A DNA stretch of 64,000 nt from Alphaproteobacteria bacterium (GTDB lineage Bacteria > Pseudomonadota > Alphaproteobacteria > SP197), in the NCBI GenBank assembly GCA_965213815.1, contig OZ243917.1:1626832-1690831 (forward strand). The letters are read 5' to 3'. The position numbers were made by a program, and so were the translations under genes. Below, in pieces: positions 1 through 64,000 of this stretch (positions are counted from its first letter, which is position 1; each line of letters starts with the position of its first letter). A model generated the notes under the pieces. The model ran no database searches, was not told where the DNA came from, and saw only the letters and a list, made by a program, of their open reading frames with translations.

Positions 1-626
1 GAAAAGCGCTTCCGTCCCTTCGCGTGTGACGAATTCACGAGAATTGCGAGCCCGATGCTGGGGTGGCGCAGGAAGAGGCCTGACATGCTGTCGGGAAGCG
101 TGACGCCGGAAGCCCAGACGCCCTGGGAAGCAATGAGTTCGGAAATGTCGGCGATAGGCGCGTCGGCGATTCCGAGTCTGCGGCGCTCCTGTTCGGCCGC
201 CTCTTCTCCCTGGGCCACGGCCTCTCCGGGTGAGCGAGGAAGCCGCATCTCGTAGCTTGGTGGGCCAGACCGGGGTTCCGCGTCCAGCAGACGTTCAAGG
301 GAAACGCCTTCCCGGCAAAGGTGCACGCACCGGGCGACCTGCTCGCGCGTGACCGGATCCTCCTCCAGGCCTGGGGCTACACGGTGCAGGGCCAGGAGGA
401 CATCCCTGTCCTCATCCCTGGGCCCCTCATGCAGAAGGTCGGCGACAGGGTGCAGATAGAGTTCGGAGAGTCGGGTCAGTTCGAGGGTCGATACCGATCG
501 GCTGCCGGCCTCGAGTTGCGTGACAGCGGTCCGGGGAAGGCTCAAGGCATGGGCTACGGCTTGCTGGCTGAGGCCGCGTGCCTCGCGCGCCGAGCGCAAT
601 CGTCGTCCCAGTTCTTTCGCATTCAT
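1..626 (-). CDS. Partial CDS running off the left edge. N-terminal XRE-family HTH (MNAKELGRRLRSAREARGLSQQAVAHAL...) is followed by the start of an ImmA/IrrE (peptidase M78, DUF955-like) domain (...ILVNSSHAKGRKRF, just before the expected HExxH). Fused HTH-M78 regulator.
   Basis: Hand translation of the minus strand from ATG 626..624 gives a continuous frame to position 1. HTH and M78 motifs recognised by eye. It is absent from the ORF track because there is no stop inside the window. Confidence 0.55.
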   Translation of the reverse strand, partial: MNAKELGRRLRSAREARGLSQQAVAHALSLPRTAVTQLEAGSRSVSTLELTRLSELYLHPVADLLHEGPRDEDRDVLLALHRVAPGLEEDPVTREQVARCVHLCREGVSLERLLDAEPRSGPPSYEMRLPRSPGEAVAQGEEAAEQERRRLGIADAPIADISELIASQGVWASGVTLPDSMSGLFLRHPSIGLAILVNSSHAKGRKRF

Positions 627-696
627 GGTTTCTGCTCCTCCCTCTTGAAATGCCGCTGCTGCAGCATCGGGCGCATATTCCAATATCGAACATAGT

Positions 697-1113
697 ATGT
701 CAAGATGTGCCGTGGACAGTTTGATATTCACACTTGACACTATGCAGCGCTGGTCCAAGTCCATGCTGTGCCGGCTTATCGGTTCGGCGGCTTCTGCGAC
801 CTGGGACGGAAACGGCTGGTGCAAAGACGAGGAGGCGCCATTGGTGGGTGAGGACGAACGGCCGGGGCGAAGGAAGCGCCGCCTCCTGTGTCTTGACGGG
901 GGCGGCATTCTCGGCACGTTTCCGGTAGCCTTCCTGGCGGAACTGGAACAGCATCTCGACCATCCCATCGGATCGTACTTCGACCTGATTGCCGGCACCT
1001 CGACGGGGGGAATAATCGGCATCGCCCTGGCTCTGGGGCATCCCGCCTCGGAGATACTGAGTCTCTGAGAAGACAAGGGGCCGGAAATCTTCGGCCAGGA
1101 CCGGAACGTTCTC
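697..1113 (+). pseudogene. Patatin-like phospholipase, N-terminal fragment. It has the oxyanion motif CLDGGGILG and the GTSTGG (GxSxG) nucleophile elbow, then an in-frame TGA at 1066-1068, 15 more patatin-like codons (EDKGPEIFGQDRNVL) and a second stop. The rest of the domain is absent.
   Basis: ORF 697..1068 from the track, plus hand translation past the stop. No DGA/DGG catalytic Asp region is present downstream. Confidence 0.6.
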
Positions 1114-1739
1114 TGATGCACTACCAGACTTCCCGATCAGATCACGCTCTCGTAGAACAATCCGTCATAGAGAAATGCCAACGCGATGGCCTGGCAGTCG
1201 TGGTCGCTTGCCCCGGCACGCCGCATCACCGCATACCATCCGTCGCGAACAGTGCCCACGATGCGCTCGAACACCGCCTGTGCTTGCTCCTCATTCAGCA
1301 GAACGCGCGCGTGACCGCTCAGCAGGTTGGTGCTGTTCGCGTAGCGTCCGAAGTGGCCGCAGGTCATCGCGAGATCGCGCCGCCCCAGGGCCACTGAGGG
1401 TGATGGTGTGAGGTCGAAGGCCGGCTCAGTCGCCAGCGCCGTCCCTTGGCGAGCATCGCGTGATTGCGCGGGCGATCGTCAAGGTTGGAGACCGCCGCAT
1501 TGAAGCACATCCGGCCTTACAGCTCGCGAAGATCCTCCCCCGGCCTCGCGCTTGACCGACGGACCTCGTCGGCGATCTGCAGACAGGACCAGTCACCGTG
1601 ATCTCCGGCGCCGTCGCCGGCGTGCAGCAGCGTGAGCGCGCTCACCATTCGATGACGGTGATAACCGTCATCTGCTCGATCCCGGTCGAACCGCTGCGTA
1701 ATCTCACGATGGTAGCCACCGATTCTCACGCAAGGTAGC

Positions 1740-3736
1740 GTGCGCCGTGGAAAGGCGCTCTTCCCTAGCGGGTTCGAGTCCCGCCCGGCAAACTTTCGCT
1801 CCAGCCGGTAGCAATCGGAGCGGATTATGGAGGTAACGACATAGTCTGAAGCACTCTGACAGAAGGACCGTGTAAGGCGGTTCAGCGACCATGCGGGCCG
1901 CAACGCGAGTGAACGCTGAGCAGGCCTCGAAACGTGAAGACGCGGAAGCCGACCCGATCGCTACTTCGGGGAAGGCTGCCACCGACCGGGAAGCGAGCGA
2001 AATGGGCACCGGACGGTTCCGCCGGGGTAGTGGCGGCGGCACGCATGGCAGAGGGGAAGGGCAGCAACACGGGAAGCCCTGTCGGTGGCGTGCACGCGTC
2101 AACCGGAACCCCGCGAGGGGCAGGCCGGGCCGGCAGGGTGGCGGACAGGCCCGTACGACTGAAGACGCCGGGTAATGCCGGTCGAGGAAAGGGGCCTGAC
2201 TTTGAGAACAGTGTGGAAAGGAGGCAAGGCGTGACCACTGGCGCGAGCCTAACAGGGTCAGACAAGGTTCGGAAACTTCGGACCATGCTACATGCGAAAG
2301 CGAAGGAAGAACCCGACCGGCGTTTCCACGCGCTGATCGACAAGGTGTGGCGCAAGGACTTTCTTGCCGAAGCCTGGAGGCGTGTCCGCCGCAATGGCGG
2401 CTCTGCCGGGGTGGACGAAGAGACCTTCGCCGACATCGAGTCATCTGGCGTCGGACGCTGGCTTGGGGAACTGTCGCGGGATCTGAGGGACGGGACCTAC
2501 GTGCCGAAACCGGTACGGCAAGTGCTGATCCCGAAGAAACAGCCCGGAAAGTTCCGGCCATTGGGCATTCCCTGCATACGAGACCGGGTGGCGCAGACAT
2601 CGGCCCTGCTTGTGCTAGAGCCGATATTCGAAGCCGACCTGCAACCGGAGCAATACGCCTACCGACCGGGGCGGAGCGCGAACGACGCGGTCAAGCGCGT
2701 CCACAGGCTCCTGAACACGGGGCACAACGAGGTGGTCGACTGCGACCTGTCCAATTACTTCGGCGAGATTCCCCATACCGAGTTGATGAAGAGCATCGCC
2801 CGGCGCGTCAGCGACGGCAGGATGCTCGGGCTCATCAAGGCGTGGCTGGAAATGCCGGTGGAGGAGGACGACGGCAAAGGCGGCAAACGCCGCTCGAACC
2901 GGGCGCGCAGGGAGCGGAAGGGGACCCCACAGGGTTCACCGATCTCGCCACTGGCCAGTAACCTCTATATGCGGCGCTTCGTGCTGGGCTGGAAGGCGCT
3001 GGGCTACGCTCGGCGCTCCTGCTCGGAGATCGTGAACTATGCTGATGACTTCTGTGTGGTCGGCAAGGCCCCGGCAGCAGACATGCTGGTGGCGGTCAAG
3101 CGGCTCATGGACAGGCTGAAGCTGCCGATCAACGAACAGAAGACCCGATGCCTGCGATGCCCGGAGGAACCGATAGACTTCCTCGGACACCGCATAGGAC
3201 GCAACTACGGCCTGCACGGACGATCCTATATCGGGACCCGTCCGAGCAAGACGAGCATCCAAGGCATCTGCCGCCGGATCAGTGAACAGACAGCCGCGCG
3301 GTATGGGACGACGAGGACCGAGGACATGGTGCAGCGCCTGAACTGGATGATATCCGGGTGGGCGAACTACTACCGTCACGGCCAGGTCGGCCCTGCCTAC
3401 GCGGCCATCAACAATCACTCGACGAGACGGCTGCGACATTGGCTCTGCCGGAAGCACAAGGTGAAAAGCGGGAAGTACGTGCGCTTCCCCAACTCCCGGC
3501 TGTGGAAACACTACGGCCTGACCTGCCTTGAGCCAAAGACCCAGGGCCTTCCGTGGGCGAAGGCATGATCCCAAAGGAAAGCCGGATGCTGGAAATCGGC
3601 ACGTCCGGTTTGACGAGCGGGGGCGAGAAAACGTGGCTAAGGCTGAGATTGAGGCACCGGCGACGCGCGAAAGCTGCCGGATAACCGCTACTCCCTCAAC
3701 CTAAGGCCGGGCGCGTCTCCCCCCGACTCTACCACC
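1740..3736 (+). mobile_element. Group II intron, copy 1 of a perfect tandem pair. The 5' end is GTGCG at 1740. Domains I-III occupy about 490 nt, the RT/maturase ORF sits in domain IV, and the 3' end is near ...GACTCTACCACC (about 3736).
   Basis: GUGYG-type 5' end. Intron-encoded RT ORF. The unit repeats exactly 2015 bp downstream. Confidence 0.75.
2231..3568 (+). CDS. Group II intron reverse transcriptase/maturase. It has RT domains 0-7 including YADD and the GSPISP-like motif, plus a maturase X domain. There is no obvious En domain. The likely start is GTG 2231, 7 nt after AGGAGG; the track ORF 1934..3568 is the maximal frame.
   Basis: Protein motifs: RRNGGSAGVDEETF, FRPLGIPCIRDRVAQ, NYADDFCVVG, SGWANYYRHG. 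Confidence 0.85.
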   Translation: MTTGASLTGSDKVRKLRTMLHAKAKEEPDRRFHALIDKVWRKDFLAEAWRRVRRNGGSAGVDEETFADIESSGVGRWLGELSRDLRDGTYVPKPVRQVLIPKKQPGKFRPLGIPCIRDRVAQTSALLVLEPIFEADLQPEQYAYRPGRSANDAVKRVHRLLNTGHNEVVDCDLSNYFGEIPHTELMKSIARRVSDGRMLGLIKAWLEMPVEEDDGKGGKRRSNRARRERKGTPQGSPISPLASNLYMRRFVLGWKALGYARRSCSEIVNYADDFCVVGKAPAADMLVAVKRLMDRLKLPINEQKTRCLRCPEEPIDFLGHRIGRNYGLHGRSYIGTRPSKTSIQGICRRISEQTAARYGTTRTEDMVQRLNWMISGWANYYRHGQVGPAYAAINNHSTRRLRHWLCRKHKVKSGKYVRFPNSRLWKHYGLTCLEPKTQGLPWAKA

Positions 3737-3754
3737 TGTTCTCACCATGGTAGC

Positions 3755-5751
3755 GTGCGCCGTGGAAAGGCGCTCTTCCCTAGCGGGTTCGAGTCCCGCC
3801 CGGCAAACTTTCGCTCCAGCCGGTAGCAATCGGAGCGGATTATGGAGGTAACGACATAGTCTGAAGCACTCTGACAGAAGGACCGTGTAAGGCGGTTCAG
3901 CGACCATGCGGGCCGCAACGCGAGTGAACGCTGAGCAGGCCTCGAAACGTGAAGACGCGGAAGCCGACCCGATCGCTACTTCGGGGAAGGCTGCCACCGA
4001 CCGGGAAGCGAGCGAAATGGGCACCGGACGGTTCCGCCGGGGTAGTGGCGGCGGCACGCATGGCAGAGGGGAAGGGCAGCAACACGGGAAGCCCTGTCGG
4101 TGGCGTGCACGCGTCAACCGGAACCCCGCGAGGGGCAGGCCGGGCCGGCAGGGTGGCGGACAGGCCCGTACGACTGAAGACGCCGGGTAATGCCGGTCGA
4201 GGAAAGGGGCCTGACTTTGAGAACAGTGTGGAAAGGAGGCAAGGCGTGACCACTGGCGCGAGCCTAACAGGGTCAGACAAGGTTCGGAAACTTCGGACCA
4301 TGCTACATGCGAAAGCGAAGGAAGAACCCGACCGGCGTTTCCACGCGCTGATCGACAAGGTGTGGCGCAAGGACTTTCTTGCCGAAGCCTGGAGGCGTGT
4401 CCGCCGCAATGGCGGCTCTGCCGGGGTGGACGAAGAGACCTTCGCCGACATCGAGTCATCTGGCGTCGGACGCTGGCTTGGGGAACTGTCGCGGGATCTG
4501 AGGGACGGGACCTACGTGCCGAAACCGGTACGGCAAGTGCTGATCCCGAAGAAACAGCCCGGAAAGTTCCGGCCATTGGGCATTCCCTGCATACGAGACC
4601 GGGTGGCGCAGACATCGGCCCTGCTTGTGCTAGAGCCGATATTCGAAGCCGACCTGCAACCGGAGCAATACGCCTACCGACCGGGGCGGAGCGCGAACGA
4701 CGCGGTCAAGCGCGTCCACAGGCTCCTGAACACGGGGCACAACGAGGTGGTCGACTGCGACCTGTCCAATTACTTCGGCGAGATTCCCCATACCGAGTTG
4801 ATGAAGAGCATCGCCCGGCGCGTCAGCGACGGCAGGATGCTCGGGCTCATCAAGGCGTGGCTGGAAATGCCGGTGGAGGAGGACGACGGCAAAGGCGGCA
4901 AACGCCGCTCGAACCGGGCGCGCAGGGAGCGGAAGGGGACCCCACAGGGTTCACCGATCTCGCCACTGGCCAGTAACCTCTATATGCGGCGCTTCGTGCT
5001 GGGCTGGAAGGCGCTGGGCTACGCTCGGCGCTCCTGCTCGGAGATCGTGAACTATGCTGATGACTTCTGTGTGGTCGGCAAGGCCCCGGCAGCAGACATG
5101 CTGGTGGCGGTCAAGCGGCTCATGGACAGGCTGAAGCTGCCGATCAACGAACAGAAGACCCGATGCCTGCGATGCCCGGAGGAACCGATAGACTTCCTCG
5201 GACACCGCATAGGACGCAACTACGGCCTGCACGGACGATCCTATATCGGGACCCGTCCGAGCAAGACGAGCATCCAAGGCATCTGCCGCCGGATCAGTGA
5301 ACAGACAGCCGCGCGGTATGGGACGACGAGGACCGAGGACATGGTGCAGCGCCTGAACTGGATGATATCCGGGTGGGCGAACTACTACCGTCACGGCCAG
5401 GTCGGCCCTGCCTACGCGGCCATCAACAATCACTCGACGAGACGGCTGCGACATTGGCTCTGCCGGAAGCACAAGGTGAAAAGCGGGAAGTACGTGCGCT
5501 TCCCCAACTCCCGGCTGTGGAAACACTACGGCCTGACCTGCCTTGAGCCAAAGACCCAGGGCCTTCCGTGGGCGAAGGCATGATCCCAAAGGAAAGCCGG
5601 ATGCTGGAAATCGGCACGTCCGGTTTGACGAGCGGGGGCGAGAAAACGTGGCTAAGGCTGAGATTGAGGCACCGGCGACGCGCGAAAGCTGCCGGATAAC
5701 CGCTACTCCCTCAACCTAAGGCCGGGCGCGTCTCCCCCCGACTCTACCACC
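3755..5751 (+). mobile_element. Group II intron, copy 2. It is identical to copy 1 and is separated from it by only 18 bp (TGTTCTCACCATGGTAGC). That spacer resembles the last 19 bp upstream of copy 1 (GATTCTCACGCAAGGTAGC).
   Basis: GTGCG at 3755. The ORF and flanking ORFs are identical to copy 1 in the track. The shared 3' end is ...GACTCTACCACC. Confidence 0.75.
4246..5583 (+). CDS. Group II intron RT/maturase, copy 2 (identical protein).
   Basis: Track ORF 3949..5583 is identical to 1934..3568. Confidence 0.85.
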   Translation: MTTGASLTGSDKVRKLRTMLHAKAKEEPDRRFHALIDKVWRKDFLAEAWRRVRRNGGSAGVDEETFADIESSGVGRWLGELSRDLRDGTYVPKPVRQVLIPKKQPGKFRPLGIPCIRDRVAQTSALLVLEPIFEADLQPEQYAYRPGRSANDAVKRVHRLLNTGHNEVVDCDLSNYFGEIPHTELMKSIARRVSDGRMLGLIKAWLEMPVEEDDGKGGKRRSNRARRERKGTPQGSPISPLASNLYMRRFVLGWKALGYARRSCSEIVNYADDFCVVGKAPAADMLVAVKRLMDRLKLPINEQKTRCLRCPEEPIDFLGHRIGRNYGLHGRSYIGTRPSKTSIQGICRRISEQTAARYGTTRTEDMVQRLNWMISGWANYYRHGQVGPAYAAINNHSTRRLRHWLCRKHKVKSGKYVRFPNSRLWKHYGLTCLEPKTQGLPWAKA

Positions 5752-5790
5752 CCTTGGAGCGAACGTTTTTGTTCGACCCGAGGAGCCGTT

Positions 5791-6472
5791 TTGCCGTCTG
5801 GATTGTCGCGATCGATCCAGGGGTACGGGATGGCACAGGAGAGACTACCGATGAGGAAGGTGAAGCAGGTTCTGTCGTGTCACTTTGAAGAGGAACGCAG
5901 CGGTCGCTTCATTGCGCGGCACTGCGGGATGGCGCGGCGCTCGGTGGCGCAGACGCTGGAACGGTTTGCGGCGTCGGACCTGAGCTGGCCGCAGGCCCGT
6001 GATCTGGACGACGAGGCGTTGGAGGCGGCGCTCTATCCACCGAAGCAGGATGTGTCGGGGAGTGACGTGGACTGGGCGCAGGTCGAGAAGGACCTCGCTG
6101 GTCGCGGCATGACGCTGTTCGTGTTGTGGGAGGAATGGCGGGACACGAACCCCGACGCGATGAGCTATCCGACATGGTGCCGACGGTTCCGGCAAGCGCG
6201 GTCCCGACAGGATGTGACGATGCGCCAGAACCGCTCACCCGGCGAGCGTCTGTTTGTTGACTACGCCGGCATGACCGTGCCGCTGCTCACCGCCGACGGC
6301 AAGAAGCACACCGCACAGGTGTTCGTGGCCGCGATGGGGGTGTCGGGACGGCTCTACATCGAGGCAACACTAACCCAGAGGGTCGAGGACTGGTGTGCCT
6401 CGCACGTGCGTTGCTTCGAAGACATGGGCTGCATTCCGCACATCGTGGTCATCGATGATGTTCCCGGGAACA
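5791..6472 (+). pseudogene. istA: IS21-family transposase IstA, N-terminal 225 aa or so (HTH, ...MRKVKQVLSCHFEE...AAGLSWP-like, ...VIDDVPGNII). It is truncated at the palindromic junction.
   Basis: IstA-like N-terminal motifs. The frame degenerates into low-complexity antisense of the opposing gene after DDVPGNII. Confidence 0.65.
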
Positions 6473-6478
6473 TCATCG
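6453..6478. repeat. 26-bp perfect palindrome CGATGATGTTCCCGGGAACATCATCG. It encodes DDVPGNII on both strands. It is the exact fusion point of two different, oppositely oriented IS21 istA 5' halves.
   Basis: Read directly from the sequence; the reverse complement is identical. Confidence 0.85.
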
Positions 6479-7129
6479 CAAACCATGCGTGTTGCGACAC
6501 CGCCGTAGTACTCCAGCGCGGCGCGGTTCGCCCCGGTCCACGATGCCAGGGCCTGATCGGGCACCGCGACCGCGAAGATCAGGCCGGAACACGGCAGCAG
6601 GGTGACCAGGATCTCGACCATCCGCTCGCCGTCACGGGTCTGCAACGGCAGCGTCTTTCCGGAGAAGTCCGACATCATCCAGCCGCCAGGCTCGTAGTCG
6701 AACCGCATCTCCGGTTCCTGCCCGGGCCCCGCGACATGCTCCTTGAGAAGCTCGAAAAAGCGGCTGCGTGAATACGCCTTCAGACCCTGCGCCGCGGCAT
6801 CATCGCAATAGTCGTCCCACAACACCTCACGCGTCACGCGCGGCGCCCGATAGGCCCGCCTGGTCTTCTGGTTCTCCAGCGCCTGTGCCATGTCCGCCAG
6901 GTCCGGCTCCAGCCAGGCCGTCTTGCCCGTCTGCCTTGGCGGATAGAGAAGACGGCGCAGGTCCAAAGGCAGCGACACCATCGGGCAGCGGCCATGACAA
7001 CCCCGCCGCCACGGCCCGTGCCTGGACGTTCGACACCGTGCCGGTGCTGACCCCGGTGCTGAGCGCAATCTCCTTGCGCGTCAGGGCTCCGTCCTCGCTC
7101 AAGCGCAGAATATCTCCTATCTTCACCAT
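6459..7129 (-). pseudogene. istA: Second, non-identical IS21-family IstA N-terminal fragment on the minus strand (MVKIGDILRLSEDGALTRKEIALSTGVSTGTVSNVQARAVAAGLSWPLP..., then DYEPGGWMMSDFSGK...CDDVPGNII). It has an internal frameshift and is truncated at the same palindrome.
   Basis: Two overlapping minus-strand ORFs (6827..7294 and 6370..7068) together reconstruct an IstA N-terminus. Confidence 0.6.
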
Positions 7130-7392
7130 GTCTGTTCTCTCCATCTGAACGATCCCTCTTGCTGCAGAACAAGAAGGAACAGTGCATGAGCGGGTGGGAA
7201 CCGACACATCCGGCCGCAACCCTGCGAAACCGGACAAACCCTGACAGGAAACGATCCACAGGCCGCTCGGCCAGCACCCATGCGGGTGCTGCAAACCGCC
7301 GCGCTGACACGCGATATCCGCTGCGACTCGGGCCGGCCGAACCAGCCCCGGTCACCGCCACATCACGCGCTACAGTGGTCGGTCAAGTGTGA

Positions 7393-8216
7393 GCGGATTC
7401 ACGGTCAAGTGCGGCCGGATTTTGCATCCTGGACAAGCTCGCCTTCAAGGGCGGAACCTGCCTTCGCAAGATGTTCATCGGCAGTGGGGGCGCTTCTCGA
7501 CCGATCTGGACTTCACGCGGATCGAAGAACACGACCACGAAGACGTGATCCTCGCCATGATGGAGGCATTCGAGCAGCCATTTCACGGGATCCGGTTCGG
7601 CGTACCTGACGGCAGCTACTATGAGACTCAGGACGGTCTCGCCTGGGGCGTCAATCCTGTCTACGCCCATGACTGGAACCCGGACGGGCAAAGCCAGATC
7701 CAGCTCCAGGTCAGCCGCCGCGAGGTCTCTACCCTTCCCCCATCGCCGAACGCTCAACACGTTCAGAGCTACTTCCGGCACCTTCCTTTCGACCCGGCGG
7801 TCATCACGTGCCTCGCCCTGCCCGAGATCATCGCCGAGAAGGTTCGCGCCTGCTATCAGCGCAGCAAGGCACGCGACGTCTATGACCTCAGCGTCTTTGC
7901 GACCCGACCCCTTGATCGACTGCTCGTTCGCCGGCTCGTCGTACTCAAGATCTGGCAGGCCGGCGACGCGTTCGATCCGGAAGCCCTCATGACGAAGTTC
8001 GACGATGCCACCGCATTCGATTGGGACGATCTCCGGCAGTTGGTCCGGCGGACGCAGACGATCGACCCTGCTGAGATTGCCGCAGCCTGCCAGAAGGGGT
8101 TCGCCTTCCTCACGGAGCTGGATCCTCGCGAGGAGGACCTCGCGACCGATCCTCACCGGCACGATCACACCTTGTGGAAAGCCCTTCGTGACGATCTCCC
8201 GCTCAGCCGGCATTGA
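7393..8216 (+). pseudogene. AbiEii/AbiGii-family nucleotidyltransferase toxin homologue. The N-terminal KLAFKGGTCLRKMF motif is out of frame relative to the rest (RFSTDLDF...PEIIAEKVRACYQRSKARDVYDL), with the frame change at a G5 run near 7480. No in-frame start codon is present. The 5' end was probably removed by the adjacent IS21 fragment.
   Basis: Hand translation of two frames across 7424-7500. Track ORF 7389..8216 has a GTG start with an off-frame motif. Confidence 0.5.
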
Positions 8217-8508
8217 ACGAAGGCGCTCTGCGTCGTTGATCTTCGGAAGTTCGTGTTCCTCTTGCCGATGCCTTGCCTTTCCACTCGCGGGTTCAAATGC
8301 GACGTCACACTGATGTGTGTCATGGATTTGAGTGACGCCGGGCCGACAGAATGGCCGGGACCTCATCCGCATCGGCGGCGGCACCGGGGCAGCCAATCCG
8401 TACACTGATCGAGATGCGCCTTGTGCACCGTTGTCGATGCTTGACATGGTTTCGGGGTTCACCGGGTGTCACTCCCCGCCAGGCTTCGCCGGCTTGCCCT
8501 TGCACCGG

Positions 8509-9771
8509 TCATCTGTCGGCCACCGACAGGGCGACCAGCTTGCGCGCTGTCGCGGTCTCCTCATGATCGAATGCCGGTCGCAAGGCCGCAATCTCCCGTG
8601 CGGACATGCCCGCGGCCCGGCAGTGAACGGTCCACTGGCTCTCGATGATCCCGACCATGCGCTTCAGGTTCGCGCGGGCCCGGTCCTCGTCCAGTTCGAA
8701 AAGGGGGGCTGCCTCCATCGCCGCCTCGATTGAGGCGGCCCGGCCATACTCTTCGCTGATGCCCGTCTCGAGAATGCGGTGCCGCTCCGGCTGGGGATTG
8801 ATGTCGAACGCAGGGGCCAGCACCCAGCGGCCGTCACGATCATAGAGGAACCCGTGATTCTTCAGATGATCGTCATTGTTCGAGACGAGAATCGTGAACA
8901 TGAGCCGCTGGTGCAACTCCTCCATCTGGCGTTCCGGGTCCGAGCCATCGGTCGCGATTGCGTCGAGCATGTCGGTGTAGAAGGCACCGCTCCCCTCTTG
9001 GCGCCCCAGAAAGGACTGTGCTGACAGATAGGGAACACGACCCTCTGCCCGTCGATCGAAGCGCCGGATGACGGCTACAGGATGTGCGCTTGCGGAGAGT
9101 TCGAGGCGCGCCTCGGCCGCGTTGATCCCGGCTGCGCGTGCGAGGTGCAGGGTCGCCACCTCGACACGCTCGACCGGTCTGGTGTCGCGTGGTGACGTGA
9201 ACTTGGCGATTGCCAGGACTCCGTCATCGTCGAGGTCCGATTTTGGACGCGCTCCCCCGAGCGAGCCCACGTGGCCGACAAGCTTGCGAAGTTGCAACTC
9301 ACCGATCGCCGGATCGGTCTCGTAGGCCCGGGCCAGCGTTCGCAATCCCTCAAGATCGTTCCGGCGCGGGACGGCAGGCTGGTCCCCGGATTGCAGCCGG
9401 CCGGCCTCGTCGACGAACCGCAGGGCGCCCTGTCGGGTCTCGTCACTGGCAGCGAGCAGGAACTCAAGCTCGTTGGGTCGTCGCGCAAGCGACCTTTCGA
9501 CGATCCCCCGCCCCCAGCTGTCCGGCGCTGCGTCGCCGACAGCGCCCGGCAGCGCCGAGCGTGTCGCGCCGCGGCGGCCCGAACGTACATGCGGAGCCTC
9601 GCCAAGCGGCAGGTCCGGGGCAAGCGCGAAAGCGCCCGGCTGCTCAAGCCAGGACCGGGCATAGCGAAACGCACTGAACTGCCGTTGGCCATCGTCCTCG
9701 AACCGGAGTTCGCCGACGGGATGCATGCGCTCTCCCAGAAAGATGCCGATGCGCCGGCGCATCCGATTCAA
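8509..9771 (-). CDS. hipA: HipA-family serine/threonine kinase toxin. Catalytic motif NDDHLKNHGFLYD. TTG start overlaps the hipB stop by 4 nt.
   Basis: HipA N-terminal and C-terminal motifs in the 420-aa ORF. Operon arrangement with an upstream XRE HTH gene. Confidence 0.8.
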   Translation of the reverse strand: MNRMRRRIGIFLGERMHPVGELRFEDDGQRQFSAFRYARSWLEQPGAFALAPDLPLGEAPHVRSGRRGATRSALPGAVGDAAPDSWGRGIVERSLARRPNELEFLLAASDETRQGALRFVDEAGRLQSGDQPAVPRRNDLEGLRTLARAYETDPAIGELQLRKLVGHVGSLGGARPKSDLDDDGVLAIAKFTSPRDTRPVERVEVATLHLARAAGINAAEARLELSASAHPVAVIRRFDRRAEGRVPYLSAQSFLGRQEGSGAFYTDMLDAIATDGSDPERQMEELHQRLMFTILVSNNDDHLKNHGFLYDRDGRWVLAPAFDINPQPERHRILETGISEEYGRAASIEAAMEAAPLFELDEDRARANLKRMVGIIESQWTVHCRAAGMSAREIAALRPAFDHEETATARKLVALSVADR

Positions 9772-10118
9772 AACGCGGTTCCGGCTGGCCCGTCATCAGC
9801 GTCGCCAACATGAACGCGCCTCTTGCGGATACGCTTCGGCAACTCGGATGCTGCCATCGCCAGACCTGCGTCGTCGCCCGCCATGTCGAGCAGCTCCTCA
9901 AGGCGATGCATCTCGCCCAGGGCCCGAAGGGCCTTTGCCAGACAGCCAGTCGACACGCCCGGATCGCCCCTCTCGAGGCGCACGATGGTGGGAACAGACA
10001 CGCCCGTGCGTGCCGCGAAGTCGGCGACCGGCATGCGGCGCCTCTTGCGGGCGATCTGGATGTTACGACCCAGGCAGCTGAGCGCATGCAGGACTGCAGG
10101 AGTGTGTGTTCTTGTCAT
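9768..10118 (-). CDS. hipB: HipB-like XRE-family HTH antitoxin (116 aa).
   Basis: HTH_XRE signature (ARKRRRMPVADFAARTGVSVPTIVRLERG). Position immediately 5' of hipA. Confidence 0.7.
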   Translation of the reverse strand: MTRTHTPAVLHALSCLGRNIQIARKRRRMPVADFAARTGVSVPTIVRLERGDPGVSTGCLAKALRALGEMHRLEELLDMAGDDAGLAMAASELPKRIRKRRVHVGDADDGPAGTAF

Positions 10119-10119
10119 A

Positions 10120-10139
10120 TGACAAATATAGTTTTGTCA
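10120..10139. promoter_or_regulatory. Palindromic operator candidate TGACAAA-TATAGT-TTTGTCA, abutting the hipB ATG (10116-10118). It lies in a 60-bp AT-rich patch. A TATATT -10-like hexamer sits inside the palindrome, so the hipB mRNA may be leaderless.
   Basis: Read directly from the sequence. HipB proteins are known to bind palindromic operators in their own promoter. Confidence 0.45.
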
Positions 10140-10418
10140 AAGTGCGTTACAACAACAATCATATTTGCGTGTGATTCGGCCCCGCGACATCCCCTGCCTG
10201 TCGCACGACCTGGGCGTCACCGACCGGCCCCGTCACCCGGGAGCGGATGAGGAGGCGAAGCGACCAGAGGTCCGCACGCTCCTGGAGCACACAGTAGCCG
10301 GGTCACGAGATCGAGCCACGTCGCCGCCTTTGCCGATTCCCCCACTTGCGACAGGTGGTGGACGTCATGGCCCGCATCGTTGCGTCTTCCAGGCGCCCTG
10401 TGACGCACCTGCCGCCAG

Positions 10419-12131
10419 CTACAGGGCTTCGTGCGTGTCGGGTCCCGGTCGGGTTGAGCCGGGAATGGAAACATCGATGACGCGAATTTGGATCTTGCGT
10501 CTCTCGTCGGCAACGAGGGTCGACACCAGACGGCTTTCGAGTTCAAGCGAACTTGTGGCCGGTGGACCCGTCTCCGGCGGCGTGGGTCGGCAACGCTCGG
10601 TGTCTGCGAACCACAAGACAAGATAGATGCCATGTCCTTGCGTTTCCGGATCGACGGTGTAGCGGGCAATCAGCTGCGAGCGTACTGCACTCCAGAGATC
10701 GCGATGGCAGCTTCTCTTGATCTCCACGGGGATACTGAACCCCGCACAGGAAACACGCATGTCTGCCCGTTTGTCGTTGGCGTAGCGCCCTTCCGGCTGA
10801 ACGTCGATGCCAAGTGGCTTCAGCCTCGTCCGCAGATCAGACAACAACGCATCCCGGCACACGTCTTCCGGGCGAGGACTCGCCGGGCGGCCGTGACGAT
10901 CCACATTCCAGTACTGCTTCCAGTTGGAGGTATTGCCGTCGCGAATAGTGCGTGCAATCTGGTCCAGGTGTTCCAGGACCAGCGCCGCGAGGTCGGCCAC
11001 GTTTGCAGGTGCGCCGCCATCGAGGGTCCGAAGAACTCGCGCAGGATCGCAGTAGGCGAACTCGGCTTCGCGACGGGCTGCTGCTTGTCGGTACGCGGCC
11101 TCCATGAGAAGGGAACGCCAGGGAAGCAGGTCGTCGTCGGACGACAAGCCCCCAAGAGCGTGCGAAGCGCCTTGCGTCGGGATGCTCGCCAGTTGCTCCA
11201 TGCAATCCCGGACTCGATGGGCAGCACTCATTTCCGGCGTCACCATGACGCCTTCATCGGACTCGTTGCCAGGAGAGTATGGACGGCAGGAGGTGCCGAT
11301 GAGCCGGATCAGAAGCCGAAGCGCAGGCACACTCCGGCGGCACGTCAGATCGGGCGCGTTGCCGAACTGCCTCATCACAGCTTCCGCGAGGACACGAATG
11401 CGCCGCTCCTTGCCGGCGATACAGGACTCCAGTCGTCCAACGTAAGCCTCTGGTGCGATGCACAAGCCGGCGACCAGCCAGTGAACGCGCTGCGCCGCGC
11501 TCATTCGATGATCGGCATGCTTCTCGTCGATCAATGCCAGAAGCTGGTCACTGTCATAGTGGCGCCTGGCGGAGAGAAGCAGGTGGTCCAGGCTCGACAA
11601 CTGCCGGGATGCACAACGCACGGGAAATTGCCTGAGTAAAGGCATTGTGGCCAGGCGGGCAACGCCGGCATGGTCCGGAAAATGTGCCAGTTCATGGACA
11701 CCCGCAGGAGAGTCAGCACGCTTGCGCAGCTTCGACAGGGCGGACCTGACGAGCACATCGGCAACGACTTCCGCGTGGTTGGCAAGCGCCCAGACAAACC
11801 AGCGCGGCGGCCGGTCGGGATGCTGCGCAATGGGCCACATGGGCACGGTGTAGTGAACCGCAAGGGCGAGCCGCAAGCGCCGGAGGTCGATGACGACCGC
11901 AGTCTTGGTCAGTTCCTCCAGGCCCGCCATGAATGGCAGAGCGAGATAGTGCGTCTTACTTGCTGTTCCGAGGCGTATGACCTCCGTCACCGAAGGCAAA
12001 TCACTCCGGTCGATGGTCTTGCGAAACCCGGACAGAACGGCATCGATCAGGTTTTCGTCTCCGGCCAGGAGAGCATTCAGTCTGTCTCTCGGTGATGTGC
12101 CCCGAACGTTGAGGTATCCACCGAAGTACAC
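10419..12131 (-). CDS. Hypothetical 570-aa protein with a C-terminal PD-(D/E)xK-like nuclease motif (D-x13-EIK: ...ADMRVSCAGFSIPVEIKRS...). The large N-terminal domain is of unknown function. Candidate orphan defence nuclease. Start is GTG and uncertain.
   Basis: Long ORF with protein-like composition. The nuclease motif was recognised by eye. It sits in a toxin-antitoxin/defence-rich context. Confidence 0.5.
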   Translation of the reverse strand: MYFGGYLNVRGTSPRDRLNALLAGDENLIDAVLSGFRKTIDRSDLPSVTEVIRLGTASKTHYLALPFMAGLEELTKTAVVIDLRRLRLALAVHYTVPMWPIAQHPDRPPRWFVWALANHAEVVADVLVRSALSKLRKRADSPAGVHELAHFPDHAGVARLATMPLLRQFPVRCASRQLSSLDHLLLSARRHYDSDQLLALIDEKHADHRMSAAQRVHWLVAGLCIAPEAYVGRLESCIAGKERRIRVLAEAVMRQFGNAPDLTCRRSVPALRLLIRLIGTSCRPYSPGNESDEGVMVTPEMSAAHRVRDCMEQLASIPTQGASHALGGLSSDDDLLPWRSLLMEAAYRQAAARREAEFAYCDPARVLRTLDGGAPANVADLAALVLEHLDQIARTIRDGNTSNWKQYWNVDRHGRPASPRPEDVCRDALLSDLRTRLKPLGIDVQPEGRYANDKRADMRVSCAGFSIPVEIKRSCHRDLWSAVRSQLIARYTVDPETQGHGIYLVLWFADTERCRPTPPETGPPATSSLELESRLVSTLVADERRKIQIRVIDVSIPGSTRPGPDTHEAL

Positions 12132-12380
12132 CTTGGCGAGCTCGTGCAGAAGCTGGGGTCTTGCAGTGTTTGCGTGCAGCTCGTCCGCGTGAGGCTTTAC
12201 TTGGCTGTGCCAAACCGGTCGCTTCGTCCGTGACCGGGCCTCGAAGGGGGGCTGGAGATATCCCTGTTGGAAGTCGGGGCTCCAAGCTCAACCATTCTCC
12301 CGAGCCACAGACGACCCTCAGAAAAACCGCCGGTTCCCGGAGAAAAACACCCCGCCAGGCGCGTTTTGCAAGTGCCTCTA

Positions 12381-12398
12381 TTGAGTAAAATTACTCAA
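12381..12398. repeat. 18-bp perfect palindrome TTGAGTAAAATTACTCAA in an AT-rich patch, about 250 bp 5' of the 570-aa ORF. Possible regulator binding site.
   Basis: Read directly from the sequence. Confidence 0.3.
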
Positions 12399-12757
12399 TA
12401 CATTCGTGAACCGTGTCGATTCGTGACTGCTCACCCTGTGCTGGTTCTGGTCTTGGCTGCCAACCGCCCGGACATGTCAATCAGCAATCGCACCATCGTG
12501 GTGACCTGCGGCGCAAGAACGGCATCCTCGAGCATGCGGGACAGCTCCGGGCCAAGGGTCTCGATCTGGCCGGCGTGCTCATGCGTCGGCCTCGACGGTC
12601 ATCAGCGCCGCCATCACCGTCTATGAGGAGGGCCGGAAGGACTCAGTCGTCGTCTTCCCAGTCAGCTTCTTCCGCGCCAGCAGCTCGACGCTGTACGCGT
12701 CCGGCGAGCTCGAGCTGGTGGACTTTCCCGTCTGCGCAGGCGGCCAGGAGATCCTTC

Positions 12758-13135
12758 TTACTTGTCGAAGCGGGTGCGTGCATCAGGAAGCAGCTCGGGC
12801 AGGGCGGTGCCGACAAAACTCAAGAGGCGGACATCAGGCTCGTCGCCGACCTGGATGTCGTTGAAGCCGAGCAAGTCTTGCCGCTTTGCGCGGTCAGCCA
12901 GATCCTTATCGATGACGTGATAGAGTTGCTTGAGGGTTTGATGGAAGATTACGCCACACTCGCCGAGGACAATGAGTCGATCAAAGATGAAGGGCGAGCC
13001 AGTCCGGGGCAGGACGTTCGAAGTGAAGGATATGCCGCGTGGGCGGGACAGACTGCTGGTGAACAGTGCCGACCTTGTTACGCCCGGCTCTTCGCGACAT
13101 GGAGTGCGAGGGCTCAATGTCGAACGGAGAAACAT
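12758..13135 (-). CDS. Low-confidence small ORF. Only the C-terminal about 65 aa (...IFHQTLKQLYHVIDKDLADRAKRQDLLGFNDIQVGDEPDVRLLSFVGTALPELLPDARTRFDK) look protein-like. Possibly a gene fragment.
   Basis: Track ORF 12758..13312. The upstream part overlaps the cyclase 3' end and is S/T/R/P-rich. Confidence 0.2.
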   Translation of the reverse strand: MFLRSTLSPRTPCREEPGVTRSALFTSSLSRPRGISFTSNVLPRTGSPFIFDRLIVLGECGVIFHQTLKQLYHVIDKDLADRAKRQDLLGFNDIQVGDEPDVRLLSFVGTALPELLPDARTRFDK

Positions 13136-13178
13136 CCCTCTTTTCGAGAGTCGCTGATCCCGGAATGGGGCCTTGTCA

Positions 13179-15005
13179 TCATTCTCCCTCGAGAAGAAGC
13201 ACCTCGACCGGCGCGGCACGGCCCTTGACCGGGATCGTGCCGGCCTTGTTCGTGACAAAGTCGTGGCCTGCGTCACGGGCGGTTTCGGCGCTGATGGTAA
13301 TGGCCACCTCACACTCAGGCGCGATGTCCCGGCCCAGCTGTTCGAGACGTTGGGCGACGTTCACCGTGTCACCGATCACCGTGTAGTTCAGCCGGGTCGG
13401 ACTGCCGATGTTGGCCACGGTTGCCTGGCCGGAGTGGATGCCGATCCGCATGTGCAATGCCGCCACCGCGCAAGCCTTCCGTGCCCGGTTGTCCTCCCTG
13501 ATGCGCCGCCGTATGGCCAGTGCGGCCAGGCAGGCGCGCCGGGCGCGGTTCTTCTGCTTCTCCGGAGCCCCCCAGAAGGCCATGACGCCATCGCCGATGA
13601 ACTTGTCGACGGTGCCGCCCTCGGCCTCGATCTCCTCTGTCAGGATCGAGAAATGGTGGTTCAGCAGGGCCGTGACCGCGGCCGCGCTCATGCCCTCCGA
13701 GACTGTGGAGTATCCGGCGATATCGGTGAACATGACGGTGATGTTGCGGCGCTCCGACTCGAGTCCGGCCATGTTGCCTGAGTGCACCACCTGGCGGACC
13801 AGCGCCCTTGGGACATAGGCCTGGAACCATGCCAGGGCGCCGCGCATCGCGTTGAAAGCCTCCGCCTGGTGATCGAGTTCGATGACACGGCTGCCAGGCA
13901 GGCTCCGGATGCGGTCAAGGTCCATGCGTCCGACCATGTGGGCAGCGGCGGACAGCCTCTCGAGGGGACGCGACAGGCGACGTCCGATGATCATGGCGAC
14001 AAGCAGTGACACAAGGATGGCGGCCACGCCGATGACGACGGAATTGATGAGGCGCCCGAACTCCTCGTCAAAGACCTCGCTGCGATAGTAGGCGCCGACC
14101 AGGAACGGGACGGTGGTGTAGGCATCGATCGCCCGGTAGACGAAGACCAGTGTCGTGCCGTCGACTTCCACCGTGTGGCTCTCCATGTTGGTCGTTGCCG
14201 GCAGATCGATCCGCTCAAGGGTTTCGGGATCCCACATGCCGGCGAGAGCGGAATCGGCAAAGGTCTCCAGGCGAGGCAGGGGATCGGCGGCAGAAAGACC
14301 GGGATAGTCGTCGGCCATGAGGCTGTGGGCAAGGACCCGGTCTTGGCCGAAGAGGGCAAAGACCTGGCTCCTCAGGTTCTCGACAGTCGGTCCCATGCGT
14401 GCCGACAGCCGCCGCACACTGATAGCGGTGGCCAGCACCCCGAGAAACTCCCCGTTGCGCCGGACCGGCCATATGTAGGTCACGATTGTGACGTCATAGT
14501 CGGCTCTCCAGCCAGGCGGCATCCAGAAGGGCGCGTCGCCTGCAGCGGCCCTTGCCAGGGCTTCCGTGACAATCGGGTCGTCACCCGACGAGAGGCGGTA
14601 GGCCCGGGCCGGGGGATCGAGACGGTCGACAATCAGGGTCTCGCCATCCGGAAAGATGAAGGCATGGCCGCCGATGGCCGGGTCGGCGGCCATGGCGCCG
14701 GTCAGCAGCGATTCCAGACGCACGGCGTCGTCGACAGCGACCTTGCCCGTCTCCAGCATGCCGGCAACGAAAGCGGTCTGGGTCCGTGCGGCAGCGAAAT
14801 GGAGGTCGATCTCGCGGGCCACGAGAGAAACTCCGAGTTCCGCCTCATTGCGCAGGAGATCGATGGTGTTGCGGGTGGCGCCCGTCACGGTGATGCCCAG
14901 CACGGCCGCCATGGAGACGGTGATGAGTGTACCGAAGCACAACGACAGGACCAGCGACATCGACAGCCGCCAGCGTTTCGGCCCTCCCGTGTGTGCCTTG
15001 ACCAT
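13179..15005 (-). CDS. Membrane-anchored class III adenylate/guanylate cyclase. It has a periplasmic sensor region, a TM helix, a HAMP domain and a CYCc domain (FTDIAGYSTVSE, DKFIGDGVMAFWG). Start is probably MVKAH (15005) rather than the maximal 15122.
   Basis: Class III cyclase motifs in the 647-aa ORF. Confidence 0.8.
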   Translation of the reverse strand: MVKAHTGGPKRWRLSMSLVLSLCFGTLITVSMAAVLGITVTGATRNTIDLLRNEAELGVSLVAREIDLHFAAARTQTAFVAGMLETGKVAVDDAVRLESLLTGAMAADPAIGGHAFIFPDGETLIVDRLDPPARAYRLSSGDDPIVTEALARAAAGDAPFWMPPGWRADYDVTIVTYIWPVRRNGEFLGVLATAISVRRLSARMGPTVENLRSQVFALFGQDRVLAHSLMADDYPGLSAADPLPRLETFADSALAGMWDPETLERIDLPATTNMESHTVEVDGTTLVFVYRAIDAYTTVPFLVGAYYRSEVFDEEFGRLINSVVIGVAAILVSLLVAMIIGRRLSRPLERLSAAAHMVGRMDLDRIRSLPGSRVIELDHQAEAFNAMRGALAWFQAYVPRALVRQVVHSGNMAGLESERRNITVMFTDIAGYSTVSEGMSAAAVTALLNHHFSILTEEIEAEGGTVDKFIGDGVMAFWGAPEKQKNRARRACLAALAIRRRIREDNRARKACAVAALHMRIGIHSGQATVANIGSPTRLNYTVIGDTVNVAQRLEQLGRDIAPECEVAITISAETARDAGHDFVTNKAGTIPVKGRAAPVEVLLLEGE

Positions 15006-15120
15006 GGTGCCCCGCCCCAGTTGCCCATCAAGCCTGATGAAGGATAGCAAGTGCCGCTGGAATTCATCCACAGACCGCGTTCCCCCTGCCGCGACAGCCT
15101 TTAGGCTGCCGGCAGGGAAC

Positions 15121-16524
15121 ATGCCAAGGACGAAGGGTATGCCACGACTGCCTGATACCGTCGCCTACTACGTCGAACCCCGCATGGCCCGTATCTTCGT
15201 TTTGGGGATCATCAGCGGGTTCCCCTGGGTCCTGATCGGCAGCAGCCTCAATCTCTGGCTCCAGGAGGACGGTCTTTCCCGCAGCACCATCGGCTGGGCC
15301 GGGCTCATCTTCGGCGTCTATGCCTTCAATTTTCTGTGGGCGCCGCTCGTCGACCGTATCCGGATTCCTGTGCTCACGGACTGGATCGGCCACCGGCGCG
15401 CCTGGATCGTCGTCCTCCAGGCGGTCATTCTGGCAAGTCTGGTCATCTGGAGCCTCGTCGATCCCGTGGCCAACCTTGCGGCGGTGATCGGCGTCGGTCT
15501 CGTCATCGCCATCGCCTCGGCGACCCAGGACATCACCATCGACGCCCTGAGGATCGAGCAGGTCGGCCCGGCAGAATCCGAGGCCATGGCCGCCGGTGCG
15601 GCGACGGCCGTGGTGGGCTGGTGGACCGGCTACAAGCTCGGCGGAATCGTCGCCCTCGAGACGGCCCAGCGCTTCCAGGATGCCGGCATTGCAAACTACT
15701 GGCAGATGACCTTCCTGGTGCTGGGAGCCGTGGTCATCGCCTGCAACATGGCGCTGATGTTCGTCTCCGAGGCCCCGGCCACCAACCGCGTCGAACGCCA
15801 GGCGGATGACGAGGAGGCACTGGCGCGCACGTTGCCCCGTCCGCTGGCCTGGCTCGGCGCCACCGTCGCCGGGCCGTTGATGAGTTTCTTCCGCAAGAAC
15901 GGCCTTGCCATCGCCCTTGCCATCCTCGGCTTCATCTTCCTTTTCAAGATCGGCGAGGCCTTCCTCGGGCGCATGTCGCTCGTCTTCTACAAGGAGGTCG
16001 GGTTCACCAAGTCGGACATCGCGCTCTATTCCAAGGGGCTGGGCTGGATCACGACGCTGGCCTTTTCCGTGCTGGGCGGCCTCCTTGCCATCCGCATCGG
16101 GCTCATCCGGGCGATGTTCGTCTCCGGTCTTGCCATGGCGGCGACCAACCTGCTCTTTGCCGCGCTGGCCTGGACCGGGCGTTCGGAACTTCTCTTCGGC
16201 GCCGCCGTCATCATGGACGACCTGACGAGCGCCTTTGCCACGGTGACCTTCGTTGCCTTCATCTCGATGCTGGTCGATCGCACCTACACGGCGACGCAGT
16301 ATGCCCTGATGGCCTCCATCGGCACCGCCGGGAGAACGCTCTTTGCCGCCTCCTCGGGCGAACTCGTCGACTGGCTCGACGGCGACTGGGGCGCCTTCTT
16401 CATCATCACCACCGTCATGGTGCTCCCCTCCCTCATCTGCCTCTTCCTCATCCGCCATCGCCTTGCCGACATGCTGGCCGGCGCCCGCGTGCGCCTCTTC
16501 ACGAAGGAGGCCGATTCCTCCTGA
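15121..16524 (+). CDS. ampG: AmpG-family MFS permease (muropeptide transporter). Motif FLWAPLVDR, 12-14 TM helices.
   Basis: Motifs in track ORF 14656..16524; the true start is MPRTKGMPRLPD at 15121. The 5' part of the track ORF is antisense to the cyclase. Confidence 0.75.
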   Translation: MPRTKGMPRLPDTVAYYVEPRMARIFVLGIISGFPWVLIGSSLNLWLQEDGLSRSTIGWAGLIFGVYAFNFLWAPLVDRIRIPVLTDWIGHRRAWIVVLQAVILASLVIWSLVDPVANLAAVIGVGLVIAIASATQDITIDALRIEQVGPAESEAMAAGAATAVVGWWTGYKLGGIVALETAQRFQDAGIANYWQMTFLVLGAVVIACNMALMFVSEAPATNRVERQADDEEALARTLPRPLAWLGATVAGPLMSFFRKNGLAIALAILGFIFLFKIGEAFLGRMSLVFYKEVGFTKSDIALYSKGLGWITTLAFSVLGGLLAIRIGLIRAMFVSGLAMAATNLLFAALAWTGRSELLFGAAVIMDDLTSAFATVTFVAFISMLVDRTYTATQYALMASIGTAGRTLFAASSGELVDWLDGDWGAFFIITTVMVLPSLICLFLIRHRLADMLAGARVRLFTKEADSS

Positions 16525-16710
16525 GCCTCCAGGGCACGGCGCCCGTGGCAAGCCCTCTCCCGCTGAAGCCGTGACACAACCTCGCCTTCGATCCCGCCGA
16601 TCAGGGGGGCTGCCGCCCGTGTGACCCCATATCCCCGTAGCCGTTCTCTTTCCGCCGAAGGAGGGGCCACATCCCAAGATGACCCTTGACTGTCTCGCGC
16701 GTGTCGCCAT

Positions 16711-18849
16711 ATGAAGGAACATAAGCAGAACAAACAAGGGCAGGGGGCCATGGTTGCCAGTATCGCCCAGCTCACGTCGGCAGCGACGTCCGTGCGCTAC
16801 TATGCCAGGGAAGGCCGGGTACCGGATGATGAACACCGCCTGGCGAGCAGGTGGCACGGGAAGGGTGCCGCACGTCTGGGGCTCGCCGGACCGGTGGATG
16901 CCGAACCCTTCCAGGCGGTTCTTGAAGGGCATGTGCCCGGCACGGCTCTTCGCCTTGGGTCACGGCGCAAGGGCCGGCATCACCATGTGCCTGGAGTTGA
17001 TCTCGTCTTCTCGGCGCCCAAGTCCGTGGCCCTCGAAGCGCTCATCGAAGGCAACGAGCGCGTGGTCGCGGCCCATGATCATGCCACCAGGGAGGCGCTC
17101 ACCCTTGTCGAGAAGCGCTTCCTCGAGACGAGAGGGTACGATTCCACAACGCGCAAGCGGCCCCGGATCCGGGCCGGCCACCTGGTGGCCGCGATGTTTC
17201 GTCACGAAGCCAGCCGCAACCTGGACCCGCAGATCCATACGCACTGCGTAATCGCCAACATGACGTGGCAGGGATCAAGGTGGCGACCTGTGGATGCGAC
17301 AGCGCTGCGCCGCAACCGGAATCTCATCGGTGCCCTCTACCGGAACATTCTGGCGGCCAGGCTGCATGACCTGGGCCTTGTCATGGTGGCAACGATGATC
17401 GGCCGCGTTCCCGGTTTCGAGATTGCCGGCTACGACCAGGCCTTCCTCGATGAATTCTCCAGCCGGCGCCGCGAGATCCTGGAACACCTCGACCGCCTGG
17501 GCCTGCCACGCACGTCGCGCGCCCTCGCGGTCGCCCAGCGCGTCACGAGACAGCGCAAGGAGGTTCGCGACATCACCAGCCTCAGCCGCGAATGGAAGGA
17601 GCGCGCCACCCGCCTCTCCCTCAACCGCAAGAACGTGCCCCGGCCCCCCAATTCGCCGTGGCCCGATCTCCCTCCGCTCGAGATTGTCTGGCGCACCCTC
17701 GATGATCTCGAGGCCCGCAACCTGGTCATCAACCGGGCGGATCTCGAGGCGACCGCGCTGGCTCATGCCCCCGGGCGCCACGCCCCGCAGGCCATCCATG
17801 ATGCCATCGCCAGGCTCGCCCGGGATGGCCATCTCCTCGAAACCCGTCATCCCCGCATCGATCATGCCTTCACCACGCCGCGCCTCGACGAGGCGAGGGA
17901 CGTGCTCGCCGCCTGGGCCAGCGCCCCGCAAACCGGAACCCTGGCGCTCACGCCGCACGCTCCGGAGAGTCTCGCCGCCGTCCTCTCCAGCGACCGCCAG
18001 GTGGTGAGGCTCCACCACGCCGCCGGCGATTCCCCCTTGCGCTCCCTCCTCGAGAATTCATCCAACAGCCTCTTCGTCGTCCCGCACGCCTCCGCGATCC
18101 CCCCGCTCGCCATGGCAGCCCTCGCCACGCAACATGGATCAGCCCGGGTGGTGCTCATGACGTCCGCCGGTGAACGGCCGAGCCCGGCGCTCTCCTTCCT
18201 GGCCCAGGCAGGCCTCGAGACCGTGCGCACTCAGCCCGATCCCGGCCTCGTCGCCACCGCCCGCCTCCTCCACCCCGACAACGAGGAGGCGGTCATCGAG
18301 GTCGACCATGCCCGCCTCGCCGACGAGGCCCGCGATCTCATGGCAGCCCTCTCTCCCGGAACCACCGCCTTTCTCGCCGCCACACCCGACCTCGAACAGG
18401 AGATCCAGCATGCCTTCAACGAGTGGAGGGATCCCGCGACCATCATCGAGCGCAGCACCGGCCCCTTCACCCTCTACGATGGCAACCGTATCCACATCCC
18501 CGATGCCGGCATGGCCACCATCGAGGGATGCCGGATCACCCTCGACTCCGGCCACCACCTCGACCCCAACGACAGCCGCCTCACTCGTCTCGTCCCAGCC
18601 TGGGCCCACGTTACGAGGGCGACGCGCAGCGCCATCATCGTCCTCGACTCGGGCGATCCGGACGGCCAGGCCTCCTTCGCTCGCCGCATCCAGACCACCT
18701 TCGATGAGTGCGTCATCCTCACCGACAACCTCGAGGATCTCCTGGGCCAGAAAAGCCTCCTGCAGGCCACATACCGCGATCTGACACTGCTCGAAGCGCC
18801 AGCCCAACGCCAGGAGCGCTCATCCGCCCACCGGCTCTCCCTTGGCTGA
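16711..18849 (+). CDS. MobF/TrwC-TraI-family conjugative relaxase. N-terminal relaxase domain (LTSAATSVRYY, GVDLVFSAPKSV, HEASRNLDPQIHTHCVIAN). The C-terminal half has no recognisable Walker-A helicase motif.
   Basis: Relaxase motifs I-III recognised by eye. Confidence 0.75.
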   Translation: MKEHKQNKQGQGAMVASIAQLTSAATSVRYYAREGRVPDDEHRLASRWHGKGAARLGLAGPVDAEPFQAVLEGHVPGTALRLGSRRKGRHHHVPGVDLVFSAPKSVALEALIEGNERVVAAHDHATREALTLVEKRFLETRGYDSTTRKRPRIRAGHLVAAMFRHEASRNLDPQIHTHCVIANMTWQGSRWRPVDATALRRNRNLIGALYRNILAARLHDLGLVMVATMIGRVPGFEIAGYDQAFLDEFSSRRREILEHLDRLGLPRTSRALAVAQRVTRQRKEVRDITSLSREWKERATRLSLNRKNVPRPPNSPWPDLPPLEIVWRTLDDLEARNLVINRADLEATALAHAPGRHAPQAIHDAIARLARDGHLLETRHPRIDHAFTTPRLDEARDVLAAWASAPQTGTLALTPHAPESLAAVLSSDRQVVRLHHAAGDSPLRSLLENSSNSLFVVPHASAIPPLAMAALATQHGSARVVLMTSAGERPSPALSFLAQAGLETVRTQPDPGLVATARLLHPDNEEAVIEVDHARLADEARDLMAALSPGTTAFLAATPDLEQEIQHAFNEWRDPATIIERSTGPFTLYDGNRIHIPDAGMATIEGCRITLDSGHHLDPNDSRLTRLVPAWAHVTRATRSAIIVLDSGDPDGQASFARRIQTTFDECVILTDNLEDLLGQKSLLQATYRDLTLLEAPAQRQERSSAHRLSLG

Positions 18850-19139
18850 GAGGTAGCCGAAGCGTTTCATCTGCTCACCATGGTCCGCACAGATCCGCCG
18901 CACCTGCCCTCGCTCAGTTCCTTCCTCCACCCCCTGGAACAGATCCCGGTGCGGGGTATGTGCGCGCGCACTTTCGGCTGTGAAAGTGCCGTGATTCGAT
19001 CACATTGAGCAATCTCGGCGATCTTGCGCGAAGTCCGCCGAGGGGCTTGTTGTCATCTGGAAACTTCCACTCAAGTGTCCTCGCAGGGCCATCATGCGTA
19101 TGGCTCAGACCCCGCCTGCCGTGCGTCACGTAACGGGCC
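18850..19139 (-). pseudogene. Degenerate 3' remnant (about the last 95 codons, frameshifted) of a fourth sulfotransferase paralogue (...HDGPARTL..GLRARSPRLLNVIESRHF...QVRRICADHGEQMKRFGYLS). It is 5'-truncated by the ISAzo13 end at 19141.
   Basis: Hand translation of the minus strand. Homology to the C-termini of the three sulfotransferases at 47.7-59.1 kb. Confidence 0.45.
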
Positions 19140-19140
19140 T

Positions 19141-19233
19141 TAGGGCTCTCGCCAGAATAACTTGTCCTTCTTGGTGGGATCAGTTATCCCTGCTACCATG
19201 GATGGTATGGTTGACACGCTACGCTCCAAGTTT
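19141..19233 (+). mobile_element. Solo left end (about 93 bp: IRL plus first 24 transposase codons) of the ISAzo13-family IS that is complete at 28097-29406. It was truncated by insertion of the 2.4-kb IS.
   Basis: Near-identical to 28097-28190 (TTAGGGCTCTCGCC...ACGCTCCAAGTTT). Confidence 0.6.
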
Positions 19234-21602
19234 CAGACATCCTGACCTGATCTCCTGAGGGAGATTGCGTCGTCTTCCAGGAAATCCACTGTTTTCCTGT
19301 GGTTTCGCCCGTTCCGGGGCGGAATGTGCTTGACATGATGCGGTTTGTGTGGCCAATATATGGTGTTCCATCTGGAGGCTGCCATGGCCCCCTCCCTGTC
19401 GCTCCAGCCCGCCGATGCCACACCCATTGCCTCCTCCTTCTCATGGGCCGTCATCGACGGCACGGCCTGGTACTTCTCCAATCTCGATCCCTTCGACAGT
19501 CATGCCGCCGATGACACCCGCGCCAGGGTCCTGCGCATCGCCCGGTTCGCCACAGTCAGCGGTGTGCGCTGTGTCGACCTGGTCAGGGCCTTCGGTGTCT
19601 CGCGGCCCACCGTCTATCGTGCGGTGAAGCTCCTGGAGACCAGGGGCGAGACGGCCTTCGGTGCCCCGCGGCAGCCAAGACGGCGCACGGTGATCACCCC
19701 GGCGATGGCCCGGCGTGCCGGGGCCATGCTGGTTTCGGGCATGAGCGGCCGGGCTATCGCCGAAGCGCTCGGGGTGTCGCACAGCACCTTCAGCGAGAAC
19801 CTGCGCTCCGGTGTCATCGAGGCCCCGGTGGTCGAGGACGGGGCGGCAAGCGAGCGCTCGGCTCGCGCGAGGCAGGCGCGGGCTCCGGCGATGGGACGGG
19901 CCTGTCATGATGTCGACGGGCGCCTGCTGGCGGCGGTGGGGATGCTGGACGAAGCTCCTCCCCGGTTCGACACCCAGGCCCTTGCGGTGGAGCGCGGTGG
20001 TGTCCTGGCCGCCCTGCCGATGCTCCTGCGCGAGGGGCTTCTGGAGACGGCGCACCGCCTGTTCCGTCTGCCTCCGGGGTTCTACGGCGTCTCGACCATT
20101 CTTCTCATGGTGGCCTTCATGACCATGGCCCGGGTGCGGGCGCCGGAGAGGCTGCGCTATCAGGCCCCGGGAGAGTGGGGTCTTCTCCTGGGTCTTGACC
20201 GGTGTCCCGAGGTCAAGACCCTGAGGCAGAAGGTGGCGAGCCTTGCCGCATCCGGCGCCACGGTGGACGCATGGCAGCATGCCCTGGCGCGCTCATGGCT
20301 GGACGACGGTGACGAGGACTGGATGACGCTGGCCGTTGACGGTCATGTCAAGGTCTACAGCGGCAAGGGCAAGGTGCCGAAACACTTCGTGTCGCGCCAG
20401 AAGCTGTGTCTGCCGGCCATGGCAAGCTACTGGATCAACGCTCTTTCGGGTGCACCGCTTGTGTGTCTGCACAAGGATCTCGATCCCCGGATGGTGCATG
20501 CGCTGGAGCATGACGTGGCCCCCGAACTGGAGGCCCTGGGGATCGGTCCCGCAGGGGACCTTGAGTGTGGCGGGCAGCCGGCGTTCACCCTGGTCTTCGA
20601 CCGCGAGGGCTGGAGCCCGGATCTGTTCCGCCGTCTGGCGCGCCGCGGCATCGCGGTGATCACCTGGCACATGAACTTCCGTGGCGAGGACTGGCCGGTC
20701 GGGGACTTCCGGGAGTGCACGGTGCCGCTCCACGGACCGGCGGGAACCACGACGTCACGGATACGCCTGGCCGAGAAGGGGATCGTCCTGAAGAAGGGAC
20801 ACCGGGTCCGCCAGATCCGCCGCCTGCTGGACAATGGCCGCCAGGTGCCCCTGATCACCACCCACCCGGGAATGGCGATGGAAGAGGTCGCCGGAGCCAT
20901 GTTCTCTCGCTGGACCCAGGAGAACTTCTTCAAGTACATGCGCGATGCCTACAACCTGGATGGCCTGCCGGAGCATGGTCTCGAGGCGCTCGATGACGAC
21001 ACGCTCGTGGTCAACCCTGAGCACAGGAGCGTGCGCAAGGCCATCGCCAGGCATCAGGCGCGGCTCAACAGTGTGCATGCGCGGATCGCCAGGGCCAGGA
21101 AACAGGGCAAGGCTGTCGACGCTCTCGCCACCGAGGTCGCCGTCATCGAGGAGGCCCTCACGGAACTCAAGGAGCGCCGCGGGTCCCTGACCAGTCATGT
21201 CCGTGTCGGCGACCTTCCCGCAGACGAGAAACCCGACACCCTGCCACGGGCACGGCGACTCTTCATCGATCTCATCCGCATGATCTGCTATCGCGCCGAG
21301 ACCCGCATGATGATGCCCGTGATCGAGGACAAGGCCCGCCCCGACACCGTGCGCGCCTTGCTCGCCGCACTGATGACCGCCGATGCCAACATCCTGCCCG
21401 ACCATGACAAGGGCATCATCAGGGTCGAAATCCTCGGGCTGGCCAACAACGCAACCGAACAATCCCTGCTCCCCCTGATCGAACAGCTCAACCACACCAG
21501 AACCGTCTACCCCGGAACAAACCTCACAATGATCTACAGCATCGACAAGGCAACACCACGCAATCGTCTCATCTGATCTTGGCCGAGGTCCGGATGTCTG
21601 AA
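19232..21602 (+). mobile_element. Unclassified IS, about 2.37 kb, with imperfect terminal inverted repeats TTCAGACATCC(T/G)GACCT... and one long transposase gene.
   Basis: IRs at 19232-19252 and 21581-21602. A related right-end fragment lies at 47536-47752. Confidence 0.6.
19345..21576 (+). CDS. Long (about 740 aa) DDE-type transposase with an N-terminal HTH. Family not assigned.
   Basis: Transposase-like composition. Flanked by IRs. The C-terminus is conserved in a second fragment (47586..47837). Confidence 0.6.
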   Translation: MCGQYMVFHLEAAMAPSLSLQPADATPIASSFSWAVIDGTAWYFSNLDPFDSHAADDTRARVLRIARFATVSGVRCVDLVRAFGVSRPTVYRAVKLLETRGETAFGAPRQPRRRTVITPAMARRAGAMLVSGMSGRAIAEALGVSHSTFSENLRSGVIEAPVVEDGAASERSARARQARAPAMGRACHDVDGRLLAAVGMLDEAPPRFDTQALAVERGGVLAALPMLLREGLLETAHRLFRLPPGFYGVSTILLMVAFMTMARVRAPERLRYQAPGEWGLLLGLDRCPEVKTLRQKVASLAASGATVDAWQHALARSWLDDGDEDWMTLAVDGHVKVYSGKGKVPKHFVSRQKLCLPAMASYWINALSGAPLVCLHKDLDPRMVHALEHDVAPELEALGIGPAGDLECGGQPAFTLVFDREGWSPDLFRRLARRGIAVITWHMNFRGEDWPVGDFRECTVPLHGPAGTTTSRIRLAEKGIVLKKGHRVRQIRRLLDNGRQVPLITTHPGMAMEEVAGAMFSRWTQENFFKYMRDAYNLDGLPEHGLEALDDDTLVVNPEHRSVRKAIARHQARLNSVHARIARARKQGKAVDALATEVAVIEEALTELKERRGSLTSHVRVGDLPADEKPDTLPRARRLFIDLIRMICYRAETRMMMPVIEDKARPDTVRALLAALMTADANILPDHDKGIIRVEILGLANNATEQSLLPLIEQLNHTRTVYPGTNLTMIYSIDKATPRNRLI

Positions 21603-21899
21603 ATTGCGCTTCCTGACCGCTCAAGCTATCGGGCGATGAAAGCCGTTTTGCAACCGGCAGTTAGCCCGAGCGGCGCTTGAGCGGCAGCGCCCGCCGCGCA
21701 CTTGCGGAGACAGTTCCCGAACCGTCGCGCGGCTTCCGGGCGGCACTATAGGAAGCACTAGATGACAGTTCAATGCGGGAATCGAACACAAGAGAGAAAG
21801 GCAGCACAGGGTGCCCTTCTGCCGTTTCCAAAGGGAGCATACGAAAGTCAGGGTGATTAGCGCCCCGCCGGTCACTGCGGGCGGGGCGCTCACTCACGC

Positions 21900-23030
21900 C
21901 TAGTCTTGGGTTCCAAACCACGCACCGACGAAGACGCCCTCACTGCCGTCCGCTTCGGTCCATTCGGCTCCGGCGGTCCCTGCAACCAGGCGCGGCTCGC
22001 CAGTTTGAACTGGGACATTCGAGAATTGCCCGCCCCAGGAACCGTCCGTATGCGTAACGGTGCGGTCATCGCCGTCCAGCCTCACATTCCGGTTACGGAA
22101 GCTCCCATCCGGGTTGATATCCGTCTCTTCGAGACGCAGGCGCACCGGGACCGTTTCATCGCCGAATTCCGATGCGTTGCCGTTTGCGTCCGTCGCAACG
22201 CCCCAAATGGTGACGCCTTCCATGCAGCCGAGGCATCCCGATATGGTGTTCGACGTGAAGTTCGCAGTCAGTTGCGCATCCGTGTCGAATTCCCCGACTT
22301 CCGTGGACCGGCCCGCCTCATGGGCGTAAACGCCGCCCGCCCGGCCCGAATAGTGAGCCGTGACAAGGCGCGGGAGTGTGGGGGCCACACCGGAAAGCTC
22401 CGGCCCATCCACGAAGGCCCCGATGTCCGCCCCGGTGATTTCCAGCGTGTCGGTCCGGCCCTCAAGATGCATCCAGTAGCCGCCGGCCAGATAGTCGGTT
22501 GGGTCTGCGTTGTTCCAGTTCGTATAGACCGCCGCGACGGAAAGGGTTGTAGCGGTCGATGTCAGAAGCGAATCGCCCCGGTAAAAATAGTCGGGCAAAA
22601 CCGGAGGATGGGATTCGCGCCCTATCTGGTCGGTTGCGCCGTCGAAAGCGAGCTGGCTTCCGTCCGTCCGCTGGACCGTCACACGCACATTGCGGCCGTC
22701 GAATGAGGTGGAGGCGGCGTCGCCGCTTACGCCCGCGACCGAGCCAGCGTTCGACGATTGCGTGACGCTGCCGAAACTCGGAAGGTTGGTCGCCGCCTGC
22801 GCGCCGGCATTGCGCGCCGCGCTGCCATTCGCGGATCGGGCATCGGTAAGCGTGGGGCTATCATCGGTAAGCGTGGGGCTATCATCGGTAAGCGTGGGGC
22901 TATACGGCCCGTCGTTCGAGGCAGTTCCTCCGCCACCCCCACCACCGCAGGCGGCAAGAGTCAGCAGGGCGAGTGTTGCGGTAACAGCCAGCGTCGCGGC
23001 TCGTGCCGATCGTATATCCAAGGATGTCAT
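21900..23030 (-). CDS. Surface lipoprotein SLP1. Lipobox LLTLAAC followed by a poly-Gly linker, three in-frame SPTLTDD repeats, and a TbpB/fHbp-like C-terminal handle-barrel (...GVFVGAWFGTQD). Start is ATG 23030 with an AGGAG RBS.
   Basis: Signal peptide and lipobox. C-terminal similarity to the other surface lipoproteins in this window. Confidence 0.65.
   Translation of the reverse strand: MTSLDIRSARAATLAVTATLALLTLAACGGGGGGGTASNDGPYSPTLTDDSPTLTDDSPTLTDARSANGSAARNAGAQAATNLPSFGSVTQSSNAGSVAGVSGDAASTSFDGRNVRVTVQRTDGSQLAFDGATDQIGRESHPPVLPDYFYRGDSLLTSTATTLSVAAVYTNWNNADPTDYLAGGYWMHLEGRTDTLEITGADIGAFVDGPELSGVAPTLPRLVTAHYSGRAGGVYAHEAGRSTEVGEFDTDAQLTANFTSNTISGCLGCMEGVTIWGVATDANGNASEFGDETVPVRLRLEETDINPDGSFRNRNVRLDGDDRTVTHTDGSWGGQFSNVPVQTGEPRLVAGTAGAEWTEADGSEGVFVGAWFGTQD
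22842..22904 (-). repeat. 3 x 21-bp perfect or near-perfect tandem repeat (ATCGGTAAGCGTGGGGCTATC) inside SLP1. It encodes (SPTLTDD)x3. A C5/G5 run lies in the adjacent poly-Gly codons.
   Basis: Read directly from the sequence. Confidence 0.8.
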
Positions 23031-23337
23031 ACGTTGGTTTCTCCTGATTTGCATTTCGTACCGGCACGGGAATGGTGCCGGGCCATGCGACAACCACGCA
23101 GAAAATGCGAAGAAGTCCCGCCTATTCGCGCCAAGCGATGGTGGCCAAACCGTCGCCGGATCGGTGCTGTTGTATTCAGCAGGTGACCCGACCTCGGGTC
23201 TCTGCTGGTTGTCGCAGGGGCGAGTGTGAGGCTTCGCGAAGGTGTAGGCAAGCCTGCGGCTGGGAATATTCAGGAGCATCCCACGCTGTTTTCGTTTGAC
23301 GCAGTGAGTTTCCTGTGGAGGGTAGCGCGCCTTTTGC

Positions 23338-25236
23338 TTGGGCGCTTTTCCTTCGGTCTGTGCATGGTTGACTGGAAATCCCACGGTGATGGCGTTACAA
23401 GGGCGCCTGATGGATATCCGCCCGCACATGCTGCCCCCCGACCTGACGGAGGTGCCGGAAGGATTTTGCCTTTCGGAAGTCGAGGTGCGTCTGGCGACGT
23501 CGGACGAGCGCACGCTGTGGGATGCGCTGATGGTGGATCGGCACTATCTCGGGTTCAATCGCTTCACGGGCCGCGGTCTGCGCTACATTGCCGTGTGGCG
23601 GAGGCAGTGGCTGGCGCTGGGCGGCTGGCAGGTTGCCGCTCTCAAGTGCAGGCCGCGTGACCGCTGGATCGGCTGGAAGGCTGACGAGCAGTTCCGGCGC
23701 CTCCACATGGTTGCCAACAACACCCGGTGCCTGGTTCTGGCCGAGCCCGGTGTTATGGGGAACCTCGCTTCCTTCTTCATGTCCCGGATGACGCGGCGTC
23801 TTTGCGACGACTGGATGGACATCCATGGCCACGGCCTGTTGATCGCAGAATCGTTCGTCGACCCGTCGCGTTTCGTCGGCTCCATGTACAGGGCCTGCGG
23901 CTGGCAGGATCTGGGCAACACCAAGGGCTTTGCCCGGTGCAACGGCCACTACACGGACCCGCACGACAAGCCGAAGCGGATCCTGGTGCATGGCCTGCGC
24001 CGCGACGCCAGGCGTCTTCTGGCCCGGCCCGAGCCTTTGCCGGCGGACGTCATGCCGCCGCCGGATCCGGCCCTGGCCCCGCGCGACCTTGCGTCCATGC
24101 GCTCGCTCTACGAGGAACTGGCGTCGGTGGACGACTTCCGGCGCAAGCAGGGCATGAAGCACACGGTGGCCTGTGTGCTGACGCTGATCATCCTCGCCAC
24201 CTTCGCCAACATGAAGGGCTGCATGGCCGTGGCGCAGTTCGCACGGGCGCTGTCGCAAGAGGAACTCGAGGCCATCGGCGCCTGGAAGCGCCAGACCACC
24301 GGCCTTTGTGAGCCGGTCTCCAAGTCCACCGTCCACCGGGTCCTGCAATCCCTCGATCCCGAGGCTCTGGAGGACGTGCTGAAACGCTATGCCAGGCCCC
24401 GGTTTCCCCTGGCCCGGGCCCTGGCCGCCGACGGCAAGCGCATCCGCGGCGCCAACCGCAACGGCACCGGCCATCACGAGACTGTGTCCCTCGTCGATCA
24501 CATGACCGGAGCGCCGGTGGCCCTGCTCGGCTATGCCGAGCAGGGCGGCGAGATCGCGGCAACGCACGACCTTCTGGAACGCAGCGCCATCGCCGGCAAG
24601 GTGATCACCATCGATGCCCTGCACACAACCCGCGCCACCGCCCAGATGATCACCAGGCGCTTTTGTGCCGACTACATGATGACGGTCAAGGGCAACGCGC
24701 CGGAGACCTTCGCCCTGCTCGAAAGCATCGACTGGCAGCGCGACCGCACAGGGCACCACAAGGAGGACCTCGACAAGGCCCATGGCCGGCTTGAGCAGCG
24801 TCAGATCGATGTCATGACGCCTCTCAAGGGTCTGATCAACTATCCCGGCATCCGGCAGATCGCACGCGTCAGGCGGACCCGCGAACAACTCGGACCCAAG
24901 GCCGACGGAACGGTCAGCAACGAGTGCGCCTATGTCATCACCTCCCTTGGCGAAGAGGACGCCTCGCCGGCACAACTGCTGGCCCTCAATCGCGGGCACT
25001 GGTGTGTGGAAAATGCGAACCATCGAACCCGCGACACGCTTCTCGACGAAGACGCATGCCTGACCCGAACCAGGCACGGACCGCTGAACCGCGCCAGTCT
25101 CAACAACATCGCGCTTGCCGTCGTGTTCGCCATCCACCAGCCCGGTGAGGGGCCCGTCACCACCATGCGGCGCCTGCAACTCGATCGCGGAGCCGCCATC
25201 CGCGCCGTGTGCGAGCCTCCAGCCATCCCCGGCTGA
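23338..25236 (+). CDS. ISAs1-family (IS4-like, DDE_Tnp_1 plus DDE_Tnp_1_assoc) transposase with a long N-terminal extension (DUF4338-like).
   Basis: Motifs HTVACVLTLIILATFANMKGCMAVAQF and GHWCVENANHRTRDTLLDEDA. Confidence 0.65.
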   Translation: MGAFPSVCAWLTGNPTVMALQGRLMDIRPHMLPPDLTEVPEGFCLSEVEVRLATSDERTLWDALMVDRHYLGFNRFTGRGLRYIAVWRRQWLALGGWQVAALKCRPRDRWIGWKADEQFRRLHMVANNTRCLVLAEPGVMGNLASFFMSRMTRRLCDDWMDIHGHGLLIAESFVDPSRFVGSMYRACGWQDLGNTKGFARCNGHYTDPHDKPKRILVHGLRRDARRLLARPEPLPADVMPPPDPALAPRDLASMRSLYEELASVDDFRRKQGMKHTVACVLTLIILATFANMKGCMAVAQFARALSQEELEAIGAWKRQTTGLCEPVSKSTVHRVLQSLDPEALEDVLKRYARPRFPLARALAADGKRIRGANRNGTGHHETVSLVDHMTGAPVALLGYAEQGGEIAATHDLLERSAIAGKVITIDALHTTRATAQMITRRFCADYMMTVKGNAPETFALLESIDWQRDRTGHHKEDLDKAHGRLEQRQIDVMTPLKGLINYPGIRQIARVRRTREQLGPKADGTVSNECAYVITSLGEEDASPAQLLALNRGHWCVENANHRTRDTLLDEDACLTRTRHGPLNRASLNNIALAVVFAIHQPGEGPVTTMRRLQLDRGAAIRAVCEPPAIPG

Positions 25237-25472
25237 CCCTCCTTACCCACCAGTCACGACCGTCGCGGCGCCCATCGCTGTACGTGGGCGCCGGCGTGCG
25301 GCTGTCACGTCCGCAAAGGACGGGCCGAAGCCGCTCACGACGCCGCGAATCGGGTCAACCCCGGCAAGCAGACCGCACGTCAAATCGCCGAATCACACTC
25401 GGCGCAACCCAGTCCGGTCCTCATTCGCCCAGCGTGGGAAAGTCCTGTGGGAACATTGTATGGCCGCGGCAA

Positions 25473-25695
25473 TGATCGAGCCAACCTGTTCAGCCGCCTC
25501 GACGAGATGGGCGTCGGCTACGTGGGCGTAGCTCGCCGTGGTGCGGTGGCGGCGGTGCCAGAGCAGCTTGCCCACGAGGGGCAGGTTCTCGCCCGCCATG
25601 ACCGCCTGGCTGGCCGCCGTGTGGCGCAGATCGTGCAAGCGGAGCCTATCGAGAGACTCTTGCGCTGTAGCGATTTTCAGCGCCTCGGCCTGCCG
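25473..25695 (-). pseudogene. C-terminal catalytic fragment of a tyrosine integrase (LHDLRHT...LLGH...TTASYAHV). It belongs to the same family as the two intact integrases at 54.5-56.8 kb.
   Basis: R-H-R-Y region motifs. It continues the fragment at 27715-28094 across an IS insertion. Confidence 0.6.
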
Positions 25696-27714
25696 GGCTG
25701 ACTCCGCCCATCGGGTGCCAGCACCACCCGGCACCTCCCCTGACCCCGCTTCGGGCACCTGAATCGATGCTTCACGACTGATTTCGAGCGCTGTTGAGGG
25801 CCGGCGGTGACATCCGGACGAGCGGAAGCGTTCCGCTCAGACGGGTCTCGCGGAACGCCGGGCTTCAGCGGCAGCCTGGATCAGCTGGTATCGGGCAGGG
25901 TGCCGGTCCGCACCAGACTCCGCATCAGGTGGGGCTGGCGCTCCTCGACGCTGGCATGAGCCAGCGCCATCATCACCACGAGGGCGAGATTGACCCGGGC
26001 CTTCATCTTGCTCAAGCCCCGGATCGTGTGGTGCTCGAAGCCGAAGCTCTGATCAAGACGGCCATTGATTCTCTCGAGTGCGGACCGTCCCCGGTAGCAG
26101 CGGGCCCAGGTGAGTGAACTGCGGGGTGTCGGGGTGAAGATCCGGCGGTCGAGGTCGAGAGGCACCCGGACGATGCGGCCGTATCCTTGTGTGTGGCACT
26201 CACCGGCCGCCTCACAGACCTTCCGACCCTGGCAGTTGAAGCCATAAGCTGCCGCCGGACAGCGGTACTTGAGAGTTCCTCTCGTCGCCTCGAAGCCCTG
26301 GAAGGCCAGATCCCGTTCGGCGCCGGTCTCGGGACAGATGCAGCGGACCTCGCCACGTTCGGTATAGACCATGGTATCGGCCTTCCCGGCATCGAGCGGC
26401 CGACTGATCCGCTTCTTCGGGTCATGACCGGGCTCCGCCTTCTCGTGGCGCCACATCAGGCGGGTATCGATGATCGGGCGGACCTGCCAGGTCTCCCACA
26501 AGGTCCTCTTGAGAGAACCGCTGTCGTAGCCCCGGTCGGCACTCATGTCCCTGCAGCGTCGCGCCAGGTCCGGACTTTCCTCGAACAACGCCGGCAGCAT
26601 CCCTTCAAGGGTCTTGACCTCCGAGGCCGAGGCCTTCGTCAGCACCGCCGCGACGGGGATCTCATGGGTCGTGTCGGCGATCAGATGAAGAGTATAGCCG
26701 AACCAACTCTTGACCTTCGTCCAGACCTTGCCTCCGGCATTCACGCCCGAGGTCTCGTGCTTGCCCCAGTCCGCGTCCTGGTCCGACGTCGTGCCCGTCG
26801 TCGTGTTGACCACGCCCGTCGATTGGCTCGCGATGGCCTTGCCATCGCAGCCAAGGTGGACGCCGAAGTCGGGTATGAGATCCATCAGTCGGTGCCGCAG
26901 GTCGACGAGCATCTGTGACAGCAGTCCCTCCTCTTCCTCGACCCTGAGCAGGGACACGACAAAGCGTGACACATTGTAGCTCGAGGGGATCGACGAACGC
27001 TCCTTGCCAGCGATGACGTGGATCACTCCGGTCTGCGGATCCTGTCGAAGCCTGCGCTTGCCCCTCAAGGGCACCGGATGGAAGCCGCAGGCATCGAGCA
27101 AGGTCGGATTGCGGTTGAGTTCTCTCAACAGCGCCTCGATCGAGGGATGCTGGAAGACGATGCCGGCCACCAGGGCCCGCCACATGGCTTCGAGGGGATA
27201 GTCGTTGCGGCCCTTGCCGCGCCGTCTCTCGAGAGCCGCGATGAGGGCGTCGTCGGGCAGGGAATCGAGGACCCGTCGCAGGCGTTCGATGTCGGGAAGG
27301 CTCTCGACGTCGGACCAGGAGAAGAGTAAGGGTGTCTGTGTCGTCATGGCGCTGGTCGTACCTCCTTGCCGAGGTGGGGTTTGCACTCGAGACATAGCCC
27401 ATGACGACGCCTTTCGTCAATTTATTCCGTCAGTTAATACACCTCCGCACCATTCAGGAGGACGCCGTATGGTCACGTACGGCAGGCGCGGCGAGGAGAG
27501 GCTGTCGCCGGGCCGATGCCGGTTCAGCCCGCCTGCAGAGGCTGCCGGCGCGACGTGAGCAGGGCCCTGGGGTGGAATCCCGCCAGATGAGCCAGGGCCG
27601 GAACAGACAATCGTGTCTTCTCAGAAGGTTACAGGACGTCGATTGGGGGAAAACAAATTCCGACCCCCAACTTCCATCTATACTCTCAACGAGTTAGAAA
27701 CAACGCAGAGGTCT
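25654..27714 (-). mobile_element. IS5/IS1182-like insertion sequence, about 2.06 kb, flanked by an 8-bp direct repeat CTATCGAG (25646-25653 and 27715-27722). It splits the integrase gene between its LDR codons.
   Basis: The 8-bp target duplication and the reconstructed integrase reading frame across the insertion. Imperfect IRs AGAC..TGCG.TGT. Confidence 0.6.
25881..27347 (-). CDS. Transposase with an InsH-type N-terminal domain (DUF772) and a DDE domain. Likely IS5 or IS1182 family.
   Basis: N-terminal motif LPDIERLRRVLDSLPDDAL...GRNDYPLEAMWRALVAGIVFQHPSIEAL. Confidence 0.6.
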   Translation of the reverse strand: MTTQTPLLFSWSDVESLPDIERLRRVLDSLPDDALIAALERRRGKGRNDYPLEAMWRALVAGIVFQHPSIEALLRELNRNPTLLDACGFHPVPLRGKRRLRQDPQTGVIHVIAGKERSSIPSSYNVSRFVVSLLRVEEEEGLLSQMLVDLRHRLMDLIPDFGVHLGCDGKAIASQSTGVVNTTTGTTSDQDADWGKHETSGVNAGGKVWTKVKSWFGYTLHLIADTTHEIPVAAVLTKASASEVKTLEGMLPALFEESPDLARRCRDMSADRGYDSGSLKRTLWETWQVRPIIDTRLMWRHEKAEPGHDPKKRISRPLDAGKADTMVYTERGEVRCICPETGAERDLAFQGFEATRGTLKYRCPAAAYGFNCQGRKVCEAAGECHTQGYGRIVRVPLDLDRRIFTPTPRSSLTWARCYRGRSALERINGRLDQSFGFEHHTIRGLSKMKARVNLALVVMMALAHASVEERQPHLMRSLVRTGTLPDTS

Positions 27715-28094
27715 CTATCGAGCTTCGCATCTGCGCACGCTGTCCGCCAGCAGTTCGACAGTATCCAGATACCCCGGCCCTCGGCGTGGCGCGGAAACAG
27801 GAACGCGTCGGGATCGCGCGCGCCGGGCAGCGCCTCAATGAGCGCCCGCGCGGCCTCGCCGAGCGGCACCGCGCGCGGGCCGGTCTTCGAGTCTTCGAGT
27901 GTGATGGCGTCCCCGCCAATGTTGCGCCAGCGCAGATCGAGCACTTCGATGCGCCGGCAGCCGGTGAGTGCCAGCAGCCGGATCGCCGCGACGGTCTCGG
28001 GCCATTGGAAGCGCGCGCCCGAGCCGGGCCAGCTCGTCCATGTCGAGGAAGCGGGCGACCTGCTTCCTCGGGTTCTTCGCGATACCGAGACAGG
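27715..28094 (-). pseudogene. Middle portion of the same tyrosine integrase (GIAKNPRKQVARFLDMDELARLG ... LRWRNIGGDAITLEDSKTGPRAVPLGEAA...). It is interrupted upstream by ISAzo13 at 28095-28097.
   Basis: Hand translation of the minus strand. P4-type integrase core motifs. Confidence 0.6.
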
Positions 28095-28096
28095 GG

Positions 28097-29406
28097 TTAG
28101 GGCTCTCGCCTGAATAACTTGTCCTTTTTGGTGGGATCAGTTATCCCTGCTACCATGGATGGTATGGTTGACACGCTACGCTCCAAGTTTGTGGGGTTGC
28201 GCCCGGTTCTTGACGAACGCGCCCGGCGTTTGTGGGCGGCGACGGAAGCGCGCGCCATCGGGCGCGGCGGCATTGCGAGGGTGGCTGAGGCGACGGGCAT
28301 GTCGCGGGGCACTGTTCGGGCTGGTCTGAAGGAGCTTGCGTCCGGCGTGGTTGCCGAGGCTTCTGGCGAGGCGCCATCGGGGCGTGTGCGTCGACCGGGC
28401 GCCGGGCGCACGCGTGTGACGGAACTGGACCCGGACCTTGTGGTGGCGCTGGAGCGTCAGCTTGAGCCGGTGACGCGCGGTGATCCGGAGAGCCCATTGC
28501 GCTGGACATGCAACAGCGCCGCGCATCTGGCGGACCGGCTTAGGGCCGAGGGTCACCCGGTCAGCGAGCGCACGGTGAACCGGCAGTTGCATGCACTGGG
28601 ATACAGCCTTCAAGCCAACGCCAAGACACTGGAGGGGCGCCAGCATCCGGACCGGGATGCGCAGTTCCGCTGCATCGACCGCCGGGTGCGCGCCTTCCAG
28701 AGGATGGGCCAGCCCGTGGTGTCGGTTGATACCAAGAAGAAGGAAATCGTTGGCCAGTACCGCAATGGCGGCCGTGAATGGCGCCCCAAGGGTGAGCCTG
28801 AGGCCGTGAAGGTGCATGACTTCCCCGATCCGGACCTGGGCAAGGCCATTCCTTACGGGGTGTATGACCTCACCGCCAACGCCGGCTGGGTCAGCGTCGG
28901 CATCGACCACGACACGGCGACATTCGCCGTCGAGACCCTGCGCCGCTGGTGGCAGCACATGGGACACCCGCTCTACCCCGATGCCAGGCGCCTGCTCATC
29001 ACCGCCGACGGCGGCGGCTCCAACAGCAGCCGCAACCGGTTGTGGAAGCTCGAACTCCAGAAACTCGCCGATGAACTCGGACTGACCGTCTCGGTCGCCC
29101 ACTTCCCGCCCGGTACCAGCAAGTGGAACAAGATCGAACACCGCATGTTCTGCCACATCACACAGGACTGGCGCGGCAGGCCCCTCGTCAGCTACCAGGT
29201 GTCGTCAAGCTGATCGCAGCCACTACGACAGGCGCCGGCCTCATCGTACACTCAGACCTCGATGGCAACTCCTATCCGCTCGGGGTCAAGGTCACCGACA
29301 ATCAGATGGAAGACCTTGCCATACGAAGAAACCCCTTCCACGGCGAGTGGAACTACAGTCTGTCACCACGAACATAACGTACAATCTATTTTGGCGAGAG
29401 GCCTTA
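28097..29406 (+). mobile_element. ISAzo13-family insertion sequence, about 1.31 kb, with 14-bp imperfect IRs TTAGGGCTCTCGCC / GGCGAGAGGCCTTA.
   Basis: IRs read from the sequence. Internal ISAzo13-type transposase. Confidence 0.7.
28119..29377 (+). pseudogene. ISAzo13-family transposase. A frameshift near 29210 splits it into 28119..29213 and 29123..29377 (...VVKLIAATTTGAGLIVHSDLDGNSYPLGVKVTDNQMEDLAIRRNPFHGEWNYSL).
   Basis: Family motifs (LDERARRLWAA; C-terminal NPFHGEWNY). Two overlapping ORFs in the track. Confidence 0.6.
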
Positions 29407-30378
29407 GCGCAGCAGTCCCGACGCATACCCGCAAGCGATGCCAACCCTCCGCCAACCGGCACGCCGCGGAGGCGCTTGCCACGAAAACCCCACAATGGAA
29501 GCACCAAGGGAAGAAGACGGATACCTCGCCACAGATATGATCATGCCTTCACGAAACCCGATGCCGTGTCCAAAACCGTGCCTTACAGCCAATGTTCCGC
29601 GTTTTGCAAAACCGCCGATAGACCGGCCGGAACGACACGCCACGGCACTCCCGGTGCCGCGCGACGCCATCGCAGCCGGCTGCCATCATGCAGTCCGTCT
29701 TTCCGCCCGTTCAAACTTCCGTTGCGTCATCCGGCCCCTGACCGAGCTCACGCCCGGGACCAGTGCCCGCGTCACCAACGTCGCGCTTGCACTGATCATC
29801 CTCAAAGAACGGGTTCGTTTCGGTAGCCCGGTTTCCGTTGACCCTGAGCGTCTCGATCCTGGCGTCCAAGATGACTGTCAGCGCTGACGAACCGTGCCGT
29901 CAGGCCATCATTCGAGCGAATCTGGCTGCCGCCCACACCGGCAATCGGGACGCTGGCAGTGTATCCGTGACGGCCGGGTCGCCAGGATCGGGTTCGTGCG
30001 GACAGCCCTGCCACAGGCATGGACGACTCCGAGACCCTGCATTAGGTTTGCGCTGTGCTGGTGCAGATGGAAATCAACGGATAACCGGCTCTCAAAGTGC
30101 GCAGGCTCGCGATCCGTCGATCAGCTTCGATGCCGTTGACAGGGCTGGCTCGGTGGTGCCGCGACTCAAGTGACGTTTCATGCCTCGGGTGATCGGCCGG
30201 GGCGGCCATGATAGTTCGGTCTCCAGGATTGCGCACGGGTAGAAGCAGGCAATGACCCAGACAAGATTCGTGACAATGACCACCCTTGCGACCTGCCTCC
30301 TAACTCGTTGCGTCATGTGGTGGAGGAGGCGGTGGTGGTCCCGGCCCCGGTTCCGTCCTGGACAGACCACCAACAGTC

Positions 30379-32589
30379 ATGCCTGACCCACCCCCGTCCA
30401 ATGCCGCAGATCTCCTCGGCACGCCCCGGTTCACGACGCACCAGCCACTCGTTCTGGAGCAGATCGGCGCACATCATGCCTACGCCAGAGGCCTGACCGG
30501 CAGAGGCATCAGGATCGGGATCGACGACACGATCGTCGACTACACGCAGCAGGCCGAGTTCGAAGGCAGGATAGCGCTCACGGCGGCTGACGGCGCGGAC
30601 CTTGCCTACAACCGTCCGGACGGGAACGAGTACTTCAGCCATGTCGGCAACTGCCAGTTCGCCCGAACATGCGACATCTGGCAGGCCGACAGTGCGGGAG
30701 ATCCTGAAGCGGTCAACAACTGGGTGCAGCAGATCGTGGACGAAAACGGGTGGCCCCTCAGGGACGATTCCGTCTTTATCCGGGACGAGCACTACAGCGA
30801 GTCCGACGCTCTTGAACGGCTGTATCGATGGAAGGAGGTGCCAACACCTTATGAAGAAGGCGCCCACGGAACCATCGTGGCTTCAGTCGCGGCCGGGAAG
30901 AACCTCGGTGTGACGCCGGCAGCAACCATCATTCCGGTTGCACAGAATCTCACCGACGACCAGAGAGCGGACATCCTGGCCGACGCCACGGTGCGACAGG
31001 CGATTGCGCTTCTTTCCCCTGCAGACCGACATCAGCTGGATATGCAGTTGGCAAGCGACCAACGGGTCGAGTATGCGAAGTTCGATATCATCAACCGATC
31101 CTACGGGACACCCATCTTCGATCCGGAGGTGGTCTCCAGCGCTGTTGATTCGGAAATGCGATGGTACCGGCGGTACATGCCCCGCTACCTCGATGCCGTA
31201 TTGCAGGTCGACAGGTCTGCCGATGAGAAGACCATTCTTGTTTACGCCGCCGGCAACGAGGCAGAACCCTGGTCCGGTCTGGGAGCGGACCTGCCCTATT
31301 ACATCCCGGAGTTGAGAGGACACTCCCTTGCCGTCGCTGCAACGGATCCGCAAACGGGAGCCATTGCCGAGTATTCCAACCGATGCGGTACCCTTCCGCC
31401 TGACTGGAATGCCGCGAGACACGGCCCGCACTACTGCCTCGCCGCGCCAGGCACGGTCCGGGGCCTCGTGCCGAACCAGAATTCGCCCGGGCAGGGCGAC
31501 GTGGGTGACGGACTGAAGGGAACCAGCTACGCCGCGCCCATGGTTACAGGAGCGCTTGCGCTGATGATGGAGCACTTCCGGGGGACGCGCGGCAACACCG
31601 AGGTCGCGAAGAGGATGCTCGATACGGCGGACCGAAGCGGACGCTACGCCGATCTGGAGGTCTATGGGGCTGGGCACCTCGATCTCGAGGCCGCGCTGGC
31701 GCCCGTCGGCGCGCTGAACGTCGGCCCGTCGGCCCAGGCGATCCACAGCACCGTGTTGCAGACGCCCGCGGCCTTCGGCTCCCTGGCGTCGCGTACCGCC
31801 AGCCTCGAAGTCGCCGCCTTCGACAGCCATGACTTTCCATTCTGGGTTCCGGTATCGGCATTGATTTCAACTCGGACGAGCCAGCATTCTCCCATCCCCG
31901 AGATCGATGAGGCAGCACCCGAGCCAGCCACCGGACTCGACGTTCTCGGCCTCCATTGGACCCCTCTCGCAGACCTCCACAGCAGTGGACCCGCGGCCAA
32001 CCGGAACTGGGTGGCGGGCTTCAATCCGACATCCGCCAGCCTCGCACGCCAGCCCGTGGATGGTGGCTGGGGCTACGGCCTCAGCGTCGATGCAGACAGT
32101 TATCTGGGAGCACGTTCGTCCGGCGCATTCGGATCGGATCTCACCTCCGGCATGATCTGGGCCTCCCACAGCCGCAGCCAGGATCTCCCGAACGGCTGGG
32201 CACTGGAGGCCGCGGGAACGCTGGCGTTCAGCATCCCTGCCTACGAGAGGGACGCGATCTTCCAGGCCTCTCCCTCCGTGCTTTCGTCATTCTCGATGCA
32301 GGTTGGCACGCCCGGGACGCACCTCTCAGTCGAGCAGCCGCTGCGTGCCGAAACGGGTACAGGCACGTTCGTTGTGGATAACGGATGGATAGAGAACGGG
32401 CGCAGGCTCCATGATGAGCACCGCGTTTCGCTCAGTCCCGATGCACGGGAGATGCGCATCACGCTTCGTCACGAGGCAGACGCGGCCGGTGGCCGCATCG
32501 CCCTCAAAATAGGAGGCGCACTCAACTCCGGTCACATTCCAGGCGAGCAGGAAGCGACCACGGGCTTGGCCTGGCGCTTCCTCTGGTAG
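30379..32589 (+). CDS. Subtilisin-like (S8) serine protease autotransporter, NalP-like. Catalytic triad D (GIRIGIDDTIVD), H (HGTIVASVAAG) and S (GTSYAAPMVTG), then a C-terminal beta-barrel ending ...LAWRFLW. The lipoprotein signal peptide is in a different frame upstream (30252-30303); see finding.
   Basis: Motifs in the 736-aa ORF. C-terminal aromatic residue typical of outer-membrane barrels. Confidence 0.7.
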   Translation: MPDPPPSNAADLLGTPRFTTHQPLVLEQIGAHHAYARGLTGRGIRIGIDDTIVDYTQQAEFEGRIALTAADGADLAYNRPDGNEYFSHVGNCQFARTCDIWQADSAGDPEAVNNWVQQIVDENGWPLRDDSVFIRDEHYSESDALERLYRWKEVPTPYEEGAHGTIVASVAAGKNLGVTPAATIIPVAQNLTDDQRADILADATVRQAIALLSPADRHQLDMQLASDQRVEYAKFDIINRSYGTPIFDPEVVSSAVDSEMRWYRRYMPRYLDAVLQVDRSADEKTILVYAAGNEAEPWSGLGADLPYYIPELRGHSLAVAATDPQTGAIAEYSNRCGTLPPDWNAARHGPHYCLAAPGTVRGLVPNQNSPGQGDVGDGLKGTSYAAPMVTGALALMMEHFRGTRGNTEVAKRMLDTADRSGRYADLEVYGAGHLDLEAALAPVGALNVGPSAQAIHSTVLQTPAAFGSLASRTASLEVAAFDSHDFPFWVPVSALISTRTSQHSPIPEIDEAAPEPATGLDVLGLHWTPLADLHSSGPAANRNWVAGFNPTSASLARQPVDGGWGYGLSVDADSYLGARSSGAFGSDLTSGMIWASHSRSQDLPNGWALEAAGTLAFSIPAYERDAIFQASPSVLSSFSMQVGTPGTHLSVEQPLRAETGTGTFVVDNGWIENGRRLHDEHRVSLSPDAREMRITLRHEADAAGGRIALKIGGALNSGHIPGEQEATTGLAWRFLW

Positions 32590-32593
32590 TCCG

Positions 32594-32857
32594 ATGCGCC
32601 CCATTCTGGCAGTTGCATGCGTCGCCACCCTGGCAACCGCGTGCGCGGAGCAACAAGGACGGGAACCTCCGCACGCTCCGATCGTGCAGGACGGCGCCAT
32701 TTACACCCCCGCCGATGTCGGCCCACTGGGGTGCGTACTCTACAGCATCGAGATTCCGGGATTCCACACGCCGGCAGCCTTGGTCTACAGAAACGACGAT
32801 GGTTCATTCAGTTATGCCCGACCTGAGCGCTGTGAAAAGACTGAAGAAAAAAGATAG
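32594..32857 (+). CDS. Small putative lipoprotein (87 aa; signal peptide with lipobox LATAC). It starts 5 bp after the protease stop and is probably co-transcribed.
   Basis: Signal peptide and lipobox. Function unknown. Confidence 0.4.
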   Translation: MRPILAVACVATLATACAEQQGREPPHAPIVQDGAIYTPADVGPLGCVLYSIEIPGFHTPAALVYRNDDGSFSYARPERCEKTEEKR

Positions 32858-33400
32858 GCGTCACGCATTCGGCGAGGTCCTGGTTTGCTTCGATGGGTCA
32901 TGTTTCAAGCAGGAGCGGATTGGCGTGGGAGCGAGGATCGTGTGGGGCAGGAAGTGGCGTGGCCCATTCTTCTTTTCCTTGCATGGCGGCAACCCCCCGT
33001 TTGCGTGCGACTCTATCGCGATGAGGAATGATCAGCGCGCACAGCATCAATTCTTGCATCGCCCGGTGGGGCGCTGCCGGGCCATTGAAGCAAGGGTCCG
33101 GTCTGGGTTTCGCCGGCTCGGAAGATGTCCACGGGGTCATGTTGACGACCGGAGATAGCAGGGGTTAAACTTGACGTGCGGTTGAGGGATCTGACTATGG
33201 CCGTATGCACATCGCAAGAGGCGATTCGCCGGTGAGCCAGGAGAACGGATGTCCTTGTCCTGAGGGGTGTGTCCTTTTTGCAACACGGTCTGAAGGATCG
33301 CCGCTTGACCGGTTGTCCCCCGACGGGGTTAGATAGTTTTGTTTACACACCCGATTCGATTCGGGCCACGCATCATCCTTGCAAGGGAGAAATGTAACCT

Positions 33401-34966
33401 ATGACCAGATTGAACAAACTTACCGCACTTGCGGCAGTTGTGGCCTTGTCGGTCGGGCTTGCTGCGTGTGGCGGTGGGTCGTCATCCACGACCATGATGG
33501 ACACAACTCCGGACCCAGCCGTTGAGCAGAAGATGTCGGCAGAGCAAGCCATTGCAATGGCAAAGGCTGCCGTGGACGCGGTCACCACGAGTGCGACCGA
33601 CGCACAAGTTGCGGCTGCGAATCAGGCCATCGCGGACGCCACGGCCGCAGTTACGGCAGGTACGGCCCTGTCGGCGGCTGACATGACAGCACTCAACGGG
33701 CAGATCGCAGCAATCCAGGGCAATCTCACCCAGCGTTTGGCGGATCGTCAGGCCGTTGCGGATGCGGATGCCATAACCGACAAAGAGAATGCAGAGCAAG
33801 CTGCGGCAGACGCGAAGGCCAGGATTGCATCAGCGAAGGCTCTCGAGGGTGCTATTGCGAGTGCAGCAGCTGTAGCGGACCTCACGGTCTCAATGGATTC
33901 AATTCCTGTGATCACAGATGGCGACGGCACAACCACCGCGATCACGCTTAAGGCAGGTGACGAGGTTGGTTCCCTCGGAGGCTGGATGGGCATGACCCGC
34001 AGCGGCACGGATAGTGAGGAGGATGATGCGAACAGCGGCGAAGCCAGAATCTATACCAACCAAGACGCTGACAAAGTCACCACTCACGCATTTATTAGTG
34101 AAGCCGCTGCGGTTGCACGTACTGGACTGACGATCAACGACGGGGCTGGTGACGTTGACGACGACTACACCGTCGGCCAAGAGGCTCACAAACACATCGA
34201 CAGCCCCAGTTTCCCAATGAGGGGAACAGTAACTTACACCGAAGATGATCGTAAGTTCACTGGCACCTTCAAGGGTGCGTCAGGTACCTATCAGTGCACC
34301 GTCCTCTCGTGCACCGCTGTTTACGGCGAAGAGGGTCTCAGTCTGACAGGAACTTGGACCTTCACACCCGCTGCAGGTGCCATGCTGGATGTCGTCGTAG
34401 AAGACGGTGAATACCTGTACTTTGGATGGTGGGTCCGCAAGGACGACGAGGGAACTCCAACACATGCGGGTGTCCTTTCTGGTGCAGTCGGTGACGATCT
34501 GCCCCCAGCGCCGGGCATCGGCACTGCCGACCTCGTTGGCGAGGCCACTTACACCGGCAAGGCCGCAGGCAAGTTTGCCGTCAGCGACCCGATCAATCCG
34601 GCTAGCGACAACTCCGGCCACTTCACCGCGGATGCTGAGTTGATGGCCGACTTCAAGGATGACGGTGCCACTCTGTCTGGCACTATCGATGCCTTCAGGT
34701 TGAATGATGGTAGCGAGGATGCTGGTTGGAGTGTTGAGTTGAAGGAGGCAACATTCTCCGTCGACACGTTCGCAGCTGGTACAGACGGCACTGTCTGGTC
34801 CGTTGGCGACAACAGCGGCAACGCATCGGGTGAGTGGGAAGCGCAGATGTTCGACGAGGAGACCGATGACGACAGCAATGTCCCAACGACCGTTGTCGGT
34901 AGCTTCATGTCAGATATCGGCACCACACACAGCATGGTCGGCGCGTTCGGTGCCCACGTCGACTGA
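33401..34966 (+). CDS. Surface lipoprotein SLP2 (521 aa; lipobox GLAAC, poly-Gly/Ser linker, TbpB-like C-terminal barrel ending MVGAFGAHVD). It is the expressed copy, with a GGGAGA RBS and an ATG.
   Basis: Signal peptide and lipobox. C-terminal GAFGA motif typical of Slam-dependent surface lipoproteins. Confidence 0.7.
   Translation: MTRLNKLTALAAVVALSVGLAACGGGSSSTTMMDTTPDPAVEQKMSAEQAIAMAKAAVDAVTTSATDAQVAAANQAIADATAAVTAGTALSAADMTALNGQIAAIQGNLTQRLADRQAVADADAITDKENAEQAAADAKARIASAKALEGAIASAAAVADLTVSMDSIPVITDGDGTTTAITLKAGDEVGSLGGWMGMTRSGTDSEEDDANSGEARIYTNQDADKVTTHAFISEAAAVARTGLTINDGAGDVDDDYTVGQEAHKHIDSPSFPMRGTVTYTEDDRKFTGTFKGASGTYQCTVLSCTAVYGEEGLSLTGTWTFTPAAGAMLDVVVEDGEYLYFGWWVRKDDEGTPTHAGVLSGAVGDDLPPAPGIGTADLVGEATYTGKAAGKFAVSDPINPASDNSGHFTADAELMADFKDDGATLSGTIDAFRLNDGSEDAGWSVELKEATFSVDTFAAGTDGTVWSVGDNSGNASGEWEAQMFDEETDDDSNVPTTVVGSFMSDIGTTHSMVGAFGAHVD
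33413..33490 (+). repeat. About 78-bp segment (SLP2 signal-peptide/lipobox codons), about 92% identical in inverted orientation to 41138-41215 at the 5' end of SLP3.
   Basis: Hand alignment found about 6 mismatches over 78 bp. Confidence 0.7.
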
Positions 34967-34989
34967 GTAAGTTCACTTAAGACACACCT

Positions 34990-35025
34990 AAGGCGAGGGC
35001 TGTAGTGGCCCTCGCCTTTCTTCTG
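34990..35025 (+). terminator. Rho-independent terminator: stem AAGGCGAGGGC / GCCCTCGCCTT followed by TCTTCTG.
   Basis: Read directly from the sequence, 24 bp after the SLP2 stop. Confidence 0.6.
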
Positions 35026-35071
35026 CGACTAGACTGCGGTCATTGATTCTTCGTTACGAACGTCCCTGCCG

Positions 35072-35170
35072 TCACGAGATACCACTGAGGGGTCCGGCAA
35101 TCAGAACGGTGAAGGGCAGTAGCATCCAACCGCCGACGAAGAAGATGGTGAAGAGGCTTTTATCATTCAT
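35072..35170 (-). CDS. Possible 32-aa single-TM peptide (MNDKSLFTIFFVGGWMLLPFTVLIAGPLSGIS).
   Basis: C-terminal part of track ORF 35072..35293. Confidence 0.2.
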   Translation of the reverse strand: MNDKSLFTIFFVGGWMLLPFTVLIAGPLSGIS

Positions 35171-35179
35171 CGTTTGGCC

Positions 35180-35560
35180 TGGTCTCTGACCGACGCCGGC
35201 GGTAGAAGTGCAGGAAGATGCACCGGGATGGCTGAGCACCATGACGAAGGCCATCAAATCGCGGTAGCACCGGGTTGCCCCGGTCCCCCGCACAGATTCG
35301 GACAGGCGCTGTTCGCATCCGGCTCTTCCCTCAGGTCTTTAAGACGAGTCGCTGGTTTGGCCACGGGTGGCGGATACTGGCTGTGGGCCAGTGGGCTGCG
35401 GTGAGGAGAACGATGTCCCCCCCATTCAGTGCGATCCCGCTGGGACCGTCGCCGAAGGGCACGCATGAGCAGCCGCTTACTGGTGTATGAACCTCTGCAG
35501 GTCGCGACCGCTCCCGGGGACGGCATAGTAGTTGAGCCGGCCATTGAGGACCCGCCCAAG
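35180..35560 (-). mobile_element. 3' fragment of a group II intron (RT C-terminus ...LLMRALRRRSQRDRTEW... HWPTASIRHPWPNQRLVLKT). It belongs to the same lineage as the fragment at 44104-44850.
   Basis: Similarity between fragments in the two minus-strand ORFs 35254..35637 and 35331..35753 and the 44530..44799 ORF. Confidence 0.4.
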
Positions 35561-36039
35561 CCACTTGGCCGTCTCGTGCCGGTTGTCGTGCCACCGGCGA
35601 AAAATTCCTGCGACACTTGACGGCTATTCTTGGGCATTTGACGGCCGGGATGGTGCCGTATGTGTTCTCTCCCGAGAGTCTACAGGAGCGTTCCCTGTTG
35701 TTGGTTTCGGTAGCTGGCCGGAGGCCAGCGGGATGCGAGCGTAGGCGAGCCATTGTTTTGTTTCAACAGCCGGCTGAACGCGGCGGCTGGCCCCTCACCG
35801 TGGCATGGCCGCCGCGCGTTCCGGGCCTGTGAATGGCGACCCGGCGCCGCAGGCGCCCATGGACCCGGCCGACAGGCCGGGCTCCCTCAGGCGCCGCTGC
35901 CGTCCGGCGGCGGATTGTTTGGCTTGTGCCGGTGCGCAGACATGTCACTGCCCGTTGCCTCAAGAGAGGCCTGGCTTGTTCTGCTGGGTCCGTCCACCGC
36001 CTCCTTTGTGCATGGACGAGAGCCAGGCACCCATCGCCG

Positions 36040-36131
36040 ACGCCGTCCTCGACCGTCTCGTTCACGGCGCCTTCGAGCTGCACGGTACGTCCATGCGCAC
36101 CGACGACGCTGGCGCCGGTACCAAGGCATGA
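36040..36131 (+). pseudogene. istB: About 30-codon C-terminal remnant of an IS21 IstB helper ATPase (...IADAVLDRLVHGAFELHGTSMR...).
   Basis: IstB C-terminal consensus AILDRLLHH..I.GESYR. Confidence 0.35.
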
Positions 36132-36251
36132 GCGCGGTAAGGGAGCGCCGCACCCCGGGGCGCGGCACCTGCGTCGCTGCGCTCCGGGGTGGCTACTTTG
36201 GTGACATCAGGCGGCTACGTTGGTGACATTCGGCATAGTGGAACCGCTTGT

Positions 36252-37625
36252 TCAGAACTGCTGGACGAAGCGCAACTCGCCCGAGGTTCGACTGTAGCCG
36301 TGGAGCTGGGCGTTACTTTCGCGGGTCTCACGGACGACCGCGAGTTCGGGGCTGAACCCCATCAGGTTCAGTGCCCGGTTGTAGGTGGAAAGCCTGTACG
36401 ACCGGGTACGGTCCTCGCGCGGGCCGTTGTCGGCAACGAAGGGAAACCAGCCCCGTTCGTAGTCCGTCCAGCGCATCTCCGCACTGCCGCCGACCGTAAA
36501 GCCCAGGGGAAGGGCAACGGTGATGCCCGTGCCGAGCCACCGGCCACGGTGGCGCTCGTGCCGGGCCTTCGGTCGCTGCTGCGCGTAGCCGGCGGAGACA
36601 TCGGCCCGCACCGTCGGCATGACCACCCACGAGCCGCGCAGGGTCGCATCCCAGACCGGACCATCCAGGCGGGTCCGGGTGCGGTAGCGACGGTCGTGCC
36701 ACGACGTCTGGGCGCTGGCGGTCACCCGCGGGCCCAGCCGGTGGGCGGCCTCGATGCGGACGCCCAGGTCGTGGTAGTCGGGCGTGCTGGACCAGCGCTG
36801 CCGAGCGCTCGCCAAAAGGCTCGCCTCTGTCGAGGCGTCCAGAAGCCAGCGCGGACCGAGATGGAGGGCAACGAAGTGCTGGTCGAAGTCGGAGCGGGCG
36901 TACTCTCGCCGAGATGCCTGCGCGCCGGCGCGGATGCGCAGACTGTCGGAGACCGGCGCCTGGTACTCCGCCCCACCCCAGAACGACAGACCGATGCCCG
37001 ACCTGGTCAGTTCCTCTGCGTCCCGCTCGAACGGAAGGCCGTAGATGATGATGGTGCGCTCGTTTGACGTGCCGCCAATGTTGGTGTCCGGTGCCACCGC
37101 GAAACCCAGATTGAAGCTCCAGCGTTTGCGGGCACGAATCTCGGCAAGAAAGGCGTTGACGTTGCTGGCCACCGCTTCGGGCGGCTCGCCCGCAAGTACG
37201 TGCTCGAAATGCCGCAGGGCGAGTTCGTCCTCACCTTTCAGGAAGAAGGCGCGGGCCAACTCCAGGCGCACCCGCACCAAGTTCGGATCGTGAACCAGCA
37301 TGGTGTGGAAGGCGGCGATCGCCTCATTCAGCAAAGCGTCGCGCTCCTCCTCGGTACGCCCGGGGCGCTGAGCCGCCCCGACGGCGGCGAGGCCGTAGAG
37401 AAAGAGCGTATTGGGTTCGACCGCTTCCCCGAGGAGCAGGGGCTGCAAAAGGCCAAAAGCATCTTCGAACCGTCCGGCGTCGATCAACTCCTGCGGGCTT
37501 GCCGCCTCGACCGCGTCCGCGGCGTCGGAGGACTGCGCCCCGGCGTGGTGAGCGGAGAGCAGGGCGAAGAGGAGACAGGCGGCGAGCGCCAAGGTGCGGT
37601 AGGGCGATGCGGAAGCAGAGAGCAT
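36252..37625 (-). CDS. Slam (surface lipoprotein assembly modulator)-type outer-membrane translocator. Signal peptide, periplasmic TPR region, and a C-terminal DUF560 14-strand barrel (...RALNLMGFSPELAVVRETRESNAQLHGYSRTSGELRFVQQF). Start is ATG 37625 with an AAGAGG RBS.
   Basis: Domain architecture and C-terminal motif. It is co-located with TbpB-like lipoproteins. Confidence 0.75.
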   Translation of the reverse strand: MLSASASPYRTLALAACLLFALLSAHHAGAQSSDAADAVEAASPQELIDAGRFEDAFGLLQPLLLGEAVEPNTLFLYGLAAVGAAQRPGRTEEERDALLNEAIAAFHTMLVHDPNLVRVRLELARAFFLKGEDELALRHFEHVLAGEPPEAVASNVNAFLAEIRARKRWSFNLGFAVAPDTNIGGTSNERTIIIYGLPFERDAEELTRSGIGLSFWGGAEYQAPVSDSLRIRAGAQASRREYARSDFDQHFVALHLGPRWLLDASTEASLLASARQRWSSTPDYHDLGVRIEAAHRLGPRVTASAQTSWHDRRYRTRTRLDGPVWDATLRGSWVVMPTVRADVSAGYAQQRPKARHERHRGRWLGTGITVALPLGFTVGGSAEMRWTDYERGWFPFVADNGPREDRTRSYRLSTYNRALNLMGFSPELAVVRETRESNAQLHGYSRTSGELRFVQQF

Positions 37626-37639
37626 TGTGCCTCTTGGCA

Positions 37640-39620
37640 GGAACGGCGACATCGGTGACATCACAACGAGGTGATCAGGATAGGGAGGAGAGCCGCGCGG
37701 CTCCACTTCTCTCACACCACCGAGTGTACGGGTCTGTACCCGGCAGTTCAACGGATTTGAGCTGTGGCATGGTTCGCGAACGGGACGAGGCCAGGCCGGG
37801 TGAAGAAGGCGTTGAGCAGTGCACAGAAAAGCACGGGGCCGTTGCTGAGCCACCATGGACCATGGGCACCGCCGGCAGTTTTCGTTACCAGATGCTTGTT
37901 GACACTGAGGCCGCGCAACGCAACGAAGCGTGTGCGTCCGCGCTTCCTTTGCCGCCAGACGATGGCACGAAGCCTCCGACTGACCCATCGGTCGAGGCGG
38001 TGCGGCACCAAGGGGTTTCGCAGAAGTCGAAGTAGCCCGGCGTTCCGACGAGGTAGCGAGTCAGCTCCGTAACGAAGTGAACGAGACTGACGCTCCTCAA
38101 ACAGCGCGTCAGTGCCCGGATCCGCGTCTTGAGCCGGGCAAGCTCCGGCTGCGGCGTGATGCGCCGCCTGGGTGTCCGCTCGGCCGTGAAGCCGAAGCCC
38201 AGTGATGCCTGCGCCGACGCCCGGCCAACAGCGCTCTTGTCTGTGTTCATCGTCAGCTTGAGCCGCCGGGCGAGGAAGTCGGTCACGCTCGCCATGACTC
38301 GCTCGCCCGCTGAGACAACAGGTAGATGCTGCAGTCGTCGGCGCAGCGCACAAAGCGGTGGCCGCGCTTCTCCAACTCCTTGTCCAGAACGTCGAGCATC
38401 AGATTCGACAGAATCAGCGAGAGCGGCCCAACCTGCGGGACTCCCTCGGTCATTGGGCCAACAGCCCACCTTCCAGAACGCTCGCGGTCAGGAAGTCGCG
38501 GATCAGCCTGATCAAGCGTTTGTCGGCCACCAGACCCATCAGAACGTCGTGATTGACCCGGTCGAAGAACTTTTCGAGATCAAGATCGACCACGATACCG
38601 AAGACCGCGCTGATATGATCCTGCGCGCACTTGACCGCTTGATGGGCTGAGCGTCCGGGCCAGAACCCGTGGCTCGCGTCTGAGAGGGTGGGAGCCCAGG
38701 TCCCCCTGCAGCACCTGCATCACCGCCTGCTGGATGAAGCGGTCGAGCACCGTTGGTACACCGAGCGGACGAATCCCGCCTGATGCCTTCGGTATCTGTA
38801 AACGCCGCACCGGCTTCGGGGTGTAGGCACCATCAAGAAGCCGGGACGTGATCTCAGGCCAATGGCTCTTCAGGTGGTCATCCAAGTCATCGACGGTCAC
38901 ATCGTCGATACTGGGCACCCCTTGTTGCGGTGGACACGCGCCAGCGCCTTCCGCAAATTGCCGGGCTGGATCACCGCCTCCATCGACGGTCCCTGCCCGG
39001 CCGCAGGGCGTTCGGGCTCGACGCGCGATGCAGACTTCGGTCCCCTGGCGTCCGACGCTCCGGGCTTCACCCTTCGCCGCCGACACCAAGGCCAGTTCCA
39101 GCTGGATTTTCTGTCGCCGGGGCCTCATGAGCGTGCCGTCCTGGCAACCCTGTCCATCGTTCAGGCCTTCACCAGAGAGCCGGCTACTAAGCCTTCTGCT
39201 GACTTCTGCGCCGCAATCACGGCCCTTGCGGAACCGCTCAGCCGGGAACTTCCGAACACGGCGCAGACCCCAAGGTTGAGACCAACCGCCTTCACCGCAC
39301 TCCCGTCGGATTTGCCACCCCGACCCTTGATGGCTCTGGGCTTCGCAATCATTGGCCCGCTCGTCCGGCCGGGTAGGCCTCGTATCCGGTTCTTGTTCAT
39401 CGGATCGCGGCTTTGCTCCACACTTCCTTCAATCACCGCCTCGCGACGACGCCCTTGCGTTTCGCTGATCCTTCGCCGCCATCGGGCTGGGATAGAGGAC
39501 TTGCATCTCCAAGCTGTCGATCATGCTCGGCACACAAAGAGAGGGTGGCACGCAGTGCCACCCTCCTCAAGTCCGACCCAAGTAGTCTGGAACCTGTCGC
39601 AAGGTCCCAGACCAATCAGA
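37640..39620 (-). mobile_element. Degenerate group II intron between SLP3 and the Slam gene. The RT/maturase is broken into at least three frames (38580..39128, 37885..38469, 37748..38353), and the YADD region is lost.
   Basis: RT motifs LLDGAYTPKPVRRLQIPKASGGIRPLGVPT, FLARRLKLTMNTDKSAV and RLRAIVWRQRKRGRTRFVALRGLSV in separate frames. Confidence 0.6.
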
Positions 39621-39629
39621 CGGTAACTC

Positions 39630-41215
39630 CTATTCTTCTTCCTTGACCCTAGCGCCGAAGGCACCGGCCACCGAGCCATCGCTGAACACGGCACCAAACT
39701 CGCCGACCACGGAGCCCGGATGGGGAGCGACACCTTCGACGGCCGTCACGTCCCCATGGAACGTCGCGCTGAAATCGCCGACATCGTCGTCGCCCACCAT
39801 GGTGTTGCCGGACGCTGTGCCTTCAGCCGCATCGATATCACCATCCAGAGCCGCAGACCAACTGTTCTCCTCATCGCCCGACAACATGAAGTTGCTGACC
39901 ATGCCAGTGAGAGTGTTCAGCAGGTTCTCAGCAATGGTGCCCGTGTCGTCACCATCGGAAACCGGAACCTGACCGAAGGTTGCCTTCAGGTTGACGGTTG
40001 CATGGAAGTCGCCGGAACTACGGTCAATGACGTCACCCGTGGAGGAATCATACTCATTGTTCATCGTGTACACGCCAACTGCGCCACCGCTGTACTCGGC
40101 GCTTCCCGTGACACTGGCAACACTTCCGCTTGTCTGAGCCGACGAACCGGCGAAGGTCTCGACCTCGTTATACGTGACCATATCGTCTGCATCCTCTGTC
40201 TTCTGAAGCCAGAAGCCATAGTGCAGGTAGTCATACTGCGGCTGAGGTGACTCGGCACCCATGGCAGGGGTGAACACCCAACCGGTGCCAACTGCGGAGA
40301 TCTCTCCCATTGCATCATATGTGACTTGGCATCGACTAGTACCGGTGCACCGATAGGTGCCCGGTGCGCCGTTGTAGGTGCCTTCGGTTTCGAAGGCCTC
40401 GTCCATATCCGCAGTATCACTATCGTCAAAGGCATAGGTCAGATCACCAGCCCCACTGGACGAAAACCCACTCGCCATGATCTGCGCGACATTGGCAGTT
40501 ATGACATTCAGAGCCGTGTAGTCGTTGGTCATGTTACCGTCACCATCGGTGCCGTCCATGTTTTCATCAAGGTCACGGGCGTTCAGCATCTGAGGCATAT
40601 CTGTTGTTGTCGATGTGCCGTCATCAGATACGGTTACGAGTTCGAAGTCCGCGAACGACACCATTGTTGGTGCGTCACGGTCATTGTAGACGATCGCGAC
40701 TTCTGTCACCACGTTTCCGTCGTCGTCAGCATCATGCATGCGAGTGTGCATGGTGCGGCCATCCATCATGTCCTCAGCCAAATCGAACATGACATCATCT
40801 TTGTCGGTAGCTTCCACGGTGATCGAAACCTTCGTGCCATCTTCATCAATGGCAAGGGTGTAACCTATCACCGGCGTGCCATCGGTCATGGAGCCGCCAA
40901 GCCCAGCATCCGCATGCATTTCAGTGGTCCCCAGACCTCCCTGGGCGGCCTCCGCGGCGATGGCCGTTGCTTTCGTGCCAGCCGCCTTGGTTGTCGCAGC
41001 TAACTCCGCGGCCTCTTCTGCGGCCACATCCTCGGCGCTCGTGCAGGATCCGTCGGTTTCATAGCGGCCCATCGCCATCTCGCATTCTTGTTGCGCGGTC
41101 AGCTCTGGCTCCGGCTCCGGCTCCGGCATAGCCGTCTTGGACGACCCGCCACCGCACGCAGCAAGCCCGCCCGACAGGGCCACGACTGCCGCAAGTGCGG
41201 TAAGTTTGTTTAACG
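39630..41215 (-). CDS. Surface lipoprotein SLP3, a paralogue of SLP2. The body is intact (TbpB-like C-terminus ...GSVAGAFGARVKEEE). The signal-peptide codons (TLNKLTALAAVVALSGGLAAC) are present, but no ATG/GTG/TTG start codon or RBS precedes them (TGCACGTTAAAC in place of ATGACCAGATTGAAC). It is a silent copy or a start-codon pseudogene.
   Basis: Hand translation upstream of track ORF 39630..41183. An in-frame stop lies 14 codons upstream, with no start codon between. Confidence 0.6.
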
Positions 41216-41356
41216 TGCAAGTGGCTTCTGTGGTAGCGTCCGTAGCCGATGGCCTTCAACAGGGGATCCTTCGGCGGACGCGCCATGTCCGCACCATCGC
41301 CAGAAGGCCTTCGACAGTCGGTCGGGAATGCAAGTTCCCGGCAATCCGGAGTTGTC

Positions 41357-42298
41357 ATGACCATCCCATCCGTCCCTGCCCTCGAGGCTCTCCCAGCGGA
41401 GCGCAATCCGGCGATCGTTTACCTCGCAAGTCTGACTGCCGGTGAGGGACGGCGCTCGATGGCCTCGACGCTCTCTCAGCTCGCCGCCATGCTCGGTTGT
41501 AGTGATGCTGCGTCCTGCCCCTGGCACGAGCTGCGCCATCAGCACGTCGCTGCCCTTCGTGCTGTGCTGGCCGAGCGCTACGCGCCAGCCTCGGCGAACA
41601 AGGCCCTCGCCGCGATCCGCGGTGTACTCCGGGCGGCCTGGAGGCTGGAACTGATCCCGACCGAGTCCTATCACCGCGCCATCGACGTGCCGCTCGTCCG
41701 CGGCGCGCGCCTGCCTGCCGGCCGGTCCCTCGAGCCCGCCGAGATCCGGGCGCTGTTTTCCGCTTGTGCCGATGGCACCCCGGCCGGCGCCCGCGACGCC
41801 GCCGCCTTCGCCCTGCTGTTCGGCTGCGGCCTGCGCCGCGCCGAAGCGGTTGCAGTGGAGGTTGCCGACCACCACGCAGACACTGGCGCGATTCGAGTCA
41901 TCGGCAAGGGCAACCGCGAGCGAATCGTCTACGCTACCGGCGGTGCGAAGGCAGCCCTCGATGCTTGGCTGGCTCACCGCGGAGTCGCCGTGGCCGGCCC
42001 GATTCTCGCTCCGGTGTCGCACACCGGCGCCGTCGATGTCGGTCGCGGCATCACCCCGAATTCGCTGATGATGCGTCTGCGCAAGCGGTCCGAACAAGCC
42101 GGAATTGCCGCGTGCTCGCCGCACGACCTCCGCCGCTCGTTCGTGTCGGCAGCCCTTGAGGCCGGAGCCGATCTTGCCATGGTCCAGGCTCTTGCAGGCC
42201 ACGCCTCCCCGACCACAACCGCGCGTTACGACCGCCGCCCTGAATCTGCCAAGGCTGCCGCTGCGCGTCTTGTCCACGTTCCGTTTGCTGCGGTGTGA
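41357..42298 (+). CDS. Tyrosine site-specific recombinase, XerC/XerD-like (about 313 aa; RRAEAV ... HDLRRSF ... TTARYDR). It is divergent from SLP3.
   Basis: R-K-H-R-H-Y signature residues in the 349-aa ORF. The start is probably MTIPSVP. Confidence 0.7.
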   Translation: MTIPSVPALEALPAERNPAIVYLASLTAGEGRRSMASTLSQLAAMLGCSDAASCPWHELRHQHVAALRAVLAERYAPASANKALAAIRGVLRAAWRLELIPTESYHRAIDVPLVRGARLPAGRSLEPAEIRALFSACADGTPAGARDAAAFALLFGCGLRRAEAVAVEVADHHADTGAIRVIGKGNRERIVYATGGAKAALDAWLAHRGVAVAGPILAPVSHTGAVDVGRGITPNSLMMRLRKRSEQAGIAACSPHDLRRSFVSAALEAGADLAMVQALAGHASPTTTARYDRRPESAKAAAARLVHVPFAAV

Positions 42299-42641
42299 CG
42301 ATCAATGCACAGTGCTTGTCCGGTTGTCGTTCAGCACTTGTCTTGCCGACACGTCCGGAGTGCGCTGAAGGTCATCATTTTCTCGCGATCCGCTGCGTTG
42401 GAGACGACCAGGATGAAATCGGTGGCCTCTTGATGAAGTCGAGGCCCGTGGGTCCTCGATGGCCATGCGGTCACATCGCCGCGGGCCAGCCCCAGTCGAA
42501 GTTGGTAGGGGCTTGAACTATCCCAGCAGGACTTCAACGAGGTGTTGCTGCGGCTGCGCCTCTTGTCCTCCCCGGCTTGGCCGATGAACGGGCCACCGCG
42601 CGCCGGGTTCTGGGTGCGGATGGATCAGACGTATTACCGGG

Positions 42642-43694
42642 TCATTCCTGCAGCCGCCATCTCAAGGCGAGGTGGAGACCGATGTCGGGCGCGGACTGGC
42701 CGATGCCGTCGTCCTCCGTGACCGCGGCGTCGAGCACGAGGCGCTCGGTCAGCCGTAATGTGCCACCCATGCCCAGAATTACCGCGGTGTCCGAAAGCTC
42801 AGCCAGGTTGGAGGCGCCGTAGGGCGAGGAATGGGCGTCGATCTGTGCCGTCAGATGTAGATCCTCGAGCACCCGCCAAGTCACGCCGAGACGGCCAAAG
42901 GCGATGAACCGGCCGCCTGTTGCGGCGAGGCCTTCCGGTGCGGCGCTCGTGAGCGCACCGAGTGTCGCCGCGTACAGCCAGCGGCGCGAGATTTCGGATC
43001 CGGGAAAAGCGCCCGAAGTCTCCGCCCACGCTGATGCCGAAAATCTCCCCGAACCGGTCAGTGACTCCGGATCCCCGGTCGGAAGCTTCGCCATCGCACG
43101 CACCACCATGCCATCGTTCCGGAACGGCGGAGAGGCCAGCGCATAGCCCACCCCGAGGCTCGCGTCCCCCAGTGAAAGGACGTCGCGGTCTACGTCAGCA
43201 CGAGTTCCCATGCCGTCGGCATAGAGAAACGCTAGCTGGTCGCGTGGTGCCTTGTCTCGCTCGCCTTGGGGCAGGCTGAAAGTATCGTGCCAGCCCTCGA
43301 TAAATCCGTCGAAGACGCCTGCACTGTGTGCAACCGCCGGAATCTCGAGAAAGTACTCCCAGCCACCTCCGAGCCCGTGGCGCAGCGACAGTGCCTGGCG
43401 GTACGTCTCTCCGTCCATAACGACCCGTTCATCACCGACATAGTCGGCACGCATGTGCGACGCCATGTCAACAGAAGTGACCACTTCCCATGCGCCTTCG
43501 GGCATCACCCGGGCTCCAGACGAAGCTGGCACCCCATAGAGGAGATGGAACGGGTTGAGGTTCACCAGGCGCAGTGGTGTCGCTACACCGTGCTCCTCTG
43601 CGGAAACGGTCTGAGTGGCAGCCGACAGGATGCATAAGAGGAGCGCGTAGGAGAAGCCACGGCGACGGTGGAGGTAATCCATGATAGTGGTCAT
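42642..43694 (-). CDS. Predicted outer-membrane protein with a signal peptide (possibly DUF3187-like).
   Basis: Signal peptide MTTIMDYLHRRRGFSYALLLCILSAATQTVSA. Beta-rich composition. Family assignment uncertain. Confidence 0.45.
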   Translation of the reverse strand: MTTIMDYLHRRRGFSYALLLCILSAATQTVSAEEHGVATPLRLVNLNPFHLLYGVPASSGARVMPEGAWEVVTSVDMASHMRADYVGDERVVMDGETYRQALSLRHGLGGGWEYFLEIPAVAHSAGVFDGFIEGWHDTFSLPQGERDKAPRDQLAFLYADGMGTRADVDRDVLSLGDASLGVGYALASPPFRNDGMVVRAMAKLPTGDPESLTGSGRFSASAWAETSGAFPGSEISRRWLYAATLGALTSAAPEGLAATGGRFIAFGRLGVTWRVLEDLHLTAQIDAHSSPYGASNLAELSDTAVILGMGGTLRLTERLVLDAAVTEDDGIGQSAPDIGLHLALRWRLQE

Positions 43695-44103
43695 GCCGGT
43701 TCCTTTCATCGAGACTCCGCCTCCCTTGTCAATCGACGGGGCAGGACCGAAAGGCCAGCGTCACCCACCGGGTAATCCTCCGTCAACCGCCCTGGAGATC
43801 AACCCCGGCGATCGGGTGCCTGCGGCGAGGGAAAGGGCCCATGACGAAATGTGCGAGGACATCTGCTGTCGTCTATCGTGCGGAAGCCGGTGTTGCAAAT
43901 GACGCGTCACGCTTCGGTGCCATATCGACTCCGGTGCGTCCCGCTGTTGTCCGACGCTGAACCCGCTCGGGTCCGCCCGACGAATGTCCGTGCCTGTGTT
44001 TTGTAGCGCTGCGTATACCGTTGAAACCCAGCTGCACCGCTTGTCGTAACGTAACTGCTCACCCCTCCCTGGGCCACAGACGCGGCATATCCCTGGTGTC
44101 GGC

Positions 44104-44850
44104 ATGGCGATCATTGTTCGCTATGCGGACGATATTGCGGTCGGGTTCCAGTACAAGCGGGATGCGGAGCAGTACCTCCGCGACGTTCGGGAGAGGCTGG
44201 AGTGCTTCGGCCTCGGCCTTCACCCGGACAAGACCCGTCTCGTGGAGTTCAGGCGGTTCGCGGCTGCGAACCGTCGCAGTCGTGGGGCGGGCAGGCCGGA
44301 AACATTCGACTTCCTGGGCTTCACGCACTTCTGCACGACGACCCGGCGATGCCGCTTTCCGCTTGGTCGCAAACCGGTCGCGAAAAGGGTCAACAGGACT
44401 CTGGCGCGCATCGAGGAGGTTCTTCGCGAATGTTGGCATCACGACATCTGGGAGGTCGGGAAGTGACTGGGGCAAGTCTATCAGGGCTGGCTCAACTACT
44501 TCCCCGTCCCGGGGTCGGGCTGGTGGCTCATGACGTTCCGCCGCCGGCTGCAACGCTTGTGGATGCGGACGCTACGCCGTCGGTCCCGGCGAGACCGCTC
44601 CAACTGGAAGCGATTGGCGCGCATGGCCGAAGTCCTTTGGCCACACACGACGATCCGCCACCCATGGCCGGACCAACGGTTCGCCGTCAAACACCCGGGG
44701 CAGGAGCCGGATGGATTACCGTCCAAGTCCGGATTTGTGCGGGGGGGGGGCCGGGTAACCGGCATTCCTACCGCGACTGGGGAAGGGGTTCAGGAATGAC
44801 CCCTTCTACCCGGCCACTGTCACGCGCCGATGTCCTTGGCACCAGGTGCT
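44104..44850 (+). mobile_element. 5'-truncated group II intron 3' fragment. The RT starts at the YADD motif (MAIIVRYADDIAVG...LHPDKTRLVEF...FDFLGFTH), has a frameshift at 44466, then the maturase C-terminus (...WMRTLRRRSRRDRSNWKRLARM...) and domains V/VI.
   Basis: ORFs 44104..44466 and 44530..44799. Confidence 0.55.
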
Positions 44851-45063
44851 GAACCTGGAGAACTTCCTGGTCGAGTTCTGCGTCGGCTCGTAGCATGCAC
44901 GATAGGCATCGAAGGATCACATGATCTGCGCTGCTGCATTGTCCCAATTTCCGATCCGCGTCTCGCGGCGATCCAGCTCCGTGAGCGCCTGCCAACAATG
45001 AATCTCCCTTCGCGAGAGTAGTGCCTCTCTGGCCGTGACGCGGCCAGGGAGCGATTGGTGGTC

Positions 45064-46563
45064 CTACCGCAACTCGCCTCCAAAGGCGGCGGTGAGATCG
45101 TCGCGCTCCAGAACACCAGCTACAGCCTCGTGCCCTGGTCCGAAGAATCCGCCGTCCAGAACACCGGAGTCGTCGTTTGGTGCAGGGCGGTAATTCCCGA
45201 AGGTATCGCCATAACCTGTGTTCACTTGGATCGTGTAGTGCAGGTCGCCATCGCCCCACATAGTTCCTGTTCCCGGGTCCGATGGTTGACCTGCCCAGGA
45301 CTCCAGGCTCGTGAAGTCCACAGTTCCGTCAAGGTCAGCAAGATCAAGGGACATATCTGCATCGCCCATGACCGATCGGGCTGAGGGTGTGAAACCGACC
45401 AGCATTCCCGCCCAGCTCGCACTCCCCGACAGTCGGGGGTTGTCCCATATCCACGTCAGAGGCTCTGGACCCACCGCCCATGGCATGGCGCGGCCGTTCA
45501 TCAGACGCACGCCGAAGAGCGTGACATCCTCGGAGAGCAGACTGTCCGGACGATTCGGCACTGCCAACCCACCGAAGATATGGGTTGCCGTGTTGTCCCA
45601 CGGCCCGAGGTCGGATGCCAGTCCGACCGAAGTCGTGCCCGGTTGGAGTCTGCCGTAGGTGGCCAGCAACATCTCTTGGTCCAGCTGCGACAGCACGAAC
45701 GGGAGGCTGTTGTAGCTGTATGACATGATCGTGTCCGTGCGCCCGTAGAGTGGGACCGGATGCTCGCGGCCGAGGGAATGCAGAATCTCATGGACGAGCG
45801 TGTCCTCCATCTGGATCGCGCCACTCTCGACGTGTAGGTGCTGAGGGTGCGCGGGGTTGATCCAGATCGGAGCGGACCGGATTGAACCGTCCGGATTGGG
45901 ATCCCTTCTCCACGATGCGCCAAGCGTTGCCATGCTCGTTTGTTCCTGCCAAGTGGCAGGCCATTGGCTGCGGGGCGCGAACGTGATGAATATCTCGCCC
46001 AGGGCTTCGGTATTGCTACCTGCTGGCGCAGGCTGGGGGTCGAAGCCCACCTGCCAATCGCCCGGCAGGGCCGTGTTGATCATCTGGACCGCGTACTGCA
46101 CAGCCCCGATCAGATCGTCGGGAGTGCCGTGGGCCACCCTCACGGTTGGCGGCGCGATCCAGCGATCCAGATAACCCACGCCCTCCCGTATGTCGTCCTG
46201 CAATTCCGAAAGAAGGGTGCTGCGTCCGACGCCAGGACTGTCGATCCCATAGACAATCTCGATGCCGTCATATGTGCCGACAGCCGCGCCGACGGCCGAT
46301 CCGGGACGGATAATCGCATCGCCGCCGATGAAGTAGTAACCGGGCAAATCACTCCCCTCGATTACGGAAAGGTCGGTGTAGGGGAAGCCGGTTGGCGATT
46401 GACTGGCGGCCGTTGGAACGGTCGGTTTCATCGACTGTGGGGGCGCAACGGGCGTCGTGGGCCCCGTCGTCGACATGTTCATGGCGGACATGCCGCCTCC
46501 GCCACCTCCACAAGAGGCAATCAACAGCGTGGCGACGAAAGCCGCGATCATTCGCAATGTCAT
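45064..46563 (-). CDS. Surface lipoprotein with a metzincin zinc-metallopeptidase domain (HEILHSLGREH = HExxHxxGxxH; Met-turn IMSY). Lipobox LLIASC followed by poly-Gly. C-terminal SLP-type barrel (...LTAAFGGELR).
   Basis: Motifs in the 499-aa ORF. Confidence 0.65.
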   Translation of the reverse strand: MTLRMIAAFVATLLIASCGGGGGGMSAMNMSTTGPTTPVAPPQSMKPTVPTAASQSPTGFPYTDLSVIEGSDLPGYYFIGGDAIIRPGSAVGAAVGTYDGIEIVYGIDSPGVGRSTLLSELQDDIREGVGYLDRWIAPPTVRVAHGTPDDLIGAVQYAVQMINTALPGDWQVGFDPQPAPAGSNTEALGEIFITFAPRSQWPATWQEQTSMATLGASWRRDPNPDGSIRSAPIWINPAHPQHLHVESGAIQMEDTLVHEILHSLGREHPVPLYGRTDTIMSYSYNSLPFVLSQLDQEMLLATYGRLQPGTTSVGLASDLGPWDNTATHIFGGLAVPNRPDSLLSEDVTLFGVRLMNGRAMPWAVGPEPLTWIWDNPRLSGSASWAGMLVGFTPSARSVMGDADMSLDLADLDGTVDFTSLESWAGQPSDPGTGTMWGDGDLHYTIQVNTGYGDTFGNYRPAPNDDSGVLDGGFFGPGHEAVAGVLERDDLTAAFGGELR

Positions 46564-47040
46564 GGTGCGTCTCCTCTGCGCAGGCGCTCAATTCCTCGAT
46601 CGGCGCGTCGAACTTGTCCTTGATACTCAGGCCCTTGAGAATGCGCAGGAAGTGCCACTTCGACATTTCCCGTGATGGCGGCACGCGAAAACGTGCAAGA
46701 CCTTGTTGTGCAGGGTGATGCCGAAATTGCGGGTCGGGTCCCACGCGACCGTAAAGCCTGGGCATCGTCGGCGTCCTCGCCGCAGGTATCGGGATTGCTG
46801 GCATCGAGATCGAAGCCGACTGCCTCAACGTCACCCCTGACAGTCTCGATCACCGGATCGGGTGTTGCGCCGACCTTGCTGAAGCCATTGTCGGTTGAGT
46901 TGAACTCGCTGAGGAAGGATACCTTCCCGGTCCATTCGTTGAACCTGCCCCTGTTGAAAGTTTCGGCCCAGTAGATGACGACCTTCACTCGGTTGGAGGA
47001 CGTGTCTTCCTAACCCCACCAGCCATCCACCACGCGAAAC
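46560..47040 (-). pseudogene. Unidentified gene fragment (MDCFEGQVFRVVDGWWG / frameshift / VKVVIYWAETFNRGRFNEWTGKVSFLSEFNSTDNGFSKVGATPD...). Function unknown.
   Basis: Hand translation. Protein-like segments lie in two frames. Confidence 0.2.
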
Positions 47041-47535
47041 ACCTGGCCCTCGAAGCAATCCATGTTTCTGTCTTAGACCTCGGTCACCCATTCATCGCCG
47101 CCACGGGTCAATCCGACCCGTCCGTCTTCCGGGTCTATGCGCTGTCAGTTGTCCCATGCGGTGCACAGGATCCCGGCCGTCAGTGTCACCACTGCGATTC
47201 CATTCATGTTCCAACCTTCCGAGCCTTTGCGGCCTGGCGGGATGCCGGACCATTGTCAACATCATAAGCTCAAGCAAATTCCCGCCTGTTCGCCGGGCTC
47301 CGGTGGCCTACCGGTGCCGGTTCAAGGGTTGTTCTATTCAACGGGAGGCCCGGTCGAGCGAGCGTTTGGATGTTGAAGGCAGGAGCGTGGAACCTGTCAG
47401 GGATGAAGTCAACCTTGCTAGGCAACCAGTCTGCGGTACGTCATAAGACGGGTACGCACGATCCGGACCAGCGTGTCGCGGAAGACGTGCGAATTCTTCC
47501 GGTTGCTGAATCGCTACTCCAGTTCCTCAAGGTAG

Positions 47536-47752
47536 CGCTCTATGTGCTTGCGGCTCATCTTCAGACATCCGGACCTCGGCTAAGTTCAGATATGACAATT
47601 GCGTGGTGATGCTCTGTCGATGTTGTAGACGAATCTGAGGTTTGTTCCGGGGTAGACGGTCCAGGTCCGGTTGATCTGGCCGATCAGGGATTTTTCGGTC
47701 GCGTTGTTGGCCAGCCTGAGGACTTCGATCCTGACGATACCCTGTACTCCGG
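47536..47752 (-). mobile_element. Right-end remnant (about 217 bp: IR TTCAGACATCCGGACCTCGGC plus the last 50 or so transposase codons) of an IS related to the 19232-21602 element. It truncates the 3' end of sulfotransferase 1.
   Basis: IR and C-terminal peptide (...LANNATEKSLIGQINRTWTVYPGTNLRFVYNIDRASPRN) homologous to 21400-21602. Confidence 0.55.
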
Positions 47753-48586
47753 GGGAAGATAGCCAAAACGTTCCATCTGGACGCGGTGTTGGGAACAGAT
47801 CCGTTCCACCTGTTCGGGTGTCAGTTCCTGTCGCCAATGCCCGGCTGTGCCCCGTCGGAAGAACTTCTCCTGGGTAGGTGACTTCTCCTTAAAGCCCCGT
47901 TGATCCTCCTGACTCCTCAAGGCCTTGAACGAGGAATTCCTGATCGCCCGCAGAAGTCTTTGCCGGGATGGCTTCAGACCGAGAAACCGCGCCGTCGCCC
48001 CGAAGGTTCTCGAGGGAAGGTCCAGCATGTCCTCATAGCGCACGACGTGAAGGCGCGGATCAGGGTTTCCAGTCCAGCTCTCGACGTTCTGCGACCAGCT
48101 TCCAAGAATGATCCCGACGTTGTTCTTTGTCGGATCGTGCGGCGTTTCGAGGTTGTGGGTCGCCATGTGATCGATCGCCTCGTCGACATCGAATCCCATG
48201 AAATCGGCGAACGACAGGGCAATATCCAGAGGGTTTCGGACGATGTATATAGCACCGGATGTCACGGAAAGGTTGATGGCCGGATACCCTCTTATCGTCA
48301 TCAGCGCATTGTGCGTCTTGCAAAAGAGTGTGTATTTCTGCGCCTGTGCGATCAACTCGTTCACCCTTGGCCGCATGCTCGCCACATCCTTGGATGACCA
48401 CTCAGCGAGTGGTCTTTTGTCGAGCATTTGAAACCACATGAGCGCGCCATCGCTCTGGAAGAGTTCGCCCGCCATCTGGTTGACGTCAAACGCTCGCTCG
48501 CGGTTGTTGAAGAGGTTGTACAGGAATGCCCGCATCCAAGTGTTCCCCGATTTCGGGAAACTTGCGAGCCAGACAATGTTACCCAT
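47684..48586 (-). CDS. PAPS-dependent sulfotransferase paralogue 1 (5'-PSB motif SFPKSGNTW). Its last few codons are replaced by IS-derived sequence.
   Basis: Sulfotransferase P-loop motif. About 65% identity to paralogues 2 and 3. Confidence 0.7.
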   Translation of the reverse strand: MGNIVWLASFPKSGNTWMRAFLYNLFNNRERAFDVNQMAGELFQSDGALMWFQMLDKRPLAEWSSKDVASMRPRVNELIAQAQKYTLFCKTHNALMTIRGYPAINLSVTSGAIYIVRNPLDIALSFADFMGFDVDEAIDHMATHNLETPHDPTKNNVGIILGSWSQNVESWTGNPDPRLHVVRYEDMLDLPSRTFGATARFLGLKPSRQRLLRAIRNSSFKALRSQEDQRGFKEKSPTQEKFFRRGTAGHWRQELTPEQVERICSQHRVQMERFGYLPPEYRVSSGSKSSGWPTTRPKNP

Positions 48587-48653
48587 GGAATGCAGTCATA
48601 ATAAAGGGAGCGACCGCGAGGGCCGCTCCCTTCAACCCGTCCCGAAAGAGACC

Positions 48654-49658
48654 TCAGAAACTGATGCCGAGCGCGACACCGGCGAAGGTCGAGTCGTTGC
48701 CCGTGACATTGTTCGAGTCGCTGCCGACAGCGCCAGCAAGGCTGATACCTGGACCGAGGTTGTAATTGGCCAGCAGGCGGGCCAATTCGGCGTCGGTGTT
48801 CGCATCTTCCTGCTCCACGGCACCGAAGTTCGCGCTGACGGTCAGGTTGCCCATGCTGTAGCTGATACCGGCGTCGAATTGCACGAGGTCATCGCCACCT
48901 GCATCGTAGTCGGTTGTTCGGAAGGAACCGCCGACCGAGACATCGGACATCGAGACCACGACACCCATACTCATGTCTTCGGTCGTAGTATCAGCTGCGT
49001 TATCGTCCAGCGACGCGTAGCCGACCGAGAAGGCGACACCTGCATCACCGAACGATCCGTCATAGCGAATGCCAACGGACGCGACCTCATTGCCTTCGCT
49101 CTGGTCTGCCGGGCTGTTGCGGGCTTCCTCACCGGCTTCCGGTGCATAGGAAAGACCGAACTGGATCCCGTTGAACGACGGCGAGAAGTACATGATGGAT
49201 GCGGAATCGCCAGCGTCTACACCTGCGAACGTGCTCATCCAAGTCGCATTGCTAGAGCCTTCGAACGCACTACTGATGCCAGGAGAATATGCCCAGTACG
49301 GCGTGTTAAGACCGTAGAAGTACGTTGCATACGGCGCCGCCGTACCCATCTGGGCCGATGCCGCGTCGTCGTTGCCGATACGCAGCGTGCCGAACGAACC
49401 CTCGATGTAAGCGTAGGTCTCATCCATCTGATCGCTGGCTTGCTCGCCCTCAAGTTCCATGCGTACGCCGATCTCAAGGCCGCTGTCGAGCACAGTGCTG
49501 CCAGCAAAGCTGATTTCTACGTCGTTCGCGATGGAGATGTCGTCATTGTCGGGCGTGGCGTCGTTGTCGGAGACGGCGACACCCCAGTGCGAATTACCGC
49601 CAACACTGAGCGAGATTGGCTCGGCCATCATCTCATCGGCGGCCACACCAGTGGGCAC
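48654..49658 (-). CDS. Porin cassette 1 (Rhodobacter-type general porin, ends ...GISF). It lacks a start codon, RBS and signal peptide. Homology begins at the shared core CCACTGGTGTGGCCG (49640-49654).
   Basis: Porin similarity to 57111..58148. Hand translation upstream shows no signal-peptide coding. Confidence 0.65.
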   Translation of the reverse strand: MPTGVAADEMMAEPISLSVGGNSHWGVAVSDNDATPDNDDISIANDVEISFAGSTVLDSGLEIGVRMELEGEQASDQMDETYAYIEGSFGTLRIGNDDAASAQMGTAAPYATYFYGLNTPYWAYSPGISSAFEGSSNATWMSTFAGVDAGDSASIMYFSPSFNGIQFGLSYAPEAGEEARNSPADQSEGNEVASVGIRYDGSFGDAGVAFSVGYASLDDNAADTTTEDMSMGVVVSMSDVSVGGSFRTTDYDAGGDDLVQFDAGISYSMGNLTVSANFGAVEQEDANTDAELARLLANYNLGPGISLAGAVGSDSNNVTGNDSTFAGVALGISF

Positions 49659-50019
49659 GTCCCGGTAGCCAACACATTGATATGGTGCGGCATCAGGTCA
49701 GCAGAGATTGGGGGGATGAGAGAATCCAGCCCACTAGTTTCCCGGGCCTGTGACTGATGACCATGGGCCAGAAGTTGACGATGCCATCGATCGCTGGACC
49801 GGAAGTCGGGATCAGCGACTCCTTGCTCACCTCGAATGTCGCATGTCCTCGGGAAGGCAGAAGCACCTCACGCACATGCACCACACGAAGCAGAACGAGG
49901 CCGGAACTTCTTGAAAGTCTCCGACTCTACCCTCCGGTTCAGCCGGCACTTTCGCCGGCGCCAAGGTGAACGAGTCACTCATCTGCACAAGACGACCTTG
50001 TCACACATACCGTCAACAC

Positions 50020-51588
50020 TCAGGCCTGTTCGCCTCTGACACTCAACAGATTTCTCTCGGCCTGTCCGAAGACAATGCCCAAGAGATGAACGGGCTCGCC
50101 ATGGTCACGATACGTCTCAGCGTAGCCCCGCTCCCGCATCTGGCGGATTGCCTCTTCCAGAGCCGCCCCAACCTCCCTATCGGCCATCTTGAACTCCATG
50201 ACGAATACCTGGCCGTCCAGAAACACCACCACGCCGGCCCGGCCACGGGATGATGCCTCCTCCACGCGAAGGCCCACATCGATGGCCCTGAAACACATGT
50301 AAAGGAGGCTCGCATACCATGCCTCGTACCGCGCAAGATCCCCATGACCTTGCCACGGGTACGGGATCCCCGAGATATACGAACGAAGCCTCTTTCCGAA
50401 CCCTTCGAAGTCGTTTGCCTCCAGAAACCCACAGAGTTCCCTGCCGTGGTCCGATGTCTCCTTCGCCGCGGCTCCCAAGTGTCCCAAGAGACCGTCGTTC
50501 AGGCTCCACTGTACTTCGAAATTGGGATAGTCCAGCCTGTAGAGCGTTCGGGGACCTTGACTTTCCTCTGCCGTGATCGTCAGGTAGCCTGCCTGAAAGA
50601 GAAGTGCGTCCACGGAGATATCGTCCACATCAAATGTCGCCATCAACCGCTCGTCCGCCAACCGGTTCTCAAGATCGATCGGGTTCACGTGCTTCTCCAT
50701 CAGAAGACGGTAGAGAAACTCCGGTGAACCGGTCTCGTACCACCACGGCCGGAAGGTTCTGCGGTCAAACAACAGCAGCACGTCAAAGGGGTTGTAGACT
50801 TTCTCACTGCCCAACCAGTGATAACCGTTGTACCAGCGCCGGATCTCGTCACGGTTGAGCTCGTCAAGTTCCACCGCAAATGTTCCATCAAGATCCTTCT
50901 CCGTGTAGCCGCAGAGGGTCGCGTATCGCGGGTCAAGGCTGATGTCCTTCAGATTGTTGAGGCCCGAAAACAGACTGACCTTGGAGAACATGCTCACCCC
51001 GGTCACAAGCACGAAGCGGACGTGTTCGGCGCTGCCCTTGATGATTCCGTAGAGACCTCTGAGTGCATCCCGATTCGCCTTAGCAAGGGACGGATCTTCC
51101 AGCACATCCAGAATTGGCTTGTCGTACTCGTCCACCAGAACCGCGACCCGCTGACCGGTGGCATGGTGGAGGCGGTCCAGGAGATCCAACAAACGCACTG
51201 GACCGGTACACTCAGGTGAGGGTGCAAGGCCGGCGTTGCGTTCGATGATCGTCAACTGGCCGATAATGCTACGCTCGACATCCTCGGGCTCGTTGTATCT
51301 TCCGTCAAAACTCAGCCGGACTACTGGATGCTTCACGGACCAGTCCCAGTGGCGGTGGATGTCGAGCCCTCGGAACAGCTCCTCTTTGCCTTCAAAAAGG
51401 GATTTCAGCGTGTCCACCAGCAAGCTCTTGCCGAATCGACGCGGACGGGAAAGAAAATAGTGCCGTCCCTCGTCCACCAGACGCCGAATGATCGGCGTCT
51501 TGTCGACATAGTAGCAGTCTTCTTCCCGAATCGTTCGGAAATCCTGGATCCCGATCGGGAGTCGACGGTGCTCCACAGCTCTCTCCAT
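50020..51588 (-). CDS. AAA-ATPase-like (PF09820-type N-terminus: GIQDFRTIREEDCYYVDKTPII...FLSRPRRFGKSL) fused to a PD-(D/E)xK nuclease family-9-like C-terminus (DUF1703-type).
   Basis: N-terminal and C-terminal motifs in the 522-aa ORF. Confidence 0.6.
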   Translation of the reverse strand: MERAVEHRRLPIGIQDFRTIREEDCYYVDKTPIIRRLVDEGRHYFLSRPRRFGKSLLVDTLKSLFEGKEELFRGLDIHRHWDWSVKHPVVRLSFDGRYNEPEDVERSIIGQLTIIERNAGLAPSPECTGPVRLLDLLDRLHHATGQRVAVLVDEYDKPILDVLEDPSLAKANRDALRGLYGIIKGSAEHVRFVLVTGVSMFSKVSLFSGLNNLKDISLDPRYATLCGYTEKDLDGTFAVELDELNRDEIRRWYNGYHWLGSEKVYNPFDVLLLFDRRTFRPWWYETGSPEFLYRLLMEKHVNPIDLENRLADERLMATFDVDDISVDALLFQAGYLTITAEESQGPRTLYRLDYPNFEVQWSLNDGLLGHLGAAAKETSDHGRELCGFLEANDFEGFGKRLRSYISGIPYPWQGHGDLARYEAWYASLLYMCFRAIDVGLRVEEASSRGRAGVVVFLDGQVFVMEFKMADREVGAALEEAIRQMRERGYAETYRDHGEPVHLLGIVFGQAERNLLSVRGEQA

Positions 51589-52202
51589 CGATCACCGGAT
51601 GCAACCTTACCACACCCGGTTCGCAGGCATGCCATCAGGGTCGTGGTCTTTCTCGAGCAACACGTCACGGCTCCGGCATCCGTTCGGGGCTGCCCACCGC
51701 CATATCGAAGTCGACACCAGCGCGGATCACGAAGCTCGACACCGTGAGCACCACAACGGCGGGCGTCCACAGACCCACCACCTATCGCCTGTTATCACGG
51801 TCACGCTTGGCGGTGCGCGACGCACAACTCGCGGAGAAACGTGGATCGGCTGCTCCTTCGTTCCAGAGGACTTTCACCTCCAACCTTCCGCCACTTCGCT
51901 TGGCACGTGTCTCTACCGCGACCGATCCTCCAAGAACATGGGACTCGGGCGAAAGTCCATGCCTGGCTCGCTGTGAGAGAGGAACCACAGCGCATGGGAG
52001 CAGCAATTCACTCCGGCGATCTTGAGATGGATGGAGCGCTTGCCACCCGGTTTCTTGCCGGCTTGGCAGGCTGTTCGACCATCAGGCCCAGACGCCTTGA
52101 TCACGTGCTGCAAGGCAAATGCGCACAACGTGTTTGACCGTCCTCGAGACAGTATTAGGTGTCATGCGCATCCTGCAGCCCAGCCAAGCGTTTGCAGTTC
52201 AT

Positions 52203-52430
52203 TCACCCGGGCCAACGGATCATGAGACCAAGAACTGCCACGGCGAATGCCAAGAGCCCTGCAATCGTCACAATCAACCGAGTTTCCCTCTTGGCGGCTT
52301 CCGCATCCCGCTTGGCGTTATCCTCGGCCAGTCGGGCAATATCGGTCTTGTACTCGGCCTGCATAGTCTTCATGCGTTCCTCCAGGACGGCCAGCTTCGC
52401 CGCCATTTCCACGGTGCCTGGGTCACTCAT
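52203..52430 (-). CDS. Small coiled-coil protein with a C-terminal TM helix (MSDPGTVEMAAKLAVLEERMKTMQAEYK...IAGLLAFAVAVLGLMIRWPG). Function unknown.
   Basis: Track ORF 52203..52487; start at an internal Met. Confidence 0.3.
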   Translation of the reverse strand: MSDPGTVEMAAKLAVLEERMKTMQAEYKTDIARLAEDNAKRDAEAAKRETRLIVTIAGLLAFAVAVLGLMIRWPG

Positions 52431-52499
52431 GTGTAACAGGGTAGCCGATGCGTCACGCGTTGGCGAACTCCCCTGATCAAGGCACAACGGAGCAGGCTC

Positions 52500-53345
52500 T
52501 CAGCTGTCCTCAGAGACGTAGCCGAAGCGTTTCATCTGCTCGCCATGAGTCTCACAGATCTGCCTGATCTGGCTCTCGCTCAGTTCATCCTTCCAAGTCC
52601 CGACCTTACCGCGCCGGAAGAATCTCTTCTGATGCTCCGACCTCTCCTTGAACCCGCCAGTGGCTTCTTGACTTTGAAGGGTCTTGAACGAGGAATGGCG
52701 GATGGCCCGCAACAACCTCTGACGCGACGGCTTCAGACCGAGGAACCGCGCTACTCCCCCGAAGGTCGCCAACGACTTTTCGACCATGTCCTCATACCTT
52801 ACCACATGGAGACGCTCACTCGCCCTGCCGGTCCAGCTCTCGACGTGCTGCGACCAGCTCCCCGACATGATCGAGACATTGTTGCGCTCCGGGTCGTGGG
52901 GCATCTCTAGGTAGTCGGTCGCCATGATCTCGATCGCCTGGTCAAGAGCGATTCCCATGAAGTCCGCCGAGGAGGAGGCCACATCGAGGGGATTACGTAC
53001 GATATAGATGGCACCGGATGTCACGCCCAGATTGATGGTCGGATGCCCTTGCACCGTCATCAGTGCATTGTGTGTTTTGCAGAATATGGATCTCGGCTGT
53101 CCCTGGGCGATCAGATTACAGACCTTCGGCCGCATGGCGGCGACATCCTCGGACGACCATTCGCTCACCGGTCGCTTGTCCAGCATCCTGAACCACATCA
53201 GCGATCCGTCGCTCTGTAGGATCTCGCCCTGCATCCTGTCCAGGTTAGCCGGCCGCGCCTCGTTGTGGAAGAGATTGTGAAGGAACGCCCGCATCCACGT
53301 GTTGCCGGATTTCGGATAGCTGGCCAGCCAGACGATGTCGCCCAT
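52500..53345 (-). CDS. Sulfotransferase paralogue 2 (intact, 281 aa).
   Basis: SYPKSGNTW motif. Full-length relative to paralogue 3. Confidence 0.75.
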   Translation of the reverse strand: MGDIVWLASYPKSGNTWMRAFLHNLFHNEARPANLDRMQGEILQSDGSLMWFRMLDKRPVSEWSSEDVAAMRPKVCNLIAQGQPRSIFCKTHNALMTVQGHPTINLGVTSGAIYIVRNPLDVASSSADFMGIALDQAIEIMATDYLEMPHDPERNNVSIMSGSWSQHVESWTGRASERLHVVRYEDMVEKSLATFGGVARFLGLKPSRQRLLRAIRHSSFKTLQSQEATGGFKERSEHQKRFFRRGKVGTWKDELSESQIRQICETHGEQMKRFGYVSEDS

Positions 53346-53415
53346 GCACTAAACCCCAACGGAAAGGAGCGGTCACAAAGGACCGCTCCTCACAACATTA
53401 GACCTATGACTTCAA

Positions 53416-54390
53416 TCAGAATGAGACCAAGAACGCCACCGCACCGAATGAGGTATCCTCATTGCTCGATGGGGAATCACGTCCGACGACACCGGCAACA
53501 TTAACGCCTGGACCAAGATTATATGTCGCCATCAGACGGGAGAAGTCAGTATCAACATTTGCGCTATCCTGGCTCTTGTTGCCAAAATTGGCGCTGATGG
53601 CCCAAGGGCCTTCACCATACATGGCGCCGACATCGTACTGGACCACATCGTCCACTCCATCCATGTCCGTATCATTCGACCTATAGGACCCACCGGCAGA
53701 CACTCCAGACATGGTCACTACCAAGCCTGCGTTCCAGTCAGTCACAGTCCGATCGGCCGCACCACCTGCTGCTGCCACGTCCGTGCTGGCATAACCGGAA
53801 GCAATCGTGACACCAGCATCACCGACAGCGCCGTCATAGCGCAGACCCACGGAGTACACATCATTACCTTCGTCAGAATAAACGGTATTTGACTGCGCTT
53901 CTGTTCCGGCCTCGGGAGCATATGACGCACCAAATTGGATACCGTTGATTACAGGCGAGAAGTACAGCAAGGATGCACCGCCAGCGCCTTCGCCTGCAAA
54001 TGTTGAATGCCACTCTCCACTGAGATGTCCAGACCAAAATGGAGTGTTGATACCATAGAAGTATGTGGCATAGGGAGCAGCTGTCGACATCTTGTACGAA
54101 GCAGTGTCCTCATTGCCTATACGAATTTCTCCGAAGGAACCGCTGAGATAGGCGTACTTCCCGTCACCCTGATCCTCACTTTCTTCACCTTCGATATCAA
54201 TTCTCACACCGACTTCGAGACCACTGTCAAGAACCGTAGATCCCGTGAACACAAGCAAGATGTCATTCGAGATTGCGATGTCATCCTTGTCGGCTTGCGT
54301 GTCGCTGTCGACAATTGCCACGCCCCACATTGACCGACCGCCAACGCTGAGCGAGATCGGTTCGGCCATCATCTCTTCGGCAACGGCCAC
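53416..54390 (-). CDS. Porin cassette 2. It is silent, with no signal peptide or start context; an upstream in-frame stop lies in AT-rich non-homologous DNA. Homology begins at the core CCACTGGTGTGGCCG (54385-54399).
   Basis: Hand translation of the 5' junction. The porin body is intact and ends ...FLVSF. Confidence 0.65.
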   Translation of the reverse strand: MAVAEEMMAEPISLSVGGRSMWGVAIVDSDTQADKDDIAISNDILLVFTGSTVLDSGLEVGVRIDIEGEESEDQGDGKYAYLSGSFGEIRIGNEDTASYKMSTAAPYATYFYGINTPFWSGHLSGEWHSTFAGEGAGGASLLYFSPVINGIQFGASYAPEAGTEAQSNTVYSDEGNDVYSVGLRYDGAVGDAGVTIASGYASTDVAAAGGAADRTVTDWNAGLVVTMSGVSAGGSYRSNDTDMDGVDDVVQYDVGAMYGEGPWAISANFGNKSQDSANVDTDFSRLMATYNLGPGVNVAGVVGRDSPSSNEDTSFGAVAFLVSF

Positions 54391-54517
54391 ACCAGTGGGC
54401 GTATACGCTATATTAACTATCTGTTAACGTGCTTATAATGCTCCCTGCACAATTGCAATGTCGGGAGGTGCATCATCGGATCTTCCCATGCCTGCAATTT
54501 CAGCGAAGGGAGGACCC

Positions 54518-55642
54518 ATGGCCAAGACCAAACTCACTGAAGCCTGCGTAAGGGCACTGCGGCCCCGCAAGAGTGTCCGAGACATTCGGGACTCGCAGCT
54601 CAGAGGCTTCGGTGTGCGCGTCTATCCATCTGGCTGCAAACGATACTTCATCCACGTTCAGCACGAGGGACATCGTGTTTGGAAAATCGTCGGTGATGCT
54701 GCTGCCCTCCGGCCTGCCGAAGCACGGGATCGGGCGAAGACCATGATGGCGGCGACACGCAAGGGAACCTCCCCTGCGACGGATCGCATACTGTTCGAGG
54801 CGGTGGCCGAAGAAACCTTCCACCGGTACGGAAGAAACAACTGGAAGCCCCGTACTTTCAAGGTCAATCGGTACTGCCTGGAAAACCAGATTCTGCCATG
54901 GTTCAAGGGGCGTCAGATCGCCGGTATCACCGATGGAGACGTGCAGGAGTGGTTTGCGTCGCTGCATGCGACGCCAGTAGCGGCCGATCGCGCTGCACCG
55001 GTTCTCTCTGTCATTATGACCTGTGCCGAAACATACGGATACAGGTCCGCGGAAAGTAATCCCTGCAAGGGCATCAAGCGCTACCGGAGGCAGGAAAGGG
55101 AACGCTTCATGTCGGAGGAAGAGTTACGCCGCTTGGGGGTCGCGCTGAAGAAGTATGAGGACACAGGCCCCATGTGTGTGGCCATCATTCGACTGTTGCT
55201 GCTGACCGGCTGCCGCAAATCGGAGGTGGTGACACTTAAGTGGAAGAACTATCGGGACGGACATGTTCACCTCAGCGACTCCAAGGCGGGTCCGCGGATG
55301 GTCTGGCTTTCGACTTCGGCCCGCCGGATCCTGGATGGCATCCGCAGGGAATCCACGTGGGTCTTCCCATCACCAAGAACTGATAAGTCACTGACTACCG
55401 CACCTGTTGAGCGCTTCTGGCACCGTATTCGATCGGAAGTGGGACTACAGGACGTGCGCCTTCACGACCTGCGTCACACTTACGCCAGCATTGCTGTCAT
55501 GCAAGGTGAGAGTGTTCTAACCGTCGGCCGGCTGCTTGGTCACAACAATCCAGAGACAACTCTCAAGTACACCCATCTAGCGCACGGCAAGGTAGTGGAG
55601 GCTGCTCGGGCCATGGGCGATGTTCTTGGAGGGTCTGCGTGA
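54518..55642 (+). CDS. Tyrosine integrase/recombinase 1 (P4-type; ...VRLHDLRHTYASIAVMQGESVLTVGRLLGHNNPETTLKYTHL). It lies inside the putative invertible segment.
   Basis: Integrase core-binding and catalytic motifs. Track ORF 54458..55642; the start is probably MAKTKLTEA. Confidence 0.75.
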   Translation: MAKTKLTEACVRALRPRKSVRDIRDSQLRGFGVRVYPSGCKRYFIHVQHEGHRVWKIVGDAAALRPAEARDRAKTMMAATRKGTSPATDRILFEAVAEETFHRYGRNNWKPRTFKVNRYCLENQILPWFKGRQIAGITDGDVQEWFASLHATPVAADRAAPVLSVIMTCAETYGYRSAESNPCKGIKRYRRQERERFMSEEELRRLGVALKKYEDTGPMCVAIIRLLLLTGCRKSEVVTLKWKNYRDGHVHLSDSKAGPRMVWLSTSARRILDGIRRESTWVFPSPRTDKSLTTAPVERFWHRIRSEVGLQDVRLHDLRHTYASIAVMQGESVLTVGRLLGHNNPETTLKYTHLAHGKVVEAARAMGDVLGGSA

Positions 55643-56772
55643 TGAATCAAAGGACGAAACTGACAGAGTCACGTATCAGAAGACTCAAGCCGGCCGATCG
55701 CGAGTACACCATCCGCGACACTGTCGTGCCAAGCCTTGGCGTACGGGTTCACCCCTCAGGAGGAAGCAGCTACGTACATTTCAGCAATGGCACGAAGGTG
55801 TCGCTTGGTCCTACCATGCACCTGGAAGTTCGGGAAGCTCGAGTCCAGTGCCTTACACTGCTGGTCGACGGGCGGCCGAGAAAGGATCCGGTTCCCCTGT
55901 TCCAAGACTTCACCATGCATGAATGGCGGAACACGTGGATCCATCGGAGCAAGCCTGCAACGATCCAATGGAGGGAGAAGTGTCTGAAACGCCAGTTGTT
56001 CCCAGCATTCGCGGCTTGTCGTTTGGACAGGATCACGACTGCGATGGTTCAACAGTGGTTCGACAACTACAGCAGGACCGCTCCGGGCGGAGCCAATCAC
56101 TGCCTCAAGGTCCTTCGCCAGATCTTCAACCATGCTATCTCCTGCGACCACATCACATCGAATCCGGCGAGGAATGTCAGACCCAACCGCAGGCGGAAAC
56201 TCACACGCTTCCTTTCGAGTGAAGAGCTTGGACGATTGCATTGTGTGCTCGACCAGCATGACCGCGAGTCACCTCACAGGCTGTCGCAGCGTCAACAGAT
56301 CGATATCATTCGCCTGCTCCTTCTGACCGGCTGCCGCAAGAGCGAGATCGTCCGTCTTCGCAGGGAGGAAGTGTCCGGTGATTGTCTCCACCTGGTGGAC
56401 AGCAAGACGGGACCACGTACGGTGTTTCTGAACGAAGAGTCGAGGGTCATCATCGACCGCCACATCTCAGGCCACAGCGCCTTCCTGTTTCCGTCGCCCA
56501 GAGATCCCGGGCGCCCTCTCCATGGCGAGCTTGCGCTCTGGTATACAATTCGCAGGCAAGCGGGCATCGAGGATGTACGCCTTCATGATCTGCGTCATAC
56601 GTATGCCAGCCATGCCGTCATGCAGGGAACACCTCTGCCGGTCGTGTCACGTCTGCTTGGACACTCACGACCAACCATGACGATGCGGTATGCACACATG
56701 GGCGACCGCGAAACCGAGGAGGCTGCGGAGCGCATCGGAGCCGTGATCGCCGGAATGCTGGACATCGGATGA
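55639..56772 (+). CDS. Tyrosine integrase/recombinase 2, a paralogue of recombinase 1. It overlaps recombinase 1 by 4 bp.
   Basis: Motifs ...VRLHDLRHTYASHAVMQGTPLPVVSRLLGHSRPTMTMRYAHM. Confidence 0.75.
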   Translation: MMNQRTKLTESRIRRLKPADREYTIRDTVVPSLGVRVHPSGGSSYVHFSNGTKVSLGPTMHLEVREARVQCLTLLVDGRPRKDPVPLFQDFTMHEWRNTWIHRSKPATIQWREKCLKRQLFPAFAACRLDRITTAMVQQWFDNYSRTAPGGANHCLKVLRQIFNHAISCDHITSNPARNVRPNRRRKLTRFLSSEELGRLHCVLDQHDRESPHRLSQRQQIDIIRLLLLTGCRKSEIVRLRREEVSGDCLHLVDSKTGPRTVFLNEESRVIIDRHISGHSAFLFPSPRDPGRPLHGELALWYTIRRQAGIEDVRLHDLRHTYASHAVMQGTPLPVVSRLLGHSRPTMTMRYAHMGDRETEEAAERIGAVIAGMLDIG

Positions 56773-57110
56773 CAAGCGCTGTCCGGGAAACACTTGATGG
56801 GCGCCGCAGGTGATCGGCGGTACTCCGGGATGACCGCCGACCGCGAGGCTCCCAGTGATAAGACCAAGCAACCTTTCCAGAAATGCAACTGGACCTTGCT
56901 TGAGTGCCCTCTGATCGGGCCGCGGAAGCTAACGCCAACCGGCCAGAGGTTATGACTGTGCACAGCCTCTGTTGCAATAGTGCAACACCTGTTGACGTTA
57001 CACCATACATGCCTTTGACGGAACAGTGGTATCACGCTACCTAACCTGCGGCCAGCACCCGTTGTGCGGGCAATTCCTTGATTAGGATCCTACATGAAAG
57101 GAAGTGAACA

Positions 57111-58148
57111 ATGAAAAAGGCCCTTATGGGTACCACTGCCCTTGTGGCGGCCGCGGTGACCACTGGTGTGGCCGTTGCCGAAGAGATGATGGCCGAGCCG
57201 ATCTCGATGACCATTGGCGGCAGGTCACACTGGGGTGTGGCGATGTTTGACAATGAGGCAAGGTCGAACGATGACGATGTCCGGATTTCGAACGATGCTC
57301 TGCTGACGTTCTCGGGTTCAACGGTTCTTGACAGCGGCCTTGAAATCGCCGTGCGCATCGAGATTGAGGGCGAGCAGTCCGGTGATCAGGGCGATGCCAA
57401 ATATGTCGACATTTCAGGCAGTTTTGGCGAAATCCGTATTGGTAATGACAGCCCTGCCGGCAAGAAGTTGGCTACGACCGCACCCTACGCTACGTACTTC
57501 TATGGGATCAATGACAACTATTGGGCGCAGTCAGTGTCAAGCGTTGGCTCTAGTCCCTGGATGGACACGTACGCGAACGCCGGTGCAGGAGATTCCGCGT
57601 CGCTCCTGTATTTCTCGCCTGTGTTGAACGGATTCCAGTTTGCCGTTTCCTATGCGCCGGAAGCTGGTGCAGAGGCACAGTCGGCCACTGCGAGTACTGC
57701 TGATGGAAATGATGTGGTCTCTGTCGGTCTGCGTTATGACGGCGCCTTCGGCGATACCGGCGTTACCGTTGCTGCCGGATACGCGAGCAATGACGCGACC
57801 ACGGCAACCACTTCGGAGATGGCTGGCGGGGTAGTCGTCTCCATGTCGGGTGTGTCACTTGGTGGCTCCATGAGTGTGATGGACGACGATGCGGGCAGCG
57901 ACGACCTGACGCAATTCGACCTTGGCATCAAGTATGGCGAAGGTCCGTGGTCAGTCAGTGCGAACGTGGGTAGTCAGCAAGATGATGATGCTATGCTCGA
58001 CAATGACTTCGCGCGGCTGCTCGCCAACTACAATCTCGGCCCTGGCATCAACATTGCCGGCGCAATCGGTGTCGACTCACCCAACGCGGGTGCCAACGAC
58101 GGACAGGATACTTCCTTCGCAGGTATTGCGCTGGGGGTCAGTTTCTGA
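57111..58148 (+). CDS. Porin, the expressed copy. It has an RBS (GGAAGTGAACA-ATG), a signal peptide MKKALMGTTALVAAAVTTGVAVA and a C-terminal F. The core site CCACTGGTGTGGCCG lies at 57160-57174, inside the signal-peptide codons.
   Basis: Gram-negative porin features. Two paralogues elsewhere. Confidence 0.8.
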   Translation: MKKALMGTTALVAAAVTTGVAVAEEMMAEPISMTIGGRSHWGVAMFDNEARSNDDDVRISNDALLTFSGSTVLDSGLEIAVRIEIEGEQSGDQGDAKYVDISGSFGEIRIGNDSPAGKKLATTAPYATYFYGINDNYWAQSVSSVGSSPWMDTYANAGAGDSASLLYFSPVLNGFQFAVSYAPEAGAEAQSATASTADGNDVVSVGLRYDGAFGDTGVTVAAGYASNDATTATTSEMAGGVVVSMSGVSLGGSMSVMDDDAGSDDLTQFDLGIKYGEGPWSVSANVGSQQDDDAMLDNDFARLLANYNLGPGINIAGAIGVDSPNAGANDGQDTSFAGIALGVSF

Positions 58149-58230
58149 CCATCAGACCGATACTTGCTTTTATGTTCTCTGGAGCGGCCCTTGTGGCCGC
58201 TCCCTTTTCTTCCAGGGCATTGAAGACGCC

Positions 58231-59076
58231 ATGGGCGACATTGTCTGGCTGGCCAGCTATCCGAAATCAGGCAACACGTGGATACGCGCGCTTCTTCACA
58301 ACCTCTTTCGGAACTGGAGCGACCCTGTCGACGTCAACAGTATGCACGGAGACCTCTCCCAGAGTGACGGCATGCTCGCGTGGTACCGGATGCTGGACAA
58401 ACGCCCCTGCCAGGAGTGGAGTTCCGAAGACGTGGCGCGCATGCGCCCCAAGGTAGACGCACTGATTGCCAAGACATCGCCAGGGTCCATTGTCTGCAAG
58501 ACCCACAACGCACTGCTCACGACACGCGGCTGTCCGACCATCAATCTGGAGGTGACATCCGGCGCAATCTACATAGTGAGAAACCCGCTGGATGTAGCCT
58601 CCTCGTTCGCTGACTTCCTGGGAGTTGACCTGGACAAGGCCATTGAATTCATGGGTACGGATTATCTGGAGACACAGAGCGATCATTCGCTCGACAATGT
58701 TCAGATATTGCTTGGAAGCTGGTCGCAGCATGTCAAGAGCTGGACAGGTAGACCCAACCGTCAGCTTCACGTGATTCGCTACGAAGACTTGCATGAGGAT
58801 CCGACTCGAACATTGAGACGCCTGGCGCGGTTCCTTGGACTGAAGCCGTCGCGGCAGAGATTGCTGCGTGCAATCAGGAACTCGTCGTTCAAGGTCATGC
58901 AGGGTCAGGAGAAGAGACAGGGCTTCAAGGAACGCTCCCCCTTTCAGCAACGCTTCTTCCGTCGCGGCAAGGCCGGGTCCTGGAAGGGCGAACTGAGCGA
59001 AAGCCAGGTCAGGCGGATTTGCGAAGACCATGGCGAACAGATGGAGCGCTTCGGCTACCTGCCCGAAGGATCCTGA
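58231..59076 (+). CDS. Sulfotransferase paralogue 3, co-transcribed downstream of the expressed porin.
   Basis: SYPKSGNTW motif. Start at MGDIVW, which is internal to track ORF 57922..59076. Confidence 0.8.
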   Translation: MGDIVWLASYPKSGNTWIRALLHNLFRNWSDPVDVNSMHGDLSQSDGMLAWYRMLDKRPCQEWSSEDVARMRPKVDALIAKTSPGSIVCKTHNALLTTRGCPTINLEVTSGAIYIVRNPLDVASSFADFLGVDLDKAIEFMGTDYLETQSDHSLDNVQILLGSWSQHVKSWTGRPNRQLHVIRYEDLHEDPTRTLRRLARFLGLKPSRQRLLRAIRNSSFKVMQGQEKRQGFKERSPFQQRFFRRGKAGSWKGELSESQVRRICEDHGEQMERFGYLPEGS

Positions 59077-59149
59077 CAGGAGGGCGCAACACTCGTGGCT
59101 CGCTCCTGATCACAGCGATGGGGTCGGGCGTGCGGGCCGATGTTCCGTG

Positions 59150-60469
59150 TCAGATGTCCTCTGGAAGGACCTGGTTCAGCACGATGGCGATGATGGCGGT
59201 GGGCAGCAGGCCGGAGACGGCCATGGTGTGGAGGACGCCGGGCAGGTACTGGACTGCCGTGGGGACCAGATTGAGGCCGAGTCCGAAGGCAAGGGAAACG
59301 GCGATGATCACCATGTTCCGGCGGTTCATGGTGACTTCCGCCAGCATGTTGAGGCCGGCGGCGGCTACCATGCCGAACATCACGATCACGCCACCGCCGA
59401 GCACCGGCAGAGGCATGGAGGCGATCACCGCGCCGATCTTCGGCAGGAATCCGCACACAACGAGGATGATGGCGCCGATCGTGACCACATGGCGGCTCAT
59501 GATTCCGGTCATGCCGACGATGCCGACGTTCTGGCTGAACGACGTGTTGGGAAGGCCGCCGAAGACGGATGCCACCGCGGTCCCGAGACCGTCGGCGTAG
59601 GTTGCGCCGGCAATCTCCTTGTCGGTGGCGTCGCGATTGGCGCCCGCCTTTGCCGTGGCCGACGTGTCACCGACGGTCTCCACAGCCGAGACGATGCAGA
59701 TCAGTGTCACCGCAATGATCGCGCCAAGGCTGAATTCCAGTCCGTGGGGGAAGACGTCGGGGATGGCGATGAAGCCTGCCTTCTCCACCGGAGCAAAGCT
59801 CACCATGCCGAGGATGAGCGCCAGGATGTAGCCCGCCATGAGGCCGACCAGCACCGCAGCAGCCGAGACGATCCCGCGGCAGTAGAACTTGGCGACGATG
59901 GCCACAATGACGACGACCAGTGCGACCGACCAGTGCTCCAGTGAACCGAAGCTCTCCGCCTCCATCTGGAATGTCGCAGCACCCCCTGCGGCGTACTTGA
60001 CGGCCACGGGGATGAGATAGAGGCCGATCGCCAGGATCACCAACCCTGTCACGAGAGGCGGAAAGAGGAAACGGATGCGGCCGATGATGGCGCCGAACCC
60101 GAAATGGATGATGCCTCCCACGAGGCACGCGGTCAGAGCGACGCCGAGGCCTTCCGTGGCTGCAATAGCCGTCAGCACCGAGACAAAGGCAAAACTGGTT
60201 CCCTGCATGATCGGTAGACGGGATCCGACCGGGCCAACACCAACGGTCTGAAAGAGGGTGGCGATACCCGCAAAGAGCATGGCCATCTGGATGAGATAAA
60301 CCTGTTCGGTGCCCCCGAAGGCAAGACCTGCAGCACCGGCAACGAGGATGGAGGGAGTGATGTTGGAGGCGAACATCGCCAGCACGTGTTGCAGGCCAAG
60401 CGGTATTGCCACGGCCAGCGGCGGTGTGACGTCAGGGTTCGTGTAGCGATCCTCTGCCTGGTCGGTCAT
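59150..60469 (-). CDS. NCS2-family nucleobase:cation symporter (xanthine/uracil permease-like).
   Basis: NCS2 motifs; 12-14 TM helices. Confidence 0.8.
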   Translation of the reverse strand: MTDQAEDRYTNPDVTPPLAVAIPLGLQHVLAMFASNITPSILVAGAAGLAFGGTEQVYLIQMAMLFAGIATLFQTVGVGPVGSRLPIMQGTSFAFVSVLTAIAATEGLGVALTACLVGGIIHFGFGAIIGRIRFLFPPLVTGLVILAIGLYLIPVAVKYAAGGAATFQMEAESFGSLEHWSVALVVVIVAIVAKFYCRGIVSAAAVLVGLMAGYILALILGMVSFAPVEKAGFIAIPDVFPHGLEFSLGAIIAVTLICIVSAVETVGDTSATAKAGANRDATDKEIAGATYADGLGTAVASVFGGLPNTSFSQNVGIVGMTGIMSRHVVTIGAIILVVCGFLPKIGAVIASMPLPVLGGGVIVMFGMVAAAGLNMLAEVTMNRRNMVIIAVSLAFGLGLNLVPTAVQYLPGVLHTMAVSGLLPTAIIAIVLNQVLPEDI

Positions 60470-60628
60470 GTCTCTGGATGCTCCTTCGCGATCGCTCCGG
60501 TTTCTGCACCGGCATCATGAACGTCGCAAGGCGGATTGTCACATGGGTTCATCATGCCGCCGGGTCATCCTTGCACAGAAATTCGGGATGCCGTCTACTC
60601 TGTTGGTGTCAAGGATTGTCTACCAGCG

Positions 60629-62152
60629 ATGTTCAACCTTGCCAGCAACCTGGAGAGTGCCGCCGCGAGTTTCCCGGAGCGCGAGGCCATCGTTTTCGGC
60701 GGGCGGCGGCGGACCTATGCGGAGATGGAGGAGGAAGCCAGCCAGGTGGCCAGCGGGCTGTATCGCGCCGGTGTTCGCGCGGGGGATCACGTGGCCCTGG
60801 TCTGCCCCAACCGACCGGAGTTCGTGACCTGCTATTTCGGCATTCTCAAGCTTGGCGCCGTGGTCGTGTGTGTCAGTGCGTTGTTGAAGGCCCGGGAGAT
60901 CGCCTACCAGCTCGACCATTCCGATGCGGTGGCCATGATCGCCTATGGTGGTGAAGACATGACGATTGGACACCAAGCTCGTGAAGCCTTCGGTCAGGTC
61001 GGGGCCTGTCGCAATGCCTGGTTCATCGCGCCTCCAACGGAACTGATGAGCTATGACGATCTCGTCGAGAATGAGGACAGGGAGTTCGAGAGCGCAGCCG
61101 TATCCGGTGAGGCGACGGCCGTCATCCTCTACACGTCGGGCACGACTGGGTACCCCCGGGGCGCTGAACTCAGCCATGCCAACATCATCATGAACGTCAT
61201 GGCGCTGGCCCGGGTCAGGCCGCCTGTCGAGGAAGGCGGAAAGACCCTGATCGCGCTGCCGCTCTTCCACGTCATGGCGCAGACCTGTGCCATGCATCTT
61301 GCCATCTACAACGCCATGACAATTGTCCTGGTCCAGCGGTTCAGGGCGGCAGAGGTGATCCGGCTCATGCTGAAGGAGGGCATTACCGGTCTCCACGGCG
61401 TACCGACGATGTACCGGGCCATTCTTGACTGCGAGGAGACGACGCAAGAGGAGAAGATGATGTTGGCCAAACAGCTCGAATCATTCTCGGCCGGTGGTGC
61501 GTCCCTGCCTCCTGAATTGCAGAAGGAGTGCATGGAGACCTATTCCATCAGCATGTCGAATGGATACGGCGCCACGGAGACCTCGCCTGCCTCGTGTTTT
61601 CACCAGACAAGCGGTGCGATCCCTCTTGGCTCTGTGGGCACCGCTGCCTGGGGTGTCCGGCTGAAAATCGTGGACGGGACGGGCGGTGGCGTGCCGGCAG
61701 GAGAGGTCGGTGAACTCCTCGTACGCGGCCATTGTGTCATGAAGGGCTACTACAAGGACCCGCAGGCGACCGCCGAGGCGATCCGGGGCGGCTGGTATCA
61801 CACCGGTGATCTGGCCAGAATGGATACCGAGGGCCACCTCTTCATTGTCGGGCGCAAGAAGGAGATGATCATCCGCGGCGGATTCAACGTTTACCCGGCG
61901 GAGGTCGAAGGAGTCCTCCTGGAACATCCGGCCATCTCACAGGCAGCTGTCGTCGGTGTGCTAGATCCGGTCTACGGGGAAGAGGTGAAGGCGTTTGTCA
62001 CCACGAGGCCGGGATCGTCACTCGACGCGGCTGACGTCGTCAACTGGGCACGGAGTGCAATGGCGGCTCACAAGTATCCCCGCCTTGTCGAATTCAGGGA
62101 GACCCTGCCACTCGGTCCCACCGGCAAGATTCTCAAGAGGATGCTCAAGTGA
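60629..62152 (+). CDS. AMP-binding acyl-CoA synthetase (fatty-acid-CoA ligase-like; LYTSGTTGYPRGAELSHANI).
   Basis: AMP-binding motifs. Start at MFNLASNL, internal to the track ORF. Confidence 0.8.
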   Translation: MFNLASNLESAAASFPEREAIVFGGRRRTYAEMEEEASQVASGLYRAGVRAGDHVALVCPNRPEFVTCYFGILKLGAVVVCVSALLKAREIAYQLDHSDAVAMIAYGGEDMTIGHQAREAFGQVGACRNAWFIAPPTELMSYDDLVENEDREFESAAVSGEATAVILYTSGTTGYPRGAELSHANIIMNVMALARVRPPVEEGGKTLIALPLFHVMAQTCAMHLAIYNAMTIVLVQRFRAAEVIRLMLKEGITGLHGVPTMYRAILDCEETTQEEKMMLAKQLESFSAGGASLPPELQKECMETYSISMSNGYGATETSPASCFHQTSGAIPLGSVGTAAWGVRLKIVDGTGGGVPAGEVGELLVRGHCVMKGYYKDPQATAEAIRGGWYHTGDLARMDTEGHLFIVGRKKEMIIRGGFNVYPAEVEGVLLEHPAISQAAVVGVLDPVYGEEVKAFVTTRPGSSLDAADVVNWARSAMAAHKYPRLVEFRETLPLGPTGKILKRMLK

Positions 62153-62282
62153 AAAGTGCGTTGGCGCTGCATTGCGTATCGGGGCAGGTGCCAATCCGGG
62201 CTGCAGCGTGTCGTCGTTCAAGATCGCTTTCGGCACCTCTTGCACGATAGCATGATCGAGTCATGTGCATGCGATGGCGGGA

Positions 62283-62560
62283 TGTTGATGAAGACAACCC
62301 TCAATCTGAATGATCAGGTTCTACGTCAGGCCAGGGATCGGGCGGCCCGTGAAGGGATTACGCTGACGAGGTTCGTCGAAGACGCTCTGCGGGATGGCAA
62401 GGCGCCGTCCCGCATGCCACTGAAGTCCGTGAAGGGGGATCGGTCGCCCAATCTCGATATCTGCGACCGAGACGCACTCTACGATGTGATCGCGTCTGAT
62501 AGGGACGTTCTGATGATGCACATCGAGTCGAGACGGCATCGACGGGATTCTGAAACATGA
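62283..62560 (+). CDS. VapB-like (ribbon-helix-helix/DUF2191-type) antitoxin homologue (MKTTLNLNDQVLRQARDRAAREGITLTRFVEDALR...). No cognate PIN toxin follows.
   Basis: N-terminal antitoxin motif. Confidence 0.45.
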
Positions 62561-62663
62561 CAGGAGTTTCCACCGGTTTGATGATTTGCAGGATCAGCAC
62601 CTCTATAACGGCGCGCATGCGGGGCTTGGCTGACGGATTGGACTTCTCCCGGGGTGTGATGTG

Positions 62664-64000
62664 ATGGCAACTGTAGCGGACTACATCGTGATTGGTGCGG
62701 GTTCCTCGGGATGCGTGCTCGCAAACCGGTTGAGTGAGGATCCGGATGTGGCGGTGAAGGTCCTGGAGGCCGGCCCGTCGGATCGCAGCCTGTGGTTGCT
62801 GCGCATGCCGGCGGCGGCATGGCTGATCATCAACGGCAGGCGATACAACTGGCGGTACTTCTCCGAGCCCGAGCCGGGCATGAACAACCGTCGGCTCCTC
62901 TATCCGCGGGGCAAGGTCCTGGGCGGATCGTCATCGATCAACGGCATGGTGTATCTCAGGGGCAATCCCCTGGACTACGACCATTGGGCCACCAATCGTC
63001 TCGACAATTGGTCGTTCGCTCACTGTCTTCCCTACTTCCGGAAAATGGAGAAGACCGACCGGGGCGACGATTCCTTCCGCGGTCGTGACGGTCCTCTGGA
63101 AATCACCGTGGGCGGTGACAGCAGCCCCCTCTACCAGGCCTATGTTGATGCGGGCCAGCAGGCTGGGTACCCGTTCACCGATGATGTGAACGGCTATCGT
63201 CAGGAAGGGGTCTTCTTCATGGAACGCACGGTGCTGGGCGGTGTACGCAATTCGGCGGCGCGCGCCTGGCTTCATCCTGCACTCCATCGCCCCAACCTCG
63301 AGGCCCTTACCAACGCCACAATCAACCGCATTCTCTTCGATGGCAGTCGTGCGGTCGGTGTCGAGTACGTCCAGGGCGGACGATCAAAGACCATGCGGGC
63401 TGAACGAGGCATTGTCCTCAGTGCCGGCACCTTCAACTCTCCGCAAATTCTCCTGCGTTCTGGGATTGGTGATGCCGATGAATTGAAGCAGCACGGTATC
63501 GATGTGGTGAGTCATTTGCCAGGCGTTGGCCGCAATCTCCAGGACCATCTCGACTGGACCATTCAGTGGCAGTGCAAGCAGCCGGTCTCCCACTACAGTG
63601 CGACGAAGCCCCTTGGTCAGGCCCTGGCCGGCGTGGAGTGGTTGCTGGCGAAGCGGGGTGTCGCAGCCTCCAACCTTTTCGAGGCCGGCGGCTACTTTCG
63701 CAGCCGTCCGGGCATCGAGTACCCCAACATCCAGCATCACTTCGTCGCCGCCGCCATGAGTTATGATGGCACGGTGCCCTGCAAGGAACACGCCTTCCAG
63801 ATCCACATCAGCCAGATGCGCCCGACCAGTCGGGGCAGCGTGCGTCTGAAGTCTGCCGATCCCTTCGATCCCCCACGCATCCGGTTCAACCACCTTGAAA
63901 CCGAGAATGACCGCCTTGAATTCCGGGAGGGACTCGAACTCACGCGCGAAATCGCCGCCCAGCAAGCCTTCGCACCCTACCGTGGACGGGAACTCGCTCC
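62664..64000 (+). CDS. GMC-family FAD oxidoreductase (choline dehydrogenase BetA-like). Partial; it runs off the right edge.
   Basis: GAGSSGCVLANRLSEDP FAD-binding motif; GMC signatures. No stop within the window, so it is absent from the ORF track. Confidence 0.8.
   Translation, partial: MATVADYIVIGAGSSGCVLANRLSEDPDVAVKVLEAGPSDRSLWLLRMPAAAWLIINGRRYNWRYFSEPEPGMNNRRLLYPRGKVLGGSSSINGMVYLRGNPLDYDHWATNRLDNWSFAHCLPYFRKMEKTDRGDDSFRGRDGPLEITVGGDSSPLYQAYVDAGQQAGYPFTDDVNGYRQEGVFFMERTVLGGVRNSAARAWLHPALHRPNLEALTNATINRILFDGSRAVGVEYVQGGRSKTMRAERGIVLSAGTFNSPQILLRSGIGDADELKQHGIDVVSHLPGVGRNLQDHLDWTIQWQCKQPVSHYSATKPLGQALAGVEWLLAKRGVAASNLFEAGGYFRSRPGIEYPNIQHHFVAAAMSYDGTVPCKEHAFQIHISQMRPTSRGSVRLKSADPFDPPRIRFNHLETENDRLEFREGLELTREIAAQQAFAPYRGRELA

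Follow-up and report, generated by a model that had tools for sequence, protein, structure and literature searches.

The 64-kb window (the whole stretch of alphaproteobacterial DNA analysed here) probably contains a multi-cassette programmed DNA-inversion switch, or shufflon, and we put the probability of this reading, which is based on sequence, at roughly 0.78. It is most likely a known kind of surface-variation device that here, in Alphaproteobacteria, carries a new cargo, a porin together with a sulfotransferase. A single expression site contains the presumed promoter and 5'UTR, the RBS, the ATG and the first 16 signal-peptide codons and ends at a 13-bp core, C-N-ACTGGTGTGGC. It lies on a segment that also holds int1 and int2, a pair of tyrosine recombinase genes with coupled translation (Table 1). 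Each of three cassettes starts with the core and consists of a mature porin region and, behind it, a sulfotransferase gene of cytosolic type. One cassette is joined to the expression site; the other two are inverted, have neither start codon nor signal peptide, and so would not be exported. Recombinase-mediated crossover within the core, between the expression-site copy on the plus strand and a silent copy on the minus strand, would invert 2.8 or 7.5 kb and fuse the signal peptide in frame to a different porin body. Inversion of segment A would move expression from por3 to por2, and that of segment B would move it to por1. One population would then contain cells with different outer-membrane channels and probably different sulfotransferase activities.

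Table 1. Features of the porin–sulfotransferase locus, in positions of the window
Feature	Positions	Strand	Remarks
Core, expression site	57160–57174	+	conserved 13-mer CCACTGGTGTGGC at 57160–57172; codons T-T-G-V-A of signal peptide
Core, silent cassette 2	54384–54398	-	adjoins upstream side of int1; 37-nt perfect inverted repeat with expression-site copy
Core, silent cassette 1	49640–49654	-	17-nt perfect direct repeat with cassette 2 core
int1, tyrosine recombinase, Arm-DNA-bind_3 N-terminal domain	54518–55642	+	374-aa start with GGAGGA RBS
int2, paralogous tyrosine recombinase	55639–56772	+	39% identical to int1; start overlaps int1 stop by 4 bp
Upstream region of expression site, presumed promoter and 5'UTR	56773–57110	+	conserved among relatives
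por3, only complete porin gene (Porin_4)	57111–58148	+	ATG and signal peptide MKKALMGTTALVAAAVTTGVAVA
por2 body, silent, without ATG or signal peptide	53416–54383	-	intact 326-codon frame, core to ...LVSF stop
por1 body, silent	48654–49639	-	intact 332-codon frame, core to ...GISF stop
ST3, Sulfotransfer_1 gene, cassette 3	58231–59076	+	Pfam match
ST2, Sulfotransfer_1 gene, cassette 2	52500–53345	-	Pfam match
ST1, Sulfotransfer_1 gene, cassette 1	47684–48586	-	Pfam match
GC-rich hairpin and T-run between por3 and ST3	58181–58203	+	possible attenuator/terminator
AAA-ATPase_like / PDDEXK_9 gene, between cassettes 1 and 2	50020–51588	-	would be a passenger of the larger invertible segment
Left-flank motif, silent site 2 (TAACAGATAGTT)	54414–54425	-	18–29 nt from core; candidate accessory/arm-type site
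Left-flank motif, silent site 1 (TATCAATGTGTT)	49670–49681	-	same motif as silent site 2
Predicted invertible segment A, 2,761 bp	54399–57159	.	int1, int2, promoter, RBS, ATG, signal-peptide codons
Predicted invertible segment B, 7,505 bp	49655–57159	.	

A search of the window for the 15-mer core CCACTGGTGTGGCCG, tolerating up to two mismatches, gave three sites, all of them exact, and an anchored comparison gave 100% core identity among the copies. The initial annotation had their number and strands right and placed copy 2 one base off (54385–54399). In the 100 nt 5' of the core, the complete copy shows 14–18% ungapped identity to either truncated copy, which is the random level. Homology therefore ends at one nucleotide, and the gradual upstream decay that would have spoken against a crossover site was not seen in this comparison. 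The upstream sequences had been described as unrelated, which is true of the complete versus the truncated copies; the two truncated copies additionally have GC in common 5' of the core, giving a 17-nt perfect run, and a weak motif (TAWCARTnnnTTR) ~18–29 nt 5' of it, so their upstream sides are not fully unrelated. BLAST detected no significant colinear homology between these two sides. On the 3' side, copies 2 and 3 agree perfectly over 37 nt and at 86% over the next 50. The ~45 bp of near-identity reported for all copies holds for this pair alone; copy 1 has a 3-bp deletion immediately after the core. The porin bodies, previously given as 70–80% identical, are 60–63% identical at the nucleotide level (codon alignments) and 58–61% at the amino acid level; values of 70–74% were obtained only in local BLAST segments. 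As had been recognised (T-G-V-A), the residues encoded by the core, (T)-T-G-V-A, lie close to the end of the signal peptide.

Conservation of the core extends to other genomes. C-N-ACTGGTGTGG is invariant in 21 sites from 10 sources, three synonymous positions included, and the left homology boundary falls at the same nucleotide in these 21 sites. When 17 of them were tabulated column by column, positions -2 and +1 to +10 were invariant, including the three synonymous third positions, whereas the next synonymous positions varied; the remaining four, found in L086 and L087, share this core. Frozen synonymous positions amid variable neighbours point to a site conserved at the DNA level. Position -1 varies among genomes and is the same at partner sites inside one genome. 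The inverted repeats or arm sites that might flank the core were also sought. The surroundings of the core gave no clear dyad-symmetric arms for recombinase binding, and the left-flank motif of the silent sites (C at -27 in 12 of 13, A at -26 in all 13, T at -20/-19 in 11–12 of 13) is a candidate arm-type site. Of the eight expression sites found, six have GCGGCCGCGGTGA as their left flank, and those of L086 and L087 depart from it by 1–2 nt. There are two classes of site, expression-type and silent-type.

The upstream region of the expression site is strongly conserved in the window, L001, L002, L082, L083, L085 and L086, and occurs in porin loci only. It contains a perfect palindrome, TGTTGCAATAGTGCAACA, at 56970–56987; no match to a sigma-70/promoter consensus was found in this region. 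The RBS AAAGGAAG (57097–57104) lies 5' of por3. The sole segment of the locus with a (presumed) promoter, RBS, ATG and signal peptide is located between inverted cores, together with int1 and int2, and in every genome the site has the promoter and signal peptide on its int side.

All three porin copies match Porin_4 (Pfam) above the gathering score (E = 1e-40 to 1e-45) and have ...SF C-termini, and a signal peptide is present in copy 3 only. The sulfotransferases, which also match Sulfotransfer_1 above the gathering score, have an N-terminal PKSGNTW phosphate-binding loop (PAPS-dependent type), and their closest solved structures are cytosolic SULTs and Teg12/StaL. Both silent cassettes consist of a porin and a sulfotransferase, have neither promoter nor signal peptide, and are inverted relative to the complete copy. 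They had been regarded as truncations, but both are intact, with in-frame bodies, and joining 57111–57159 in silico to either of them at the core gave an uninterrupted, full-length, in-frame porin. Across the tested loci, 9 of 10 complete silent cassettes have intact ORFs with the outer-membrane-protein C-terminal ...SF/NF, further silent copies in L086 and L087 are also intact, and dN/dS was 0.17–0.31 in the seven pairs with estimable dS. Judged from these sequences, the silent cassettes are maintained and are not decaying relics. A hairpin homologous to that between por3 and ST3 lies 3' of por1 (48603–48629), and the AAA-ATPase_like / PDDEXK_9 gene has an 80% nt homologue inside the porin cassette array of L084. 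The silent nature of the cassettes, the sulfotransferase gene in each of them and the left-flank motif of the silent sites go beyond the initial annotation.

Both int1 and int2 contain a Phage_integrase domain with the full R-K-HxxR-H-Y catalytic set, and both frames are intact (the longest int1 ORF begins at 54458). int1 belongs to the P4 type of integrases and has an arm-binding domain. The overlapping int1/int2 pair shows strict co-occurrence in more than 40 loci. In most relatives of the pair (L003–L043), inverted repeats are missing from the flanks and the neighbouring cargo is defence-like; thus, the usual job of the family looks like island integration, not inversion. Arm-less homologues of the pair are flanked by DrmMI-like methyltransferase genes in inverted orientation; for genes of this class, long reads have confirmed programmed inversions (PMC9881135). 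Scores of int1 and int2 against Xer models were far below the cut-offs.

The same layout was seen in at least eight further genomes or contigs. Its arrangement, a sulfotransferase–porin cassette on the minus strand, int1 and int2, and a porin–sulfotransferase cassette on the plus strand, is also present in L001, L002, L086 and L087, and loci in which the int genes have decayed (L002 module 2, L082 and L083) keep it as well. The relatives are mostly from MAGs, whose isolate names may point to sponge microbiomes. The recombinase pair lies between the sites in five genomes, in which the integrases have diverged to 64–77% identity, and 8 of the 9 silent cassettes with an expression site in their own locus are inverted relative to it. 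Recombinant configurations were observed in relatives. L088 has a por3+ST3 orthologue (90.8% nt over 1,626 nt, the alignment beginning at window position 57162) joined to a silent-type left flank, which is 92–95% identical to the L082 and L083 flanks; between L088 and L083, identity falls from 94% upstream of the core to 66% downstream. In L085, the signal peptide is fused to a por2 orthologue (86% nt), whose homology to the silent cassette of the window ends at the core. An identical signal peptide was found on porin bodies 58–79% identical to the por2 query. In addition, the int–promoter module occurs in both orientations relative to one shared flank (87–90% identical), which is faced by the expression site in the window, L085, L086 and L087 and by the silent/int1 side in L001 and L002; one genome is on record for the species of the window, so these opposite cassette states are a between-genome comparison. 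The por2-type cassette of L085 adjoins a permease flank, an arrangement that inversion alone cannot produce, and in L084, three silent cassettes stand in tandem and in direct orientation, all of them with the core and a conserved left flank. Exact chimeric porin proteins were absent from a collection of 15 billion proteins. The inverted cores, the DNA-level invariance of 21 sites and the switch points of relatives at the core support the earlier suggestion that the core may be a site-specific crossover site for the two integrases.

It is possible that the common 5' boundary is instead an evolutionary scar, in which duplicated cassettes occasionally undergo RecA-dependent recombination or gene conversion at the start of the mature porin, where sequence is conserved, in the manner of pilE/pilS systems, and the integrases came with a mobile element that lodged between two divergent porin operons and have no part in the exchange. 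The 37-nt perfect repeat of cassettes 2 and 3 is sufficient for rare RecA events, and we counted it against a shufflon, as RecA could use it for inversion as well. Islands are the usual setting of the int pair, and where the pair has decayed to remnants (L002 module 2, L082, L083), the layout persists without local intact recombinases. However, cassette 1 and the expression site have 15 nt in common before an indel, which is too short for efficient RecA exchange, and a scar does not account well for a left boundary at the same nucleotide in 21 sites, for frozen synonymous core positions, for the constant between-sites position of the recombinase pair in five genomes or for the conserved left-flank motif that the silent sites have of their own. 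We therefore consider it unlikely. Silent cassettes in direct orientation might also, besides or instead of inversion, be excised as circles and re-inserted at the expression-site core in an integron-like manner. The 17-nt identical core of cassettes 1 and 2, which are direct repeats, would suit such exchange, as would the tandem array of L084, the two site classes and between-genome cassette positions relative to the flank that inversion alone cannot reach. This is nevertheless very improbable: every locus with a recognisable expression site has its nearest silent partner in inverted orientation, which is the geometry of inversion, no circular or tandem expression-site-proximal arrangement was found in these loci, and integron-integrase models gave int1 and int2 31–38 bits against cut-offs of at least 265.

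Least probable of all is that the core is the att site of an island. In that case an int1–int2 element would have entered a porin gene within its signal-peptide region, leaving the truncated copies as displaced 3' parts of the target. The arm-binding domain of the P4-type int1 and the defence islands bordered by relatives of the pair agree with this idea, and integrative elements often bring a replacement end for the gene that they split. Such integration should have left direct repeats and gene parts on the same strand, whereas the int genes lie between inverted cores, and a complete, intact, outward-pointing mature-porin ORF is attached to each of these. Also inconsistent with it are the promoter and signal peptide on the int side in every genome, a cassette 1 with no int element beside it, and a region between the sites that holds only recombinases and expression signals, with no other cargo.

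Programmed inversion is thus the preferred reading. As in a shufflon, inverted sites surround a segment, the recombinase genes are intact, and there is one 5' end with silent copies that fuse to it in frame. We infer that exchange is catalysed by int1/int2 and may occur at appreciable frequency today. The sulfotransferase gene might be switched together with the porin; this is uncertain because of the strong hairpin between the two genes. A broader proposal, possible but doubtful, is that a heteromeric P4-type integrase pair, whose relatives normally serve defence islands in the same genome group, was domesticated as a shufflon invertase with its crossover site inside signal-peptide codons. 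The two site classes would then permit productive exchanges only, each flip would swap a matched channel and cytosolic sulfotransferase, forming an uptake/modification specificity module rather than a mere antigen, and direct-repeat cassettes might also move in an integron-like way.

If active, the locus would be an alphaproteobacterial case of phase/antigenic variation in which cassette inversion changes a general porin, and would show that uncultured symbionts diversify their outer surface. The benefit may be this surface variation itself, with escape from phage or host recognition, and it could also bear on avoidance of digestion by the host. Each porin is consistently paired with a eukaryote-like sulfotransferase of its own, which hints at a functional link, and the compact 13-bp site with its two-recombinase module would be a well-defined unit. 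With regard to annotation, 'partial' porin genes in these genomes are probably silent cassettes, not pseudogenes.

Inversion loci for surface lipoproteins are known in Mycoplasma (M. pulmonis vsa/HvsR, M. bovis vsp and M. agalactiae vpma/Xer1). The Ureaplasma mba locus is comparable (PMC3047005). Like them, the window has a single expression site with the promoter and the 5' gene end including the signal sequence, several promoterless silent genes without that end, a tyrosine recombinase gene in the locus, and a short site at or near the coding 5' end, where inversions would swap the expressed body. However, those loci belong to wall-less Mollicutes and have lipoprotein cargo and a single recombinase, whereas here a Gram-negative alphaproteobacterium has a beta-barrel porin with a sulfotransferase and a P4-type integrase pair inside the predicted invertible segment. 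The R64/IncI plasmid shufflon, in which the Rci recombinase acts on sfx sites of pilV, is likewise a multiple inversion system with a constant N-terminal part and alternative C-terminal segments, and its sites are also asymmetric, in that the spacer and one arm are conserved but not the second arm. It differs in having a single Rci outside the invertible segments, pilus adhesin tips encoded on a plasmid, and nested and adjacent segments rather than whole-gene cassettes, and its target and site sequence (pilV, 19-bp sfx) are clearly unlike those of the window. In the E. coli fim switch, FimB and FimE flip the fimS promoter between ON and OFF at 9-bp repeats. As in the window, two paralogous tyrosine recombinase genes lie beside an invertible promoter element governing a surface structure, but fim has no cassette exchange, and its recombinases are outside the element and act separately. 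Two paralogous tyrosine recombinases could share one asymmetric site, as XerC/XerD do at dif (PMC2731167), which would imply heteromeric action here; int1 has an arm-binding domain, whereas Xer proteins do not. A survey that catalogues gene-altering programmed inversions (PMC9881135) has no occurrence of the words porin or sulfotransferase in its main text, and cites the SusC/SusD outer-membrane protein shufflon of Bacteroides fragilis (its refs 38-39). That system resembles ours in its two-gene cassettes led by an outer-membrane beta-barrel gene, its one fixed promoter and 5' end, and tyrosine-recombinase inversion at repeats within the coding region. It belongs, however, to a different phylum and varies a TonB-dependent transporter, whereas the window would vary a general porin.

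An exact search for the 15-mer CCACTGGTGTGGCCG gave three matches in the 64-kb window (see the table), and allowing up to two mismatches added none. All three copies of this core lie at the 5' ends of genes matching Porin_4 (E = 1e-40 to 1e-45). The initial annotation had located the first and third copies correctly, while the second lies one base away from the position reported there. In a core-anchored comparison of the complete porin with either truncated copy, identity was 100% within the core itself and 14-18% over the preceding 100 nt. The abrupt stop of homology proposed in that annotation is thus real, with a boundary one nucleotide wide and no gradual upstream decay. On the downstream side, copies 2 and 3 match perfectly for 37 nt, and copy 1 has a 3-bp deletion immediately 3' of the core. 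The porin bodies had been estimated as about 70-80% identical, but they are more divergent than this (58-61% protein identity; 60-63% DNA identity when codon-aligned).

Of the three porin genes, por3 alone carries a start codon (ATG), an RBS and a signal peptide (MKKALMGTTALVAAAVTTGVAVA, followed by EE...); the other two start at the core. Every porin is followed by a Sulfotransfer_1 gene, giving three two-gene cassettes; the encoded proteins are similar to the aryl/steroid SULTs of the cytosol and to Teg12 and StaL, two glycopeptide sulfotransferases. The two tyrosine recombinase genes between cassettes 2 and 3, int1 and int2, overlap by 4 bp, encode proteins of 39% identity that both have the R, K, HxxR, H and Y catalytic residues, and are separated from the porin ATG by 338 bp downstream of int2. 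With this layout, both silent cores are inverted repeats of the core joined to the signal peptide (the expression site), and the DNA between inverted cores contains the recombinase genes and the sole expression signals. When positions 57111-57159 were joined in silico at the core to cassette 1 or 2, a full-length uninterrupted porin was obtained both times. BLAST upstream of cassette 1 found no significant colinear homology that would represent an int1 remnant.

Coordinates of features in the window and in loci of relatives (L numbers; positions within each locus)
Feature	Position	Strand	Remark
Core, copy 1	49640-49654	-	exact 15-mer search
Core, copy 2	54384-54398	-	exact 15-mer search
Core, copy 3	57160-57174	+	exact 15-mer search
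Cassette 1	47684-49654	-	porin + Sulfotransfer_1
Cassette 2	52500-54398	-	porin + Sulfotransfer_1
Cassette 3	57160-59076	+	porin + Sulfotransfer_1
Complete porin gene (por3)	57111-58148	+	
int1	54518-55642		tyrosine recombinase, Arm-DNA-bind_3 domain; between cassettes 2 and 3
int2	55639-56772		tyrosine recombinase; between cassettes 2 and 3
Palindrome	56970-56987		
CAATWGTK elements	54448-54455; 56975-56982		inverted
Terminator-like hairpin	58181-58203		between por3 and its sulfotransferase gene
AAA-ATPase_like/PDDEXK_9 gene	50020-51588	-	between silent cassettes
Group II intron-like match	51662-51874	-	sub-threshold
Fragment sites	18847-18909; 21395-21466; 25456-25662; 27792-28116; 41249-42298	-; +; -; -; +	
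Long-porin array	L084: 1057-8217; 19985-21128		silent, ~450-470 codons, without sulfotransferase gene
AAA-ATPase_like/PDDEXK_9 homologue	L084: 14455-16011		in porin array
Second, decayed module	L002: 15872-16195; 18946-19853		
IS66 and DDE_Tnp_1/DruA insertions	L087: 3441-4919; 7530-9704		within module
Arm-less pair with inverted DUF1156/D12-methylase (DISARM DrmMI-like) genes	L044, L045, L046, L048, L050		~6-15 kb each

These sequences are most simply read as a shufflon that works by programmed inversion, in which three cassettes share a single expression site. Crossover would occur where the signal-peptide codons end and would thus exchange the entire mature porin. We infer that int1 and int2 catalyse the exchange, that exchange is frequent today, and that the sulfotransferase gene is switched together with the porin; the terminator-like hairpin between the two genes makes this last point uncertain. 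In the expression-site region, a sigma-70 consensus scan detected no promoter and an Rfam search gave no match. RNAalifold found covariation in only 2 of the 64 pairs of the fold, and we therefore do not claim an RNA structure there. A perfect palindrome, TGTTGCAATAGTGCAACA, is located ~180 bp 5' of the core and is near-invariant across all expression sites; it is a candidate operator or accessory recombinase site.

Searches with int1 returned thousands of homologues, several in each genome, and 81 loci were retrieved via its relatives; exact look-ups with both start variants did not find a second assembly of the same species. The arrangement sulfotransferase-porin (-), int1, int2, porin-sulfotransferase (+) was observed in L001, L086 and L087, and in L002 together with a second module with decayed int genes. 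L082 and L083 have an expressed and a silent porin with decayed int genes between them, and a partial locus, L085, contains the int2 end, the expression site, a cassette and the flank. A metagenome scan for the signal-peptide and core junction yielded two contigs only, L082 and L083, which are informative on architecture and not on same-strain switching. L084 is an array of at least four silent long-porin cassettes, each with the same core and a conserved 50-nt left flank; no expression site was present in the 21 kb examined. About 300 bp 5' of the porin ATG are strongly conserved in the layout-sharing loci and occur at none of the other int loci. With ~120 proteins, the porin family is small and consists of full-length members with an identical signal peptide versus internal-start calls without one; no relative was encoded on PLSDB plasmids.

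Several other elements were detected in and around these arrays. The second module of L002 retains an expression-site upstream region minus the signal peptide, next to its decayed int pair, and the L087 module is interrupted by transposase-type insertions; both loci are rearrangement-prone. The fragment sites in the window comprise short, mutually inverted C-terminal sulfotransferase pieces, int1/int2-like pieces and one more ORF resembling an integrase; modules formerly present may have left them behind. Between cassettes, genes of nuclease families turn up repeatedly, both in the window and in L084: the AAA-ATPase_like/PDDEXK_9 gene has a homologue (80% nt) in the L084 array, where Transposase_31/DUF4351 (Rpn-like PD-(D/E)XK) genes alternate with cassettes. 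Between this gene and the sulfotransferase gene of cassette 2 (ST2) lies an Rfam match to group II intron domains D1-D4 that is below threshold (23 bits versus a gathering score of 49, E = 0.002).

Of 10 complete silent cassettes, 9 have an intact frame with a terminal ...SF/NF; the silent cassettes of L086 and L087 are likewise undisrupted, and dN/dS was 0.17-0.31 in pairs with estimable dS. For every cassette of the window, a close relative was found in the other state (silent versus expressed). An orthologue of por3 and its sulfotransferase gene ST3 in L088 (90.8% over 1,626 nt, the alignment beginning at window position 57162) lies behind a flank of the silent type (92-95% identity to the L082 and L083 flanks). 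Between L088 and L083, identity falls from 94% in the 150 nt before the core to 66% after it. The por2 orthologue in L085 (86% nt, 84% aa) is joined to the signal peptide, and its homology to silent cassette 2 stops at 54396. For por1, the expressed porin of L001 comes closest (77% nt). The loci have in common a flank of 87-90% identity that includes a xanthine/uracil permease gene and extends past it; the expression site is turned towards this flank in the window, L085, L086 and L087, and the int1 side in L001 and L002. Nine silent cassettes lie in a locus with a known expression site, and eight of them point in the opposite direction to it, a geometry compatible with inversion. The comparison shows repeated exchanges at the core during divergence of these genomes, i.e., past events and not a present rate. 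The exact chimeric porins predicted after inversion were absent from a collection of 15 billion proteins. A 5-kb window-L002 alignment starting from the core was rejected as cassette orthology, as its porin part is only 65% identical and the signal comes from an 89% flank; this comparison supports the orientation argument only.

We tabulated 17 sites column by column; four more in L086 and L087 have the same core, giving 21 sites from 10 sources. Positions -2 and +1 to +10 (C-N-ACTGGTGTGG) are invariant in the 17 tabulated sites, and +11 is C in 16 of them. Third codon positions +3, +6 and +9 are constant whereas +12, +15, +18 and +21 vary, which argues for a constraint on the core at the DNA rather than the protein level. 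At position -1, synonymous within a Thr codon, genomes differ (C, G or T) but partner sites of one genome agree, roughly a single independent instance of covariation. All eight expression sites have A at -3, where silent sites mostly have another base (A in the L086 silent site), and +12 may differ between partner sites; thus, exchange must fall inside the 13-bp core. Silent sites, including those without an adjoining int gene, have a left-flank element, A-n-C-A-R-T-nnn-T-T-R, at -29 to -18 (C at -27 in 12/13, A at -26 in 13/13, T at -20/-19 in 11-12/13). At the expression site, signal-peptide codons replace this element, and there are therefore two site classes. No recombinase-binding arms could be defined around the core. 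Inverted CAATWGTK elements near both inner ends of the predicted invertible segment (int1, int2 and expression signals, between the cassette 2 and expression-site cores) are suggestively placed and are candidate accessory or arm-type sites; the motif is not enriched in the window (3 found, 3.2 expected).

Three other explanations were weighed. Shuffling might be driven by RecA with the integrases as bystanders, but homology at cassette 1 is just 15 nt, synonymous sites in the core are frozen and the position of the recombinase pair is conserved, and we regard this explanation as unlikely. Integron-like excision and insertion of direct cassettes, possibly as an additional mode, is much more doubtful, as no arrangement supporting it was found. 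That the core is the att site of an island is hardly credible given the inverted geometry and the complete cassettes facing outward.

Outside the porin loci, most of the 81 loci have the int1-int2 pair without flanking repeats, beside defence-like cargo (TIR-NACHT, SIR2, C5 methylase), and this usual context looks like genomic islands. In alphaproteobacterial MAGs (L003-L043), overlapping pairs occur several per genome, with TIR-NACHT, SIR2, C5-methylase or giant Calx-beta genes as neighbours, and look like a two-integrase island module. Two general roles of the pair were considered and rejected: a general invertase, as a search around 40 other pairs found no inverted repeats in alphaproteobacterial island-type loci, and a classic tRNA-targeting island integrase, as a tRNA gene is directly 5' of int1 in only 2 of 29 such loci. 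A second inversion context of this recombinase family is seen in other phyla, where arm-less homologues of the pair (51-57% identity) are located between inverted DrmMI-like methyltransferase genes, in MAGs of Acidobacteriota, Vicinamibacteria, Bryobacterales and Longimicrobiales. Internal repeat segments up to 96-98% identical suggest that these loci are probably methyltransferase-specificity shufflons. A comparable core was not found in them; homology between the inverted copies has its boundary within N-terminal coding sequence, and both genes are complete with a start of their own. For this gene class, programmed inversions have been confirmed by long reads (PMC9881135).

The switching logic of the porin locus, read as a shufflon, is that of the Mycoplasma vsa/vsp/vpma loci, the Ureaplasma mba locus (PMC3047005), the SusC/SusD shufflon of Bacteroides and further gene-altering programmed inversions (PMC9881135), and its site is similar to the asymmetric sfx sites of the R64 shufflon. 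Our literature search found no paper on a porin or sulfotransferase shufflon. This kind of system is already known; the porin locus differs from these examples in its cargo, a general porin and a sulfotransferase, in its host, Alphaproteobacteria known mostly from MAGs, and in its recombinases, an overlapping P4-type integrase pair inside the predicted invertible segment.
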